64,000 nucleotides of DNA. Source: Candidatus Peregrinibacteria bacterium GW2011_GWF2_43_17. Lineage in GTDB: Bacteria; Patescibacteriota; Gracilibacteria; UBA1369; UBA12470. The stretch covers positions 20,686-84,685 of the forward strand of contig LCFW01000003.1 in NCBI GenBank assembly GCA_000999315.1, in the 5' to 3' direction. The notes under the pieces are model-generated. The model saw only the letters and a program-made list of their open reading frames with translations. It was not told the origin of the DNA and searched no databases. The translations under genes and the position numbers were made by a program. Shown here piece by piece: positions 1 to 64,000 of the stretch (positions are counted from its first letter, which is position 1; every line of letters begins with the position of its first letter).

Positions 1-51
1 CAGAGCAAAACATCCTCTTTTATGATATAATTTACGGAAGTAAAACAATAT

Positions 52-690
52 ATGGGGCTCAACACTCAACAACCATCGTCGGAATCATATGAATCGCTCG
101 CCATTGAAGAATGGACAAGCCGTCTCAAGACGATACTTTCAAATTTAAACAAAATTCCGGAAGAAATGATCCATCGAGGACCGACTTTCACGGTCGAAAC
201 AAAAAACGGCGAAACGTTAACTTGCGAAACTTTATATTTCAACTTCATATTTGGAAAAAATTACCAAATACGCAAACCCGTAAACACCAACGGAGCTGGA
301 ATCATGCACTTTGTATTCGCAAAAAACACCTCGGGAGAAATTGTGGGCTTGCGGATATCCTCAATTTTCAATCAAAATAAAAACGAGATGCTGGCGCAAT
401 CAAGAATTTCAGTAAAATATCGCGGGAAAGGCTTGGCAATGCCGACCGAAAACGCTTTTATCAAATCCATGCAGTGGCTAGCGAACACGCTCGACAAAAA
501 CATCGTTTGGAAAGTATACAACGAGAACCTGGTAGCCTTGGACCTGGCGAAAGAAAGGGGAAACGTTTCAACAAAAATATTAACGGCACTCGAATCGGAA
601 CAACAAAGATGGCAAGCAATGTACGGCCCGGGAGGGAAACTCGGAATTAACAATAAGGGCAAACGCATCTTCCGCCCAATCTCCGCTTGA
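52..690 (+). CDS. hypothetical protein (possible GNAT-like acetyltransferase)
   Basis: 212-aa ORF with ATG start and TGA stop. Segment ISVKYRGKGLAMPTENAFIKSM resembles the GNAT motif-A R-x-x-G-x-G/A loop. Nothing else is recognisable. Confidence 0.45.
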   Translation: MGLNTQQPSSESYESLAIEEWTSRLKTILSNLNKIPEEMIHRGPTFTVETKNGETLTCETLYFNFIFGKNYQIRKPVNTNGAGIMHFVFAKNTSGEIVGLRISSIFNQNKNEMLAQSRISVKYRGKGLAMPTENAFIKSMQWLANTLDKNIVWKVYNENLVALDLAKERGNVSTKILTALESEQQRWQAMYGPGGKLGINNKGKRIFRPISA

Positions 691-715
691 CCGCTTCGCG
701 TTAGCACTCTACAAT
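687..715 (+). promoter_or_regulatory. candidate sigma70-type promoter of dnaK
   Basis: TTGACC (687-692), 17-nt spacer, TACAAT (710-715). The -10 lies in the spacer of the CIRCE repeat, about 60 nt upstream of the dnaK ATG. Confidence 0.55.
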
Positions 716-727
716 GTCGTGTGCTAA
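701..727. promoter_or_regulatory. CIRCE inverted repeat (HrcA operator)
   Basis: TTAGCACTC-N9-GTGTGCTAA matches the CIRCE consensus TTAGCACTC-N9-GAGTGCTAA at 17 of 18 positions. It sits directly upstream of dnaK. Confidence 0.8.
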
Positions 728-774
728 AGACACTATGTGTCTATAAACTATTAGACTATAAAACTACCAAACCC

Positions 775-2712
775 ATGTCCAGAATCATCGGCATAGACCT
801 CGGAACCACCAACTCCTGCGTCGCAATAATGGAAGGCGGCGAACCAACGGTAATCCCAAACGTTGAAGGCCAAAGGACAACCCCTTCGGTCGTTTCGATA
901 AAAGATGAAGAAAGAATGGTCGGAGTCACGGCAAAAAGGCAAGCTGTAACCAACGCCGAAAATACGATTTTCTCGGCAAAAAGACTCATCGGCCGAACTT
1001 TTAAAGAATGTAAAAAAGATGTCGAAAGAATGCCCTTCAAAATAGTCGAAGGTAAAAACAAAGAAGCTGAAATCGTCCTCAATAAAAAACAACACCGACC
1101 CGCCGAAATCTCCGCAATGGTCCTTCAAAAACTGAAAGCCGACGCGGAAAAATACTTAGGCGAACCGGTTACGGAAGCCGTAATCACCGTCCCTGCATAT
1201 TTTAACGACTCTCAAAGACAAGCCACGAAAGACGCAGGCAAAATCGCCGGACTCGATGTAAAAAGAATCATCAACGAACCCACGGCCGCCGCTCTTGCCT
1301 ACGGTCTCGACAAAAAAAGCGGCAAAGACAAAAAAGTCGCGGTATTCGACCTCGGAGGCGGAACTTTTGACATATCAATTCTCGAACTCGCCAACGTTGA
1401 CGGAGAAAAACAGTTTGAAGTCCTTTCTACAAATGGCGACACGCAACTCGGAGGCGACGATTTCGACGAACGCATAATAAAATGGCTCACCGATGAATTT
1501 AAAAAGAATAACGGCATAGATTTGAGCAAAGACCGAATGGCCCTCCAGCGCCTAAAAGAGTCCGCCGAAAAAGCAAAATGCGAACTTTCAACGTTACACG
1601 AAACCGAAATCAACCTGCCGTTCATCACGGCCGACTCATCCGGTCCGAAACACCTCACGGTAAAACTGAGCCGCGCAAAACTCGAGGACTTGGTCGCGGA
1701 CTTGATCGAAGGCACGGTCACTCCATGCAAAAAAGCCATCGAAGACGCAAAAGTCTACGTATCCGATTTGGACGAAGTAATCTTGGTAGGAGGCATGACA
1801 AGAATGCCGATCGTTCAGAAAAAAGTTGAAGAGATTTTCGGAAAAGAACCTCATCGAGGCATCAACCCGGACGAAGTTGTCGCAATCGGCGCCGCAATCC
1901 AAGGCGGAGTTCTGCAAGGCGACGTAAAAGGCGTCCTCCTTCTCGACGTCACTCCTCTTACTCTCGGCATCGAAACCTTAGGCGGAGTCAGAACCCCTTT
2001 GATCGAAAGAAACACAACTATCCCGACCTCGAAATCTCAAGTTTTTTCAACCGCTTCGGACAACCAACCTTCGGTTGAAATTCATATCCTGCAAGGCGAA
2101 CGCCCAATGGCCGCCGACAACAAATCGCTCGGTAAATTCACATTGGATGGGATACCTGCCGCACCACGCGGAATTCCTCAAGTCGAAGTGACTTTCGACA
2201 TAGACGCAAACGGAATTTTACACGTAAAAGCTCTCGACAAAGCCACAAGCAAAACCCAACACATCACAATCACCGGCAGTAGCGGCATGAAAGACGAAGA
2301 AGTGGAAAAACTCAGAAAAGAGGCGGAAGCGCACGCGGAAGAAGACAAGAAAAAACAAGAAACGGTTGAAACAAGAATCAGCGCCGAAACCCTCGTCTCG
2401 ACTTGCGAACGCACGCTCAAAGACGCGGGCGACAAAGTGGGAGAAGATTTGAAAAAACCGGTCCGTGAAAAAATCGAAGAACTCAAGAAAATCCTCGCCG
2501 ACAAAGACACCTCCCCGGACGACATCAAGAAAGCTTCCGATTCCCTGACCGAAGAAATCCAAAAAGTCGGGACTGAACTCTACAAAGCCGCATCCGAAAA
2601 TAAAGCCGGTACCCCAAAGGACGACGAAAATGTTCGCGTTTACGACAAAGACGAGGAAAAAGAGAAGACCGTGGAAGGAGAAGTGGTGGATGAAAAGAAG
2701 AAGGGAAAATAG
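775..2712 (+). CDS. dnaK: molecular chaperone DnaK (Hsp70)
   Basis: [25 protein letters not shown] and [11 protein letters not shown] signatures. The ORF track opens at GTG 721, but the conserved N-terminus begins at ATG 775. Confidence 0.97.
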
Positions 2713-2748
2713 TTACGAATTTTTTCGCGTAAAAATTCGCACAACAAT

Positions 2749-2776
2749 GTACTGTATTCTATGTACTGTGTACTAT
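2749..2776 (+). repeat. tandem heptamer array (GTACTGT ATTCTAT GTACTGT GTACTAT)
   Basis: Four 7-nt units read directly from the sequence. The array ends 6 nt before ATG 2783. Confidence 0.7.
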
Positions 2777-2782
2777 TAACAT

Positions 2783-3688
2783 ATGCACTCGATCGAAAAA
2801 CATTTCTTCCTCATCCTCACTCTCGCCCTCGCAAGCGGACTGTTTTTGCCGCAAGCTGGAGACATGCTAGTCCCGGCAATCAAGCCGCTTCTGATGATGA
2901 TTTTACTTTTAACTTCGCTGAAAATCGATTTTAAAAGCATTTTCTCGTATCTGAAAAAACCACTTCTCTCGACCTACATTTTCGTCCTGATAATGCTGAT
3001 TATTCCGACGATTGTTTTTCTGATTACAAATCAAATAGATCAAACTCTCGCGATAGGACTTTTGCTTATGACGGCAACTCCGCCGGCAATGGCATCGCCC
3101 GTATTAACCGAAATATTTAAAGGCAATTCCGCGCTCTCTCTTACAACATTAATAACGTGCTCGCTCCTCTCCCCTCTTACCATGCCCTTCCTTTTCAAAA
3201 TACTTACTTCGCAATCCATCGAACTCGATTCGTTGGAGATGGCAAAAACTTTGGCAATAATGATTTTCACCCCGATAATTCTTGCGGAAATAATTAAAAA
3301 AATACAGTCCGCGAAACCGACAATCGAAAAAGTAAAAAAATATGTAAGTGGAATCAATATAATAATAATGTCGATTCTGGGGTACATCGGCATCGCGATA
3401 CAGTCCGACACCTTGCTCAACAATCCGCTGAGCATCATAAAACAACTCATAGCCCTCACCATTCTTTTCGCAGTCATGCACGTCATCGGATATATGATCG
3501 GATTTTGGCGACCAAGAGAAGATAAAATCGCAATCGCGACATCAAACACCTATATGAACAGTTCCCTTGCATTCGTAATCGCTGTAGAATTCTTTCCGCC
3601 GGAAATCGTTCTGATCTCGATAGTTTCTCAACTCACTTGGAACCTTTTCCCCGGCATCTTCAAACAAATACTAAGAATAGTACGATAA
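2783..3688 (+). CDS. bile acid:sodium symporter (BASS/ACR3-like) family transporter
   Basis: 301-aa polytopic membrane protein. LLLMTATPPAMASPVLTEIFKGNSALSL resembles the BASS signature (..P.g..s.v.t...gGn.alS). Confidence 0.6.
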   Translation: MHSIEKHFFLILTLALASGLFLPQAGDMLVPAIKPLLMMILLLTSLKIDFKSIFSYLKKPLLSTYIFVLIMLIIPTIVFLITNQIDQTLAIGLLLMTATPPAMASPVLTEIFKGNSALSLTTLITCSLLSPLTMPFLFKILTSQSIELDSLEMAKTLAIMIFTPIILAEIIKKIQSAKPTIEKVKKYVSGINIIIMSILGYIGIAIQSDTLLNNPLSIIKQLIALTILFAVMHVIGYMIGFWRPREDKIAIATSNTYMNSSLAFVIAVEFFPPEIVLISIVSQLTWNLFPGIFKQILRIVR

Positions 3689-3764
3689 ACTCATAAACAA
3701 ATAGTCGCATAGTGAAATCCGGACTATTGGCCTATGAATCTATAAGTCTATCAACTACCCCATC

Positions 3765-4619
3765 ATGTTCTCTGGATTCGGATTAAAATTCTTCAATCTG
3801 GATGGTACGTCAACGCACCACATAATTAACGAAATCGCATATAAACATGCACTTAAAAAAACAAAGAAAAACGGCTTCCCGGGAATAATAAGCCTCGACC
3901 TTCATTCGGGATATTACGGTCCCGACGGAAAATGGTCCAAACCAATCAGCAAAGTTTCCGACCACATGTACAACCCTGCAACCGATTCGGGTAATGCCAT
4001 GAATAACGCTATCCAGTCTTACAAAATCGCATGCAAACAACTGAATTCGACAGATAAACTTGAAAAAAAACTTGGCAATCTCGCCTGCGCCCGCGGACTG
4101 CATTTTCTTGTGGACGGATTAACTCCCGCCCATCACATCGGTCACAAAGTTCTCCTGGCAAAAAGTGGCGCCGACTGGAACGATCCTTACTGGAACAGAC
4201 CGAAATCCAACACATACAACGTGCTTTTCATGCCCCACGGTCAATTTGAAAAAAAGTGCGCTTTTTATATGTTTCTTCATACAAAAAAAATTAGAAGGAA
4301 TTACGCCAAACTGCGTCAATCTCGATCGCCAATTTCGATTGCTAATGAAAACGACCTTGAGAATTTTCTTAAAAAACAAGCTCTGAAAATCCGCCTGACC
4401 GGCATTTATGAAAAATTTCTCTCTCATCAAAACATCAAAGACGAAGTGATTAAAGAACTTTTTCCGGAAATGATTTATACGGTGGAAATTTACATAAGAA
4501 GCCTGTACGCTTCAGCCGCACTCCCTCAAAAACAACACAAATACAGAGGAAAAATCGCCAGAACTTATCACGAAATCACAGCCAAAATCCCAAAAATTAA
4601 AATTCGCATACTGAAATGA
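3765..4619 (+). CDS. zinc-dependent phospholipase C-like protein (tentative)
   Basis: 284 aa. STHHIINEIAY and GLHFLVDGLTPAHHIGH resemble the SHLWIVNRAI and ALHYLGDVNQPMHA zinc-ligand motifs of Bacillus PLC. The stop overlaps the psd start (ATGA). Confidence 0.4.
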   Translation: MFSGFGLKFFNLDGTSTHHIINEIAYKHALKKTKKNGFPGIISLDLHSGYYGPDGKWSKPISKVSDHMYNPATDSGNAMNNAIQSYKIACKQLNSTDKLEKKLGNLACARGLHFLVDGLTPAHHIGHKVLLAKSGADWNDPYWNRPKSNTYNVLFMPHGQFEKKCAFYMFLHTKKIRRNYAKLRQSRSPISIANENDLENFLKKQALKIRLTGIYEKFLSHQNIKDEVIKELFPEMIYTVEIYIRSLYASAALPQKQHKYRGKIARTYHEITAKIPKIKIRILK

Positions 4620-5236
4620 TTTTCATAAAAATCATCGCCATCTTCATCCTTGCTCTCGTCATATTTTATAAATTTTGGTTCCTTAGAAATCCGAAATTCA
4701 CAGTACCAAAAGGTAATAATTTGATCAGCCCGGCACAAGGCAGAATTTCAAAAATAATAGAAATTAAAGGCGGCTCGAAAAACAATATCGAAAAAGGGAA
4801 AGGGCGCATCGGGATTTGGGCGGACAACCTCGAAGGCAAAGACGGCTACCTGATTTCAATTGTGATGACTCCGTTCGATATGCATTTCCAAAAGGCACCA
4901 ATTGCAGGCACAATCACGAAAGTTCAACACACGAAAGGCAAACACAAAAACGCACTTTCAAAAAAACTAAGGCCGGAAGATTATGCGGAAAACGAACATC
5001 GGGAATTCACAATCGAAGGAAAAAATTTGAAAATAAAAATCATCCAAATCGCCGGATTTCTCGCACGAAGAACCGTAAGCCTTGTTCATGAATCCCAAAA
5101 AGTCGCAAAAGGACAAGACATCGGCCTTATCAGATTTGGAAGCCAGGTAACTTTGATAATCCCCAAACTTCCGCTTAAAATCAAAGTCGGAGACAAAGTA
5201 AAAGCCGGTAGAACCATAATCGCCCTAAACCCCTAA
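4616..5236 (+). CDS. psd: phosphatidylserine decarboxylase proenzyme (short Asd-type)
   Basis: N-terminal TM helix. MTPFDMHFQKAPIAGTI is present, as is the RFGSQVTLIIP G-S self-cleavage motif near the C-terminus. Confidence 0.75.
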   Translation: MIFIKIIAIFILALVIFYKFWFLRNPKFTVPKGNNLISPAQGRISKIIEIKGGSKNNIEKGKGRIGIWADNLEGKDGYLISIVMTPFDMHFQKAPIAGTITKVQHTKGKHKNALSKKLRPEDYAENEHREFTIEGKNLKIKIIQIAGFLARRTVSLVHESQKVAKGQDIGLIRFGSQVTLIIPKLPLKIKVGDKVKAGRTIIALNP

Positions 5237-5247
5237 CCCCTCCCCTT

Positions 5248-5748
5248 ATGCTCAAATTCCTGAAATCCCTCACACTCGCCGACTTGGCAACCCTGGCAAA
5301 CGCGACATTCGGGATACTTTCGATAAACGCCACTCGCAACGGAAATTTCGAGATGGCGTTTTTCATGATTTTCGCGGCATTCGTATGTGATTTTCTGGAC
5401 GGCAAAATCGCCCGCTTCACCAAAAAGACAACATCTCTGGGTCACGATCTGGACTCTCTCTCGGACACTATCTCGTTCGGGGTCGCGCCGGTAGCGTTTT
5501 TAATCGGAACAATCCCCACCCTTCTTGCCACGATAACCGGAATATTTTTCACGCTTTGCGGCATCCTCAGACTCGCAAGATTCAACACCAAGCCGATCGC
5601 CGGCGGATATGAAGGCATGCCAATCCCATTGCCAAGCTTATGTATCGCGACATATTATTTCGCAGGCGCTCCGATAGAATATCTCCCCTACCTGTATATC
5701 GCCCTTGGCCTACTCATGATTTCAACAATAAAAGTTAAAAAAATATGA
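5248..5748 (+). CDS. pssA: CDP-diacylglycerol--serine O-phosphatidyltransferase
   Basis: CDP-alcohol phosphatidyltransferase motif DFLDGKIARFTKKTTSLGHDLDSLSD (D-x2-DG-x2-AR-x8-G-x3-D-x3-D). Small multi-TM protein adjacent to psd. Confidence 0.8.
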   Translation: MLKFLKSLTLADLATLANATFGILSINATRNGNFEMAFFMIFAAFVCDFLDGKIARFTKKTTSLGHDLDSLSDTISFGVAPVAFLIGTIPTLLATITGIFFTLCGILRLARFNTKPIAGGYEGMPIPLPSLCIATYYFAGAPIEYLPYLYIALGLLMISTIKVKKI

Positions 5749-7046
5749 TAGACATAAAATTAATTCGAGAAAATCCGGATCTGATCAAAAAAGCTTGCAA
5801 GCAAAAAAATATCGAACTCGATATTGAATATCTTTTAAAACTCGACCTCGAAAAACGCGAACTTCAACAAAAAACGGAAGAAATCCGCGCAAAAAAGAAC
5901 TCCGCATCGGAAGAAATCGCAAAAGCGAAAGGTCCGGACAAACAGAAGAAAATCGCCGAAATGAAAGAGCTCGGAGAAGAAGAAAAAAAAGCCACCCCGA
6001 GATTACAGGAAATCGAACTGGAACTTGCAAAACTTTTATTGTTGGCGCCAATGCCGCCGTCTTCAAAAACCCCCGAAGGCAAAGACGACACGGAAAACAA
6101 AGAACTTTACAAATGGGGCAAACTGCCGAAATTCGACTTTGAACCACTCGACCACGTGGCAATAGGAGAAAAATGCGACATATTGGACATGCCGAGAGGA
6201 GCGAAAGTCGCGGGAGCCAGATCCTACTATCTGAAAAATGAAGGGATGAGACTCGAAATGGCACTTATGATGTACACCCTCGACAAACTTGCCAAGAAAG
6301 ATTTCTCTCCATTCATAGTCCCGAACATCGTCAACTATTCGGCGATGATGGGAACTTCTTACTTCCCCGGAGGCGAAGAACAGACTTATTCATTAGGGGT
6401 ACAAAAAGAAAAAGAAGCGACGATTGAACCTGATGAAAAGTACTTGGCAGGAACTGCGGAAGTAGCACTCACTTCTTACCATGCCGAAGAAATTTTAAAA
6501 GAAGATGAGCTACCCAAGCTTTACTGTGGATTTTCAACCTGTTACAGACGTGAAGCCGGCACATACGGAAAAGATACTCACGGCATTTACAGAATCCATC
6601 AATTTCAAAAAATCGAACAAGTCGTAATTTGCAAAAACGACCCGAAAGAGAGCGAAAAAATGCACAAACTAATCTTGGAAAACGCGGAAGAACTGCTAAA
6701 AGACCTCAAACTTCCCTATAGAGTTGTAGCCGTCTGCGCAGGCGACATGGGTCGAGGCCAATATTATAAAAACGATATCGAAACCTGGATGCCAAGCCGA
6801 AATTCTTACGGCGAAACCCACTCTTGTTCAACTTTTCACGATTTTCAATCTCGCAGATTAAACCTGAAATATCGAGACCGAGACGGCAAAACACACTTCT
6901 GCCACACCCTCAACAACACTTGCGTCGCCTCTCCTCGTATTTTGATCCCGATCCTGGAAATTTATCAACAAAAAGACGGATCCGTAAAAATCCCCGAAGT
7001 CTTAATCCCCTATATGGGAGGCATCACTGAAATAAATCCCCGCTAG
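5745..7046 (+). CDS. serS: seryl-tRNA synthetase
   Basis: 433 aa with an N-terminal coiled-coil arm and a class II core (CYRREAGTYGKDTHGIYRIHQFQKIE, GETHSCST, ASPRILIPILE). Its start overlaps the pssA stop by 4 nt. Confidence 0.95.
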   Translation: MIDIKLIRENPDLIKKACKQKNIELDIEYLLKLDLEKRELQQKTEEIRAKKNSASEEIAKAKGPDKQKKIAEMKELGEEEKKATPRLQEIELELAKLLLLAPMPPSSKTPEGKDDTENKELYKWGKLPKFDFEPLDHVAIGEKCDILDMPRGAKVAGARSYYLKNEGMRLEMALMMYTLDKLAKKDFSPFIVPNIVNYSAMMGTSYFPGGEEQTYSLGVQKEKEATIEPDEKYLAGTAEVALTSYHAEEILKEDELPKLYCGFSTCYRREAGTYGKDTHGIYRIHQFQKIEQVVICKNDPKESEKMHKLILENAEELLKDLKLPYRVVAVCAGDMGRGQYYKNDIETWMPSRNSYGETHSCSTFHDFQSRRLNLKYRDRDGKTHFCHTLNNTCVASPRILIPILEIYQQKDGSVKIPEVLIPYMGGITEINPR

Positions 7047-7100
7047 CGCCTAAGCCCCTATTCTGCTATAATATACAGATAAAAATAAAACAAAAACGTT

Positions 7101-7847
7101 ATGAAAATCGCAATTTCGACCGACTCGCTGATGGGTTACGGACTAAACAGGATTTTTGAGTTCGCAAAAGAGATCGGATTCGACGGGATAGATTTGATGC
7201 TGGACAAAAAAAATCTGGACAGTCTCGACGCGGATTATGTATCAAAGCTTTCCACCGAAACCGGACTGCCGATTTTGGCTATTCAAACATCGGATAACGC
7301 AAAGAAAAAAGATGTGGAAGAGGCGGTCAAAATGGCAAAAACTCTCGGAGCAAAAGTCATAATTGTCCAACCGCCGAAAATTCTGGACAGAAAATACGCC
7401 GATTGGCTTAAGCAAGAGGTCCCGAACATCAGAAAAATAGAGAACATCTCTATCGCACTCGAAAACGCGCAAAACAAACTTTGGCTCGGCTTCATTCCCG
7501 AACGCGCGATGAACAATATCAACGAGCTGAAAAGATTTAAACATGCTTGTCTGGATACCTCTCGAGTAGCGGAAAAAAAAGAAGATTTAATCAACACTTA
7601 CAACAGCCTCTCGAAATTCCTCGTACACGTTCACATTTCCAACTATCACAGAAATAAAGGCTATCAACTTTTGAATAAAGGGTCCCTCCCGTTGGAAAGT
7701 TTCATCAGCAAACTCGCAACCGACGACTTCAAAGGCGCAATCTCAATCAAAATCACCCCGAAAAACCTCGAGGTCCGCGAAAAAGACAGGATGATGAAAA
7801 ACCTCGAAGACTGCAAGAAGTTCATAGAAAAGTATGAGAATGCATAG
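7101..7847 (+). CDS. sugar phosphate isomerase/epimerase (xylose-isomerase-like TIM barrel) family protein
   Basis: 248 aa. The N-terminal pattern IAISTDSLMGYGLNRIFEFAKEIGFDGIDL is typical of AP-endonuclease-2/xylose-isomerase-like TIM barrels. Confidence 0.55.
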   Translation: MKIAISTDSLMGYGLNRIFEFAKEIGFDGIDLMLDKKNLDSLDADYVSKLSTETGLPILAIQTSDNAKKKDVEEAVKMAKTLGAKVIIVQPPKILDRKYADWLKQEVPNIRKIENISIALENAQNKLWLGFIPERAMNNINELKRFKHACLDTSRVAEKKEDLINTYNSLSKFLVHVHISNYHRNKGYQLLNKGSLPLESFISKLATDDFKGAISIKITPKNLEVREKDRMMKNLEDCKKFIEKYENA

Positions 7848-7852
7848 TCGCA

Positions 7853-8413
7853 TCACGCCACCCTTCTCAATTTAGCCTGTATCGCCTCGATTTCGTCCTT
7901 TGCGCTAGCTCTTTTTCTTGCTTCTCCGAATTTCCCGGCAAGATTAGAACCACCACCCGTTATCACATCAATAGCGTCTAGCAATTTACCAAGCGCATTA
8001 AGTAGTTTTTCCAACCCCTCCGCGGCATGTCCCAGTCTTTCAATGGTGGCTATAATTTGATCGATTATACCGTTAACCTCTCCGATTTGATCTTTATCCA
8101 ATCTTTGTCCGGCATTTAAAATCGGTGAACTTCCGAAAATCTCCATTATTCTTTTAACTCCACTCTCCACCTGTCTGACAGTGTCGATATCGGTCGGCCC
8201 ACCTTCTTTTCCATTGGTACCTTCGATCGGAGCGGGATTTTTTTTCTGTTCCAAAACAATATCATATATCTCCCCACCTTTGCGAAGAATTGTATTAAGT
8301 TGCCTCCTTAACACTCTTGGATCGCCTTCCGATTCACGCCTAACAGGTCTTCCGTCCGGACTATAACCATATCTGATTTCGTCATCGCCTCGCGGCGCAA
8401 CAATTCCTGCCAT
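7853..8413 (-). CDS. hypothetical protein
   Basis: 186-aa ORF divergent from rpoB. It looks helical/coiled in the C-terminal half (LEKLLNALGKLLDAIDV) and has no recognisable family. Confidence 0.5.
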   Translation of the reverse strand: MAGIVAPRGDDEIRYGYSPDGRPVRRESEGDPRVLRRQLNTILRKGGEIYDIVLEQKKNPAPIEGTNGKEGGPTDIDTVRQVESGVKRIMEIFGSSPILNAGQRLDKDQIGEVNGIIDQIIATIERLGHAAEGLEKLLNALGKLLDAIDVITGGGSNLAGKFGEARKRASAKDEIEAIQAKLRRVA

Positions 8414-8502
8414 ACAATTTTTGTTTTAATAAATAAATTATTACATTGTAACATAATCCAGCATAGTAGGCAACTCGATATGCAACGGAAAAAATTCTTT
8501 AA

Positions 8503-8530
8503 TTGACTTCATTAAAATTAACCCTATAAT
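8503..8530 (+). promoter_or_regulatory. candidate sigma70-type promoter of the rpoB cluster
   Basis: TTGACT (8503-8508), 16-nt spacer, TATAAT (8525-8530). Confidence 0.6.
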
Positions 8531-8570
8531 CCTCCCGTACTATCAGAATAATGGATGAGTAACTGAAGAT

Positions 8571-8610
8571 AGTAAAAGCCAGCCAGCAGAGCTCTTTTAC
8601 TATTTTTTTA
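8571..8610 (+). promoter_or_regulatory. leader hairpin plus U-tract (possible attenuator) upstream of rpoB
   Basis: AGTAAAAG (8571-8578) pairs with CTTTTACT (8594-8601) and is followed by ATTTTTTTA. It lies between the candidate promoter and ATG 8642. Confidence 0.35.
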
Positions 8611-8641
8611 TAAAAATCTTTAATCTCTAAACTAACATACC

Positions 8642-11600
8642 ATGCCCAACCGCAAATTTCTCAAGAAAAACGCGTTTGAATATCCCCTGCCAAATCTGAT
8701 AGAAATCCAAACGGACAGCTACAACTGGTTCCTGAAAGAAGGGATCAGGGAGCTTCTGGATGAAATCTCTCCGATAACGGATTTCTCGGGTAAAAAACTC
8801 GAACTGCACTTCTTGGAACATTCAGTCGGAACTGCAAAATACGACCCGAAAGAGTGTAGGAATAAAAATACCACCTACGAAGCTCCTCTCAAAGTTCACG
8901 TTCAATTAATCAACAAGGAGTCCGGGGAAATCAAAGAACAGGACGTATTTTTGGGCGGGGTCCCTCTTATGACGGATGCGGGAACTTTTATCATAAATGG
9001 CATAGAAAGAGTTGTGGTAAGCCAATTGGTAAGATCTCCGGGTGTGTTTTTCGGCAGAAGCCCGCTGGCTCCTCAATATTGCGCAGCAAAAATCATCCCG
9101 AAAAGAGGTGCGTGGCTCGAAATCGAAACGGATAAAAAAGGTGTGATTACAGTCAAAATAGATCGCAAAAGAAAAATCTACTTAACAAGCCTGTTTAGAG
9201 TATTTGGATACGAAACGGATCAAAAAATACTCAATTTGTTTAAAGATTTGGTTCAAGACCCGACGAAAGATCACATATTTTTAACATTACAAAAGGACCC
9301 GGCTAAAACGGTTGATGAAGCTTACAAAAGCATTTACAAAAAAATCAGGCCCGGCGATTTGGCAACACCTGAAAACGCGAGAGCCCTTATCGAATCCATG
9401 TTCTTCGATTACAGAAAGTACGACATGGGCGCGGTTGCAAGATATAAATTAAACCGAAGATTCGGCCTAACAACTCCGAACAAGAAGAAATATCACACCT
9501 TCCAAGTGGACGATCTTGTTCAAATTATCAGACACCTTCTCGAATTAAATAAAGGAGAAGGAATCACTGACGACATAGACCACCTCTCAAACAGAAGAAT
9601 TCGAGCTGTCGGCGAACTCGTACAAAACAAGTTCCGAGTAGGCCTGCTTAGAACCGACAGAATAGCGAAAGACAGAATGACGGTAATGGAATTGGAAACC
9701 ATCACGCCAACTCAACTTATCAACTCACGACCGATAACGGCGGCACTGAGAGAGTTTTACGCAAGCTCGCAATTATCGCAATTCATGGATCAAACCAACC
9801 CTCTTGCCGAACTTGAACATAAGAGAAGATTGTCAGCCATGGGTCCGGGAGGTTTGAGCAGAGAAAGAGCCTCGTTCGACGTACGCGACGTACACGCATC
9901 TCACTACGGCAGAATCTGCCCGGTAGCGACACCTGAAGGTCCGAACATCGGTCTCGTAGTACATTTGGCAACTTACGCGAAACTAAACAAGTATGGATTT
10001 ATCGAAACTCCTTTTAGAAAGGTCTCAAAAGCATGTCCGAACAAAGCATCCGAGCTCGCAGGAAGAACAACGGCCGGCGAAATTAAAGACAACAAAGGAA
10101 AATCAATCGCAAAATCAGGAGATGTCATCACCGAAGCTCAAGCAAAAGCGATAGAAAAAATCAAAGACCTCAAAGAGATTCCCGTCAGAACTTACGTAAC
10201 AAAAGAGGTCGCGTATTACGATGCCGAAGACGAAATGGAACTTACGGTCGCCCAAGCCAACTCGGAACTCAACGAACAAGGAGAGTTCGTTCAAAACCGC
10301 GTTGCGGCAAGAGTAAAAAACGAAGCCATCTCGGCACACATAAAAGATGTCACACACATCGATATTTCACCGAAACAGATTGTTTCAATATCAACATCTT
10401 TGATCCCGTTCCTTGAGCACGACGACAACACTCGCGCATCAATGGGTTCGAACATGCAACGTCAAGCCGTACCTCTGCTCAAACCGCACGCTCCGATAGT
10501 CGGAACCGGTGTCGAAAAAATTTCGGCTGAAAGTTCCGGTCAAGTAATAACGGCGGACGGCCCGGGAACAATCACCTACGTTGACGCAAACGAGATTGTC
10601 GTTATGTACGATAACGGAAAGAAAAAAACTTACGACTTAAGAGTTTATGAACGCTCGAACCAAGCGACTTGCTTCCATCAAAGAGCGGTTTGCTTAAAAG
10701 GCTCGAAAGTCAAAAAAGGAGATGTATTGGCAGACGGAACCGCAACCGAAGATGGAGAATTGGCTCTCGGTCAAAACATGTTGGTAGCTTATTTAAGCTG
10801 GCAAGGTTACAACTATGAAGATGCCGTCATACTTTCGGAAAAACTTGTCCACAATGACTCGTACAGTTCGGTACACATTGAAACTTTTACAATAGATATC
10901 AGAGATACGAAACTCGGTCCCGAAATAGTCACGAGAGATATACCCAATGTAGGCGAAGCCAAATTAAAAGACCTCGACGATAAAGGCATCGTAAGAATCG
11001 GCGCATCGGTACGAGAAGGAGACATATTGGTAGGCAAAATCACACCAAAAGGCGAAACCGAATTAACAGCCGAAGAAAGACTTTTAAGAGCGATATTCGG
11101 AGAAAAAGCTCGCGACGTAAAAGACACATCTCTAAGACTCCCGGGCGGAGAAGGCGGGAAGGTCGTAAACGTGCAAATTTTCGATAGAAAAAACGGTGAC
11201 GAACTCCCAACCGGCGTCAACCAGCAAATCAAAGTTGACGTTGCTCAAACAAGAAGAGTTTCAGTCGGCGATAAAGTCGCAGGTCGTCACGGCAACAAAG
11301 GCGTAATTTCGATCATAGTACCTGTTGAAGACATGCCTCACTTGCCGGATGGACGCCCCGTAGACGTAGTCTTGAACCCGCTCGGCGTATCAAGTCGTAT
11401 GAATATCGGACAGATTTTGGAAACCCATTTGGGTTGGGCTTCCAAAGAACTTGGATTCAAAATCGCCACACCACCGCTCGAAGGTGTCACGAACGAAGAA
11501 ATAACTGGGTTATTGAAAGAAGCCAAACTGCCCATCACGGGTAAAATAGGACTTTACGACGGACGCACGGGCGAACCTTTCGATCACGAAACAACCGTCG

Positions 11601-12184
11601 GTATAGCTTATATAATGAAGCTCAATCACTTAATCGAAGATAAAATTCACGCTCGCTCCGTAGGCCCGTACTCTCTCGTAACTCAACAACCGCTGGGAGG
11701 CAAAGCGCAACACGGAGGTCAGAGATTCGGCGAAATGGAAGTTTGGGCGCTCGAAGCTTATGGCGCCGCCCATACCCTGCAAGAAATATTGACCATCAAA
11801 TCGGATGACGTTTACGGCAGAGCGAAAGCTTACGAATCAATCGTAAAAGAAGAACCGATCAAGAAACCTCGAACTCCGGAAAGCTTCAACGTTTTGGTCA
11901 AAGAACTTCAAAGCCTGGGATTGAATGTCGACTTGGTACAAAGCTCACCCGAAGCGGAAAGAAAAGCGGAAGAAGAGTATACGCAAGAAGAAGCTCTCGC
12001 AGATGAAGAGAATATAAATATTTTCAAAGGAGAAGAAGAGCTTGACGAAGGTGCGACGGGAACATCGAAAAAAGATCGCGCCGAAGAATTCGAGGACGAA
12101 ATCGAAGAAAAAGATTTGGATGAAATCGGAGATGAAGTTTACGACGAACTCGAAAAAATTCACAAAGGCAAAGCGAATAAATAA
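8642..12184 (+). CDS. rpoB: DNA-directed RNA polymerase subunit beta
   Basis: 1180 aa with canonical beta motifs (GRHGNKGVIS, NPLGVSSRMNIGQ, GGQRFGEMEVWALEAYGA). It carries an acidic C-terminal tail of about 80 aa. Confidence 0.98.
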   Translation: MPNRKFLKKNAFEYPLPNLIEIQTDSYNWFLKEGIRELLDEISPITDFSGKKLELHFLEHSVGTAKYDPKECRNKNTTYEAPLKVHVQLINKESGEIKEQDVFLGGVPLMTDAGTFIINGIERVVVSQLVRSPGVFFGRSPLAPQYCAAKIIPKRGAWLEIETDKKGVITVKIDRKRKIYLTSLFRVFGYETDQKILNLFKDLVQDPTKDHIFLTLQKDPAKTVDEAYKSIYKKIRPGDLATPENARALIESMFFDYRKYDMGAVARYKLNRRFGLTTPNKKKYHTFQVDDLVQIIRHLLELNKGEGITDDIDHLSNRRIRAVGELVQNKFRVGLLRTDRIAKDRMTVMELETITPTQLINSRPITAALREFYASSQLSQFMDQTNPLAELEHKRRLSAMGPGGLSRERASFDVRDVHASHYGRICPVATPEGPNIGLVVHLATYAKLNKYGFIETPFRKVSKACPNKASELAGRTTAGEIKDNKGKSIAKSGDVITEAQAKAIEKIKDLKEIPVRTYVTKEVAYYDAEDEMELTVAQANSELNEQGEFVQNRVAARVKNEAISAHIKDVTHIDISPKQIVSISTSLIPFLEHDDNTRASMGSNMQRQAVPLLKPHAPIVGTGVEKISAESSGQVITADGPGTITYVDANEIVVMYDNGKKKTYDLRVYERSNQATCFHQRAVCLKGSKVKKGDVLADGTATEDGELALGQNMLVAYLSWQGYNYEDAVILSEKLVHNDSYSSVHIETFTIDIRDTKLGPEIVTRDIPNVGEAKLKDLDDKGIVRIGASVREGDILVGKITPKGETELTAEERLLRAIFGEKARDVKDTSLRLPGGEGGKVVNVQIFDRKNGDELPTGVNQQIKVDVAQTRRVSVGDKVAGRHGNKGVISIIVPVEDMPHLPDGRPVDVVLNPLGVSSRMNIGQILETHLGWASKELGFKIATPPLEGVTNEEITGLLKEAKLPITGKIGLYDGRTGEPFDHETTVGIAYIMKLNHLIEDKIHARSVGPYSLVTQQPLGGKAQHGGQRFGEMEVWALEAYGAAHTLQEILTIKSDDVYGRAKAYESIVKEEPIKKPRTPESFNVLVKELQSLGLNVDLVQSSPEAERKAEEEYTQEEALADEENINIFKGEEELDEGATGTSKKDRAEEFEDEIEEKDLDEIGDEVYDELEKIHKGKANK

Positions 12185-12215
12185 GTTCCAAGTTTAAAAC
12201 TCTAATATAACTCCC

Positions 12216-12668
12216 ATGCGTAGCATCAATAAAGTAATCTTAATCGGCAACGTAACAAGAGACCCTTCCGTAAGACAAACTCCCAGCAATCAATCGGTTT
12301 GCACTTTCGGACTCGCGACTAACAGAAGATGGGTTACGGCGTCCGGTCAACAGCAAAACTCTGCGGAATTCCACGAACTCGTAGCTTGGTCCAAACTTGC
12401 CGAAACATGTGAAAAATACGTACGAAAAGGAAAACTTCTTTACATCGAAGGTTATCTCAAAACACGAAGCTGGGACACACCCGAAGGAGTCAAGAAATTC
12501 AAAACCGAAATAATAGTTCAAGATCTGATCATGCTGGAAAAAAGAGCAAGAACTCAAGAAGACGGCGAATATGTCACCGAAGACACACAACCCGCACCCG
12601 AAGAACCGAAAACGGACGAGCCAACACCTGAAGCGCCAACGGATATCGAATCCGACTTGGGACTTTAA
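12216..12668 (+). CDS. ssb: single-stranded DNA-binding protein
   Basis: 150 aa. OB-fold N-terminus (NKVILIGNVTRDPSVRQT...FHELVAWSKLAE), a P/E-rich linker and an acidic C-terminal tip DIESDLGL. Confidence 0.9.
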   Translation: MRSINKVILIGNVTRDPSVRQTPSNQSVCTFGLATNRRWVTASGQQQNSAEFHELVAWSKLAETCEKYVRKGKLLYIEGYLKTRSWDTPEGVKKFKTEIIVQDLIMLEKRARTQEDGEYVTEDTQPAPEEPKTDEPTPEAPTDIESDLGL

Positions 12669-12700
12669 ACTCCAAACTTTAATCTATTAACCAACATTTC

Positions 12701-15700
12701 ATGTTCGATAAGAAAAAAGACCAGTACTCCGGATTCGACTCGGTGGCGATATCGATCGCTTCACCGGACCAAATTCTTTCATGGTCTCATGGTGAAGTGA
12801 AAAAACCGGAAACCATAAACTACAGAACTCAAAAACCGGAAAAGGACGGCTTGTTCTGTGAAAGAATTTTCGGTCCCACGAAAAACTGGGAATGTTATTG
12901 CGGCAAATACAAGAGAATTAGATATAAAGGAGTGATTTGCGAAAAATGCGGCGTCGAAGTCACAAGATCGATAGTAAGACGCGAAAGGATGGGACATATC
13001 AAGTTGGCAGTTCCGGTAACACACATCTGGTTCTTGAGATCAACCCCGAGCAGAATCGGTCTTCTTCTCGATCTCCCGGTAAAAACAATGGAACAAGTGG
13101 TTTATTTCGCTTCATACATAATCACGCAAGTGGATGACAAAGCCAGAAAAGACGCGGAAGAACAACTTAAAGAAGAGTTTAAAAATTACAAAATTAAACA
13201 GAAAAAAGAGCTTCAAGAAAAAATTCGCGAAATCGAAAAAAACAAGGAACTTCCAAAAGAAGCTAAGGCAAAAAAGATTGAAGAACTTGAAAAAGAAGGT
13301 GCGATGAAAGCCGAAGAGCTTATAGAACAACATCAGAAAGCAAAAGAAGATATTTCAACCTTAAAAGTCGGCTCAATTCTTTCCGAAATTCAATTCAGAG
13401 AAATGTCCATGAAATTCGGACATCTTTTTAAAGCGGGAACCGGCGCCGAATCAATCAGGGATATAATCAAAGAATTGGATTTGAAAAAACTGTCCGACGA
13501 ATTGCAAAAAGAGTCGGAAAAAGCCAGCGGCCAAAAAAGAAAGAAGCTCGTAAAAAGAGCCAAGCTGGCAAGCGGTCTGGAAAAAGCCGGAATAAATCCC
13601 GAATGGATGGTTTTAACCATCCTTCCCGTAATTCCGCCGGATTTGAGACCGATGGTACAGCTTGACGGAGGAAGATTCGCAGCATCCGACTTAAACGACC
13701 TGTACAGAAGAGTAATCAACAGAAACAACAGGTTGAAAAAACTTATGGCAATCGGCGCTCCGGAAGTAATCTGCAGAAATGAAAAAAGAATGCTCCAGGA
13801 AGCCGTAGACACTTTGATAAACAACTCCGCAAGACAAGGTCGAACGGTATTCAACACGGGCGACAAACGCAAATTGAGATCTCTTTCCGATATGTTAAAA
13901 GGCAAGCAAGGTCGCTTCAGACAAAACCTCCTTGGTAAACGTGTAGACTACTCCGGTCGTTCGGTAATCGTAGTAGGTCCGAAATTGAAACTTCACCAAT
14001 GCGGTCTGCCGAAAACAATGGCACTGGAATTATTCAAGCCTTTTGTAATCGGAAGACTTATAAAAGAGAACTACGCGCACAACATCAAGATCGCAGAAAA
14101 ACTGATCATGTCCGGCAAAAAAGAGGTTTGGGATATTTTGGAAGAGATAACCAAAAATCACTACGTACTTTTAAATCGCGCTCCAACATTGCACAGACTT
14201 GGGATCCAGGCTTTCCAGCCGGTATTGGTGGAAGGCAAAGCCATCCAGGTACATCCGCTGGTTTGCGCGGCTTTCAACGCCGACTTCGACGGAGACCAGA
14301 TGGCGGTACATATTCCCCTTTCCAGATCAGCGCAAAAAGAGGCGAGAGAAATCATGTCTTCAGTCAAAAACTTATTGAAACCATCAGCCGGCACTCCGAT
14401 CACAACGGCAGCTCAAGATATGATCTTGGGTTGTTATTATTTGACTCAAGTTCACGATGGTAAAAAGGGTGAAGGAATGGTTTTCTCAAACGCAAAAGAC
14501 GCCATATTGAATCTCGAACTCGGCAATACTCATCTGCAATCAAAAATCAAGGTACGAATCGACGGAGAACTTATGGAAACTTCAGTCGGAAGAGTGATTT
14601 TCAATCAAATAATTCCAAAAGAACTCGGCTATAAAAACAAGGTGATGAAAAAAGGAGATTTGAAAAATCTCATCTCTGAATGTTTGGAAAAACTTGATCA
14701 AGACACAACCGCAAAACTTTCCGACGACATAAAGAAAATCGGTTTCGAATACGCAACCCTATCGGGTCTTTCAATAGCAAGTTCCGACATGCAAATACCG
14801 AAAGAAAAAGATGAATTGGTGGCACAAGCCGATGAAATTGTAAGAAAAATCAACAACCAATATTGGAAAGGATTAATCACGGAAGAGGAAAGATACAACA
14901 ATACGATTAAAATTTGGGCCAGAACAAAAAACGACATCGCAACAGCGATGATCGGAACTTTCGACGAAGAAAACGATATTTTCTACATGATTGACTCGCA
15001 AGCCAGAGGTAACTGGGGGCAAATCACACAGCTTTGCGGTATGAAAGGCTTGGTTGCTAATCCTGCCGGTAAAACTATCGAACTCCCCGTTAAATCCAAC
15101 TTGAAAGAAGGTTTCAGCATTTTGGAATACTTCATAGCCACTCACGGAGGAAGGAAAGGTAAATCGGACACGGCTCTAAAAACCGCCGAAGCCGGCTACC
15201 TGACACGCCGCCTCGTAGACGCCGTCCAAGATATCGTAATCAAAGAAGTGGACTGCGGCTCAAACCACAAACATCTTATCACCGAAGAAGAAAGCGAAAA
15301 GATCGGTGAAGCGTTTGCAAACAGAATTTTCGGTCGCACTCTCGCCGAACACGTAGTACACCCGGAAACGGGAGAAATCCTCCTTAAAAAAGGCTCCGAA
15401 CTGGACAATGCCGCGGTGAGAACAGTCGTAAACAATGACGTGGACCACATTTCGGTCAGATCGGTTATGGCTTGCCAAACAGAAGGTGGCATTTGCCAAA
15501 AATGTTATGGCAGAGATTTGGGCGGAAGCAAAACAATACAACTTGGAACGGCGGTAGGCATCATCGCCGCACAAAGTATCGGTGAACCTGGTACACAGCT
15601 AACCATGAGAACATTCCACATGGGTGGAGTTGCCGACAGCGGCGACATCACTCAAGGTTTGACTCGCGTGGAAGAACTTTTCGAAGCGCGCCCGCCAAAA

Positions 15701-16543
15701 ACTCCGGCCATAATCACCGAAGTCGCCGGTAAAGTTAAAATTAAACACAAAGCGGCAACCAACGAAATTACGATTATCAGCGAAGAGCCGATGGAGTTCA
15801 TCTACCACATCGCAAAAAACTATAAACTCGATATCAAAGAAGGCGACAAAGTGAAAGCGGGACAAGTTCTCGCAAAAGGCAAATCCAAGAAACAAATCGT
15901 AACGGCTGAAGGCAAAGGCGTTGTAAACAAAATCACGAAAACAACAATCGTACTTCTCAGCGAAGGCACAATCGAAAAAGCTTACGAGATCCCGGCAAAG
16001 AGAACTTTGAAAGTAAAAAACGGCGACATGGTTAAAGCCGGCACCGCACTTACATCGGGTCACGTCAATTTGAGAGAATTACAGCAAGTAACCAACATCT
16101 ACGCCGTACAAAAATACATCATGGCCGAAGTACAAAGTATTTACGCTTCGCAAGGGCAAACGATTAACGACAAACATATCGAAATCATCATCAGGCAAAT
16201 GTTCTCCAAAGCCAGAATCGCAGACCCCGGAGATACGGATTATATAGTCGGAGAAATTGTAGATGCTCTTAAACTCGAAAAAGCGAATACCGAAATAAAG
16301 AAAAAAGGGAAACAACAAGCGGAATTCGAAAGACTGCTCCTCGGTTTGACAAGAATAGCCCTGCACACATCGAGCTGGCTGTCGGCCGCATCCTTCCAAG
16401 AAACAATCAGAGTATTAGTCGAAGCGGCAACAACAAAACGAGTGGATGAGTTGAAAGGATTAAAAGAAAACGTAATAATCGGTAAATTAATCCCAACGGG
16501 TGCGATATTCAGAAAAAGAATGGGGATTAAAGAAGAAAATTAA
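12701..16543 (+). CDS. rpoC: DNA-directed RNA polymerase subunit beta'
   Basis: 1280 aa with the zinc motif [23 protein letters not shown], the catalytic NADFDGDQM motif, and [11 protein letters not shown]. Confidence 0.98.
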
Positions 16544-16623
16544 AAAACCTTGCAACAAGAAAATTTCTAGTATAAGCTTCCACGAGCAAAAAGGAACCCC
16601 AATATATTCAAGCCCATAAGATC

Positions 16624-17037
16624 ATGCCAACAATCAATCAATTAGTCAGAAAAGGACGGAAAAAAAAGGACAGAAAAAGCAAATCTCCGGCCCTCCAAAC
16701 GGTATTCAATACGCTTAAAAATCGTTCCGTATCCCTCCCCTGCCCGCAAAAACGCGGCGTATGCGTAAAGGTAACAACGAAAACACCGAAAAAACCAAAC
16801 TCCGCTCTTAGAAAAGTGGCCCACATCAGGCTTACAAACGGCCAAGAAGTAATCGCATACATCCCGGGTGAAGGACATAACCTGCAAGAACACTCGATAG
16901 TCACAATCAGAGGAGGCAGAGTAAAAGATCTTCCGGGCGTCAAATATCATGTCATTAGGGGCACTTTGGATACACAAGGCGTACAAAACAGAAAACAAGG
17001 TCGCTCAAGATACGGCGCCAAAAAACCGAAAGCTTAA
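16624..17037 (+). CDS. rpsL: 30S ribosomal protein S12
   Basis: [14 protein letters not shown]...[11 protein letters not shown] signature. Confidence 0.97.
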
Positions 17038-17057
17038 ATAATCTCAATATACATAAA

Positions 17058-17513
17058 ATGGCAAAACGAAGATTTATCTACATCCCGGAAGCCTCGACTC
17101 TATTACAAGAAAAGTTTGTAAATTACATAATGCGAAGAGGCAAGAAAACAATCGCAAGGAACATTTTCCGAGAAACACTTGAAGAAATTAAGAAAAAAGG
17201 TAGCAAAGACCCCGGACAAGTTTTCGAGAGAGCGATAGAAAATGTTAAACCGGCAATGGAAGTTAGACCAAAAAGAATCGGCGGTGCGGTTTACCAAATA
17301 CCGATCGAAGTTAAACCGAGCAGACAGCTTATGCTCTCTTTCAGATGGGTCATGGAAGCCGCGAAAGCCAAAAAAGGCGCCAAAATGGCTATCAAATTGG
17401 CTCAAGAATTAATGGATGCCGCAAATCAAACCGGTTCTGCCATAAAGAAGAAAGAGGACGCACATAAGATGGCGCAAGCCAACAAGGCCTTCGCTCACTT
17501 GGCAAGATATTAG
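17058..17513 (+). CDS. rpsG: 30S ribosomal protein S7
   Basis: 151 aa with PAMEVRPKRIGGAVYQIPIEV and an S7-like sequence throughout. Follows rpsL. Confidence 0.97.
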   Translation: MAKRRFIYIPEASTLLQEKFVNYIMRRGKKTIARNIFRETLEEIKKKGSKDPGQVFERAIENVKPAMEVRPKRIGGAVYQIPIEVKPSRQLMLSFRWVMEAAKAKKGAKMAIKLAQELMDAANQTGSAIKKKEDAHKMAQANKAFAHLARY

Positions 17514-17595
17514 AAAACTTTCACGTCACCAGTCACTAGTGACTAACAACTTATTTACCTATTAAACTATAGGTCGTCATTTTAAAAAACCCGAT

Positions 17596-18093
17596 ATGAA
17601 AAAAATAGTCGTAACACTTTCGATCATCACATTACTGGCATCCGGTTGCGGAGAACTCAGCACACTCAAATACAACGACGCCGTAGTTGAGAAAATAAAT
17701 AGCGCTTCCGACGCTTTAAACAAAACCATAAGCTCCTACGACGGGAATATACCGGATCTCGTAACCGAAGAAACCGAGATAGATACGACCGAGATGAAAA
17801 CGGCATGGGAAGACGCGAAAACCGCCGTTGAAAACTGCAAAGCCTTAACAACGCTCGTCGGCAAAGACCAATTGCAACAAGCCGAAGTAAACGCCGAACT
17901 CGAAAATTACCTGTCGATAACGGAAGAATATCTTTCAAGTTACGAAAAAATGTTGACCTATTACGAAAATGATGAATACAAAGACACACCTGAAAAAGTC
18001 AGCGAGTATGATGCCGAAATATACGAAAAAAGCTCGTTGATTTTCGATTCAAACAACACGCTCGAAGATATTTTGGAAAAATATGTAAAATAA
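17596..18093 (+). CDS. small lipoprotein, function unknown
   Basis: 165 aa. Signal peptide with lipobox LLASGC (MKKIVVTLSIITLLASGC). The mature part is acidic and helical. Confidence 0.7.
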   Translation: MKKIVVTLSIITLLASGCGELSTLKYNDAVVEKINSASDALNKTISSYDGNIPDLVTEETEIDTTEMKTAWEDAKTAVENCKALTTLVGKDQLQQAEVNAELENYLSITEEYLSSYEKMLTYYENDEYKDTPEKVSEYDAEIYEKSSLIFDSNNTLEDILEKYVK

Positions 18094-18260
18094 GGGAACC
18101 TCTGAAAAATGTGGTTCCGTTACGAAATTCTCATTCTTTCGAGCGAAAATAGCGAAGACCGACGAAGTCGTATCGGAAGAAGATACGTCGAGAAGGTATG
18201 AGCTGTTTGCAGCCGAAAGATGGGAATTGCAGTAGGAAGCATGTTTTTCAGAGGTTCCCT
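18093..18260. other. long-stem structured intergenic element A (candidate ncRNA or degenerate mobile element)
   Basis: AGGGAACCTCTGAAAAA (18093-18109) is the perfect complement of TTTTTCAGAGGTTCCCT (18244-18260). The two arms enclose about 134 nt that contain CGACGAAGT followed by the hairpin CGTATC-GGAAGAA-GATACG. There is an alternative local pairing, GGAACC/GGTTCC (18095-18118). Confidence 0.55.
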
Positions 18261-18292
18261 AAGCAGTACCGCAATCCCGCTTCCGACGAGCC

Positions 18293-18320
18293 TTGACTTT
18301 GATTTGCCCATCCCTATAAT
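18293..18320 (+). promoter_or_regulatory. candidate sigma70-type promoter of fusA-tuf
   Basis: TTGACT (18293-18298), 16-nt spacer, TATAAT (18315-18320). This is the same architecture as the rpoB promoter. Confidence 0.6.
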
Positions 18321-18358
18321 GCTCCAGCAACTTTTTTTAACTGTATAAAAAAATTTAT

Positions 18359-20479
18359 ATGTCAAACGACCCTGCGATTGCGAATCTTAAAAAACTTAGA
18401 AACATCGGTATCATAGCGCATATCGATGCCGGCAAAACAACTTGTAGCGAAAGAGTACTTTTTTATACCGGTAAAAAACATCGAATTGGCGAGGTACACA
18501 ACGGTGAAGCCGAAATGGACTGGATGGAACAAGAAAAAGAGAGAGGAATCACTATTACGTCAGCGGCGACAACATGCTTTTGGAGCATAATGGGAATTGA
18601 AGATAAGCACAGAATTAACTTAATCGATACTCCGGGCCACGTGGATTTCACGGCCGAAGTTGAAAGATCGCTTCGCGTACTTGACGGAGGCGTTTGCGTT
18701 TTTGACGGGTCTCAAGGCGTAGAGCCACAGTCGGAAACGGTTTGGAGACAAGCCGACAAATACAGCGTTCCTCGCTTAGCCTTCGTCAACAAGATGGACA
18801 AATTGGGCGCGGATTTTTACATGAGCATAGATTCAATTTTGAAAAGACTCTCGAAAGACGCGATTGCAATTCAACTGCCAGTGGGAGCCGACAGCACCTT
18901 CTCCGCAATTGTAGATTTGATCAAGATGAAAACCTACATATTTGAAGGCGACAATGGTGAAAAAATCAGACTCGAAGATGTCCCGGCTGACATGATCGAA
19001 CAAGCGAAAGAGTACCGAGCGAAAATGGTGGAAAAAGTTGCCGAAATGACCGACGAACTCACAACAACATTTTTGGAAAAGGGCGATCTTACGGAAGAAC
19101 AAATCAACGAAGGTCTGCGAATCGGCACGATCTCAGGCAGACTTTTCCCGATTCTATGCGGATCCGCTTTGGACAACAAGGGCGTTCAATTGGTATTGGA
19201 TGCGGTAATAAAATATCTTCCCTCTCCATTGGATATCCCTCCGATGAAAGGAGAAAATCCAAACACCAAGACAATCGAAGAAAGAAAACCGGACTTCAAC
19301 GAACCTTTCTCCGCATTGGCATTCAAAATCGCAACCGATCCGTTCATCGGAAGACTGACTTTCATAAGAGTCTACTCGGGCAAGCTTGATGCCGGCAGTT
19401 ATGTTTACAACTCAACCTGTGATCAAAAAGAACGGGTGGGCCGACTTGTACAAATGCACGCGAATCATAGAGAAGAAATCAAGGAGGTTCAAGCGGGCGA
19501 TATAGCCGCCGTAGTAGGTTTAAAAAGGACTCTGACCGGCAACACCCTTTGTGAAGAGAAACATCCGATAATTCTGGAATCCATCGATTTTCCGGAACCG
19601 GTAATCGACATCTCGATTGAACCGAAAACAAAAGCCGATCAAGAAAAGATGGCATTGGCCCTGCAAAAACTCGCCGAAGAAGATCCGACATTCCGAGTAC
19701 GAAGCGATGAAGAAACCGGTCAAACAATTATCGCGGGTATGGGAGAACTTCACTTGGATATCATCGTGGATCGCTTGAGAAGAGAGTTCAAAGTCGAAGC
19801 CAACGTCGGCAAACCGCAAGTTGCCTACAGAGAAACGATCAGCAAAGCGGCTGAAGGCGAAGAGAAATACGCAAAACAAACCGGTGGTCGAGGTCAATAC
19901 GGACACGTTGTAATAAATCTTATACCGAGAGAACCGGGCGCGGGTTATGAATTCGTAAATGCGATCGTCGGAGGAAAAATCCCGAGAGAATATATTCCTG
20001 CCGTAGATAAAGGCATTCAAGAAGCGATGACCAGAGGAATATTCGCGGGCTTCCCCGTCGTAGACGTAAAAGTTGAACTCACCGACGGCTCGTACCACGA
20101 CGTAGACTCTTCCGAAATGGCATTCAAAATCGCAGGCTCTCTTGCATTTCAAAAAGCCGCGAAAGCGGGTCATCCGGTACTTCTCGAGCCCATAATGAAA
20201 ATCGAAGCAACAACGCCTGAAGATTACATGGGCGACGTAATGGGAGATTTGAATTCGAGAAGAGGTCAAATTCGTGAAATGGGAGACCGAGGGATGGTAA
20301 AATTCATAAAAGCTCTCGTACCGCTCGCTGAAATGTTCGGCTACGCAACAGATTTAAGATCCATGTCTCAGGGACGCGCCGGATATACAATGGAATTCGG
20401 TCATTACGACAAAGTACCGAGCAATATTGCCGAAAAAGTAAAAGAGGAAAGAGGCGGCGGAACAACAGCCAGAGCATAA
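18359..20479 (+). CDS. fusA: elongation factor G
   Basis: 706 aa with [22 protein letters not shown] and NKMD GTPase motifs and EF-G domains throughout. Confidence 0.98.
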
Positions 20480-20552
20480 TTTCAGCTTGCGTTTTACAAC
20501 CTTTTCAAATAAAATTTGCAGGCATTTAACAAGTCAATAACAATCAAACACT

Positions 20553-21743
20553 ATGGCAGAAGGAGTATTTCAACGCACGAAACCGCACATTAACGTTGGA
20601 ACCATCGGGCACGTAGACCATGGAAAAACAACATTAACGGCGGCCATCACGGCAGTAGCCGAGAAGAAATATGGCGGTAACAACAAATACATACCGTTCG
20701 ACAAAATTGACAACGCTCCGGAAGAGAAAGCTCGCGGTATCACAATTGCGACTTCTCACCAGGAATACGAAACCCCAAACAGGCACTACGCTCACGTAGA
20801 CTGTCCGGGTCACGCTGACTATATTAAAAACATGATTACGGGTGCCGCCCAAATGGATGGCGCTATCCTCGTAGTCTCCGCCGCAGACGGCCCAATGCCG
20901 CAAACAAGAGAACACATCCTTCTTGCCAAACAAGTTAACGTCCCATATATCATTGTTTTCATGAACAAAATGGACGTTGCCGATCCGGAAATCGCAGAAC
21001 TTACGGAAATGGAAGTTCGTGAACTTTTAAACAAATACGAATTCCCGGGTGCCGTAACTCCGATTATTAAGGGATCCGCTTTGAAAGCTCTTGAAAATCC
21101 GACCGGACCGGACGCGGAACCGATTCTTGAACTTCTTAAGGCTCTTGACGAATACATCCCGTTACCGCAAAGACCTCTTGATAAGCCGTTCCTGATGCCG
21201 GTTGAAGATGTATTTTCAATCAAAGGAAGAGGTACTGTCGCAACAGGTCGTATCGAACAAGGTATAGTTAAAATAAATGACGAAATCGAGATTATTGGTA
21301 TAAAAGAAACAAGAAAAGTTGTCGTTACAGGTGTTGAAATGTTCAAGAAGTTACTTGATCAAGGTCAAGCCGGTGATAACGTCGGTCTTCTTTTGAGAGG
21401 TATTGAAAGAGAAGAAATCGAAAGAGGGCAAGTATTGGCCAAACCGGGCTCAATCACTCCTCACACGAAATTCGAATGCGCAATTTACGTTTTGAACAAA
21501 GAAGAAGGCGGACGCCACACTCCGTTCTTTAAAGGCTACAAACCTCAATTCTACATCAGAACAACGGATGTCACGGGTGAAATCGAATTACCGGCAGGAG
21601 TTGAAATGGTAATGCCTGGTGACGAAATCAAAATGGTCGTTAAACTTGGCTGCCCAATCGCCATGGATAACGAAACAAGATTTGCCATCCGCGAAGGTGG
21701 TAAAACGGTCGGCGCAGGTGTTGTAACAAAGATCCTCGAGTAA
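20553..21743 (+). CDS. tuf: elongation factor Tu
   Basis: 396 aa with [18 protein letters not shown] and NKMD motifs. Confidence 0.98.
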
Positions 21744-21759
21744 TTTTTGACTTTAATGG

Positions 21760-21791
21760 CCCGGATAAGGCTGAAATTTTATCCGGGTTTT
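21760..21791 (+). terminator. rho-independent terminator after tuf
   Basis: CCCGGATAA (21760-21768), 10-nt loop, TTATCCGGG (21779-21787), then TTTT. Confidence 0.7.
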
Positions 21792-21919
21792 AAAGTCCGA
21801 AACATTGCTATTAATGCTTCGGCCCCGGCAGGGAAATTTTAAGAAAATCTTAAGGTCACCAAGTGACTTACCCGCCGGAACACCTCGTCCCGGGTTTTTA
21901 AATCTCTAATCTAATCACA

Positions 21920-22252
21920 ATGTCCAAGCAAAAAATCAGAATCAAGCTCCGCTCATTCGATCACAAAGTCATCGACGAAGCGGCAAAACTAATCATCGAC
22001 ACAGCAGTAAGAACAGGCGCCATCATTGCCGGCCCAATCCCTCTGCCGATGGAAATTCACAAAATCACGGTCAACAAGTCGACATTTGTTCACAAAAATG
22101 CGCGCGACCAATACGAAATCCGCACACACAAGAGACTTATTGATATCCGCGAAAGCACATCAAAAACAATCGAATCTCTTTCTAATCTTGCTTTACCGGC
22201 CGGCGTTGATATTGAAATTAAAATGATAACAACGGAAAAAACAGAGAAATGA
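21920..22252 (+). CDS. rpsJ: 30S ribosomal protein S10
   Basis: MSKQKIRIKLRSFDHKVIDEAAKLI.. It is the first gene of the S10 operon order. Confidence 0.97.
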   Translation: MSKQKIRIKLRSFDHKVIDEAAKLIIDTAVRTGAIIAGPIPLPMEIHKITVNKSTFVHKNARDQYEIRTHKRLIDIRESTSKTIESLSNLALPAGVDIEIKMITTEKTEK

Positions 22253-22269
22253 AATTTCGCAATTCCGTC

Positions 22270-22297
22270 TTGACTTCCTTCCCGCAACTCTATAAAT
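22270..22297 (+). promoter_or_regulatory. candidate internal promoter in the rpsJ-rplC spacer
   Basis: TTGACT (22270-22275), then TATAAA (22291-22296). The spacer is 15 nt, or 16 nt if the -10 is read as ATAAAT. Confidence 0.4.
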
Positions 22298-22438
22298 TAC
22301 CCCGCGCACATTTAAATTTTGCAAGTTAGCACAAGGCAGAGGCTCTCCATCTGGAGAATCCAAGTCCAAAAGCCTTCTAGCAAACATGTACTATAGACCA
22401 CGTGTCTATAAGCTACTACCCTACTAACCCATACAAAT

Positions 22439-23020
22439 ATGCCTGGAATCCTAGGCAAAAAAATCGGAATGACTCGTCTGCTTCAAGACGACGGTCGCGT
22501 GATCCCCTTCACAGTTATACAATGCGAACCAAACGAAGTGGTTCAAGTTAAAACAGCTGAAAAAGACGGATATCCGGCGGTAGTCCTGGGTTTTGACAAG
22601 TTGAAGAAACCATCGAAAAATAAGAAATTTAGACACATAAAAGAGTTCACGGCAATTGAAGGCGACACATTGAAAAAAGGAGATAACGTAAAAGTGGATA
22701 TCTTTAAGCTCGAAGAAACGGTTAATATATCTTCGACCTCGAAAGGTAAAGGTTATCAAGGTGTAATGAAAAGATATCATTTCGCCGGCGGACCGGCTTC
22801 CCACGGATCGCATATGAAAAGAGAACCGGGCTCGATAGGAGCAAGATCTAAACCAGGAAGAATCCACAAAGGTAAAAAAATGGCGGGTCACATGGGCTTG
22901 GAGACGGTTTCGATCAGAAATAAAGTTGTATATATAGACGCTGACAAGAATTTAATAGGTATAAAAGGTCCAATCCCGGGAGGAAAAGGCAATACGGTAA
23001 CAATAAGAAAAATCTCGTAA
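22439..23020 (+). CDS. rplC: 50S ribosomal protein L3
   Basis: MPGILGKKIGMTRLLQDDGRVIPFTVI and conserved operon position. Confidence 0.97.
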   Translation: MPGILGKKIGMTRLLQDDGRVIPFTVIQCEPNEVVQVKTAEKDGYPAVVLGFDKLKKPSKNKKFRHIKEFTAIEGDTLKKGDNVKVDIFKLEETVNISSTSKGKGYQGVMKRYHFAGGPASHGSHMKREPGSIGARSKPGRIHKGKKMAGHMGLETVSIRNKVVYIDADKNLIGIKGPIPGGKGNTVTIRKIS

Positions 23021-23027
23021 ATAAGTT

Positions 23028-23660
23028 ATGAAAATCAAACTTTACAATCAGCTGGGCGAGGAAAAAGGAGAAATAACCCTGAATAAAGAAATTTTCGAGT
23101 ATAAGATCAATCCCGATCTTATTCATCAAGCGGTGGTAATGATTCAAGCGAACAGGAGAAATGCGATCGCTCACACCAAGAAACAAGGCGAAATAAGCAC
23201 TACGACTGCGAAACCGTTCAAGCAAAAGGGTACGGGTCGAGCCAGACAAGGTGGAACGAGGAAGGCTCACCACAGGGGGGGCGCCGTGGCTTTCGGTCCG
23301 AGAAACACACGAAACTTCTCAAAAAACATGTCGAAAGGTCAAAAAAGAATGGCCCTCTTCTCCGCTCTGTCATCCAAGGCGAAAGAAGGCAATGTTTTGG
23401 CTTTGGATAAATATGAAAACGAACCGAAGACGAAACTTTTCGCGGAAATGATCAAAAAGCTCCCGATCAAGAGAGATGTTTTGGTCGTAACAAACGGAAA
23501 GGATACGCTGATATTCAGAGCCGCAAGAAACATGAAAAACGTAGAGACCCTGGAAGCCAGAAACTTGAATGTTGAAAAAATATGCTTGCACCGAGATGTC
23601 CTATTCCTGGAAGATGCACTTAAATCTCTTGAGAAAACTTTCCTAAAAGCCAAAGCCTAA
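23028..23660 (+). CDS. rplD: 50S ribosomal protein L4
   Basis: KQKGTGRARQGGTRKAHHRGGAVAFGP motif and operon order. Confidence 0.96.
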   Translation: MKIKLYNQLGEEKGEITLNKEIFEYKINPDLIHQAVVMIQANRRNAIAHTKKQGEISTTTAKPFKQKGTGRARQGGTRKAHHRGGAVAFGPRNTRNFSKNMSKGQKRMALFSALSSKAKEGNVLALDKYENEPKTKLFAEMIKKLPIKRDVLVVTNGKDTLIFRAARNMKNVETLEARNLNVEKICLHRDVLFLEDALKSLEKTFLKAKA

Positions 23661-23662
23661 AC

Positions 23663-23962
23663 ATGGATATTACGCAAATCATCAAAAAACCGGTTATAAC
23701 TGAGAAAGGCGCTCGCGGCGAACCGATGAATAAATTTACATTCGTTGTGGATAAAGGTGCCACTAAGATAGATATAAAAAGAGCGATCAAGGAGATTTAC
23801 GGAATGAAAGTTTTAAAAGTAAACTCAACAAAAGTATTGGAAAAAGGAAGAATTGTCGGAGGCAGGAAATATATGAAAAAAAGGTCGGAAGGCAAAAAAG
23901 TGACGATAACTATCGAGAAAGGTAAAAAATTTGATTTCACAAAAGTAAAAGAAGCTAAATAA
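23663..23962 (+). CDS. rplW: 50S ribosomal protein L23
   Basis: 99 aa with IKKPVITEKG..KFTFVVDKGATKIDIKRAI and operon order. Confidence 0.95.
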   Translation: MDITQIIKKPVITEKGARGEPMNKFTFVVDKGATKIDIKRAIKEIYGMKVLKVNSTKVLEKGRIVGGRKYMKKRSEGKKVTITIEKGKKFDFTKVKEAK

Positions 23963-23963
23963 T

Positions 23964-24815
23964 ATGGCTGTACAAAGAGTAAAACCAGTAAGAAATGCAC
24001 GAAGACAGTTCAGTCGATATACATTCGAAGAACTGACGAAAGGCAAGAAGCCGGAAAAGGCGCTTCTCGTTGGAAAAATTTCCAAAGCGGGAAGAAACAT
24101 GAACGGAAGAATAACCGTAAGACATCAGGGAGGCGGACATAAAAAAAGACTTCGAGAAATAGATTTCAATCAAGTTGAAAAACTTAACATTGAAGGAACG
24201 GTAACCAGTATAGAGTATGATCCGAACAGAACATGCTATTTGATGCTCGTAACTTACAAAGACGGCAACAAGCGATATCACATCGCGCCAGAAGGCATGA
24301 AGGCGGGTACGAAGATAATTTGCGCCAAAAAAGCCAAGGTGAAAATCGGCAACAGGATGCAGCTTAACAGCATCCCTATCGGATTCACGATCCACAACGT
24401 AGAAATATTTAAAGGCAAGGGCGGACAAATCGTAAGAAGCGCAGGCTCGGGAGCAAAATTAATCTCTTTGGACGGTCCATATGCTCAAATAGAACTCCCG
24501 TCAAAAGAGGTCAGGCTTGCTCCAAAAGAGTGCTATGCGTCAATCGGGCAAGTCAGTAATATCGAACACAGCAACCTTAAAGTTGGCAAGGCCGGAAGAA
24601 GCAGGTGGATGGGAATCAGGCCGACGGTAAGAGGCAAGGTAATGAACCCGGTAGACCATCCGCACGGAGGTGGTGAAGGCAAAAACCCGATCGGCTTGAA
24701 ACATCCGAAAACACCTTGGGGCCTCCCCGCTCTCGGAGTAAAAACAAGAAGACGAAGCACTACCAACAAATGGAGAATCAAGGATCGTAAAGGAAAAGAT
24801 ATAATCATAAAATAA
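23964..24815 (+). CDS. rplB: 50S ribosomal protein L2
   Basis: 283 aa with [13 protein letters not shown] and [14 protein letters not shown] motifs. Confidence 0.97.
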
Positions 24816-24819
24816 CACC

Positions 24820-25173
24820 ATGTCACGCAGCTCGAAAAAAGGACCTTACATCGACCCGAAACTGACAAAAAAAGTTCAGAGAATGAACGAATCCGGTCAG
24901 AAAAAAATCATAAAGACATGGTCAAGAAATTGCACAATATCTCCAGATTTCGTAGGACATACGTTCGCGGTACATAACGGGAAAGAACATATACCCGTAT
25001 ATGTCGCTGAAAATATGGTAGGACACAAGTTGGGAGAATTCTCATTCACAAGAAAATTCAAAGGACATGGGGGCAAAATTGCCGCAACAACAAGCGCAAG
25101 CGGAGCCGCCCCGTCAACATCACCAACGGCGGGAACCAAACCGGCAACAACATCGGCACCAGCAAAAAAATAA
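24820..25173 (+). CDS. rpsS: 30S ribosomal protein S19 (with A/T/S/P-rich C-terminal extension)
   Basis: [15 protein letters not shown] and [17 protein letters not shown]. An extra tail, [30 protein letters not shown], follows. Confidence 0.96.
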
Positions 25174-25186
25174 TTTTTAAAATAGA

Positions 25187-25555
25187 ATGAAAGCAATCCT
25201 CAGACAAGCCAGAATATCACCGACAAAGGTCAAAATCGTAGCGGACATGATACGAGGAAAAGACGTTAAACAAGCTTTGAGTATATTGAAATTCACACCA
25301 AAGAAAGCCGCGAAAATACTGACAAAGGTTGTTAAATCGGCCGCTTCAAACGCAGAAAACAACTTCAAGCAAGATTTGAGTCAGCTTTACATAAAAGAGC
25401 TCATCGTGAACGACGGCACCATGTACAAGAGAAGTAAGCCGAGATCAAGAGGCATGTCTAATCCGATTTTAAGAAGGAATACTCATGTAACCGTAAAACT
25501 GGACGTAAAAACGCCAAAAGCCGAATCGACAAAAGAATTAAAACCTAAAAAATAA
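25187..25555 (+). CDS. rplV: 50S ribosomal protein L22
   Basis: AILRQARISPTKVKIVADMIRGKDV and operon order. Confidence 0.96.
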   Translation: MKAILRQARISPTKVKIVADMIRGKDVKQALSILKFTPKKAAKILTKVVKSAASNAENNFKQDLSQLYIKELIVNDGTMYKRSKPRSRGMSNPILRRNTHVTVKLDVKTPKAESTKELKPKK

Positions 25556-26319
25556 TGGGACACAAAGTACATCCGAAAATTCAACGCATAGGTATAATCA
25601 GAAGCTGGGACAGCAGCTGGTACTCAAACAAGAAGAAGTTCAAGGATTTGCTTTACCAGGATGTAAAAATAAGAGAATTCATATTTAAAAAACTGGCTGA
25701 TTGCGGAATTTCGAAAATTCAAATACTCAGAAACGCAAATGAAACCATAATAAACATTTACAGCGCAAAACCGGGCGTAATCATCGGAAAACAGGGCGAG
25801 GATATCGAAAAGTTCAGAGAATCATTGGGTAGAGAGTTTGGCTCAAGATTCCAAATTAACATTTTGGAAGTACAAAAACCGGACTTGGACGCAAAAATAG
25901 TAGGAGATTCGATAGCAAGACAGGTTGAAAAAAGGATTTCATACAGAAGGGCCGCAAAACTCGCGCTTCAAAAAGCCATGGAGGCCGGCGCCAAAGGTAT
26001 AAAAGTATCGGTAGGCGGTAGGTTGAACGGCGTCGAAATTTCAAGAAAAGAGTCTTTCTCGGACGGGAAAATCCCGCTGCAAACTTTCAGAGCGGACATC
26101 GACTATTGTCAGTCAACCGCATTTACCACATACGGAGCAATCGGTATAAAGGTATGGATCTATAAAGGAGATGTTTTCAAGAAAGATTTAAGCACGACGG
26201 TAAACCCATATTCGAAATCATTGACTGAAAGCGAAACTCCAAAAAGAGATGAGCAACCGGCGCGACCTCCCGTTAGAAGAGCCGCCAAACCGGCAAGAAC
26301 AACTAAAAAATCATCATAA
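25555..26319 (+). CDS. rpsC: 30S ribosomal protein S3
   Basis: [18 protein letters not shown] and a KH domain, with a basic C-terminal extension. The start overlaps the rplV stop (TAATG). Confidence 0.97.
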
Positions 26320-26741
26320 TGTTATTACCAAAGAGACAAAAATTCAGAAAATCGCAACGATTAAGAGGATCTTTTAAAGGGGTCGCAAACAGTTGCAACA
26401 GACTTTCTTTCGGATCTTTCGGTCTGAAGGCGACTGAAATCTGCGAAGTATCTTCAAGACAACTTGAGGCGGCCAGAAGAGCCATGACAAGATATATGAA
26501 AAGAGGTGGGAAAGTTTGGATCAGAATTTTCCCGCACAGAGCAATAACGCAAAAAGCGGCTGAGGTACCGATGGGTAGTGGTAAAGGTACGGTTGAAAAA
26601 TATGTGGCAATGGTGAAACCCGGAACAGTAATATTCGAGATGGAAGGTATAGACGAAAAAACCGCAAAAGAAGCTCTCAGATTGGCCGGATCCAAACTGC
26701 CGGTAATGACAAGATTTATATCATCACGCGAAATTAAATAA
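26319..26741 (+). CDS. rplP: 50S ribosomal protein L16
   Basis: [16 protein letters not shown]...RMGSGKG-like [10 protein letters not shown]. Confidence 0.97.
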
Positions 26742-26744
26742 ATT

Positions 26745-26945
26745 ATGCTTACAATCCAAGAACTTAAAAAACTGGAAGGGAAAGAATTGCAAAAAGAATG
26801 GGAAAGAGCCACGTCTCAACTGCTCAAAGCCGAATTGAATTTAAGAACAAACCAAGATAAAAAATCCCACGTCGCAAGAGATTTGAGAAGATACCGAGCA
26901 CAAATTAAAACCGTTCAAAACAACCTACAACAACCCACCATTTAA
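26745..26945 (+). CDS. rpmC: 50S ribosomal protein L29
   Basis: 66 aa. ELKKLEGKELQKEWERATSQLLKAELNLRTNQ is helical and L29-like, and the operon order fits. Confidence 0.93.
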   Translation: MLTIQELKKLEGKELQKEWERATSQLLKAELNLRTNQDKKSHVARDLRRYRAQIKTVQNNLQQPTI

Positions 26946-26956
26946 TCAATAGTCTT

Positions 26957-27193
26957 ATGCGTTCAAAAACAGGTATAGTTACGAGCAATAAAATGAAGGA
27001 TACTATTGTAGTAAAGGTGGACTCTTATAAAGAACACTCCAAGTACAAGAAGAAATTCAAGGTTTCCAAAAAGTTTTACGCCCACAATCCGGGCAACACA
27101 TGCAAGATGGATGAAAAAGTAACAATTTACGAAACTCGACCGATCAGCAAGTTAAAGAGATGGACCACTGTAGAGCCAATCGCTAAAGCCTAA
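26957..27193 (+). CDS. rpsQ: 30S ribosomal protein S17
   Basis: 78 aa with KTGIVTSNKMKDTIVVKVD..KYKK..KFYAHN. Confidence 0.95.
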   Translation: MRSKTGIVTSNKMKDTIVVKVDSYKEHSKYKKKFKVSKKFYAHNPGNTCKMDEKVTIYETRPISKLKRWTTVEPIAKA

Positions 27194-27214
27194 AGCCCTA
27201 ACTCCCTATCCCCC

Positions 27215-27583
27215 ATGATTCAGCAACAAACCCTCCTACAAATAGCGGACAACACCGGCGCAAAAGAAGCTATGTGCATTAAAGTATTGGGCAGTTCCAA
27301 AAGACGATATGCCTATGTCGGAGATGTAATCGTAGTTGCAATCAAGAAGGCAAGCCCGCACGGATTAGTTAAGAAAAAAACTGTTGAAAGAGCCGTTATC
27401 ATCCGAACAAAAAAAGAGCTTAAAAGAAAAGATGGCACAATAATCAGATTCGATGACAATGCCGCGGTTATCGTAAGTAAAGAAAATGAACCTAAGGGAA
27501 CACGTGTATTCGGCCCGGTTGCGAGAGAACTGCGCGAAAGAGGATTCCAAAAAATAATATCTTTAGCTCCAGACGTACTTTAA
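27215..27583 (+). CDS. rplN: 50S ribosomal protein L14
   Basis: [18 protein letters not shown]. Confidence 0.97.
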
Positions 27584-27594
27584 ACCTCAAAATA

Positions 27595-27936
27595 ATGAAA
27601 ATAAAAACAGGCGACAATGTGGTTGTAATCGCGGGGAAAGATAAAGGTAAAACCGGAAAAGTCATGCGCGTCATGGCCAAGAAAAACGCAATAGTCGTGG
27701 AAAAAGTGAATATAAAAACTCGCCACATTCGCAAAACAACAACAAGGAAAGGCGAGAAAATTCGCTTCGAAGCCCCGATCAACGCTTCAAACGTAAAAGT
27801 TGTTTGTCCGCACTGTAAGAAAGCGGTAAGAATAGGATATAAAATCGGGAAAGATAATATCAAACGAAGACTGTGCAAAAAATGCACCGAAACCGTCGAT
27901 CAACCGATAATCGCGAAATCCAAGAAGAAAAAATAA
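27595..27936 (+). CDS. rplX: 50S ribosomal protein L24 (zinc-ribbon-containing form)
   Basis: KIKTGDNVVVIAGKDKGKTGKV KOW motif, plus a C-terminal CPHC..CKKC pair as in Thermus-type L24. Confidence 0.95.
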   Translation: MKIKTGDNVVVIAGKDKGKTGKVMRVMAKKNAIVVEKVNIKTRHIRKTTTRKGEKIRFEAPINASNVKVVCPHCKKAVRIGYKIGKDNIKRRLCKKCTETVDQPIIAKSKKKK

Positions 27937-27951
27937 TCACTTTATAAAAAC

Positions 27952-28515
27952 ATGTCTAAGAAACAAGAAGTACAAACCCTGTCGCCAAAAGAAATCGCAA
28001 AAAAGCTTAAACAAGAGCTTGGGGTTAAAAATGATCTCGCCGTCCCGAGAGTTGAGAAAATCAAAGTACACGCGGGAATAGGAACATATACAATCAAGGC
28101 GAATAACAAAGATTTCACCCCTGTTGTAAACAACATAATGGCAATAACCGGTCAAAAACCCATTACTTCAAAAGCCAGAAAAGCTATTTCAAACTTCAAA
28201 CTGAGAGCGGGCATGCCGGTGGGAGTATCGGTCACCCTGAGAAGAAAAAGAATGTACGATTTCTTGAATAAGTTCATCAATATCGTAATGCCGAGAATCA
28301 GAGATTTTAGAGGCGTAAGCGTAAAAGGATTTGACGGTAAGGGTAATTACAATATCGGACTTAAGGACTGCAATGTATTCCCGGAAATCAACATCGAAAA
28401 TGTTGATAAGCCGCACGGAATCGGAATAAGCATCATCACATCTGCAAAAAACAATCGAGAAGGATACGTGCTTTTAAAAGCAATGGGCTTCCCGTTTAAA
28501 GATGAAATTAAATAA
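27952..28515 (+). CDS. rplE: 50S ribosomal protein L5
   Basis: 187 aa with PRVEKIKVHAGIG and MPRIRDFRGVS motifs. Confidence 0.96.
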   Translation: MSKKQEVQTLSPKEIAKKLKQELGVKNDLAVPRVEKIKVHAGIGTYTIKANNKDFTPVVNNIMAITGQKPITSKARKAISNFKLRAGMPVGVSVTLRRKRMYDFLNKFINIVMPRIRDFRGVSVKGFDGKGNYNIGLKDCNVFPEINIENVDKPHGIGISIITSAKNNREGYVLLKAMGFPFKDEIK

Positions 28516-28530
28516 TTCCTTACTAAACAC

Positions 28531-28755
28531 ATGGCAAAAAAATCATTAAAAATTAAATGCGCAAGGAGAAAAGCGGCTTACTTGAAAGCCATAAGCCAGG
28601 GTAAAAAGCCCGTAATGCCAACAAAAGTTTACAACAGATGCAGATTGTGCGGCAGGTCAAGAGGATACATCAGGAAATTCGATATATGCAGAATTTGTTT
28701 AAGAGAACTGGCCAATAAAGGAGAAATCATGGGTCTCCGCAAATCCTCATGGTAA
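28531..28755 (+). CDS. rpsN: 30S ribosomal protein S14 (zinc-binding type Z)
   Basis: [38 protein letters not shown]. Confidence 0.95.
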
Positions 28756-28761
28756 AAGTTT

Positions 28762-28786
28762 CTACTATCTACTATCTACTATCTAC
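28762..28786 (+). repeat. tandem heptamer array (CTACTAT)x3 + CTAC
   Basis: Perfect 7-nt tandem repeat in the S14-S8 spacer. It ends 7 nt before the rpsH ATG at 28794. Confidence 0.85.
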
Positions 28787-28793
28787 CCAAACA

Positions 28794-29177
28794 ATGAACA
28801 CAGATCCAATATCAGACTTGCTAACAAGATTACGAAACGCTTCGGCCGTATCAAAAAACGTAATAGTGGTCCCCTGCTCCAAAATTAAAAACGAAATATT
28901 GAAAGTTTTGAAAGCCAAGGGTTACGTTGAAGATTTCGAAACAATAAAAAACGGTAAATTCGAAGAGATCAAAATCACGCTCAAAGAAGACTCTCAGGCA
29001 TTGAACATCAAGAGAGTTTCGAAACCCGGTCAAAGAATTTATGTAAAAAGCGGCAACATTCCAAAAGTATTGGGCGGCTTGGGAACGGCAATAATCTCAA
29101 CTCAAAAAGGGATGCTGACGGATACGGAAGCAAGAAAGAACAAGATGGGTGGCGAAATCATATGTGAAATCTACTAA
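28794..29177 (+). CDS. rpsH: 30S ribosomal protein S8
   Basis: MNTDPISDLLTRLRNA is the conserved S8 N-terminus. The track ORF from 28749 would read through the heptamer repeat and is unlikely. Confidence 0.95.
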   Translation: MNTDPISDLLTRLRNASAVSKNVIVVPCSKIKNEILKVLKAKGYVEDFETIKNGKFEEIKITLKEDSQALNIKRVSKPGQRIYVKSGNIPKVLGGLGTAIISTQKGMLTDTEARKNKMGGEIICEIY

Positions 29178-29186
29178 CTCTACTAT

Positions 29187-29747
29187 ATGTCACGAATAGG
29201 AAGACAACCTGTAATAATACCGAGCGGCGTAACCGTTACAAAAGACGCAGGCGGTATAATAACGGTAAAGGGCCCGAAGGGTGAATTGAAAATGCCGCAA
29301 CATGAACTTGTGGAAATTGAAATTGTAGAAAATCAAATCAAAATATCGAGAAAAGAAAAAGAAAATCCCAGAGGAAAAAGCATCCACGGATTAACACGAG
29401 CTTTATTGAAAAACATGGTGGAAGGAGTGGTGAAAGAGTATCAAAAAAGATTGGAGATCATCGGTGTAGGTTATAAAGCCCAGCTTCAAGGAAGAAAATT
29501 AATTCTGAGCCTCGGATATTCACACCCCGTTGAATACATCCCGGCGGAAGGCATCAAAATTTCATTGGACGAAGAAAAGAAAAACGTGTTAATTATCTCA
29601 GGGATAAACAAAGAAGTGGTTGGACAAACCGCCGCAGTAATAAGAGCAATGAAAAAACCGGAACCATACAAGGGCAAAGGTATAAGATACGAAAACGAAC
29701 ACGTAAGAAGAAAAGCCGGCAAAGCGGTTGCCAAGGCGGCGGCGTAA
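29187..29747 (+). CDS. rplF: 50S ribosomal protein L6
   Basis: MSRIGRQPVIIPSGVTV and operon order. Confidence 0.96.
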   Translation: MSRIGRQPVIIPSGVTVTKDAGGIITVKGPKGELKMPQHELVEIEIVENQIKISRKEKENPRGKSIHGLTRALLKNMVEGVVKEYQKRLEIIGVGYKAQLQGRKLILSLGYSHPVEYIPAEGIKISLDEEKKNVLIISGINKEVVGQTAAVIRAMKKPEPYKGKGIRYENEHVRRKAGKAVAKAAA

Positions 29748-29767
29748 AACATAACAACTTAAAGACA

Positions 29768-30112
29768 ATGAAAAGCCAAAAAGTTACAACAAGACAAAGA
29801 AGACATCTAAGAGTCCGTGCAAAAGTTAAAGGCACGGAAACTAAACCGAGATTATCCGTTTTCAGAAGTCTCAACAACAATTATGCGCAACTCGTTGACG
29901 ATTCGAAGGGAAAAGTCATCTGTGCGGCATCGGATTTGAAAATCAAGAAAGGAACAAAAATGGAAAGAGCCAAAGAAGTTGGAATCACTTTAGGAAAACT
30001 CGCTATGGAAAAAGGAATCGCGGAATGCGTTTTTGACAGAGGCGGATTCAAATATCACGGAAGAATACAGAAAATAGCCGAAGGCGCCCGTGAGAGTGGA
30101 CTAAAATTTTAA
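29768..30112 (+). CDS. rplR: 50S ribosomal protein L18
   Basis: RRHLRVRAKVKGTETKPRLSVFRSLNNNYAQL..FDRGGFKYHGRI. Confidence 0.96.
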   Translation: MKSQKVTTRQRRHLRVRAKVKGTETKPRLSVFRSLNNNYAQLVDDSKGKVICAASDLKIKKGTKMERAKEVGITLGKLAMEKGIAECVFDRGGFKYHGRIQKIAEGARESGLKF

Positions 30113-30125
30113 AACTTAATTAACA

Positions 30126-30677
30126 ATGTCAAAGAAACCATTCAATAAAGGGAGAGGGCCTCAAGAACCAAAAGAGTTTGAAGAAGAAGTGATAGAAATA
30201 GACAGGGTTACTCGCGTAGTTAAAGGCGGACGCAGAATGCGATTTCGAGCAACAGTGGTAATAGGCAATAAAAAAGGAAAAGTCGGCATGGGCATCGGCA
30301 AAGCTACCGAAGTTCAAGCCGCAATCAAGAAAGCGGTCTCGAAAGCGAAGAAAAACATGAAAAAGATCAATCTTTTCAGAGATTCGATCCCTCACAAAGT
30401 ACAAGCGAAATTCAAGAGCGCGAAAATCCTCCTGATACCCGCAGGCAAAGGCACAGGTATCATCGCCGGAGGAGCAACGAGAAAAGTTGCGGAGTTGGTA
30501 GGCATCAAAAACATCCTCAGCAAATCTTTCGGATCGAGCAATAAAATCAACTGCGTAAAAGCCACATTCAAAGCTTTGTTAAATTTAAGAGAGAAACAAG
30601 ATGTCTCCACAGCACCCAAACAACCGATACCACCGGCACCGACTACAAAAAAAACGCCACAAGAAGATAAAAAATAA
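30126..30677 (+). CDS. rpsE: 30S ribosomal protein S5
   Basis: IDRVTRVVKGGRRMRFRATVVIGNKKGKVGMGIGKA, with a P/T/K-rich C-terminal extension. Confidence 0.96.
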   Translation: MSKKPFNKGRGPQEPKEFEEEVIEIDRVTRVVKGGRRMRFRATVVIGNKKGKVGMGIGKATEVQAAIKKAVSKAKKNMKKINLFRDSIPHKVQAKFKSAKILLIPAGKGTGIIAGGATRKVAELVGIKNILSKSFGSSNKINCVKATFKALLNLREKQDVSTAPKQPIPPAPTTKKTPQEDKK

Positions 30678-30700
30678 ATTTTTTCACAACAACACACACC

Positions 30701-31228
30701 ATGAGACTTCATCAACTTAAAGGTCCGGCAAAAAACAAAGTTAAAAGACGAAAAGGACGCGGAAACGGTTCGGGTCGCGGCACATTTTCGGGCAGAGGTT
30801 GCAAAGGTCAAAAAGCCAGATCGGGCGGAGGAGTAAGACCGGGTTTTGAAGGAGGCCAAACCCCTTTTATGAGAAAAATGCCTAAACTGAAAGGGTTTAA
30901 GTCGCCAAACAAAGTCAGATATCAAGTATTAAACGTACGTCAATTAAACATATTGAAAGACGGCACAAAGGTAACAAAAGCGGAACTTTTAAAACACGGA
31001 CTTATTGCGAGCGCCGATAAACCGGTAAAGATTTTGAGCCAGGGAGAACTGACAAAAAAACTGACATTGATCGTTGAAAACGTGTCGGCCGAAGCTTTAA
31101 AAAAGATTAAAAACGCCGGCGGCAAAGTAAAATCCCTCGGCAATCCGAGAAAAACGAGAAAGAAAAAAATCTTGAAAAGAACAGCGAAAAAGAAAGCCGC
31201 GAAAACCGCCAAAAAAGCAAAAAAATAA
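30701..31228 (+). CDS. rplO: 50S ribosomal protein L15
   Basis: RKGRGNGSGRGTFSGRGCKGQKARSG, with a long Lys-rich tail. Confidence 0.95.
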   Translation: MRLHQLKGPAKNKVKRRKGRGNGSGRGTFSGRGCKGQKARSGGGVRPGFEGGQTPFMRKMPKLKGFKSPNKVRYQVLNVRQLNILKDGTKVTKAELLKHGLIASADKPVKILSQGELTKKLTLIVENVSAEALKKIKNAGGKVKSLGNPRKTRKKKILKRTAKKKAAKTAKKAKK

Positions 31229-31237
31229 TCTAAAAAG

Positions 31238-32530
31238 ATGTTTAAATATCTAAGCCAAATTTGGCAGGCAAAAGACCTCCGAAATAAGATCCTGTTCACA
31301 TTGGGAATGGTTCTTGTATTCAGAATATTGGCGCACATTACAATCCCGGGAGTAAATACGGCGGCTTTACAATCTGCATTTGACCAAAACAGTATCCTTG
31401 GAGCATTCAGCCTTCTAACAGGAGGAAGTGCCGAAAACTTTTCTGTGGTACTAATGGGATTATCCCCTTATATCAATGCCGTAATCATAGTGCAATTATT
31501 GACAGTTATTATTCCAAAACTGGAAACTTTATCAAAAGAAGGAGAACAAGGACGTCAGAAAATCACAAGCTATACGAGGTGGCTAAGCTTCCCGCTCGCA
31601 TTCATACAATCTTACGGAATGATCCTCCTCATCAATTCACAATCGTCAACGCCAATAATAGACAATATGTCCGATCCTTCGGTGATTCTCCCGATAATGC
31701 TAACCGTAACGGCGGGTACGATAATACTTATGTGGATTGGCGAATTAATAACGGAAAAAGGCATATCAAACGGCGTCTCGGTACTGATCTTCGCGGGAAT
31801 CATCGCGGGATTACCATCGATTGCGGCTAAAGTTTTCGCTCTCGCGTCTCAAGACACTTCAAAACTTATTCCTTTCACGGGCGGCATTCTGATCACAATC
31901 ATCCTTACGGTTGTAATCATAATGATTACCGAAGGACAAAGAAGAATACCGGTTACATACGCGGGCAGATCGCAATCAATAAAAGGAGAACAAGCTTCTT
32001 TGCCGATAAGAATCAATCAAGCCGGAATGATACCGATTATCTTTGCGGTTTCGATAGTATCTTTTCCGGGCGTTATCGCTCAATTTATGGCAAACGGAGA
32101 ATCCGCATGGGTAATTTCCGCAGGCACATGGATGCAAACAAACTTCGCCGCCGGGACATTGCTGTATATGACTTTGTATTTCTTTTTGATCATAGCTTTC
32201 ACTTATTTCTATGTTTCTGTCACTTTCAACCCGGATCAAGTCGCTGAAAATATTCAAAAAAGAGGCGGGTTTATCCCGGGAATCAGACCCGGCAAGCAAA
32301 CCGCGGAATACTTGAAAGTGGTTTCAAATCGTTTAAATCTTTTCGGAGGATTATTTATAGCCGTAATCGCGGTAATGCCAATATTGCTACAAAAAGCGAC
32401 ATCCGGCACAGGCAGCATTCCAATGTTGATCAGCGGCGCGGGAATGATCATCGTTGTAGGCGTCGTACTTGACTTGATTCGTCAAATCAACGCCCAGCTC
32501 ATGATGCACAATTACGAGAAATTCTATTAG
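31238..32530 (+). CDS. secY: preprotein translocase subunit SecY
   Basis: 430-aa, 10-TM protein with FTLGMVLVFRILAHITIPGV and GELITEKGISNG motifs. It sits in the canonical spc position. Confidence 0.97.
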   Translation: MFKYLSQIWQAKDLRNKILFTLGMVLVFRILAHITIPGVNTAALQSAFDQNSILGAFSLLTGGSAENFSVVLMGLSPYINAVIIVQLLTVIIPKLETLSKEGEQGRQKITSYTRWLSFPLAFIQSYGMILLINSQSSTPIIDNMSDPSVILPIMLTVTAGTIILMWIGELITEKGISNGVSVLIFAGIIAGLPSIAAKVFALASQDTSKLIPFTGGILITIILTVVIIMITEGQRRIPVTYAGRSQSIKGEQASLPIRINQAGMIPIIFAVSIVSFPGVIAQFMANGESAWVISAGTWMQTNFAAGTLLYMTLYFFLIIAFTYFYVSVTFNPDQVAENIQKRGGFIPGIRPGKQTAEYLKVVSNRLNLFGGLFIAVIAVMPILLQKATSGTGSIPMLISGAGMIIVVGVVLDLIRQINAQLMMHNYEKFY

Positions 32531-32572
32531 GATACCGTGCCTATGAGTCTATCTACCATTTAACTACCCTAT

Positions 32573-33208
32573 ATGGATCTCGTACTATTCGGTATGCAAG
32601 GCTCCGGCAAAGGAACTCAAGGCAATCTCATTGCGAAGAGGCATAATTTGAAAACTTTTGAAACAGGTGCGGAATTAAGAAAATTGGCGCAAGAAGACTC
32701 CCCTCTCGGCAAGAAAATAAAATCCATAATCGAAGCCGGCCGACTTGTTGATAATGAAGTCGTAATGGAGATTATAGAAAATTTTATGAAATCGATTGGC
32801 AAAAATGACATCGTTTTATTTGACGGACTTCCGAGAAAAATGGAACAAGCCGAAACTTTTGACACTCTTATGAAAAAATTCGGACGAGAATTCATGGGCA
32901 TACTTATCGAAATTTCGGAAAAAGTCGCGATGAAAAGACTGACAACCAGAAGAATTTGCAAAAAATGCAAAGAAGTTTATCCAGCGACATACAAAGAAAA
33001 CACCTGCGCAAAATGCAACAGCGAACTTATAACCAGAAATGACGACAATGTTGAAGCTATTATCATAAGATTGCAAGCTTATCGCAACGAAACTTTACCT
33101 GTAATTCAAAAATACGAACGCGAAGGCAAAATGATAAAAATCAACGGCGAACAAGCAATCGAAAACGTGGACAAGGATCTGGAAATAGCTTTGAAACATG
33201 TACTATGA
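32573..33208 (+). CDS. adk: adenylate kinase (zinc-lid type)
   Basis: P-loop GMQGSGKGTQ and lid CKKC...CAKC. Confidence 0.95.
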   Translation: MDLVLFGMQGSGKGTQGNLIAKRHNLKTFETGAELRKLAQEDSPLGKKIKSIIEAGRLVDNEVVMEIIENFMKSIGKNDIVLFDGLPRKMEQAETFDTLMKKFGREFMGILIEISEKVAMKRLTTRRICKKCKEVYPATYKENTCAKCNSELITRNDDNVEAIIIRLQAYRNETLPVIQKYEREGKMIKINGEQAIENVDKDLEIALKHVL

Positions 33209-33963
33209 GCCTGCCCTCTATTAAAACTCAGCAAGAAATCGAGTCCATGCGCAAAGGAGGAAAAATCCTTGGCAATCTTTTACAAACTTTGAAAACGGCG
33301 GCAAAACCGGGCGTAACAACCGAGCAATTGGACCAGCTCACGATAAAAATATGCTCCGAGAAAGGAGTTATTCCCACATTTTTAGGTTATAAAGGTTATC
33401 CGGCAACCATTTGCACTTCGGTAAACGACGAAGTTGTCCACGCAATACCGAACTCAAGATTATTGAAAACCGGCGACCTCTTAAGCATAGACTGCGGAAT
33501 CACGTTTGAAGGAATGGTTACGGATGCGGCGGTATCTCTAATCATAGGCAACGCCGACAACAAACTCGCACAAAAACTCATCCAAGCGGCAGAAAACGCA
33601 CTTTTTGCAGGTATAAATCAAATTAAACCGGGTAACAACATCGGAGATATCGGTTTCGCAATTCAAGAAGTGGTACACAAAGCGGGATTTCACATTATAA
33701 AAGAACTCACGGGACACGGCGTAGGAAAACATCTGCACGAAGAACCAATCATCAACAATTTTGGCAGTAAGGGCTCCGGACCCGCCATAAAACCCGGCAT
33801 GACTTTCGCCATAGAGCCGATTATCGCCGCCGGATCAAGGTTCATACAAACTTTGGATGATGACTGGACGATAGTAACAAAAGACGGATCCTTGGCTGTC
33901 CAAGTAGAACATACCATCCTTGTAACACCTCGAGGCAACGAAATACTTACGTTGTCAAGCTAA
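33205..33963 (+). CDS. map: type I methionine aminopeptidase
   Basis: 252 aa with metal-ligand context DCGITFEGMVTDAA, GHGVGKHLHE and FAIEP. The start overlaps the adk stop. Confidence 0.95.
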   Translation: MSLPSIKTQQEIESMRKGGKILGNLLQTLKTAAKPGVTTEQLDQLTIKICSEKGVIPTFLGYKGYPATICTSVNDEVVHAIPNSRLLKTGDLLSIDCGITFEGMVTDAAVSLIIGNADNKLAQKLIQAAENALFAGINQIKPGNNIGDIGFAIQEVVHKAGFHIIKELTGHGVGKHLHEEPIINNFGSKGSGPAIKPGMTFAIEPIIAAGSRFIQTLDDDWTIVTKDGSLAVQVEHTILVTPRGNEILTLSS

Positions 33964-34073
33964 TTGGAGAAAGCAGTGAAAAAGGCTTGCAATAGGCGTT
34001 TTATTACTATAAAATTCAAGGGCTTTTTGTATCAATGCACCCGTCAACAGGTTAAAACACTTAAATTTAAAGG

Positions 34074-34304
34074 ATGAGTGGAGACACAATCCAAGTTGAA
34101 GGAGTTGTATTAAGTTGTTTACCTAGCACCACGTTCGAAGTAAAAATAGACGATCCGTCCTATCCCGCCGGTCACACCATAAGGGCTCACTTATCCGGAA
34201 AAATGAGGAAAAATTTCATACGCATCCTTCCTGGAGATAAAGTAACGGTTGAGTTGACACCATACGACCTTACAAAAGGCAGAATTACATTCAGACACAA
34301 GTAA
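34074..34304 (+). CDS. infA: translation initiation factor IF-1
   Basis: 76 aa with an S1-like fold. Sequence reads [18 protein letters not shown]...[22 protein letters not shown]. Confidence 0.95.
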
Positions 34305-34322
34305 GAATAACGAATAATAAAC

Positions 34323-34436
34323 ATGAAAGTACGACCATCGGTAAAAAAAATATGCGACAAGTGCAGATTGATTAAGAGGAAAAATATCGTTCGAGTAATT
34401 TGTAAAAACCCGAAACATAAGCAACGACAAGGCTAA
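34323..34436 (+). CDS. rpmJ: 50S ribosomal protein L36
   Basis: Not in the ORF track (37 aa). Manual translation gives [37 protein letters not shown], with ATG at 34323 and TAA at 34434-34436. Confidence 0.93.
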
Positions 34437-34457
34437 CAATTAATTAAAATTTCCAAT

Positions 34458-34838
34458 ATGGCGCGAATTTGCGGCATCAACTTGCCAAATGAAAAAAGAA
34501 TAGAAGTCGGCCTAACCTACATTTACGGGATAGGCAGGAAATCAAGTGCGAAAATATTGAACGATCTGAATATAAACAAGAACATCAAAGTCAAAGACCT
34601 TTCCGAAGCCGATTTGAACAAGCTTCGCGAAAAAATAGACAAAATACCGACTGAAGGAGATTTAAGAAGAAAAGTTTCTTTGGATATCAAAAGATTACAA
34701 GACGTCGGTTCATACAAAGGCTATAGGCATAAAAGAAAACTGCCGGTAAGAGGTCAACGAACCAAGACAAACGCAAGAACGAAACGAGGCAAGAAGGTAA
34801 CGATGGGAAGCGGACGAAGAAAGGAAACAAAGACATAG
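34458..34838 (+). CDS. rpsM: 30S ribosomal protein S13
   Basis: MARICGINLPNEKRIEVGLTYIYGIG. Confidence 0.97.
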   Translation: MARICGINLPNEKRIEVGLTYIYGIGRKSSAKILNDLNINKNIKVKDLSEADLNKLREKIDKIPTEGDLRRKVSLDIKRLQDVGSYKGYRHKRKLPVRGQRTKTNARTKRGKKVTMGSGRRKETKT

Positions 34839-34886
34839 GATAGTCCGTAAACTTAGCACTCAAATCTCTAATCTCTAAACTCCCCC

Positions 34887-35261
34887 ATGGCAACCAGCAC
34901 CAAAAAAAGACGAAGTATACAAACGGGCAAAGTATATATTTACGCCAGTTACAACAACACTATCGTAACGATTACCGACGAAAAAGGAGACGCATTGGCT
35001 TGGAGTAGCTCGGGAGCCAGCGGATTTAAAGGAACCAAAAAATCAACTCCTTACGCGGCGCAAGTTGCGGCGGAAAACGCAGTAACAAAGGCCAAAGTTT
35101 ACGGAATAGAAAAAGCGGACGTTTACATAAAAGGCGTCGGCGCGGGAAGAGAACAATCCATAAGAGCTTTAATAGCAAACGGAATCGAAGTGGGCGCGAT
35201 TTACGACCAAACTCCGGTCCCACACAACGGATGCAAGAGACCGAGACCAAGAAAAGTATAA
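34887..35261 (+). CDS. rpsK: 30S ribosomal protein S11
   Basis: [40 protein letters not shown]. Confidence 0.97.
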
Positions 35262-35285
35262 TTTTAAATTAACTAATACCCAAAA

Positions 35286-35912
35286 ATGTCACGATACACG
35301 GGAGCAAAATGCAGACTTTGCAGGAGAGAAGGAGAGAAGCTTTTTTTGAGAGGCTCAAGATGCGAAGGACAAAAATGCGCAATCACGAGAAGAAACTATA
35401 AACCCGGTCAAGTTGCCAAAAACACTTTCGGGAAAATAACAGAATACGCAAAACAGCTCCGAGCGAAACAAAAAGCGCGCAGAATTTACGGAATCAGCGA
35501 AAAACAATTCTCGATTTATTGTACCGAGGCCATGAAGAAAAAAGAGGAAACGGGTATGGCCCTTTTGAAATCGCTTGAAACCAGATTGGACAACGCCATG
35601 TACAGAAGCGGATTCGCGGAGTCGAGAAATCAAGCAAGGCAATTCGTCAATCATGGTGTCGTAAAATTAAACGGGAAAAGAGTTGATATCCCATCCATAC
35701 ATTTGAAAATCGGCGACACTTTTGAAGTCAGGGAAAAATTGAAAACAAGTCCGATATTCGAAAAAGTAAAAGCCAATAAGAAATTTAAAAGTTCGAAATG
35801 GTTGAAAGCGGATAGTCAAACCTTGAAATGCGAAGTGATAAATATGCCGGATAAAGACGATGTCGAAGCGTCAATCGAAACTCAATTGGTAATTGAGTTC
35901 TACTCAAAATAA
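35286..35912 (+). CDS. rpsD: 30S ribosomal protein S4
   Basis: MSRYTGAKCRLCRREGEKLFLRGSRC zinc-type N-terminus and an S4 RNA-binding domain. Confidence 0.96.
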   Translation: MSRYTGAKCRLCRREGEKLFLRGSRCEGQKCAITRRNYKPGQVAKNTFGKITEYAKQLRAKQKARRIYGISEKQFSIYCTEAMKKKEETGMALLKSLETRLDNAMYRSGFAESRNQARQFVNHGVVKLNGKRVDIPSIHLKIGDTFEVREKLKTSPIFEKVKANKKFKSSKWLKADSQTLKCEVINMPDKDDVEASIETQLVIEFYSK

Positions 35913-35958
35913 AAATTCTCCGTATCTTTTTAAAATTCCATAACCTTATCTTCTTAAC

Positions 35959-36936
35959 ATGCACATCATCCAAGAAGAAATCGGGCTCCCGAAAATCGTA
36001 ATCGATAAAAAGGGGAAGCACCACGCAGTTATAACCATAAGCCCGTTACCATCAGGTTATGGCATCACGCTGGGCAACGCTCTACGTAGAGTTATGTTGT
36101 CTTCTTTGCCGGGCGCCGCGGTATCCGGAGTGAAAATCAAGGGTATATCACACGAATATACGACAATAAAAGGCGTCAAGGAAAGCATCTTGGATATCCT
36201 TCTTAACTTGAAACAACTTAATGTCAGAAAAGAGAGCAAAGAAAAATCGATATTAAACCTAACCGTAAGCAAAACGGGGGAAGTTACGGCAAAAGATATC
36301 AAAACGGCAAGTGACGTCGAAATACTCAACAAGGATCTGTACATAACGACAATAGACCGCGGCGGAAAATTGGAAATGGAAATTTATGTTGAAAAAGGAG
36401 TCGGATTCAAGCCGTCCACATTGGAGAAAAAAGAAGGGCAAGATACCGCCATCATCGAAATAGATCAGGTATTCACACCTATCGAGAAAATTAAATACGA
36501 CATCGAAGCTGTCCGCGTAGGTAAAATGACGAACCTGGATAAGTTGATAATGGAAATCGAAACAAACGGCTCAATCGAACCTGAAGAAGCTATTAAATTC
36601 GCGGCCAACGTACTCAAATCGTATTTCGGTATTTTCGATAAATCGGACAAACCGGTTGAAGCCGAATTTATGAGTGATTTTGATCAAATCGCCAAAAAGA
36701 GCGCCGAGGATGAAGCGAAGAAACCGCAACAAGAAATGTACACACCGATTGAGATTTTGGGACTGTCTCCAAGGACATTAAACGCCCTTATCAACGGTGG
36801 CATCGGATCGATCGAACAACTGACAAAATGCACCGAATCGAAACTCAACAACCTGAGAGGCTTCGGCAAAAAAGCACTTACGGAAGTCGAAAACGCACTC
36901 AAAGAACGCGGTCTCGGCTTAACAAAAGATGAATAA
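35959..36936 (+). CDS. rpoA: DNA-directed RNA polymerase subunit alpha
   Basis: 325 aa with PLPSGYGITLGNALRRVMLSSLPGAAV and a C-terminal HhH domain (LSPRTLNALINGGI). Confidence 0.97.
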   Translation: MHIIQEEIGLPKIVIDKKGKHHAVITISPLPSGYGITLGNALRRVMLSSLPGAAVSGVKIKGISHEYTTIKGVKESILDILLNLKQLNVRKESKEKSILNLTVSKTGEVTAKDIKTASDVEILNKDLYITTIDRGGKLEMEIYVEKGVGFKPSTLEKKEGQDTAIIEIDQVFTPIEKIKYDIEAVRVGKMTNLDKLIMEIETNGSIEPEEAIKFAANVLKSYFGIFDKSDKPVEAEFMSDFDQIAKKSAEDEAKKPQQEMYTPIEILGLSPRTLNALINGGIGSIEQLTKCTESKLNNLRGFGKKALTEVENALKERGLGLTKDE

Positions 36937-36972
36937 ATCTCACTCTAATCTCTAAACTCGAATCTAAATCAC

Positions 36973-37326
36973 ATGCGTCATCAGAACAAAAAAAACAAGG
37001 TATCGCTTCCATCGGGAAGAAGGGAGGCAGTAATTAAAGGCCTGGCTGAATCGTTGATAATTTACGAAAAAATCGAAACAACGGAAGGAAGAGCAAAGGC
37101 TTTGAAAACATTTATGGACAAGTTAATCAATATGGCAAAGAAAGAAAGTAAAATGAACGCCATAAGAGAGGTTAGCAAGTACATAAACGACAAAAACGCA
37201 TCCAAGAAACTTTTTGAAGTGATCGTTAAGAAGTGTGAAGGCAAGGCATCGGGCTACACGAGAGTTGTAAAAACGGGAAGACGAGCGGGAGATTCAGCAC
37301 ATATGGCATTAATCGAAATTATTTAA
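36973..37326 (+). CDS. rplQ: 50S ribosomal protein L17
   Basis: MRHQNKKNKVSLPSGRREAVIKGLAESLIIYEKIETTEGRAK. Confidence 0.95.
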   Translation: MRHQNKKNKVSLPSGRREAVIKGLAESLIIYEKIETTEGRAKALKTFMDKLINMAKKESKMNAIREVSKYINDKNASKKLFEVIVKKCEGKASGYTRVVKTGRRAGDSAHMALIEII

Positions 37327-37327
37327 A

Positions 37328-37768
37328 ATGAAGAAAAAAACTTACTCACCGAAACTACCGGAAATGAACAAGGCCAGAAAATGGTATCTTGTAGATGCTG
37401 AAGACAGAATCCTTGGCGATCTGGCTTCCAAAATAGCCGTTATCTTAAGGGGCAAAAACAAACCGGTGTTTTCGCCACATATAGATTGCGGAGATTATGT
37501 CGTGGTCATCAACGCCGGAAAAATAAAATTGTCGGGCAACAAGCTGGACAAAAAAACTTATTTCAAACACACGGGCTACATGGGTCACTTCAAAGTTACC
37601 ACGGCCCGAGAAATGCTTGAAACTAAGCCTGAAAAAGTCCTAACGGACGCGGTAACCGGCATGGTCCCAAACAACAGATTGAGAAAGCACGTAATGGACA
37701 AGCTGATGGTATACGCCGGAAAAGAACACAAACATTCCGCACAAAATCCGGAATCGTTAAAAATATAA
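37328..37768 (+). CDS. rplM: 50S ribosomal protein L13
   Basis: RKWYLVDAEDRILGDLASKIAVILRGKNKPVFSPH. Confidence 0.96.
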   Translation: MKKKTYSPKLPEMNKARKWYLVDAEDRILGDLASKIAVILRGKNKPVFSPHIDCGDYVVVINAGKIKLSGNKLDKKTYFKHTGYMGHFKVTTAREMLETKPEKVLTDAVTGMVPNNRLRKHVMDKLMVYAGKEHKHSAQNPESLKI

Positions 37769-37781
37769 CCTTAATTAACTA

Positions 37782-38192
37782 ATGGAGACCAAGAAAAAAA
37801 CCAGCGGCAAACATCATTACGCATGCGGTAAAAGAAAAACATCCATCGCAAGAGTAAAGTTATACAAAGGAACAGGCAAAATCACGATAAACGACAAAGA
37901 CGCCAAGGAATACATAACCATCAAAGAGCTAATTCACGTTATTAAATCACCGCTCAAACTCACCAAGAAAGAGAACGAATTCGACATATCCGTACAAGTG
38001 GAAGGCGGCGGTCCGTGTAGCCAAGCGGATGCCATCAGGCATGGCATCGCAAAAGCATTGTCGGGTTACGACATCGAACTTAGACTCCCTCTTAAAAAAG
38101 CCGGCCATATAACCAGAGATTCGAGAATAAAGGAAAGAAAAAAACCGGGCTTGCGCAGAGCACGAAGATCTCCGCAATGGTCGAAGAGATAA
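37782..38192 (+). CDS. rpsI: 30S ribosomal protein S9
   Basis: GKRKTSIARVKL..GGGPCSQADAIRHGIAKAL..RKKPGLRRARRSPQWSKR. Confidence 0.96.
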   Translation: METKKKTSGKHHYACGKRKTSIARVKLYKGTGKITINDKDAKEYITIKELIHVIKSPLKLTKKENEFDISVQVEGGGPCSQADAIRHGIAKALSGYDIELRLPLKKAGHITRDSRIKERKKPGLRRARRSPQWSKR

Positions 38193-38194
38193 CA

Positions 38195-38290
38195 GCGCAA
38201 GGAAGCCTGCCTGTCGGCAGACAGGAATGCAATCTCCTAATACTTTCCAGTATCACTTCGTCGTCGTTCCTTGAACTGCTATAATATCTG
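38195..38290 (-). repeat. structured intergenic element B (copy of the core found in element C)
   Basis: 38238-38279 is the reverse complement of 50054-50095 with one mismatch in 42 nt. CAAGGAA (38198-38204) pairs with TTCCTTG (38267-73). There is also the hairpin CCTGTC-GGCA-GACAGG (38210-38225). Confidence 0.6.
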
Positions 38291-38361
38291 CGATATTCCA
38301 ATTCGGAACCAATAGTGTGCATAGACCCTAGTCTACCTGGTCTATTAGTCTACCCCCCTAT

Positions 38362-38389
38362 ATACTACGTACCGTGTACTACGGACTAT
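38362..38389 (+). repeat. tandem heptamer array (ATACTAC GTACCGT GTACTAC GGACTAT)
   Basis: Four degenerate 7-nt units ending 6 nt before the trmD ATG at 38396. Confidence 0.55.
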
Positions 38390-38395
38390 CCGCCC

Positions 38396-39049
38396 ATGCG
38401 TTTCGACATCCTTACAATCTTCCCTCAGTTCATAGAAGAAAACCCCTATTTCAAATACTCGATAATAGGTAGAGCAATAAATAAGAAATTTATAAAAGTA
38501 AAAGCTCACGATATCCGAAAATATTCGAAAGATAAGCACAAAAAAGTGGACGATATACCTTATGGGGGCGGTGCGGGCATGGTAATGACATGCCAACCGA
38601 TTTTTGACGCGATAAAAGCGATAAAAAAGCAAAATAAAGGTCCGGTAATCTTTCTAACCCCTCATGGCGAGAAGCTAACACACGAAAAAGCTCAAAAACT
38701 CGCAAAAAAGAAAGGGGTAATACTGCTTTGCGGCAGATACGAAGGAGTAGACCAAAGAGTCCGCGACAAGCTCATAGACGAAGAAATTTCGATAGGAGAT
38801 TATGTACTGACGGGCGGTGAACTGCCGGCAATGATCGTTGTTGATACGATCACTCGCCTACTGCCGGGCGTTTTACACGATGATAATTCGGCACTTGAAG
38901 ACTCTTTCACGGAAAAACTCGAAGGCAAAAAAGAGTATCCGCATTACACCAGGCCCGAAGTTTATAAAAAAATGAAAGCGCCAAAAATTCTATTAAGCGG
39001 CAACCATGCGGAAATAGAAAAGTGGAGAAAAGCGCACTTGAAGGTATAA
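38396..39049 (+). CDS. trmD: tRNA (guanine37-N1)-methyltransferase
   Basis: MRFDILTIFPQF... is the conserved TrmD N-terminus. GRYEGVDQRV and GDYVLTGGELPA motifs are present. The track start at 38315 is an unlikely extension across the repeat region. Confidence 0.94.
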   Translation: MRFDILTIFPQFIEENPYFKYSIIGRAINKKFIKVKAHDIRKYSKDKHKKVDDIPYGGGAGMVMTCQPIFDAIKAIKKQNKGPVIFLTPHGEKLTHEKAQKLAKKKGVILLCGRYEGVDQRVRDKLIDEEISIGDYVLTGGELPAMIVVDTITRLLPGVLHDDNSALEDSFTEKLEGKKEYPHYTRPEVYKKMKAPKILLSGNHAEIEKWRKAHLKV

Positions 39050-39081
39050 TTCTTCCCGGAAAACACAAAAATACAAGCAAA

Positions 39082-41709
39082 ATGCAACCAATCGGACTGA
39101 AAACTTCGCAAATCAAAGATCTGCAGGCCAAATACGGATTAAATATCATCAAACCGAAAGGCAAAAAACCTTTAATAATACAACTTTTTGAGGAATTCAA
39201 AGACGTAATGATCGGGATTTTGATCGTCGCGGCAATATTGGCATACATCGGAGGCGAAAAGGTGGATGGAACAGTCATTTTGGGAATAGTAATCTTAAAT
39301 GCTCTGATAGGATTTTTTCAAAAATACAAAGCGGAAAAAGCGGTTGAAGCGCTTAAGAAAATGATCGAGCCGCATGCGAAAGTGATAAGAGACGGCACGG
39401 AAAAGATAATCGAAGCGAAAGATTTGGTGCCGGGAGATTTGATAATTCTTGAAGAAGGAGATCAGGTCGGAGCGGATGCAAAAGTGATAGAAGAGATTGA
39501 GCTTGAAATCAACGAATCCACCCTGACCGGCGAATCACAACCCGTTAAAAAAGATATCGAACCCAAGGACAAAAAACACCTCAACTTGGACGAACAAACC
39601 AATACGGTGTTTATGGGAACCATAATAACGAAAGGTCGAGGAAAAGCGATAGTGCTTAGAACCGGAATGGACACAATGCTCGGCAAAATCGCACACCTGA
39701 CAGCTTCGACCAAAAAAGATAAAAGTCCGCTTGAAAAAGAACTCGCGAGAATAGGAATTTTCGCGGGGAAAATAACGATAGCCTTGTCGCTAATATTGTT
39801 TGCAACGGGCTATTTCATTCAGGGTCAAAAATTCGTTGAAACATTATTGTTCGCGACATCGGTGGCGGTTGCGGCGGTACCGGAAGGATTGCCCGCAACC
39901 ATCACAATCGCGCTCGCACTGGGAGTGAAATCTTTGGCGAAAAAAAATGCGATAATGAAACAACTTTCATCCGTGGAAACTCTCGGATCCACAACCGTAA
40001 TTTGCACCGACAAAACCGGCACTCTCACGAAAAACGAAATGACGGTAAAGGAGATTTTCGTGTTTGGATACAGCATCAAGGTTGACGGTGTCGGATACGA
40101 ACCGAAAGGCTCGTTATCATCAACAAAAGTTGATCTCGAGAAGCTTTGTTTGGGAGCGATTCTTTGCAACAATTCGAGGCTCATACAGGAAAACGATCTG
40201 TGGAAAATAATCGGAGATCCGACCGAAGGAGCACTGATAACGGTCGCCGCAAAGGCGGGATTTGATTTTAATAAAATTTCAAATCAATGGAAACGAGAAT
40301 ACGAATTCCCATTTTCATCTGAGAGAAAAATGATGACGGTAATCGCAAAAAACAAATACGAAAAAAATGCACTCGCATTGTCCAAAGGAGCCCCGAATAT
40401 AATCCTTGAAAAATGCACGCATATACTGAAAAACGGCAAGGTCGAAGACCTGACAAGGGAAGATGTAAGAGAAATCGAAAACAACAACGACAAAATGTGT
40501 GAGGAAGCGAAAAGAGTCTTGGCTTTCGCATACAGAGAGACAACGAAAGAAAAAAAATACGAAGAGAAAAACATCGAAGAAGAAATGGTGTTCGTGGGTT
40601 TGATGGGCATGATAGATCCGCCAAGACCGGAAGTCGCAAACGCCGTAAAAATGACCCAAAAAGCCGGAATAAAAACTTACATAATCACGGGCGATTACGG
40701 TGCAACGGCATCTGCCATAGCAAGACAAATCGGCATGATAAAAAGTAAAAAAGTAAGAATTATAACCGGAGCGGAATTGGATACTTTGTCGGAACCGAGA
40801 CTTTCAAAAATAATGAAAGAGAACCCGGAAATAATATTCTCGAGAGTCAGCCCCGAACATAAATTGAAAATCATTTCCGTGCTGAAAAAACATGGCGAAG
40901 TGGTCGCAATGACGGGTGACGGAGTTAACGACGCCCCAGCACTAAAACGTGCGGATATCGGAGTCGCCATGGGCATAGCCGGAACGGATGTAAGCAGGGA
41001 AGCGAGCAACATGGTCCTCGCCGACGACAGTTTCGGCACAATCGTAACCGCAGTCGAAGAGGGCCGAAAAATCTACGACAATCTCAAGAAATTCATCCTA
41101 TATGTTTTCTCATGCAACATCGGAGAATTGATAACGGTTTTTGCGGCAATAATATTGAACATAGCACCTCCGCTAACCGCGATATTGATACTGTGCGTAA
41201 ACCTGGGAACCGACGTACTCCCGGCTATCGCACTTGGAGCCGACAAAGCAGACCCCGACATAATGGAAAAAAGTCCGCGTAATCCGAAAGAGAAAATTTT
41301 AAAGAGAAATTTCATAGCCCACTTCACATATCTCGGCATACTGATAGGCGGAATAACAACGGCATATTATTTTGTATTGCTACGCATGTATAACGGAGAT
41401 ACCAACGCTTATCTGAAAGCCTCCTCCTCCGCATTCGCACTGCTCGTTTTAATACAAATGTGGAACGCGCTCAATGCACGAAGCGCGAAATATTCGGTTT
41501 TCAAAATAGGATTTTTAAAAAATAAAAACCTGCTCGGCGCGATACTCATCTCGGTACTCATCGTATTGGCGCTGATCGAAATCCCGACATTGCAAAATCT
41601 GGTAGGCACCACTCACCTGTCGACAACCGAATGGCTGATAATATTCGCACTGTCTTCAACAATTTTTATCATAGAAGAATTTAGAAAATTATGGACCCGA
41701 CATATTTGA
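39082..41709 (+). CDS. cation-transporting P-type ATPase (P2, Ca2+/SERCA-PMCA-like)
   Basis: TGES, PEGLPATITIAL, ICTDKTGTLT, MTGDGVNDAPALK and 10 TM helices. ATG 39082 is preferred over 39022, which overlaps trmD. Confidence 0.9.
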   Translation: MQPIGLKTSQIKDLQAKYGLNIIKPKGKKPLIIQLFEEFKDVMIGILIVAAILAYIGGEKVDGTVILGIVILNALIGFFQKYKAEKAVEALKKMIEPHAKVIRDGTEKIIEAKDLVPGDLIILEEGDQVGADAKVIEEIELEINESTLTGESQPVKKDIEPKDKKHLNLDEQTNTVFMGTIITKGRGKAIVLRTGMDTMLGKIAHLTASTKKDKSPLEKELARIGIFAGKITIALSLILFATGYFIQGQKFVETLLFATSVAVAAVPEGLPATITIALALGVKSLAKKNAIMKQLSSVETLGSTTVICTDKTGTLTKNEMTVKEIFVFGYSIKVDGVGYEPKGSLSSTKVDLEKLCLGAILCNNSRLIQENDLWKIIGDPTEGALITVAAKAGFDFNKISNQWKREYEFPFSSERKMMTVIAKNKYEKNALALSKGAPNIILEKCTHILKNGKVEDLTREDVREIENNNDKMCEEAKRVLAFAYRETTKEKKYEEKNIEEEMVFVGLMGMIDPPRPEVANAVKMTQKAGIKTYIITGDYGATASAIARQIGMIKSKKVRIITGAELDTLSEPRLSKIMKENPEIIFSRVSPEHKLKIISVLKKHGEVVAMTGDGVNDAPALKRADIGVAMGIAGTDVSREASNMVLADDSFGTIVTAVEEGRKIYDNLKKFILYVFSCNIGELITVFAAIILNIAPPLTAILILCVNLGTDVLPAIALGADKADPDIMEKSPRNPKEKILKRNFIAHFTYLGILIGGITTAYYFVLLRMYNGDTNAYLKASSSAFALLVLIQMWNALNARSAKYSVFKIGFLKNKNLLGAILISVLIVLALIEIPTLQNLVGTTHLSTTEWLIIFALSSTIFIIEEFRKLWTRHI

Positions 41710-41921
41710 GAGTAAAAGTCATCCCCAAAAGTTCTAAAACCGAGTTGGTCGAGACAATGGCCGACGGAACCCTCAAAATACGAGTAAAAGCACCCCCGGA
41801 AAAAGGCAAAGCCAACAAGGAACTCATAAAATTCCTTGCGGAACATTTCGGCACACGCAAAGAATCAATCACGATAATCAGCGGCAAAACGGATCACATA
41901 AAATTAATCAAAATTGCTTAA
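41691..41921 (+). CDS. DUF167 (YggU-like) family protein
   Basis: 76 aa. LRVKVIPKSSKTELV...IRVKAPPEKGKANKELIKFLAEHFG matches the DUF167 pattern. Confidence 0.75.
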   Translation: MDPTYLRVKVIPKSSKTELVETMADGTLKIRVKAPPEKGKANKELIKFLAEHFGTRKESITIISGKTDHIKLIKIA

Positions 41922-42699
41922 AGCGAAAAAAAACTTGGGACAGAATTTTCTTACGAATAAAGAAACTCTCGCGGAAATAATTACTGCGGCAAACATAAAA
42001 CCAACCGATCAAATAATCGAAATCGGTCCGGGACACGGAGTATTAACCACCGAACTCGTCAAAAAAGCCGAGCACGTCACGGCGATCGAGCTTGATCCGG
42101 ATTTAATTCCGGAGCTCAAAGTGGAATTCCTGAACACGAAAAATTTCGACCTGATACACGGAAACGCTCTCGACTTCACCCCTCCGAAAACACCGTACAA
42201 ACTTGTCGCCAACATCCCCTATTACATCACCTCTCCGATAATAAATCACTTTTTGCGCGAACAACCGTCGAAAATGCGCCCAACTCAAATCGTACTTTTG
42301 GTTCAAAAAGAGGTCGCGGAAAAAATCTGCGCAAAAGAAGGAGATTTTAGTGTTCTCTCTCTGCAAGTACGCCTTTTCGGCACACCAACGATAATCGCGA
42401 AAGTCCCGGCGGAACATTTCTCCCCCGCCCCGAAAGTTGATTCCGCAATCTTAAAAATCGACATACAAAACCCGCGAATGAATGAAACCGAAATCATGAA
42501 GTTTTTCAAAATAGTGCACGTCGGATTTTCACACAAAAGAAAAAAACTGATAAACAACCTGTCGCAACTCGCGAACGTAAACAAGGAAAATTTGAAAACA
42601 ACCTTCGCAAAACTCAAACTCGATGAAAACTTAAGAGCCGAACATCTGACGACAAAAGAGTGGCTGGACTTGCTAAAAAGCCTGGGTATGGTATTGTAA
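41914..42699 (+). CDS. rsmA: 16S rRNA (adenine1518/1519-N6)-dimethyltransferase
   Basis: KKNLGQNFL, IIEIGPGHGVLT and ANIPYYITSPI motifs. TTG start at 41914. Confidence 0.93.
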   Translation: MLKAKKNLGQNFLTNKETLAEIITAANIKPTDQIIEIGPGHGVLTTELVKKAEHVTAIELDPDLIPELKVEFLNTKNFDLIHGNALDFTPPKTPYKLVANIPYYITSPIINHFLREQPSKMRPTQIVLLVQKEVAEKICAKEGDFSVLSLQVRLFGTPTIIAKVPAEHFSPAPKVDSAILKIDIQNPRMNETEIMKFFKIVHVGFSHKRKKLINNLSQLANVNKENLKTTFAKLKLDENLRAEHLTTKEWLDLLKSLGMVL

Positions 42700-42718
42700 G
42701 CGGCCTTAACTTTATATT

Positions 42719-43657
42719 ATGAGTACTGCGCTTGAATCGGAAGTATATCCGCATAATCCGAACATGCTCGAAAAATTCCAAGCCGCTTTGGCGAAAGTGG
42801 TCGACAGATTGGAACAAAGAACGGAAATCGATAGAAATAATTTATACGAATTGCCTCGGACTTTGCGCACAACGGTTGAAAATTTGGCAACAAGTTATCA
42901 GGCAAGCGAACAAAGAGCGATAAACGCCGCCAAGACTTACCCGGAAAAAACGGCTCCGGCGGAAAATGATTTGCATTCACTGCCTTCTCCAAGAGATGTC
43001 ACCACCGAACTCAACAAGTTGGGAACGAACAAATTGGCAACGATCAGACACGATTTAAGAGAATTCCGAGCGCAATTCGACATAAGCGCGAATCAAACAC
43101 GCATCAGAGTCGAAATCGGCACCATCCCCGGTGCAATAATAGGAATTTTCCAAACGGAAACTGCAATACAAACAACAATACTGGCGGAACTGCTAAACGT
43201 TCTGGATTTGATAATAGAAACATGCACCAATATAATAAAAACAAGAAAAACAGACGCCATAACAACGAGACTCGCGGAATTGGACAGAATTGAAACTCGC
43301 CAACTTAAAGGCGCGATCAGCTATGTACGATTACATAACGGAGCTAAAATCTTCGACGCGCTCGATGCCGCTTTAATGGCATTTGCAAACGTAAGACTTA
43401 GCTCGTACATTACGAATCAAGGCGGGAAACCCGCAATAACAATTTACGACAGAGAAGGTGAAAAAGTCGTCCCCTACCCGATCCAAGTCGCCCTCCCGAA
43501 ACTCGCAAAAGCTCTCGGCGAAGAAGAAGGTCGCACGGAAATCGAACAATATCTGCGCCACATATTCGGACTGCCGAATGCAACGCCACCTCACAGCGCA
43601 AACAAAGAAGCATTCGAGGAAGAAATGGAACTAAGGCTCCAAGCGATCGGCCTTTAA
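42719..43657 (+). CDS. hypothetical protein
   Basis: 312-aa ORF with no TM helices, no signal peptide and no recognisable motif. Its 3' end overlaps the convergent REC-HK gene by 27 nt. Confidence 0.55.
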   Translation: MSTALESEVYPHNPNMLEKFQAALAKVVDRLEQRTEIDRNNLYELPRTLRTTVENLATSYQASEQRAINAAKTYPEKTAPAENDLHSLPSPRDVTTELNKLGTNKLATIRHDLREFRAQFDISANQTRIRVEIGTIPGAIIGIFQTETAIQTTILAELLNVLDLIIETCTNIIKTRKTDAITTRLAELDRIETRQLKGAISYVRLHNGAKIFDALDAALMAFANVRLSSYITNQGGKPAITIYDREGEKVVPYPIQVALPKLAKALGEEEGRTEIEQYLRHIFGLPNATPPHSANKEAFEEEMELRLQAIGL

Positions 43658-45097
43658 TCTGATTTCGAATTGCTTGGTCGCACCTTTGGGCAACAATGTT
43701 CCGTCGTTAATTCTGGATTTGGAACCGACATAAATATCCTTGATGTTAACATATCCTCGCTTACCACTTCGTTGCGTCAAAGAAACATACCCGTTCAATC
43801 TGCGAAGAACTTTCGCCATGCTTAGAAGCCCTTTACCGGACCCCGAAGATAAATCATCTCCATTAGCTACAATTCTGCTGTCAAAAAGAGCGTCTAGCTT
43901 ATCATCGGGGAAAGGGGCGATATTGTCGGCGATTTTAATTACAACATTTTGACCGTCGAAAGAAATATCAATATCCATCCACGAATTCCTGGGACGAGAA
44001 GCCGGCGTACCGCACTGCCAGAACTTCTCTTCACAGCCTCTTTGAAAATTCACCACGAAATTTCTAAGAACACTATGCAACCATCCGGTCGGGACCTTAA
44101 CGGTAACCCCTTCCGGAACATTCACGACCACTCGATTATGAGTACCTTCGAGATATTGAAACCGCTCAAAAAACGCTTTCACATCCACATCTTCATGGAA
44201 TCCGCCGACCTCGAATCCTTGCTTTAAAATTCCGATTTGTTCCCCGACAAAAGCAACCAGCTTCTTTCGTTTTCGTTCTTTTCTTCGTTGCGCGACATCG
44301 GTATCACCATCACTCAACCCCTCATCAAACGCACTTAACGCATTTCTAAGGTCGTGCAAAAAATCCGCCATTACAAAATTCCCAAACTCTCTCATGCCGG
44401 CAGTTCGCACGAGAAATAATCCTATCTTTGAATTGGTAAATCTTTTTAAAAATTCAACATCGGCATTCTCGCTATCACCGATCTTTGAAAAAAACTTTTT
44501 GAGAACGGAAAACCACCGTTTGCCGATTTCAGGTGATGCAAAAGCGATTTCAGTAGTATCGTCCAAAATAACACCCTCCACGTAATTGAGAAAATCTCTT
44601 GCAGACAAATCGAATGTGGAAGGTTCGCCAAGATGTTGAACCTTCTGTCCCCCGATTAAACAAGCGGCTACCGGCAATTCACTCGAAGAAGTAACCCTTG
44701 TACCATTTAACACAAATGCTAGACCGACATCAATCAGTCGCTTAAAAATAGCGAGTCTGAATGGCTTGCTCAAATAAACCATTTGAACATCGGTACCGCA
44801 CGGCAATAACACAACATCACCATAATTCGACCCACTGATTACAATTAGCATCAATCTTCGACGAGTAACCTTGGTAATTTCCGCAACAATATCCCTTCGA
44901 ACCATTTCCCCCAAATCCCAAACCGCAATGTCGGGACTGACATCACCTTTTTCGATACCATCCATCGCTTGAAAATAACTTTCGGCGGAACAAACATCTA
45001 AAGACACCGGCAATGTCGCTAAAAACTCTTCCAGCATCTCCCGAAGATCACAATCATCCTCCACCACCAGTATTGTTGTCGGTTTTTCGCCCACCAT
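43631..45097 (-). CDS. hybrid response-regulator receiver / histidine kinase
   Basis: N-terminal REC (ILVVEDDCDL, IAVWDL, ISGS, LSKPF). H-box FLHDLRNALSA. HATPase_c with an N-box (NFVVNF) and a G2 box (SGSGKGLLSM), but the G1 box is degenerate. ATG 45097 is preferred over GTG 45133. Confidence 0.75.
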   Translation of the reverse strand: MVGEKPTTILVVEDDCDLREMLEEFLATLPVSLDVCSAESYFQAMDGIEKGDVSPDIAVWDLGEMVRRDIVAEITKVTRRRLMLIVISGSNYGDVVLLPCGTDVQMVYLSKPFRLAIFKRLIDVGLAFVLNGTRVTSSSELPVAACLIGGQKVQHLGEPSTFDLSARDFLNYVEGVILDDTTEIAFASPEIGKRWFSVLKKFFSKIGDSENADVEFLKRFTNSKIGLFLVRTAGMREFGNFVMADFLHDLRNALSAFDEGLSDGDTDVAQRRKERKRKKLVAFVGEQIGILKQGFEVGGFHEDVDVKAFFERFQYLEGTHNRVVVNVPEGVTVKVPTGWLHSVLRNFVVNFQRGCEEKFWQCGTPASRPRNSWMDIDISFDGQNVVIKIADNIAPFPDDKLDALFDSRIVANGDDLSSGSGKGLLSMAKVLRRLNGYVSLTQRSGKRGYVNIKDIYVGSKSRINDGTLLPKGATKQFEIRLKADRLEP

Positions 45098-45124
45098 CCC
45101 CGATTTATGATATAAAAGAACCGC

Positions 45125-45152
45125 ATTATACACCCAAAGACGATTTTGTCCA
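45125..45152 (-). promoter_or_regulatory. candidate promoter of the REC-HK gene
   Basis: On the minus strand: TGGACA (45152-45147), 16-nt spacer, TATAAT (45130-45125). It lies 28 nt upstream of ATG 45097. Confidence 0.5.
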
Positions 45153-45193
45153 GAGCTAGTTCCGATAAGAATCGGTGGTTCGGATCGCCAAAA

Positions 45194-46069
45194 TCAAATG
45201 GCTTTTTGCAATTCCTTCGCCATCTTCTTAACCGCATCCCGAGCGGCATCTTTATAACCGTCCGGACCATGTTTCGATCCTTCATAAGCAAAAATTATTC
45301 CCCTGCTTGAATTAACAATCGCACCAAGGCCATCTTTATTGAAACAAGGCTTAACATCGACCACACCACCACCCTGCGCTCCATATCCCGGCACCAAAAA
45401 GATCGTTTTTGGCATTATTTTTCGAAGAACCCTGGCTTGATCCGGGAATGTCGCCCCGACGACTGCTCCAACGCTCGAATATCCGCTCTCGGAAATCTCA
45501 TCTGCGCCCCATGATTCAACAAAATGACCCATCATCTCGTAAACTTTCAACTTCCCGTCAGGTATCACGACTTCGCAATCTTGCAGTTCACCCGATGATT
45601 TGTTTGAAGTTTTTACCAAAACAAAAATCCCCTTCCCGTATTTCTTACAAGCCTCGATAAACGGCTTAACCCCGTCATATCCCAAGTATGGAGTAACCGT
45701 CACCGCATCCGCCTTAACCGCGCCGCCGCTCAAAAAAGCCTCGGCATAACCTTCCGCCGTAGACCCAATATCGTTTCGTTTCGCATCGGCGATAACAAGC
45801 AACCCTTTCGACTGCGCATATTCGCAAGTTTTTTCAAAAGCGGCATACCCTCCCGACCCATATTGTTCATAAAAAGCTATTTGCGGTTTCACAACCGGCA
45901 CCAAATCGGCAACGGCATCAATTATCCCCTTATTAAATTCGAGAAAAGTTTCCGCCGGGCTCCCTTTTTTCACGCAAGTCGGCATCTGCGCCATACGAGG
46001 ATCCAGCCCGACACAAATCGGATTACCTTTCGCTTTTATTGCCGCAATTAATTTGTCTGCAAAATTCAT
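45194..46069 (-). CDS. pyrF: orotidine 5'-phosphate decarboxylase (type 2)
   Basis: 291 aa with NPICVGLDP and VIADAKRNDIGSTA motifs. Confidence 0.92.
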   Translation of the reverse strand: MNFADKLIAAIKAKGNPICVGLDPRMAQMPTCVKKGSPAETFLEFNKGIIDAVADLVPVVKPQIAFYEQYGSGGYAAFEKTCEYAQSKGLLVIADAKRNDIGSTAEGYAEAFLSGGAVKADAVTVTPYLGYDGVKPFIEACKKYGKGIFVLVKTSNKSSGELQDCEVVIPDGKLKVYEMMGHFVESWGADEISESGYSSVGAVVGATFPDQARVLRKIMPKTIFLVPGYGAQGGGVVDVKPCFNKDGLGAIVNSSRGIIFAYEGSKHGPDGYKDAARDAVKKMAKELQKAI

Positions 46070-46081
46070 ATGAGTTACGAG

Positions 46082-46735
46082 TTACAGGTTAAGCCCTACC
46101 CTACCTCCCCACTCCCCCGGATTCGCCTTGAACTCCTTTATCACCTCGACCTTATCCGCCAGAATATCACCCCTTTCCGCCGCCAACCCTATCAAATCCG
46201 TAAAACCGGTCAAATTCGTCAAATTCACATTGCCTTCCTTAAATGCCGCTATCGCTTTCGGCATCTCCCAACTTACAATCGCAAAAATATCCGCCACCTC
46301 GCACTTCCCCTCTTTTCTGACAACCTCGGCAACTTTTACACTACTTCTACCGGTCGAAATCAAATCCTCAACAATCAAAACTCGACTCCCTTCTTTCAAA
46401 TCACCTTCGATTTGCTTCCCGGCACCATGAGCCTTCGGCTCGGGACGAATATAAATCATCGGTTTTTTAAGCTCATAAGCCAAAAATGCCGCCCACGGAA
46501 TCGCCGCAGTCGCAGTCCCGCCGATATAATCCGGCTCCAACCCTTTTTCTTTTATTTTTTCTTTAAAAGCTTTAACAATCAAATCTCTGCCCTCAACATG
46601 CGAAATCATCATTCTGTTATCGCAATAAACGGGAGCCTTAATTCCTGAAACCCAAGTAAACGGAGGATCGATACGAACCTTAACGGCACCGATATCGAGA
46701 AGAGCGGTCGCAACTTTTCTAGAAATGTTTTCCAT
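46082..46735 (-). CDS. pyrE: orotate phosphoribosyltransferase
   Basis: 217 aa with PRPP-binding loop VLIVEDLISTGRSS. Confidence 0.92.
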   Translation of the reverse strand: MENISRKVATALLDIGAVKVRIDPPFTWVSGIKAPVYCDNRMMISHVEGRDLIVKAFKEKIKEKGLEPDYIGGTATAAIPWAAFLAYELKKPMIYIRPEPKAHGAGKQIEGDLKEGSRVLIVEDLISTGRSSVKVAEVVRKEGKCEVADIFAIVSWEMPKAIAAFKEGNVNLTNLTGFTDLIGLAAERGDILADKVEVIKEFKANPGEWGGRVGLNL

Positions 46736-46738
46736 AAT

Positions 46739-47566
46739 TTACCAGTTAATTTTAAGTCCCACGTTATCCCGATGCCACTTCGCCAAGCCGCTGATTTTTC
46801 TCGCCATCTCCCCTCTCATTACCGGCCCTTTTTTGCAAACAGGCACACCCAAACCGTCAACACAACAATTCCCGCACACACCGGTCCCACACTTCATATA
46901 TCTTTCAATCGAAACCTCTATCGGCACATCAGCTTTCTCGCAAATATCCATCGCGGATTTCATCATAACCTCGGGCCCGCAAGTAGCCACGAAAAGCTCT
47001 GCGATTCCGTGGCCATCAGATGAGCCGTTTTGTTCCGCAAGAAGTTTCTCTAAAATCAACGTATTATACCCCTTCATGCCAACACTTCCGTCATCAGTCG
47101 CAATATGCAAGCTCACGTTTTCCATTTTTGAAATCATCTCGGTATACAAAAGTAAATCTTTGTTCTTCGCACCAACGATAAACTCAACTTTGCACCCATT
47201 CTTGACAGACTCGTGAGCCAAAAAATACAAAGGCGCCGCGCCATAACCTCCGGCAAGAAGAACGATATGTTTGTTTTTCAAAACCGTATATCCGTTCCCA
47301 TAAGGCCCCCTCACCCCCAACTTTGAACCTTTAACGAAATCTTTATGTAATTTTTTCGTAAAAGGTCCGACCGCCGCAATCGTCAGCCAAAACTCCTTAT
47401 CGTCGCAATAAGCCACAGAAAACGGCTTTTCGTCCACGCGAGGCATCCATACATTCACAAACTGCCCCGGCTTCGCCCCCAAATTGCCTTTGAAAATATA
47501 AGTTTTCACCATCGGATTCTCCATCCTCACCTCCACGATTTTCAGCACTCTTGGAATATCGTTCAT
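46739..47566 (-). CDS. pyrK: dihydroorotate dehydrogenase electron-transfer subunit
   Basis: 275 aa with an FAD/NAD-binding fold and the C-terminal 2Fe-2S motif CGTGVCGNCC. Confidence 0.9.
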   Translation of the reverse strand: MNDIPRVLKIVEVRMENPMVKTYIFKGNLGAKPGQFVNVWMPRVDEKPFSVAYCDDKEFWLTIAAVGPFTKKLHKDFVKGSKLGVRGPYGNGYTVLKNKHIVLLAGGYGAAPLYFLAHESVKNGCKVEFIVGAKNKDLLLYTEMISKMENVSLHIATDDGSVGMKGYNTLILEKLLAEQNGSSDGHGIAELFVATCGPEVMMKSAMDICEKADVPIEVSIERYMKCGTGVCGNCCVDGLGVPVCKKGPVMRGEMARKISGLAKWHRDNVGLKINW

Positions 47567-47567
47567 A

Positions 47568-48512
47568 TTATTTCTTTAAAGCTTTTCCAACTATGTTTTG
47601 CAAATTTGCCACCTTGTTCTCAACCATCCATTCTTCAATCTCGGCAACAACGCTCGAGAAAACCTCGACACCTCGATAATAAACACCGGCTCCGATTCCA
47701 ACCAAACTCGCCCCGGCCATCATAAACTCAATCACGTCTCTGCCGGTCATAACACCACCCATACCGATAATCGGAATCTTCACGGCACTCGCTGTGTCCC
47801 AAACCTTCTTCACGGCAAGCGGCTTAATCCCCGGCCCGCTCACGCCACCAACTTTATTCGCCAAAATCGGCTCCGCAGTATCAATATCTATCACCATCCC
47901 CGGTCCAAAAGTATTCGCAACGGTAAGCCCCTCCGCACCACTCGCCTCGCAAGCTTTCGCAATCTCGCCGATATTTCCAACATTCGGAGAAAGCTTCACG
48001 ATCACGGGAATTTTACCCGCATTTTTCTTAACAATTTCTGTCGCCGCACCGGCAGAAATCGCACAATGCGCAAACGGTCGACCAAACTCATCCTCAACAT
48101 TCGGACAAGAAATATTCACTTCTATAATGTCCGGTCCTATTTGTCGCATACCTTTCGCAATCTCGGCAAAATCTTTAATCGAACCCGCAACTATATTCCC
48201 AATCAAAGGCACTTGTTTTTCTTCGGGCTGAGACTCGTTCCACTCCATATATTTTTTCAACTCCTCACGCGCTTTTTCAATACCTCCATCAGGCAATCCG
48301 ACCGCGTTTATATAAAAATTCTGCGTCCCCATCATGACTGGCCCGGGATGCCCGTCGTGACGCGTCAACCAAACGGATTTGGAAGTCACGCCGCCGGCAC
48401 CATTTATAACCACGTTTTTAAGCGAATCCCCCACAACACCCAAAATGCCCGATGCGAGTACCGTCGGGTTAGGGAAAGTAACGCCGCAAAAGTTTATTGT
48501 CATGTTCATCAA
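47568..48512 (-). CDS. pyrD: dihydroorotate dehydrogenase, class 1B catalytic subunit
   Basis: 314 aa with FPNPTVLASG, NISCPN, SPNV and GGV.TG motifs. Confidence 0.93.
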   Translation of the reverse strand: MMNMTINFCGVTFPNPTVLASGILGVVGDSLKNVVINGAGGVTSKSVWLTRHDGHPGPVMMGTQNFYINAVGLPDGGIEKAREELKKYMEWNESQPEEKQVPLIGNIVAGSIKDFAEIAKGMRQIGPDIIEVNISCPNVEDEFGRPFAHCAISAGAATEIVKKNAGKIPVIVKLSPNVGNIGEIAKACEASGAEGLTVANTFGPGMVIDIDTAEPILANKVGGVSGPGIKPLAVKKVWDTASAVKIPIIGMGGVMTGRDVIEFMMAGASLVGIGAGVYYRGVEVFSSVVAEIEEWMVENKVANLQNIVGKALKK

Positions 48513-48624
48513 AAAAGACTTTATTGGAAAACAGATTTAAAGTCAAAATTTGCCACATATCAACGAAAGGGCGGCTCATCAAATTCGAGATCATCTTTCG
48601 AACCTTCGCTTATAGGTTCTTGCC

Positions 48625-49920
48625 CTATACAACCTTCCCTCCGCAAACCACTTTCTCCGGCCACCCGACCAACTTCCACCCATCATAAGGCGACCAACCA
48701 CACTTGGTAGCATATCCATCCGAACCGACAACTCCCTCTTTTGACATATCAACAACCACCAAATCAGCATCGTACCCGGCCTTCACAAACCCCTTTCCGA
48801 CAAGCCCGAAAATCTCCGCCGGCTTTTCACACATCGCCTCAACCATCCTCTCAAGCGACAATTCGCCATGATTAACGGCATCAAGCATTAACGGGAGTAA
48901 AGTCTCAAGTCCCGGCACGCCGGATGGAGCCTCCAAATAAGGTTTTTTCTTCTCATCCAATGTATGCGGAGCATGATCGGTCACGACGATATCAATTAAC
49001 CCACTCTTGAGAGCAGACCACATCGCCAGCCTATCCTCTTCACTGCGTATCGGCGGATTTATTTTCACGAAATTGCAGTCATAATAAGTCACGGAATCGC
49101 TTCGCTTCCCGTGACTGGCATAAGCATCCTTATTCAAAAACAGATGATGCGTCGCAACTTCGGCGGTTATATTTTTATCTTTAAATTTCTTCAAAGCCTC
49201 CATCTCTTTTTTCGTACTCACATGGGCAATATGCAACTTAGTCCCATGCTTTTTCGCCAAGTGCAAAGCTTTTTTAATCGCGATATAAACCGTTTCATCA
49301 TCACGAATCAAAGAGTGCACGGAAGGACTTAAATCGCCCTCAAACTCTTTTTTTCTTTGCTCGATTCTCGCCTCATCTTCGGCATGAACTACTAACGGCA
49401 AACCTTTCGCAAACGCAAAAATCTTCTCCAAATCCGCATCATCACCAACCACCAACCCACCTGTAGATTTACTCATAAACAATTTAACACCACAAGCATC
49501 TTTCGCCTTCTTGAGCTCGACCAAATTATCCCCGGTAGCCGCAATAAAAAATTTGTGGCCGCATTTCATACGTCCTTTCGCCAATTTATATTTAGCGGCA
49601 AGCCTCTCCGCAGTATCAATCGAAGGATTGTTGTTCGGCATATCAAGAACCGTCGTAACTCCACCCTTCAAAGCCGCACTTGAACCGGTTTCAAAATCTT
49701 CTTTATGCGTCGCACCGGGCTCTCGCAGATGCACATGCGCGTCAATCACACCGGGGATGATAAACTTGCCTTTGCAATCTATGATTTTTGCATCTTTATC
49801 TGAAATTTTCGCGGAAACTTTGACGATTTTCCCACCTTCAACCAAAACATCAGCCTTGAGTTTGCCTTTCGAGCTAACAACTGTGCCATTTTTTAAAAGA
49901 AGTTTCTTCATCACCTTCAT
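48625..49920 (-). CDS. pyrC: dihydroorotase
   Basis: GVIDAHVHLREPG and VTDHAPH metal-ligand motifs. Start ATG 49920 or 49911 is preferred over the track start at 49974. Confidence 0.92.
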   Translation of the reverse strand: MKVMKKLLLKNGTVVSSKGKLKADVLVEGGKIVKVSAKISDKDAKIIDCKGKFIIPGVIDAHVHLREPGATHKEDFETGSSAALKGGVTTVLDMPNNNPSIDTAERLAAKYKLAKGRMKCGHKFFIAATGDNLVELKKAKDACGVKLFMSKSTGGLVVGDDADLEKIFAFAKGLPLVVHAEDEARIEQRKKEFEGDLSPSVHSLIRDDETVYIAIKKALHLAKKHGTKLHIAHVSTKKEMEALKKFKDKNITAEVATHHLFLNKDAYASHGKRSDSVTYYDCNFVKINPPIRSEEDRLAMWSALKSGLIDIVVTDHAPHTLDEKKKPYLEAPSGVPGLETLLPLMLDAVNHGELSLERMVEAMCEKPAEIFGLVGKGFVKAGYDADLVVVDMSKEGVVGSDGYATKCGWSPYDGWKLVGWPEKVVCGGKVV

Positions 49921-50004
49921 TTGATAACAAAAAACCCGCATTGTCACGTTTTTACCAATCGTTTTCCATGACAACTTTCAAAATCGTTGCGCAATCTGTT
50001 CCAT

Positions 50005-50249
50005 TAGGCAGTGTTCACATATATTTTTTGCAGATGGAAGCTACAGATTTTGTGCAGTTCAAGGCACGACGACGAAGTGATACTGGAAAGTATTACAAGG
50101 AGGAGTCCCTTCGGGTTGAAACATAACATATCTATCTTCTGTGTTACTCGTCGTTTCTGTACCTTTTAGGTACTGCGCACTCCTCGTGTCGTGAATCCAG
50201 ACATGTTATGCGCCAAACCATCGTAAAAAATATATGTGAACACTGCCTA
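50005..50249. mobile_element. MITE-like / long-stem structured element C
   Basis: 25-nt perfect terminal inverted repeat TAGGCAGTGTTCACATATATTTTTT (50005-50029 vs 50225-50249), extendable by 5-7 more pairs. The outermost TA on each side is compatible with a TA target duplication. The 195-nt interior has several helices and the 42-nt core shared with 38238-38279. Confidence 0.4.
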
Positions 50250-50495
50250 GATATCTCCGAATCTCATCGGGGTCGTCAATCGCGGGCAAGTGTCCGCGAC
50301 TCAATCCATCCAACCTGTTCAAAGCCTCCCTGCAACAAGAAATTACTTCTTCGGGATCATCAATCTCTTCAAAAAGAATCGCGCCGGTTAACACCGAAGC
50401 GGTCTTTGTCGAGCACTATCGGCAAGAAGCACTTCCAACCGTGTGCGCATAGTCTCAAGATAATCGGCTTGCCCAACTTCATCAGGATACTCCAT
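50206..50495 (-). pseudogene. frameshifted/disrupted small ORF (two overlapping frames of 35 and 62 codons)
   Basis: ATG 50495 gives MEYPDEVGQADYLETMRTRLEVLLADSARQRPLRC and then a stop at 50388-90. The second frame (50394-50206) continues as ..LTGAILFEEIDDPEEV.. Its last 13 codons are encoded by the right arm of element C. Confidence 0.25.
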
Positions 50496-50502
50496 GCCCC
50501 GA

Positions 50503-53500
50503 TTATACCCCCGCCTCGGCATAGAAACTATTCTCGTAGTCCTCCTGAGCGATCACGATTGTGATAATTTTCGCCATTTCGCCGAGAGCGATATCGCGTT
50601 CGGGTCTGAAATAACCGTCACCGTAACCGGAAACAATACCTCTCGTATACGCATACACAATGTAAGGCGCATACCAAGAGTCCAAATCAACATCCGGAAA
50701 CGGATTTGAAGGCAAATAATAATAATCCAAAAGTTCATCACCATATCGTTCTTCGATATCATCGCCGGTGAGTCCAAAAATAATCTTGAGCGCCTCCGCA
50801 CGATTGACCAAATTATCCGGCTTGAAAGTGGAATCATCATACCCGGTTATAACCCCCATATTATACGCAGTTAGAACATAAGCGGCCCCCTCGCTCGCAA
50901 CGGTCATATCGACAAACGGCATGCTTTCCATATGCGTATCTATCTCTATGTTTATCAAATCCATCGCCGACATCAAGAACTCGATTCTGGTAACTTTTTC
51001 ATCGGGGTCGAAAAGATAACTTATTATCTGCGCCTCTGTCGTATCGCCCGCGTTGATTTCATTTATAAGAGTCGTCTGATAAAAATCTTTCAAATAAGAT
51101 TCAGACCAATGTTGATCGAGTTGCGGCACAACGTCGATCGTCCACGTCTCCTCGAATATTTTTTCCGTTTCTTCTACGGTTTCTCCGACCGTAATTTCGA
51201 TAACAACTGCAATCTCTTCCTCAACATCTTCCGATTCGGAGATTTCTTCAACCTCTTCCTCAAGCTCATCGGAGATTTCTTCGATTTCATTATCTTCAGT
51301 ATTATCATATCCGCCTCCGCTCGACGCACCACCTCCGGTAATTTCCCCGTAAGCGGGATTCTCATAGTTTTTCGTTGTTACGGTAATGGTTGAGCTCGTC
51401 AAATTGTTACCTTTCGTATCGAGAGCTTTTATATAACAAATATATGTCGTGCCTTTCACCAATCCCGACATCCCCATTGATGACGCCGTCATCGTATTGC
51501 TACTGCCATACAAAGTATAAGTAGTGGTTGAAGATGTTCTATAGTAAATTTCATATTTATCAAAATTGGTTTCGGAAGTTACACTGTTCCATCCCAAAGT
51601 GAAACTCGTTTCAACAATGTTCGTAGCGGTCAGTGAAGAAGCCAGCCCTCCGCTAGGAACAACCTGGTCAAGCACAAAATTATCGGAAGCTACCGACGAT
51701 CCGGCGGCAATTCCGTCATAAGGAGTCGCTCTCACCTGCGCCGTTGCGATATTTTGTGCCGTAACATCCTCCGCCGATGCCCATATAACGGTTATCGTAT
51801 TTGCTCCGGGAGATGTAACGATATATCCATTGCTATTACCAACTTGATAAGTGTTGTCATTTTCAAGATTATAATTGCCATATGTAGCTCCGGTTCCCGT
51901 CGTCTCAGAAAGAGTCGCCTTGTTCCATCCCGCACCGACATTATATTCAACAAGTGCCTGCAAAGTATCGTCATTATCCGCATCGTCGATTACAAATGTA
52001 ATTGTCACATTACTTGTTCCGTCCGTAGCTTGCACGGCTGTAACGGTTGCCGCCGTAGGCGTTTGATTGGTAACGAAGCTGATCGCAGATCCGCATCCTT
52101 CGTAACCATAGTTATCCGCAGAACATATTTTTGCATAATAAGTCAGACCCGGGGTTAATCCCGTAACCGTAGTTGTAGCCGTAGCCTTCGTTGCAAGAAG
52201 CACGTCGTTCGGATCGTTATCCCATTCTATAGCTGTACCGTTTCTGTTCGTAACATCGGTCTGATTCGTTCCATACCAAATTTCGTAATGGTTGAAATGA
52301 GATTCGGTTGATACTGTCCATGTCAAAATACCTGTCGTTCCACTTCCTCCTGTTTTAGTAAATGACTCCGGCGTCGTTGGAGCAACGCCGTCTACAATGA
52401 ACGCATCTGAAGTTACGGCGGCACCGGCTTCGATCCCGTCATGTGGAGTTATTTTGAGCTGTACGGTTTCAAGATCGATTCCAAGCGCATCAACATCCGA
52501 TCTCCATACGACAGAAACGGTATTTGCTCCGGAAGATGACGTGATATACCCATTGCTGTTACCAACTTGGTAAGTATCATCGTTTTCGACATCGAACCAA
52601 CCGTACGTCGAACCTGTACCACTCGCTTCATCTATTGTCGCCTTGTTCCATCCGGCACCAATATTATATTGGATAAGTACCCGTCCGAGATCCGTATCAT
52701 CGGCATCGTCAAAAACAAACTGTATGTTTACATACTGATTACCGCTTCCGGACTGGGCAATCGTTACTCCGCCGATTATCGGTCTGCCGTTGTTATTGGC
52801 AGTTGCAACCGTCAGCGTTGTTTCATTACCGTATCCGTCAACAGCCCATATCTTCGCGTAATAAGTTGTATTTTCCAAAAGTCCGGTAATCGTAGTTGTT
52901 GCCGTTGTCGCAGTCGCAAGTGTTGCATCATTCGGATCATTATCCCACTCGGATGCTGTTCCGTTTCGATTCCCGACATCCGTTTCGTTCGTCCCGTACC
53001 AAACCTCGTAATGGTTGAAATGGCTGTCCGTTCCGGCAGTCCATATCCATGTGATCGTGGAAGAGGTCGTCGCTCCACCGGCAAATCCGGCGAAACCGCC
53101 TGCAGGACCTGCGTTATCGATTATGAAGTCCGACGAAGCCCCCGGAGTGCCGATGTCATACCCGTCGTAAGGCGTAACTCTGATCTGTGCCGTAGCCAAA
53201 TCCGCAGTCGGTGCGTCAGTCTTCGAATTCCATATCGCCGTAATGGTATTTGCTCCCGGAGATGTCAAAACATAGCCATTGCTATTACCAACCTGATAAG
53301 CATTATCATTCTCAAGATTGAACTGACCATAGGTCGAGCCGGTACCACTCGTCTCCGATAATGTCGCCTTCAGCCATCCCGCTCCAACATTATATTCAAC
53401 AAGAGCGCGATTGGTATCGTCATCATCGTCATCAATGATAAAAGATATGTTTACAACTCCTGTTCCATCTGTTAATTCGACCGCCGTTATCGTTGCAACC

Positions 53501-56073
53501 GTTGGCGCCACATTGAATATCCACCCAAGGTTATTTCCAGAATTAACGGAATTCGTACCTTTGGCGATGATATCGTTTCCACTGGAAGCATCGGAATCTT
53601 TTACATCAACATACGAAATCGCCGAAGTCCCGCTTATATTGAGAAGCCACTGACTTGCATCGGCACTGCTCCTCAGAACAATCGTGTTCCCGGCAGATCC
53701 CGTCAGTGTAAACGCTCCCGTTACCATCTGAGTTGTCGCCGCTGTAAACACAAGCGATTTCGCCACCGTTGTACATGTGAAGTTGAAGAAGCTTGTACTG
53801 CCTGCAATTGTTCCCGTCCCCGTTGCGTCGTCAAAAACAACAGTACCAGAACTCGAATTGAATGTGCCGGTATTGGAAAAATTCCTACCGACATTTATCT
53901 GATAATTCCCGCCGGTTACATTGAATGTTCCTGCGGTAATCGTAAGACTTCCGTTTACATCAAGAGCGACACCGAGTTCGAAAATGTCCGTAGCACCATC
54001 CGTAGAGTTAATAATGAGATTGTAATAGGTCGCAGAAAGGGTTGTAACAGTATATGTATCCGCTCCGGCATCCCCATCTCCCGTAAACTCAATTGTTCCA
54101 GAGTTTGTATCCATTGCCGGCAAAGACAAGGTTCCCGATCCTCTCCATCTCAAAGTACCTTCGTTTGAAAACGTTGTACTAACCGTAAGTCCATTTGCAC
54201 CAAGCGATAAAATACCCGATGTGATTGTCGCATTAGCAACTATCTCGGTTGCACCCAATGTAAACACTGACGAAACCCCGCCATTAATCACAAGCGTCGC
54301 GTTCGTCATTGTCCAATCCTTCATCGTATATGGACCTGCCGCGCCGTCATAAGTGACAGTGGAACCAGAAGCAAAAGTTGGAGTCCCGGTTACAGTCTCC
54401 CCACCTTGAAGCTGAAGATTTCCACCTGAAGCGACCGTGAAGGTTCCGCCTGATTCAATAAATGTATAGCCTGAAATATCAAATGTGCCTGCTGTAATAG
54501 TCAAATCCTGATTCACGGCGTCCATTGTTAATTCTGATGCAAGATTCACTGCTCCGCCGGTTTTATTGACAGTGATATCAGCATTGAATACACCAACAGC
54601 GCCAAGCGTAAATGTCTGCGTTGCGTCGCCAGTCAATACAATCGTAGCTGTTCCGCCGTCATAACCGGAACCTACAACAACATCTCCAGCGACGGAAATA
54701 CTTCCGGTAGCTGGAATCGATGATTGAGACACTAATCCATCTGTTAAAGTAAGCGTTCCTGTAACAGTCAATGTATCGCCATTGGCAATTTGTTTTGTCC
54801 AACCTGTGTCAGTACTGAAAGTTAAATTATAAAAAGTTTCAGCTGTATTCACATCAATAGTCGCAGTTCCATTTCCACTATTAAAATTAACCGTGCTAGT
54901 ACCTTCTGTCACTGACCCAGATGTCTGTGCCCAATTATGCGCGAGATTCATGGTACCTGAACCTAAATTTAGCGTTCCACCCGAAAGTGTAAAAACGCAT
55001 GTTGAACAAGATAATGTTGTAGTTGTCCCATTATTGTATGTGCCACCCGAAATCGTCATATCCCCCCCAAAAGTGACTGTCCCAGCTCCTCCATTGAATG
55101 TACCGCCGGATTGAGTAAAAGTCTTTGTATAATGAGAAAATCCGATAGCCCCAACGCCTCCGTTATAAGTACCGGCTGCAATTATCATATGATTCTCAAA
55201 AATTAAAGTTCCGCTTGATGGACCTGTGACGACCGTATCTGCCCCATTTAATTTTAATCCTGTCATATATCCGCTTGATAGTGTTGCTGTGCCAGAACCT
55301 TCGAGATTGATTTGCGCAGTACCACCATCAAAATTAGCGCCTTGAGAAATAGCGCCAGTAACAACTATGGTTCCACCAGCTGGGATAGTCGACTGCTCTA
55401 AATTACCATCTGTTAAAGTAAGCGTACCAGTAACCACAAATGTTTCATTGACTGTTATCGATATAGAACAACCCGCACTAGGATTCATTTGAAAATTATA
55501 AAAAGTTTCATCAGCTTCAACATTTGTACTATCAAAAGTCCACGACTGGCTACCATTTGAATCAAAAACAACTGTTCCATTGTTGTGTTGCCAAGCATTT
55601 GATCCTGCACCTTCCGCTATCGTAAATGTATTGAAAAAATATATATTACCTGATGTGGAAATAAAGGTTGCACCTGAATTAAGAGTAAAGGATCCATTAA
55701 TGTCTATATCTTGCGTTGATCCTGAAAAAATACCATCAGCCTGATCATAATTACTTATACCTACAGTTAAGGTAGCCGCTTGTGTGATTGTATTTGTATA
55801 ACCAGTATTAATATCAATCCCCCTCACATTGGCCGCTGTATTGATAGTGCATGGCGTATTTCCGGTACCGTCAAAAGTGGCAATATCAGCTGTGCCAGGC
55901 ACTGATCCAGTACTCCAGTTCCCACCTGTACCCCAGTTAACGCTTTCATCACCTTGCCATGTAACAACAGCGGCGCTCGCACTCGCAATCCCGACCGTAC
56001 AAGCCAATACCAAAGCCGAAAATACAAAACACATCTTCAGAAACCCCTTAAACCCAAACGATAGCGATCCCAT
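50503..56073 (-). CDS. giant cell-surface protein (beta-helix-like repeats, 3 x Ig/FN3-like modules, acidic linker, C-terminal SLH domains)
   Basis: Signal peptide MGSLSFGFKGFLKMCFVFSALVLACTVGIASASA from ATG 56073. About 850 aa are G/T/S/N-rich with T-x-T/GGT repeats. Three modules of about 240 aa each end in HFNHYE[VI]WYGTN..TYYAKI. An E-rich linker follows. The C-terminal SLH-type motifs include GYDDSTFKPDNLVNRAEALKII and SGYGDGYFRPERDIALGEMAKII. Confidence 0.85.
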   Translation of the reverse strand: MGSLSFGFKGFLKMCFVFSALVLACTVGIASASAAVVTWQGDESVNWGTGGNWSTGSVPGTADIATFDGTGNTPCTINTAANVRGIDINTGYTNTITQAATLTVGISNYDQADGIFSGSTQDIDINGSFTLNSGATFISTSGNIYFFNTFTIAEGAGSNAWQHNNGTVVFDSNGSQSWTFDSTNVEADETFYNFQMNPSAGCSISITVNETFVVTGTLTLTDGNLEQSTIPAGGTIVVTGAISQGANFDGGTAQINLEGSGTATLSSGYMTGLKLNGADTVVTGPSSGTLIFENHMIIAAGTYNGGVGAIGFSHYTKTFTQSGGTFNGGAGTVTFGGDMTISGGTYNNGTTTTLSCSTCVFTLSGGTLNLGSGTMNLAHNWAQTSGSVTEGTSTVNFNSGNGTATIDVNTAETFYNLTFSTDTGWTKQIANGDTLTVTGTLTLTDGLVSQSSIPATGSISVAGDVVVGSGYDGGTATIVLTGDATQTFTLGAVGVFNADITVNKTGGAVNLASELTMDAVNQDLTITAGTFDISGYTFIESGGTFTVASGGNLQLQGGETVTGTPTFASGSTVTYDGAAGPYTMKDWTMTNATLVINGGVSSVFTLGATEIVANATITSGILSLGANGLTVSTTFSNEGTLRWRGSGTLSLPAMDTNSGTIEFTGDGDAGADTYTVTTLSATYYNLIINSTDGATDIFELGVALDVNGSLTITAGTFNVTGGNYQINVGRNFSNTGTFNSSSGTVVFDDATGTGTIAGSTSFFNFTCTTVAKSLVFTAATTQMVTGAFTLTGSAGNTIVLRSSADASQWLLNISGTSAISYVDVKDSDASSGNDIIAKGTNSVNSGNNLGWIFNVAPTVATITAVELTDGTGVVNISFIIDDDDDDTNRALVEYNVGAGWLKATLSETSGTGSTYGQFNLENDNAYQVGNSNGYVLTSPGANTITAIWNSKTDAPTADLATAQIRVTPYDGYDIGTPGASSDFIIDNAGPAGGFAGFAGGATTSSTITWIWTAGTDSHFNHYEVWYGTNETDVGNRNGTASEWDNDPNDATLATATTATTTITGLLENTTYYAKIWAVDGYGNETTLTVATANNNGRPIIGGVTIAQSGSGNQYVNIQFVFDDADDTDLGRVLIQYNIGAGWNKATIDEASGTGSTYGWFDVENDDTYQVGNSNGYITSSSGANTVSVVWRSDVDALGIDLETVQLKITPHDGIEAGAAVTSDAFIVDGVAPTTPESFTKTGGSGTTGILTWTVSTESHFNHYEIWYGTNQTDVTNRNGTAIEWDNDPNDVLLATKATATTTVTGLTPGLTYYAKICSADNYGYEGCGSAISFVTNQTPTAATVTAVQATDGTSNVTITFVIDDADNDDTLQALVEYNVGAGWNKATLSETTGTGATYGNYNLENDNTYQVGNSNGYIVTSPGANTITVIWASAEDVTAQNIATAQVRATPYDGIAAGSSVASDNFVLDQVVPSGGLASSLTATNIVETSFTLGWNSVTSETNFDKYEIYYRTSSTTTYTLYGSSNTMTASSMGMSGLVKGTTYICYIKALDTKGNNLTSSTITVTTKNYENPAYGEITGGGASSGGGYDNTEDNEIEEISDELEEEVEEISESEDVEEEIAVVIEITVGETVEETEKIFEETWTIDVVPQLDQHWSESYLKDFYQTTLINEINAGDTTEAQIISYLFDPDEKVTRIEFLMSAMDLINIEIDTHMESMPFVDMTVASEGAAYVLTAYNMGVITGYDDSTFKPDNLVNRAEALKIIFGLTGDDIEERYGDELLDYYYLPSNPFPDVDLDSWYAPYIVYAYTRGIVSGYGDGYFRPERDIALGEMAKIITIVIAQEDYENSFYAEAGV
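51365..53510 (-). repeat. three diverged tandem coding repeats of about 0.72 kb inside the giant gene
   Basis: Unit boundaries are near 53508, 52790, 52070 and 51365. The protein units share YN[VI]GAGW.KAT..E.SGTG.TYG...ENDN.YQVGNSNGY and HFNHYE.WYGTN. At the DNA level they are clearly diverged. Confidence 0.8.
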
Positions 56074-56156
56074 ATAATTTTTATTATTTTTTGATCTATT
56101 AATAATAACACAAATCCGCCCGCAACACAAGCCGCAGCCGGGCTCCCCGACCTCCA

Positions 56157-57080
56157 CTACAACCACATTTCCATCGCCGCCATCCTCACCGCCACCCCGT
56201 TCGTCACCTGTTCGAAATACTTCGCGCGCAGATCGCTGTCAACCTCCGGCAACAACTCGTCGATCCTCGGCAAAGGATGCATGACGATCGCGGTCTTTTT
56301 AAGCAACTTCATCAGCCCGGCATCTATCACGTAAACCCCTTTATACTGCAAATATTCGTTTTCTGAAGCAAATCTCTCCTGTTGAATTCGCGTACACGCC
56401 AAAACATCCAGCTCGCCTATCACTTTGTCCAAATCGACGGTTTCGAAAACCTCATGTCCGCAATTTTTCAGCTTGTTTACAATCTCTCTCGGCATCGCCA
56501 ACTCTTTCGGCGATACGAAAACGAATTTCAACCCTTTAAAATTCTTCAAAAGTTCACACTGCGAATGCGGCACTCTCCCGTTTTTCAAATCTCCTACCAT
56601 CCCGACAGTCAACCCGTCCACACCGCCAAACTCCTTAAAAATGGTAAAAGCATCAAGCAACCCTTGCGTCGGATGATCGTTCGCCCCATCTCCCGCATTT
56701 ATAACCGGCACCGTCGCCCCTTTCGCCAACTCGGCAACACTCCCCGCCTCCGAATGTCTCATCGCGATAATATCGGCAAAACACGACACGACTCTTCCCG
56801 TATCGCTCAAGCTCTCCCCCTTTTTCGCAGACGAAGTTTCTTTCATCTGGGCATTACTGATAACAGATCCGCCAAGTCGGAGCATCGCAGTTTCGAAACT
56901 GAAACGAGTTCTGGTCGAAGGCTCGTAAAAAAGCGTCGCCAAAACTTTGCCCTTCATCTCGTCGGAAACCTTTTCTTTCCGCGCATACGGGAGCATTTTT
57001 TCGGCTTTCTTCATTATTTTCAAAATCTCTTCTTTTGTAAAATCTTTTGAGCTGAGCAAATTTGATTTTTTTTCAAACAT
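56157..57080 (-). CDS. pyrB: aspartate carbamoyltransferase catalytic subunit
   Basis: STRTRFSFE, HPTQ and HPLPR motifs. ATG 57080 (MFEKKSNLLSSKDFTKEE) is preferred over the track start at 57131. Confidence 0.93.
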   Translation of the reverse strand: MFEKKSNLLSSKDFTKEEILKIMKKAEKMLPYARKEKVSDEMKGKVLATLFYEPSTRTRFSFETAMLRLGGSVISNAQMKETSSAKKGESLSDTGRVVSCFADIIAMRHSEAGSVAELAKGATVPVINAGDGANDHPTQGLLDAFTIFKEFGGVDGLTVGMVGDLKNGRVPHSQCELLKNFKGLKFVFVSPKELAMPREIVNKLKNCGHEVFETVDLDKVIGELDVLACTRIQQERFASENEYLQYKGVYVIDAGLMKLLKKTAIVMHPLPRIDELLPEVDSDLRAKYFEQVTNGVAVRMAAMEMWL

Positions 57081-57153
57081 AACTTCGGACTTAGCACTTG
57101 AAACTTGACACTTGCTACTATAAGCTACCACAAGAAATTTTCACAATAAAAAA

Positions 57154-58209
57154 ATGTTCGCATCGCTGGTTTTGGAAGATGAAGTGATCCTGACCGGAAA
57201 ATCATTCGGTGCGACAACTAATTCCGAAGGTGAAGTCGTTTTCAACACGGGCATGATGGGATATCCGGAAAGTTTTACCGACCCTTCTTACAGAGGCCAA
57301 ATCCTCACTTTGACATACCCGCTTATCGGGAATTACGGCGTCCCGAACACCGAACTCGAAAGCAATAATATTCACATAAGAGGACTCGTCGTTTCCGAAT
57401 ACTCGACAAATTTCAATCATTGGAATGCGGAAAAAAGTCTCGACAAATGGCTGAAAGAACACGCCATCCCCGGCATAACCGGCATAGACACCAGGGCTTT
57501 GACTCAAAAAATAAGAGAGAAAGGCACCATGCTCGGCCAAATCGTAACGCATGCAGAACCGCACCCGCCCCTTAAATTCAAACCATTCAAAGCACCCGAC
57601 TCGGAAAATCTTGTCGCGGAAGTTTCAACAAAAAAACCAATCACATATAAACGCGGCCTCAAGCACGTCGCTCTCATAGACACCGGTTGCAAAGCAAACA
57701 TCATCAGAGAACTCCTGAAAAGAGACCTGACGGTCACCAGAATCCCATGGAACAAAAACCCTTTCACCTTAAAAACCAAATTCGACGGGGTACTTTTCAG
57801 TAACGGCCCGGGCAACCCGACCCTGCCAAAAGAAACTCACGCAACTATGAAAGAGTGCCTAAACCGCGAAATCCCAACATTCGGAATCTGCCTCGGCAAC
57901 CAAATAATGGGACTCTCCGCAGGAGCGAAAACTTACAAACTCAAATACGGCCACCGCGCTCAAAATCAACCATGCACGGACCTCGAAACGAATAAATGCT
58001 ACATCACAAGCCAAAACCACGGCTTCGCGATAGACGCAAAAACCCTCCCCAAAGGCTGGAAGGTTTGGTTTATAAACCAAAACGACAAAACGGTCGAAGG
58101 AATAAAACATAGCAAGAAGCCGTTCTTCGCAGTACAATTTCACCCGGAATCAACTCCAGGACCGAGCGACACAGCGTTTTTATTCGATAAATTCATTAAA
58201 CTCATATAG
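57154..58209 (+). CDS. carA: carbamoyl-phosphate synthase small (glutaminase) subunit
   Basis: 351 aa with FNTGMMGYPESFTDPSYRGQILTLTYPLIGNYG, nucleophile-elbow sequence GICLGNQ, and VQFHPES. Confidence 0.93.
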   Translation: MFASLVLEDEVILTGKSFGATTNSEGEVVFNTGMMGYPESFTDPSYRGQILTLTYPLIGNYGVPNTELESNNIHIRGLVVSEYSTNFNHWNAEKSLDKWLKEHAIPGITGIDTRALTQKIREKGTMLGQIVTHAEPHPPLKFKPFKAPDSENLVAEVSTKKPITYKRGLKHVALIDTGCKANIIRELLKRDLTVTRIPWNKNPFTLKTKFDGVLFSNGPGNPTLPKETHATMKECLNREIPTFGICLGNQIMGLSAGAKTYKLKYGHRAQNQPCTDLETNKCYITSQNHGFAIDAKTLPKGWKVWFINQNDKTVEGIKHSKKPFFAVQFHPESTPGPSDTAFLFDKFIKLI

Positions 58210-58211
58210 AT

Positions 58212-59525
58212 ATGAAAAACAAAATCATCCTCGCAATAGGCGTAACCATCCTTGCGGGAATCGTTATCGCACTCGTTTTAATATTAAAAGCGGGAGCCAC
58301 CGAATCGCCGGCAATCAATGATCCGATTTCACCGATAAACGCAGATAAAACAACCTTATCCGGAACCGCAGAACCGGGAGCAAAAATCATAATAATGGGC
58401 GGTCCATCCGAACTTTCTCCGGTATATGCCGACGACGAAACCGGCTACTGGGAGAAAACAGTCTCTCTCACTCAAGAAACAACCAACATCTTCTCCGTAA
58501 CTGCACAAGGTGCCGACAACACGCAATCATCGGCGGTCACCGTAACAATCGTTGAAGGAATCGAGGAGGCCGCGGAATACGAAGCGCAAACCGGCTCGGA
58601 CAGAACGGCACCGAGCGCCCCGGAAGTTGACGATATTGAATCGCCCGTAGACGCGGACTTTGTGATTCTAACAGGTACAGCCGAAGCAAACTCCACAATA
58701 ATCATATCGGGCGCCGACACCGAAGAAACAACCGTCGACTCATTCGGCACATTTTCAATCGAAGTCAACCTCGATCAAGACGCTATAAATAAGTTCAATA
58801 TTAACGCGATGGACGACGCAGGCAACATAAGTTCAACAACGAAAATTGAAATCGAAGAAATAAGCGAAGAGGCGGGAGAAGGAAACACAGAGGAAGATGA
58901 CGAACAAGATCACGAATCGGCGGAAGCCCCCGAAGAAGAAATAAGCTTCCCCGACACGGAAGGTCATTGGGCGGAAACATACGTTGAAGAACTTGCGGCG
59001 GAAGAAGTCGTCGGAGGTTATGAAAACGGAAATTTCGGTCCCAACGATTACATAACAAGAGCCGCAATCACAAAAATCGCGCTGAACGCTTTTGAATACG
59101 AAGTTGAAAATGCGGAATCGAACTTCATCGACCTCGAAAGCGGTGCGTGGTATGAAGATTACGTTAACTCGGCATACGAATACGACATAATCGGCGGTTA
59201 CGACGACGGCACTTTCAAGCCCGACGGCTACGTAAATCGAGCCGAAGCTTTGAAAATATTATTCGTGGCATCAGGCATCGCGAATATGGATGGCGCGAGC
59301 ATATTTATCGGCTCCGCAACAACTTGGGAAAATGATTTCTCCGACATTTCAACAAACGATTGGTTTTATGAATATGTAATGCAATCCTCAACCGGCGGAA
59401 TCGTATCGGGCTACACCGACTTCACTTTCGGTCCGCAAAATTACATAACCCGCGCCGAAGTTTGCAAAATCGTTTCGAAAATGTTGGACTTGAAAACCGA
59501 AATCATAGCCACACCAACTATCTAA
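58212..59525 (+). CDS. membrane-anchored surface protein with Ig-like repeats, acidic linker and C-terminal SLH domains
   Basis: 437 aa with an N-terminal TM helix and two LSGTAEPGAKIII / LTGTAEANSTIII Ig-like units. An E/D linker follows. Three SLH-like motifs are present (FPDTEGHWAETYV, GGYENGNFGPNDYITRAAITKIAL, GGYDDGTFKPDGYVNRAEALKILF, SGYTDFTFGPQNYITRAEVCKIV). Confidence 0.85.
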   Translation: MKNKIILAIGVTILAGIVIALVLILKAGATESPAINDPISPINADKTTLSGTAEPGAKIIIMGGPSELSPVYADDETGYWEKTVSLTQETTNIFSVTAQGADNTQSSAVTVTIVEGIEEAAEYEAQTGSDRTAPSAPEVDDIESPVDADFVILTGTAEANSTIIISGADTEETTVDSFGTFSIEVNLDQDAINKFNINAMDDAGNISSTTKIEIEEISEEAGEGNTEEDDEQDHESAEAPEEEISFPDTEGHWAETYVEELAAEEVVGGYENGNFGPNDYITRAAITKIALNAFEYEVENAESNFIDLESGAWYEDYVNSAYEYDIIGGYDDGTFKPDGYVNRAEALKILFVASGIANMDGASIFIGSATTWENDFSDISTNDWFYEYVMQSSTGGIVSGYTDFTFGPQNYITRAEVCKIVSKMLDLKTEIIATPTI

Positions 59526-61525
59526 TGCCTAAAACCCTAGCTTGTCTCGACATCGAAACGACCGGTCTGAGCCCCGACAGAGATAAAATCATCGAAATCG
59601 GAGTGGCGATTTTTGATTTTAAAGAGAGAAAAATAATCAAAGAGTTCTCGACTTTCATAAACCCCGGAGTCGCAATCCCGAGCCAAGTAACCAACCTCAC
59701 GGGCATCACCGACGCGGATGTCAAAACGGCACCGAAAATCGCAGACATCAAGACCGAACTCGAAGAGTTTATTCGGGATTATCCGATCGTCGGCCACAAC
59801 ATAAATTTCGACATCGAATTTCTAAATGCGAACGGTTTTGAAATAAAAAACTTGCGACTCGACTCAATAGACATCGCCCACATCGCTTTCCCGAAAACGG
59901 ACTCATACAGCCTTGAAATAATAGGTAAAATTCTGGACGTGGAAGAGCGAGGCAAACATCGCGCGTTATCTGATGTGAAGTCTAACATTGAAATTCTTTA
60001 CAAGCTTTTCGATCTGTATTTTTCAAAAACTCCCGACATAAAAAACATACTCGAAAAAAGCGCTTCGCCATGGAAAGAAGTGATAAAAATCGCATCTGAA
60101 AATTGTAAAACTTTCAAACTCAACCAAAAAAAATCGGTCGCAAAATCGCAAAAAAAAGTCTCCTTCGAAGAAGACAAACTTCTCGCCGAAATCGCAGACC
60201 TCGTACCCGAAAATTTCATCGAAGAAAACCCGGAAAACAAAACAATAATTTGTGCGCCCGAAATCGAAAACGGCATCCACGAACCCGCAAATTATCTCGA
60301 ACAAAAACTGTTCGAGAAATTCCTGCAAAAAGAAACTTTCACACCGGAAGAAACCGTCTTCGCGCTGAAAATAATCCCACTCATCGGAGATCGCGAAATC
60401 GCAAGAAACGAACTGACGCTCCCGCAAAACGGCAAAGACTTATGGTGGGATTTCGCTTGCGCAAGCCTCCCCGAGAACATCATCAAAAAACTCACGACCG
60501 ATAAAACAATACTGATAAGTCATCGGACTCTCGCGAAAATCGCACTGCAAATGCCCGAATTAATCGAAGGCTCAACTCTGATCATTCTCGACGCGGATGA
60601 ACTTTTTGAGCACACGCGCGAATCGCTCACGGTAAGATATTCGATGAAAAGACTCGGCGAATCGGACACGGTTACAATGCTTTTCGCGCATCTCGGCATA
60701 ATGGCCGAAAAATACGGCGAGGGATTCGAATTCAAACTCGAAGAACACCATTTCGACACCCCCGAATGGCAAAAAGTCGCCACGTTAATAGAAAAACTTC
60801 CGCAAGAAGATCGAGTCGTAAAATTTCTCAACAAGTCAAAAAAATATTCCGAAAACTTAAACCTCTCAATAAGAATTTTTGAAGACGGCACTCCCCTCTT
60901 AACAATCACGCCGCTCAACATCGGCGCATTTCTTGAAGAAAAATATTGGAGCAAGGCGAAACGAATTCAACTCTTCTCAAGCACGCTGACTTTCGCTGAA
61001 GAAAGCCCGAAATACGACTTCATAAAATCCTCGCTAAACCTCCCTCTCGACATAAAAATCACACCGAGCGACGAGAAGAAAATTTATATCGAAAAAACTT
61101 CGTCCGACCTCGAAAAACTCATGGAAAAAGAAGAGAAACCAATCTACGTCCTGACCGGCTCCCAACGAGCTTGCGAACAAATCCACGCGGAATCGGCACT
61201 CAACTTAAAAAACGCCGGCATAAAACTCCTCGCCCAAAACTCCTCGGGCGGCATCGGCAAAATCAAATCCATGCTCAAAGAAACACCCGGGAAAACCGTG
61301 GTCGTCGGCACATACGATTTTTATAAACAAGCAAAACCCGAGATCAAAACCTTGATAATATTTCGCATCCCCTTCCCTCACCCGAACGCCGTCCAAATCA
61401 AATGTCCCGAAGCCGAAAAATTCAAGAAATACGCCCTGCCCGCAACCATGATAAAACTAAAAAAGATCGGGCTGAAAGCGGAGAAAATCATTTCGTTGGA
61501 CGGAAGGATGCCGGAATATTTATGA
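59525..61525 (+). CDS. DEDDh 3'-5' exonuclease fused to a DinG-like helicase scaffold (Walker A not recognisable)
   Basis: Exo I CLDIETTGL, Exo II GHNINFDIEFL and Exo III HRALSDV. The C-terminal VVVGTYDFYKQAKPEIKTLIIFRIPFPHPN resembles the DinG/XPD motif V-VI region. ATG 59525 (overlapping TAATG) is preferred over 59462. Confidence 0.7.
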   Translation: MPKTLACLDIETTGLSPDRDKIIEIGVAIFDFKERKIIKEFSTFINPGVAIPSQVTNLTGITDADVKTAPKIADIKTELEEFIRDYPIVGHNINFDIEFLNANGFEIKNLRLDSIDIAHIAFPKTDSYSLEIIGKILDVEERGKHRALSDVKSNIEILYKLFDLYFSKTPDIKNILEKSASPWKEVIKIASENCKTFKLNQKKSVAKSQKKVSFEEDKLLAEIADLVPENFIEENPENKTIICAPEIENGIHEPANYLEQKLFEKFLQKETFTPEETVFALKIIPLIGDREIARNELTLPQNGKDLWWDFACASLPENIIKKLTTDKTILISHRTLAKIALQMPELIEGSTLIILDADELFEHTRESLTVRYSMKRLGESDTVTMLFAHLGIMAEKYGEGFEFKLEEHHFDTPEWQKVATLIEKLPQEDRVVKFLNKSKKYSENLNLSIRIFEDGTPLLTITPLNIGAFLEEKYWSKAKRIQLFSSTLTFAEESPKYDFIKSSLNLPLDIKITPSDEKKIYIEKTSSDLEKLMEKEEKPIYVLTGSQRACEQIHAESALNLKNAGIKLLAQNSSGGIGKIKSMLKETPGKTVVVGTYDFYKQAKPEIKTLIIFRIPFPHPNAVQIKCPEAEKFKKYALPATMIKLKKIGLKAEKIISLDGRMPEYL

Positions 61526-61543
61526 ACTCAAAGTTCCAATCCC

Positions 61544-63193
61544 ATGAAAAAATTCCTCCTCTGCCTTCTACTATCTACTGTCTACTGTCTCCCCACCACC
61601 CACGCCTGGTGGATCGACTCCTATTCCACCCTGATCGAAATCCGAGAAAACGGCTCGATCGTCATCGAGGAAACCATAACGGCAAACTTTTCAGACGATG
61701 CTCATCACGGGATTTACAGGATAATCCCGAATAAAATCGGAGATGAAAGATTGCGATTCGATTTGATAAGCATAACCGACGAAAACGGCACGGCGATACC
61801 CTTTACAATCACGAGCGGATTCGACGGAACGACTTACGCAACGGGAAATTCGGACATCCTGATTCAAGAACCGACAACCTACATTATAAAATACGAAGTC
61901 GAAAACGGCCTCTCGTTTTTCGAAGACCATGATGAGATTTATTGGAATACGGTGGGTTCCGACTGGCAGACCGAAATTTTGAGCGCGAGCGCAAAAATAA
62001 TTCTCCCCGAATCAATAACCGCAACCGACGAACTCGACGCTGTTTGTTACACCGGCTCGCAAGACGACACCGAACAAAACTGCACATGGCAAAACACATC
62101 CGCAAACACAATAGAATTCGCGACAACAAAGCCACTCAATCCATATGAAGCGCTTACCATAGCCATCAAATTCCCTCTCGGGCATGTATCCGAACCGATC
62201 GAAGAATTGTGGATCCTCCAAGATTTTTGGCCGGCAATCTTGCCGCTAATCGTTTTTGTCATACTTTTCAAAAGATGGAAAAAATACGGGCGGGACGAAA
62301 AAATTGAAACGATCACACCCGAATATAAACCCGTGAAAGAACTCTCTCCGGCGGAAGTGTCATTCATCGCATACGAAAAAATTACGGCGAAAGACATTTC
62401 GGCAACGCTGATAGATTTAGCAATCAGGAAATATTTGAAAATCGAAGAAACGAAAGACGAAATTCTCGGAATTTTTAAATTCAGAAATTATACGCTTTAC
62501 AGATTGAAAAAAGCCGAGGAAACAACTTTGCGTCCTTTTGAAAAACTTTTAATTGAAAAACTTTTTGAAGAAAAAGGTCAAATCAACCTCTCCGACCTCA
62601 AAAACAAATTTTACAAACACATAAACGGAATCCGAAAAGAAATAATCAACTCGGTGGTTGAGAAAAAAATCTTCGAAAAAAATCCCGTCACGGCAAAAAC
62701 GATACAACTCGTGGTAGGCGGTATTATAGCAGGCACCGGATTTTCATTCATTGGCGGTATAGAATCCGAAACATGGAAATTCGTACTCGGATTTTCAATA
62801 ATGACCTGCGGAATCCTAACCATGATTTTCGGCTACTACATGTCGAAAAAAACAATCGAAGGCAACGAATTTTACAAAAAAATTCTCGGTCTGAAAATGT
62901 ACATCGAAACCGCCGAAAAGGATCGCATACAACTTCACGAAAAAGAAAAACACTTCGAAGAGCTTCTGCCTTACGCAATGGTTTTCATGCAAACAAACCA
63001 CTGGGCAAAACAATTCGAAGACATTTATCCGGCTCCACCAAGCTGGTATGTAAGCACGGGACTAACCACGGAACATTTCTCGATGATGGAATTCACAAGC
63101 AACATGGATCACGCAATGTCGTCCATAAGTACGGCATTAAGCTCGCGACCGAAAGGCTCGGCGGGAGGTGGGGGGAGCGGTAGCGCCTGGTAA
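61544..63193 (+). CDS. DUF2207 family membrane protein
   Basis: 549 aa with a signal peptide, an extracellular N-domain (IDSYSTLIEIRENGSIVIEETI), central TM helices and a typical glycine-rich C-terminus SAGGGGSGSAW. Confidence 0.75.
   Translation: MKKFLLCLLLSTVYCLPTTHAWWIDSYSTLIEIRENGSIVIEETITANFSDDAHHGIYRIIPNKIGDERLRFDLISITDENGTAIPFTITSGFDGTTYATGNSDILIQEPTTYIIKYEVENGLSFFEDHDEIYWNTVGSDWQTEILSASAKIILPESITATDELDAVCYTGSQDDTEQNCTWQNTSANTIEFATTKPLNPYEALTIAIKFPLGHVSEPIEELWILQDFWPAILPLIVFVILFKRWKKYGRDEKIETITPEYKPVKELSPAEVSFIAYEKITAKDISATLIDLAIRKYLKIEETKDEILGIFKFRNYTLYRLKKAEETTLRPFEKLLIEKLFEEKGQINLSDLKNKFYKHINGIRKEIINSVVEKKIFEKNPVTAKTIQLVVGGIIAGTGFSFIGGIESETWKFVLGFSIMTCGILTMIFGYYMSKKTIEGNEFYKKILGLKMYIETAEKDRIQLHEKEKHFEELLPYAMVFMQTNHWAKQFEDIYPAPPSWYVSTGLTTEHFSMMEFTSNMDHAMSSISTALSSRPKGSAGGGGSGSAW
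61568..61588 (+). repeat. tandem heptamer array (CTACTAT CTACTGT CTACTGT) inside the 5' coding end of the DUF2207 gene
   Basis: This is the same unit as the rpsH-upstream array. Here it encodes part of the signal peptide (LLSTVYCL). Confidence 0.7.
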
Positions 63194-63242
63194 CAAGCGC
63201 GAGGAGCAGGTCCAATGGAATATATTTATATGATTTTTTGCC

Positions 63243-64000
63243 TTATTGCATCTCCCACTCTTCCTGCAACCTCTCGATCTCATCCCTAATCTCCGCCGCC
63301 TTCTCAAACTCCATGTTTTGAGCCGCTATATCCATCTCGGCCTCAAGCGAAGCGATAAGTCTGAACCTTTCTTCCCTCGGCACAACTTTACCCTCATATC
63401 TCTTAACTTGTTTTTTCGCCTCCTGCTTCTTAAACTCTTCCATGTCGTGAATTTTCTTAATAATCGTAACGGGAGTAATACCGTGCTTTTTGTTATAAGC
63501 TTCTTGCTTGGCACGCCTCCTGTTAGTTTCACCAAGAGCGCCATCCATCGCCGGCGTCATTTTGTCTGCATACATGATTACAAGACCATTTACGTTTCTC
63601 GCACATCGTCCGATAGTCTGGATCAAAGCACTTTCAGATCTCAAGAATCCTTGCTTGTCAGCATCCAAAATCCCGATCAACGAAACTTCAGGCAGGTCGA
63701 GACCCTCCCTAAGCAGGTTTATACCAACCAAAACATCAAACTTCCCCAATCTTAAGTCGCGCAATATTTCAATTCTTTCCAAAGTCTCTATATCCGAATG
63801 CAAATATCTAACTTTAAATCCTTTGTCGGCCAAAAATTTCGTCAAAGCTTCCGCCAATTTTTTAGTCAAAGTGGTAATCAATGCTCTCTCCCCACGAGCA
63901 ATAGCTTTATCGATTTCTACCTTCAAATTATCCATCTGGCCGGCAGTCGGCCTAACTTCTACAACAGGATCCAAAAGCCCAGTCGGACGAATAATTTGCT
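63243..64000 (-). CDS. uvrB: excinuclease ABC subunit B, C-terminal part (partial, runs off the window)
   Basis: The frame is open to the window edge (..[18 protein letters not shown]..). Helicase motifs V-VI are present ([26 protein letters not shown]), as is the C-terminal UVR domain ([11 protein letters not shown]). Confidence 0.93.

Follow-up and report, generated by a model that had tools for sequence, protein, structure and literature searches.

Genes and intergenic elements in the window

Three copies of a repeated element lie in the window, by which we mean the whole 64-kb stretch of DNA that was analysed (Table 1). The copy near 50 kb lies between the dihydroorotase gene pyrC (48625-49911, minus strand) and a gene for a 1887-aa repeat protein (50503-56166, minus strand). 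The copy near 38 kb lies between rpsI, which ends at 38192, and trmD, which starts at 38396; trmD directly follows rpsI in the sampled relatives as well. The copy near 18 kb begins at the stop codon of an ORF (17596-18093, plus strand) that encodes a 165-aa lipoprotein-like protein with no Pfam match and that lies between rpsG and fusA. Directly after this copy, at 18293-18320 and ahead of fusA, is a near-consensus sigma-70-type promoter (TTGACT-16-TATAAT, 11/12). A terminal-repeat search found no further copy in the window.

The giant ORF next to the 50-kb copy (1856-1887 aa) contains three tandem repeats of ~723 nt that are 69-76% identical (51781-53446). Together, the 50-kb copy and the giant ORF sit between pyrC and a pyrB-like ORF (56157-57080, a candidate by its size and by the synteny of relatives); in relatives, pyrB and pyrC are adjacent. 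Elsewhere in the window, an ssb gene (Pfam SSB; 12216-12668, plus strand) is in an unusual place, between a 1180-aa ORF (8642-12184, probably rpoB) and rpoC (12701-16543). The window has no tRNA or tmRNA gene.

Table 1. Coordinates of the three copies and of their parts within the window. R1 is the unit model described in the text.
Feature	Position	Strand	Evidence or remark
50-kb copy, nearly complete two-unit element, 245 nt	50005..50249	+ (polarity of unit 1)	nhmmer, E 5.5e-61
Closing stem P1, left arm (TAGGCAGTGTTCACATATATTTTTT)	50005..50029		25/25 complementary to 50225-50249; expected by chance 0.01
Loop strand S1 (TTCAAGGCACGACGACGAAGT, 50058-50078) and apical hairpin P3 (50077-50096)	50054..50096	+	R1, 69.4 bits (50057-50113)
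Loop strand S2a (AAGGAGGAGT)	50097..50106	+	S2b block (GUGACRCAG) deleted in this copy
Unit 2 (S4, hairpin P5 GTACCT/AGGTAC, S5), probably a diverged inverted homologue of unit 1	50139..50196	-	R1, E 0.0017 on the minus strand; wobble pairs of the stem on the same strand
Closing stem P1, right arm	50225..50249		Pairs with 50005-50029
38-kb copy (degenerate left P1 arm, stem P2, S1, P3, short remnant of S2)	38224..38331	-	nhmmer, E 4e-16; R1, E 6.3e-9; 3' boundary approximate
Second copy of the 42-nt core	38238..38279	-	Inverted-repeat search of the window
18-kb copy (26-bp closing stem, inner stem, CGACGAAGU, hairpin CGUAUC/GAUACG, UCGAGAAGG)	18093..18260	+	Covariance model, E 4.7e-4 (18160-18205)

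The initial annotation had singled out a 42-nt repeat. As it described, GCAGTTCAAGGCACGACGACGAAGTGATACTGGAAAGTATTA (50054-50095, plus strand) is the reverse complement of 38238-38279 at 41 of the 42 positions, with a single C/A mismatch at 50065. This pair is the top long-range inverted repeat of the window; the runners-up are at most 39 nt long, with ~74% identity. Both copies are intergenic (one lies between the start of pyrC at 49911 and the stop of the 1887-aa ORF at 50503, and the other in the rpsI-trmD spacer), and the match is far beyond chance, with an expectation of ~1e-14 (by arithmetic over ~4e9 position pairs). Weaker similarity was said to continue for about 10 nt, to CAGAT at 50044 and 38290. 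CAGAT is indeed found at both places, but the similarity reaches much further 5' (nhmmer, 38331-38243 on the minus strand).

The 42-nt match is not a free-standing motif: it consists of loop strand S1 and hairpin P3 of a larger element, in whose family it is the most conserved region. So in place of the small free-standing antisense RNA gene that had been proposed, we find one loop strand and the apical hairpin of a palindromic repeat element of 168-315 nt. Three features had been missed: a perfect 25-nt inverted repeat encloses the 50-kb copy, the 38-kb copy is truncated, and a second unit lies in inverted orientation at 50139-50196.

As RNA, the 50-kb copy is predicted to fold with -101.7 kcal/mol (z = -8.9 relative to shuffled sequences). 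The S2b block is absent, and so is the 3' strand of P2. This copy also contains a 17-codon ORF with a UUG start after the sequence AAGGAGG; the encoded peptide is neither hydrophobic nor conserved, and this is the sole such ORF.

The 38-kb copy is a truncated 5' half. It lacks unit 2 and the right arm of P1, shares ~90-108 nt with the family, is 94% identical over 88 nt to a complete copy (L009, from a metagenome contig), and has no significant fold (z = -1.55). The spacer between rpsI and trmD is 203 nt in the window and 82-149 nt in four related lineages with the same gene order (TrmD 74-81% identical). In these relatives the spacer contains not even a remnant of the element, so the 38-kb copy is a lineage-specific insertion.

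The 18-kb copy is bounded by an inverted repeat of 26 nt (88%) and is predicted to fold as a rod, with -85.7 kcal/mol on the plus strand versus -62.0 on the minus strand (z = -12). CGACGAAGTCGTATC and GATACGTCGAG are common to it and to the copies from Elusimicrobia, at the same offset. The 18-kb copy had been suggested to be a relative because of an analogous hairpin; the suggestion stands, as a covariance model that was built without this copy finds it (E 4.7e-4). It is a monomer, that is, a shorter, one-unit relative of the two-unit family.

Anatomy and conservation of the family

Complete elements have the order P1 (a closing stem of ~20-33 bp); unit 1, with stem P2, loop strand S1, hairpin P3, and loop strand S2; a small CCC-NNN-GGG hairpin; and unit 2, with stem P6, loop strand S4, hairpin P5, and loop strand S5. 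The terminal repeats that form P1 are found in the 50-kb copy (25/25), in the 18-kb copy (26 nt), and in L009, L039, L035, and L036 (30-33 nt). In unit 1, S1 is UUCAAGG-N-ACGACGACGAAGU and S2 is CGAGGAGGAGUGACRCAG, with the variable hairpin P3 between them. In unit 2, S4 is GUUGCUCGUCRCU, P5 is GUACC/GGUAC, and S5 is GCGCUCCUCGCGCC. The basic unit thus has a core of ~60 nt, 5'-(A/G)UUCAAGG-N-ACGACGACGAAG-[variable 6-8-bp hairpin]-(C)GAGGAGGAGUGACRCAG-3'. In the predicted structure, this core forms a large, purine-rich internal loop that is held by a long stem of free sequence.

The loops and the stems evolve very differently. Between the copies from CPR bacteria (CPR-type) and those from Elusimicrobia (Elusimicrobia-type), the loop strands are 91% (S1), 84-95% (S2), 94-100% (S5), or 70-80% (S4) identical. 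For the stems, the corresponding values are 42-58% (P1), 29-43% (P2), and 39-43% (P6), and the stems are still paired (~95%). Even within each type, the arms of P1 are just 64-82% identical. In P1, 21 of the 32 pairs have changed on both sides, with 95% of cells paired; this count rests on four sequences and is indicative rather than a formal test of covariation, although the signal in P1 is very large. P2, P3, P5, and P6 covary too. Across the whole predicted structure, 94% of positions are paired, as compared to 81% if the columns are shuffled (none of 500 shuffles reached 94%) and 35-48% if the partners are slid. Conservation purely at the DNA level would have counted against the proposal of a folded RNA, but the stems change and yet stay paired.

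The apical hairpin of the 42-nt repeat is a case in point. At 50 kb it is GUGAUACU-GGAA-AGUAUUAC (50077-50096), with one G.U pair, and the 38-kb copy of it has seven pairs. It was rightly seen as a genuine helix, since it covaries among copies (GUGAUACU/AGUAUUAC, UUGUACU/AGUACAA, and CGUAUC/GAUACG). It had also been described as having a GNRA-type loop. This description carries no weight because the GGAA loop and the stem sequence are specific to the lineage: the loop of P3 is not conserved among copies, being CUCUGU in L036 and GGUA in L039, and L009 has another hairpin altogether.

The elements have no conserved ORF, and differences in the lengths of the hairpins break the reading frames. 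Nor did we find a recurring promoter or terminator inside the copies, or U-tracts following the stems.

Two units of opposite polarity

From unit 1 of five copies, we built a covariance model (R1) that includes neither the 38-kb copy nor the 18-kb copy. R1 matches both of these (E 6e-9 and 4.7e-4, respectively). It also matches the region of unit 2 on the opposite strand, in the 50-kb copy, in L036 (E 0.0014), and in L055 (E 0.0043), and more weakly in L024, L039, and L009. These matches are individually marginal (E from 0.0014 to 0.67), and what makes them persuasive is that they fall at the same place and on the same strand in six copies. By this similarity, we take unit 2 to be a diverged, inverted copy of unit 1.

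Wobble pairs distinguish the two strands, because a G.U pair becomes an A-C mismatch on the other strand. In the stem of unit 2, all 14 strand-specific wobble pairs are G.U on the strand that does not carry S1 (with up to 6 in 26 pairs); the count for the S1 strand is zero. The wobble pairs of the unit-1 stems, of P3, and of the 18-kb copy favor the strand of S1. The closing stem P1 has no strand bias (7 versus 4). Meanwhile, the folding energies of the whole element and RNAalifold slightly favor the strand opposite to S1 in several copies, and the copies disagree. We considered that the element might have a single functional strand, but we rejected this: the conflict is resolved if the element carries two oppositely oriented units, which explains why the energies and RNAalifold disagree about the strand. 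That unit 2 is an inverted copy of unit 1 also explains the odd distribution of the wobble pairs and why S2 is complementary to S4 and S5. From the strand-specific wobble pairs, we conclude that every unit has a polarity of its own and is under constraint as a single strand.

The original proposal was for an RNA that is read from the plus strand at 50 kb and from the minus strand at 38 kb. The polarity of unit 1 and its wobble pairs agree with these strands, but the single G.U pair that had been cited is not sufficient by itself to choose a strand.

A candidate for a second type of monomer lies at ~3680-3800 (minus strand) of L039, just upstream of tRNA-Cys (R1, E 0.009; fold z = -4.2). This region has a closing stem of ~20 bp, an apical hairpin CCGUAC/GGUACGG, and the motifs CAAGG and UGACACAG.

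Distribution, insertion sites, and decay

The window is from a CPR bacterium of the Gracilibacteria/Peregrinibacteria group that lives in groundwater; proteins identical to its own are present in aquifer metagenomes, and their homologues are attributed to Patescibacteria, Gracilibacteria, or Peregrinibacteria. Homologues of the element, of 214-315 nt, were found in metagenome contigs (L009, which is the same as L021, and L024), in a Gracilibacteria MAG (L039), in Elusimicrobia MAGs (L036 and L037), and in unclassified MAGs (L035 and L038). The family thus appears to be scattered sporadically over uncultivated, groundwater-type bacteria of at least two phyla; as the scans demanded an exact match to S1 and yielded ~10 independent copies, this distribution is under-sampled and biased. 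A distant relative may be present in a Thermoleophilia MAG (L034, 4028-4240, plus strand), where a 27-nt match to S1 (GTGCAGTTCAAGG-N-ACGACGACGAAGT; the unit model gives 27.8 bits) precedes a very stable but unrelated hairpin with a 33-bp stem (z = -7.6) in a divergent promoter region. This locus was itself picked by an exact match to S1.

The copies lie in unrelated contexts: after stop codons (the 18-kb copy and L024), between pyrC and the giant gene (the 50-kb copy), and between tRNA-Lys and tRNA-Glu (L036). In L036 (3849-4269; also in L055 and L056), the element fills the gap between the two tRNA genes with zero spacing and on the strand opposite to them, and there is a promoter-like site upstream of tRNA-Lys. 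Given its position in this tRNA operon, the element would be transcribed with the operon and released by tRNA-processing enzymes. No neighboring gene is common to the flanks of the copies, and the window contains housekeeping genes only.

In ~200 kb from relatives (L040 to L054), neither nhmmer nor the unit model found a copy; the proteins of these element-free relatives are 63-78% (dihydroorotase), 74-81% (TrmD), or 70-81% (Lon) identical to the reference proteins. We considered that, in Elusimicrobia, the element might be a syntenic housekeeping gene, but it is absent near tig-clpP-lon in relatives whose Lon is 70-81% identical. One of the assemblies from relatives has an oddity of its own. 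In GCA_964538865.1 (L043 as compared to L044 and L045, at ~650-2805 and elsewhere), several genes (for an RNase_T-domain protein, ribosomal proteins, and SecY) are replaced by strings of short ORFs. These genes are intact in sister contigs, which suggests that the strings reflect frameshift-type assembly errors and not biology.

The 50-kb copy and L024 are 84% identical, lie in different contexts, and have complementary deletions. In L037, L038, and L057, the contig breaks off within the element, and four of seven assemblies (L004 to L007) stop at the 18-kb stem, as is expected for a multi-copy repeat. The element thus breaks metagenome assemblies, and annotation pipelines miss it.

The CPR-type elements end in (C/T)TAG...CTA(G/A), with TA on both flanks. 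Because the flanking TA...TA also belongs to the palindrome, a target-site duplication could not be distinguished from it; the Elusimicrobia-type copies show no clear duplication. We did not find an empty site in a near-identical strain (the one compared proved to be the same strain, and there the element is present).

Searches against known families and mobile genes

The initial annotation judged the 42-nt repeat to be unlike known RNAs, and the searches bear this out. With Rfam 15, nothing in the window reached the gathering score, and nothing over the element was found at E up to 10; in L034, L035, L036, and L039, there was nothing at E up to 1. ARAGORN found no tRNA or tmRNA within the element. 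Resemblances to a K-turn, a T-loop, a group I or group II intron core, the CR-I region of RNase P, or the hairpin ribozyme failed inspection by eye and have no support from Rfam. In a full-text search of the literature, we found no description of this element family.

A phage or plasmid origin was rejected: blastn found no match of the L036 element in collections of plasmids and phages, and viral contigs had no matches to the patterns S1, S2, S4...S5, or S1+GGAA. There is no transposase (HUH or DDE) or reverse transcriptase in the window or near any of 10 loci, no integrase in the window, and no gene for a RAYT (a Y1 HUH transposase) in 64 kb of the window's genome or in the 8-22-kb pieces of the other genomes. 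Among the scan matches, there is no element with an ORF between S1 and S5, and no parent element with matching ends.

The long closing stem recalls the a1/a2 feature of retrons. However, we rejected the noncoding RNA of a retron, DGR, or DRT, as no locus has a reverse transcriptase (the neighbors are pyrC, trmD, fusA, tRNAs, ClpP, and Lon) or a repeat of the TR/VR type. We also rejected a type I toxin-antitoxin system or small ORF (no hydrophobic ORF and no reading frame is conserved); an intervening sequence of rRNA (all copies are intergenic, and the copy in L039 is 1.5 kb from the 16S gene and outside it); and a ribosomal-protein leader or riboswitch (copies often run against their neighbors, and orthologous loci lack the element).

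What the element may be

The copies are repeated, are inserted sporadically at unrelated intergenic sites, and decay by deletion. The sequences also indicate that selection acts on the single-stranded, folded form, whether this is RNA or single-stranded DNA, since the stems covary, G.U (or G.T) pairs occur only on each unit's own strand, and the loops are nearly invariant. The elements are probably non-autonomous mobile DNA of the MITE or REPIN kind. Putting these together, on balance we favor the reading that the family is an unannotated, MITE/REPIN-like, mobile palindromic element that is constrained in its single-stranded form. The conserved loop might be what a trans-acting factor recognizes (whether a transposase, a nuclease, or an RNA-binding protein), in which case the stems would need only to pair. 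The inverted dimer would present one unit in its functional polarity on either strand, and hence in any read-through transcript, regardless of the orientation of insertion. In RNA, the long terminal duplex could be a site of RNase III-type cleavage or an insulating stem, and it might make insertion into operons, behind stop codons, or between tRNA genes nearly free of cost. What speaks against the comparison to MITEs is that the termini are the least conserved part, which is the opposite of a classical MITE.

We also considered that the copies might be genes for a trans-acting structured RNA, that is, a new large noncoding RNA that could be catalytic or could scaffold proteins. Two loop-bearing arms on a four-way junction would touch via S2:S4/S5, the closing stem would be a processing or stabilizing helix, the partial copies would be pseudogenes, and mobility would be incidental. 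Nearly invariant loop blocks of ~20 nt with covarying stems, over two phyla, are a hallmark of functional RNAs; a 15-bp S2:S4 helix, 98% paired and with a conserved tandem U.G/G.U, is predicted by RNAalifold; folding z-scores are -8 to -12; and the copy in the tRNA operon of L036, with its promoter-like site upstream, would be released precisely by tRNA-processing enzymes. However, the complementarity of S2 to S4/S5 arises automatically if unit 2 is an inverted copy of unit 1, and these blocks never vary on both sides (11 pairs are invariant and 4 have one-sided changes). Furthermore, close relatives lack the element, and its copies are non-syntenic, numerous within a genome, and often deleted; they have no recurring promoter or terminator; and their orientation to the neighbors is mixed. 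We consider such an RNA gene to be unlikely. A variant of this idea, which we rate as quite unlikely, is a protein-free selfish RNA that spreads horizontally: a new class of large noncoding RNA or ribozyme that would be "SINE/retrozyme-like" or would mobilize itself. The two arms would dock on the four-way junction, the conserved loops would be an active or recognition center, and the RNA would propagate in CPR bacteria and Elusimicrobia, whose genomes are streamlined.

At the other extreme, the element might act purely as DNA and have no role as RNA: by analogy with REP/REPIN and RAYT, with the ends of IS200/IS605, and with integron attC sites, the conserved blocks would be sites for binding or cleavage by a protein, and the hairpins would form in single-stranded DNA during replication or transfer. 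This would fit with each unit having its wobble pairs on the strand that runs inward from that unit's end, with the two-fold symmetry (which would suit a dimeric enzyme), with the lack of strand bias in the closing stem, and with the lack of an internal promoter. GTAG is a feature of REPs, CTAG/TA is the target of IS630, and the ends of the CPR-type elements recall both. On the other hand, none of the 10 loci has a gene for an HUH or DDE transposase nearby, and G.T is poorly tolerated in DNA hairpins as compared to G.U in RNA, yet the stems of unit 2 hold up to 6 such pairs in 26. A purely DNA-level role seems doubtful to us. We give very little credence to a cis-acting host element that regulates fusA, trmD, or pyrC (such as a bidirectional terminator, a stabilizer of mRNA 3' ends, or a processing site within operons). 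P1 does begin at the upstream gene's stop codon in the 18-kb copy, in L024, and apparently in L039, copies are found between convergent or co-directional genes, and a long stem would block 3' exonucleases; but the neighboring genes differ at every locus, the orthologous loci of relatives lack the element, no U-tracts follow the stems, and a core of ~200 nt that is conserved over phyla far exceeds what termination needs.

Comparison with known repeats

The Correia elements of Neisseria (CREE/NEMIS) and the RUP elements of Streptococcus pneumoniae are bacterial MITEs: non-coding elements of 100-300 bp with inverted repeats of ~25 bp, flanked by TA. They lie in intergenic regions or at the ends of genes, in either orientation, and are co-transcribed with their neighbors, and deletion derivatives are common. 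RNase III cuts the hairpin that is made by the terminal repeats of Correia elements. Our family is similar in being a short, non-coding, multi-copy element with terminal inverted repeats at its ends, and orthologous sites have it in some lineages but not in others. However, in Correia and RUP, the terminal repeats are conserved, the interior is free, and each is confined to one genus, whereas here it is the internal loops that hardly change and the termini that vary (42-58% identity between phyla). Also, we see few copies per genome, and there is no known parent of the IS630 type.

REPs have units of 20-40 nt, and REPINs are ~100 nt; their genomes contain hundreds of copies, along with a RAYT gene. 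Like REPINs, our elements have a hairpin unit that forms an inverted doublet (in six copies), arms that evolve in a compensatory manner, extragenic locations after stop codons or between convergent genes, and a short conserved motif beside the stem, and a monomer form exists (the 18-kb copy and possibly L039:3680-3800). Unlike in REPINs, each unit spans 120-170 nt and includes a large internal loop that is conserved, and the copy number seems to be low.

The ERIC (or IRU) elements are imperfect palindromes of 127 bp from enterobacteria. They have a conserved core and insertion variants, and they are found in mRNAs with orientation-dependent effects. They share with our family the long imperfect palindrome and the conserved core, but they are confined to related gamma-proteobacteria and have neither the two-unit architecture nor the contrast in conservation between loops and stems. 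Among large RNAs, HEARO (the omega-RNA of IsrB) and ROOL/GOLLD are the most comparable: they are RNAs of 200-600 nt with conserved loops and covarying stems, sometimes multi-copy, sporadic over phyla, and near tRNA genes. But our elements have no match in the cmscan against Rfam 15 and no associated ORF, and the palindromic two-unit design and the terminal inverted repeat are foreign to those RNAs.

We therefore group the element with the interspersed palindromic repeats, because of its likeness to Correia, RUP, ERIC, and REPIN elements; it differs from a MITE in that its termini are not conserved and no parent insertion sequence was found, and it does not belong to an Rfam family or to the retrons, type I toxins, or rRNA inserts. 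The pattern of conservation (nearly invariant loops and free termini) is the reverse of that of classical MITEs and suggests either that a trans-acting factor reads the element as a folded single strand or that the element is a functional RNA in its own right. If true, each of these would offer a new way to study gene flow between CPR bacteria and neighboring organisms, and a candidate class of structured RNA for Rfam. Most known interspersed palindromic repeats come from cultivated proteobacteria and firmicutes; these elements are in the tiny, repeat-poor genomes of uncultivated groundwater lineages from two phyla.
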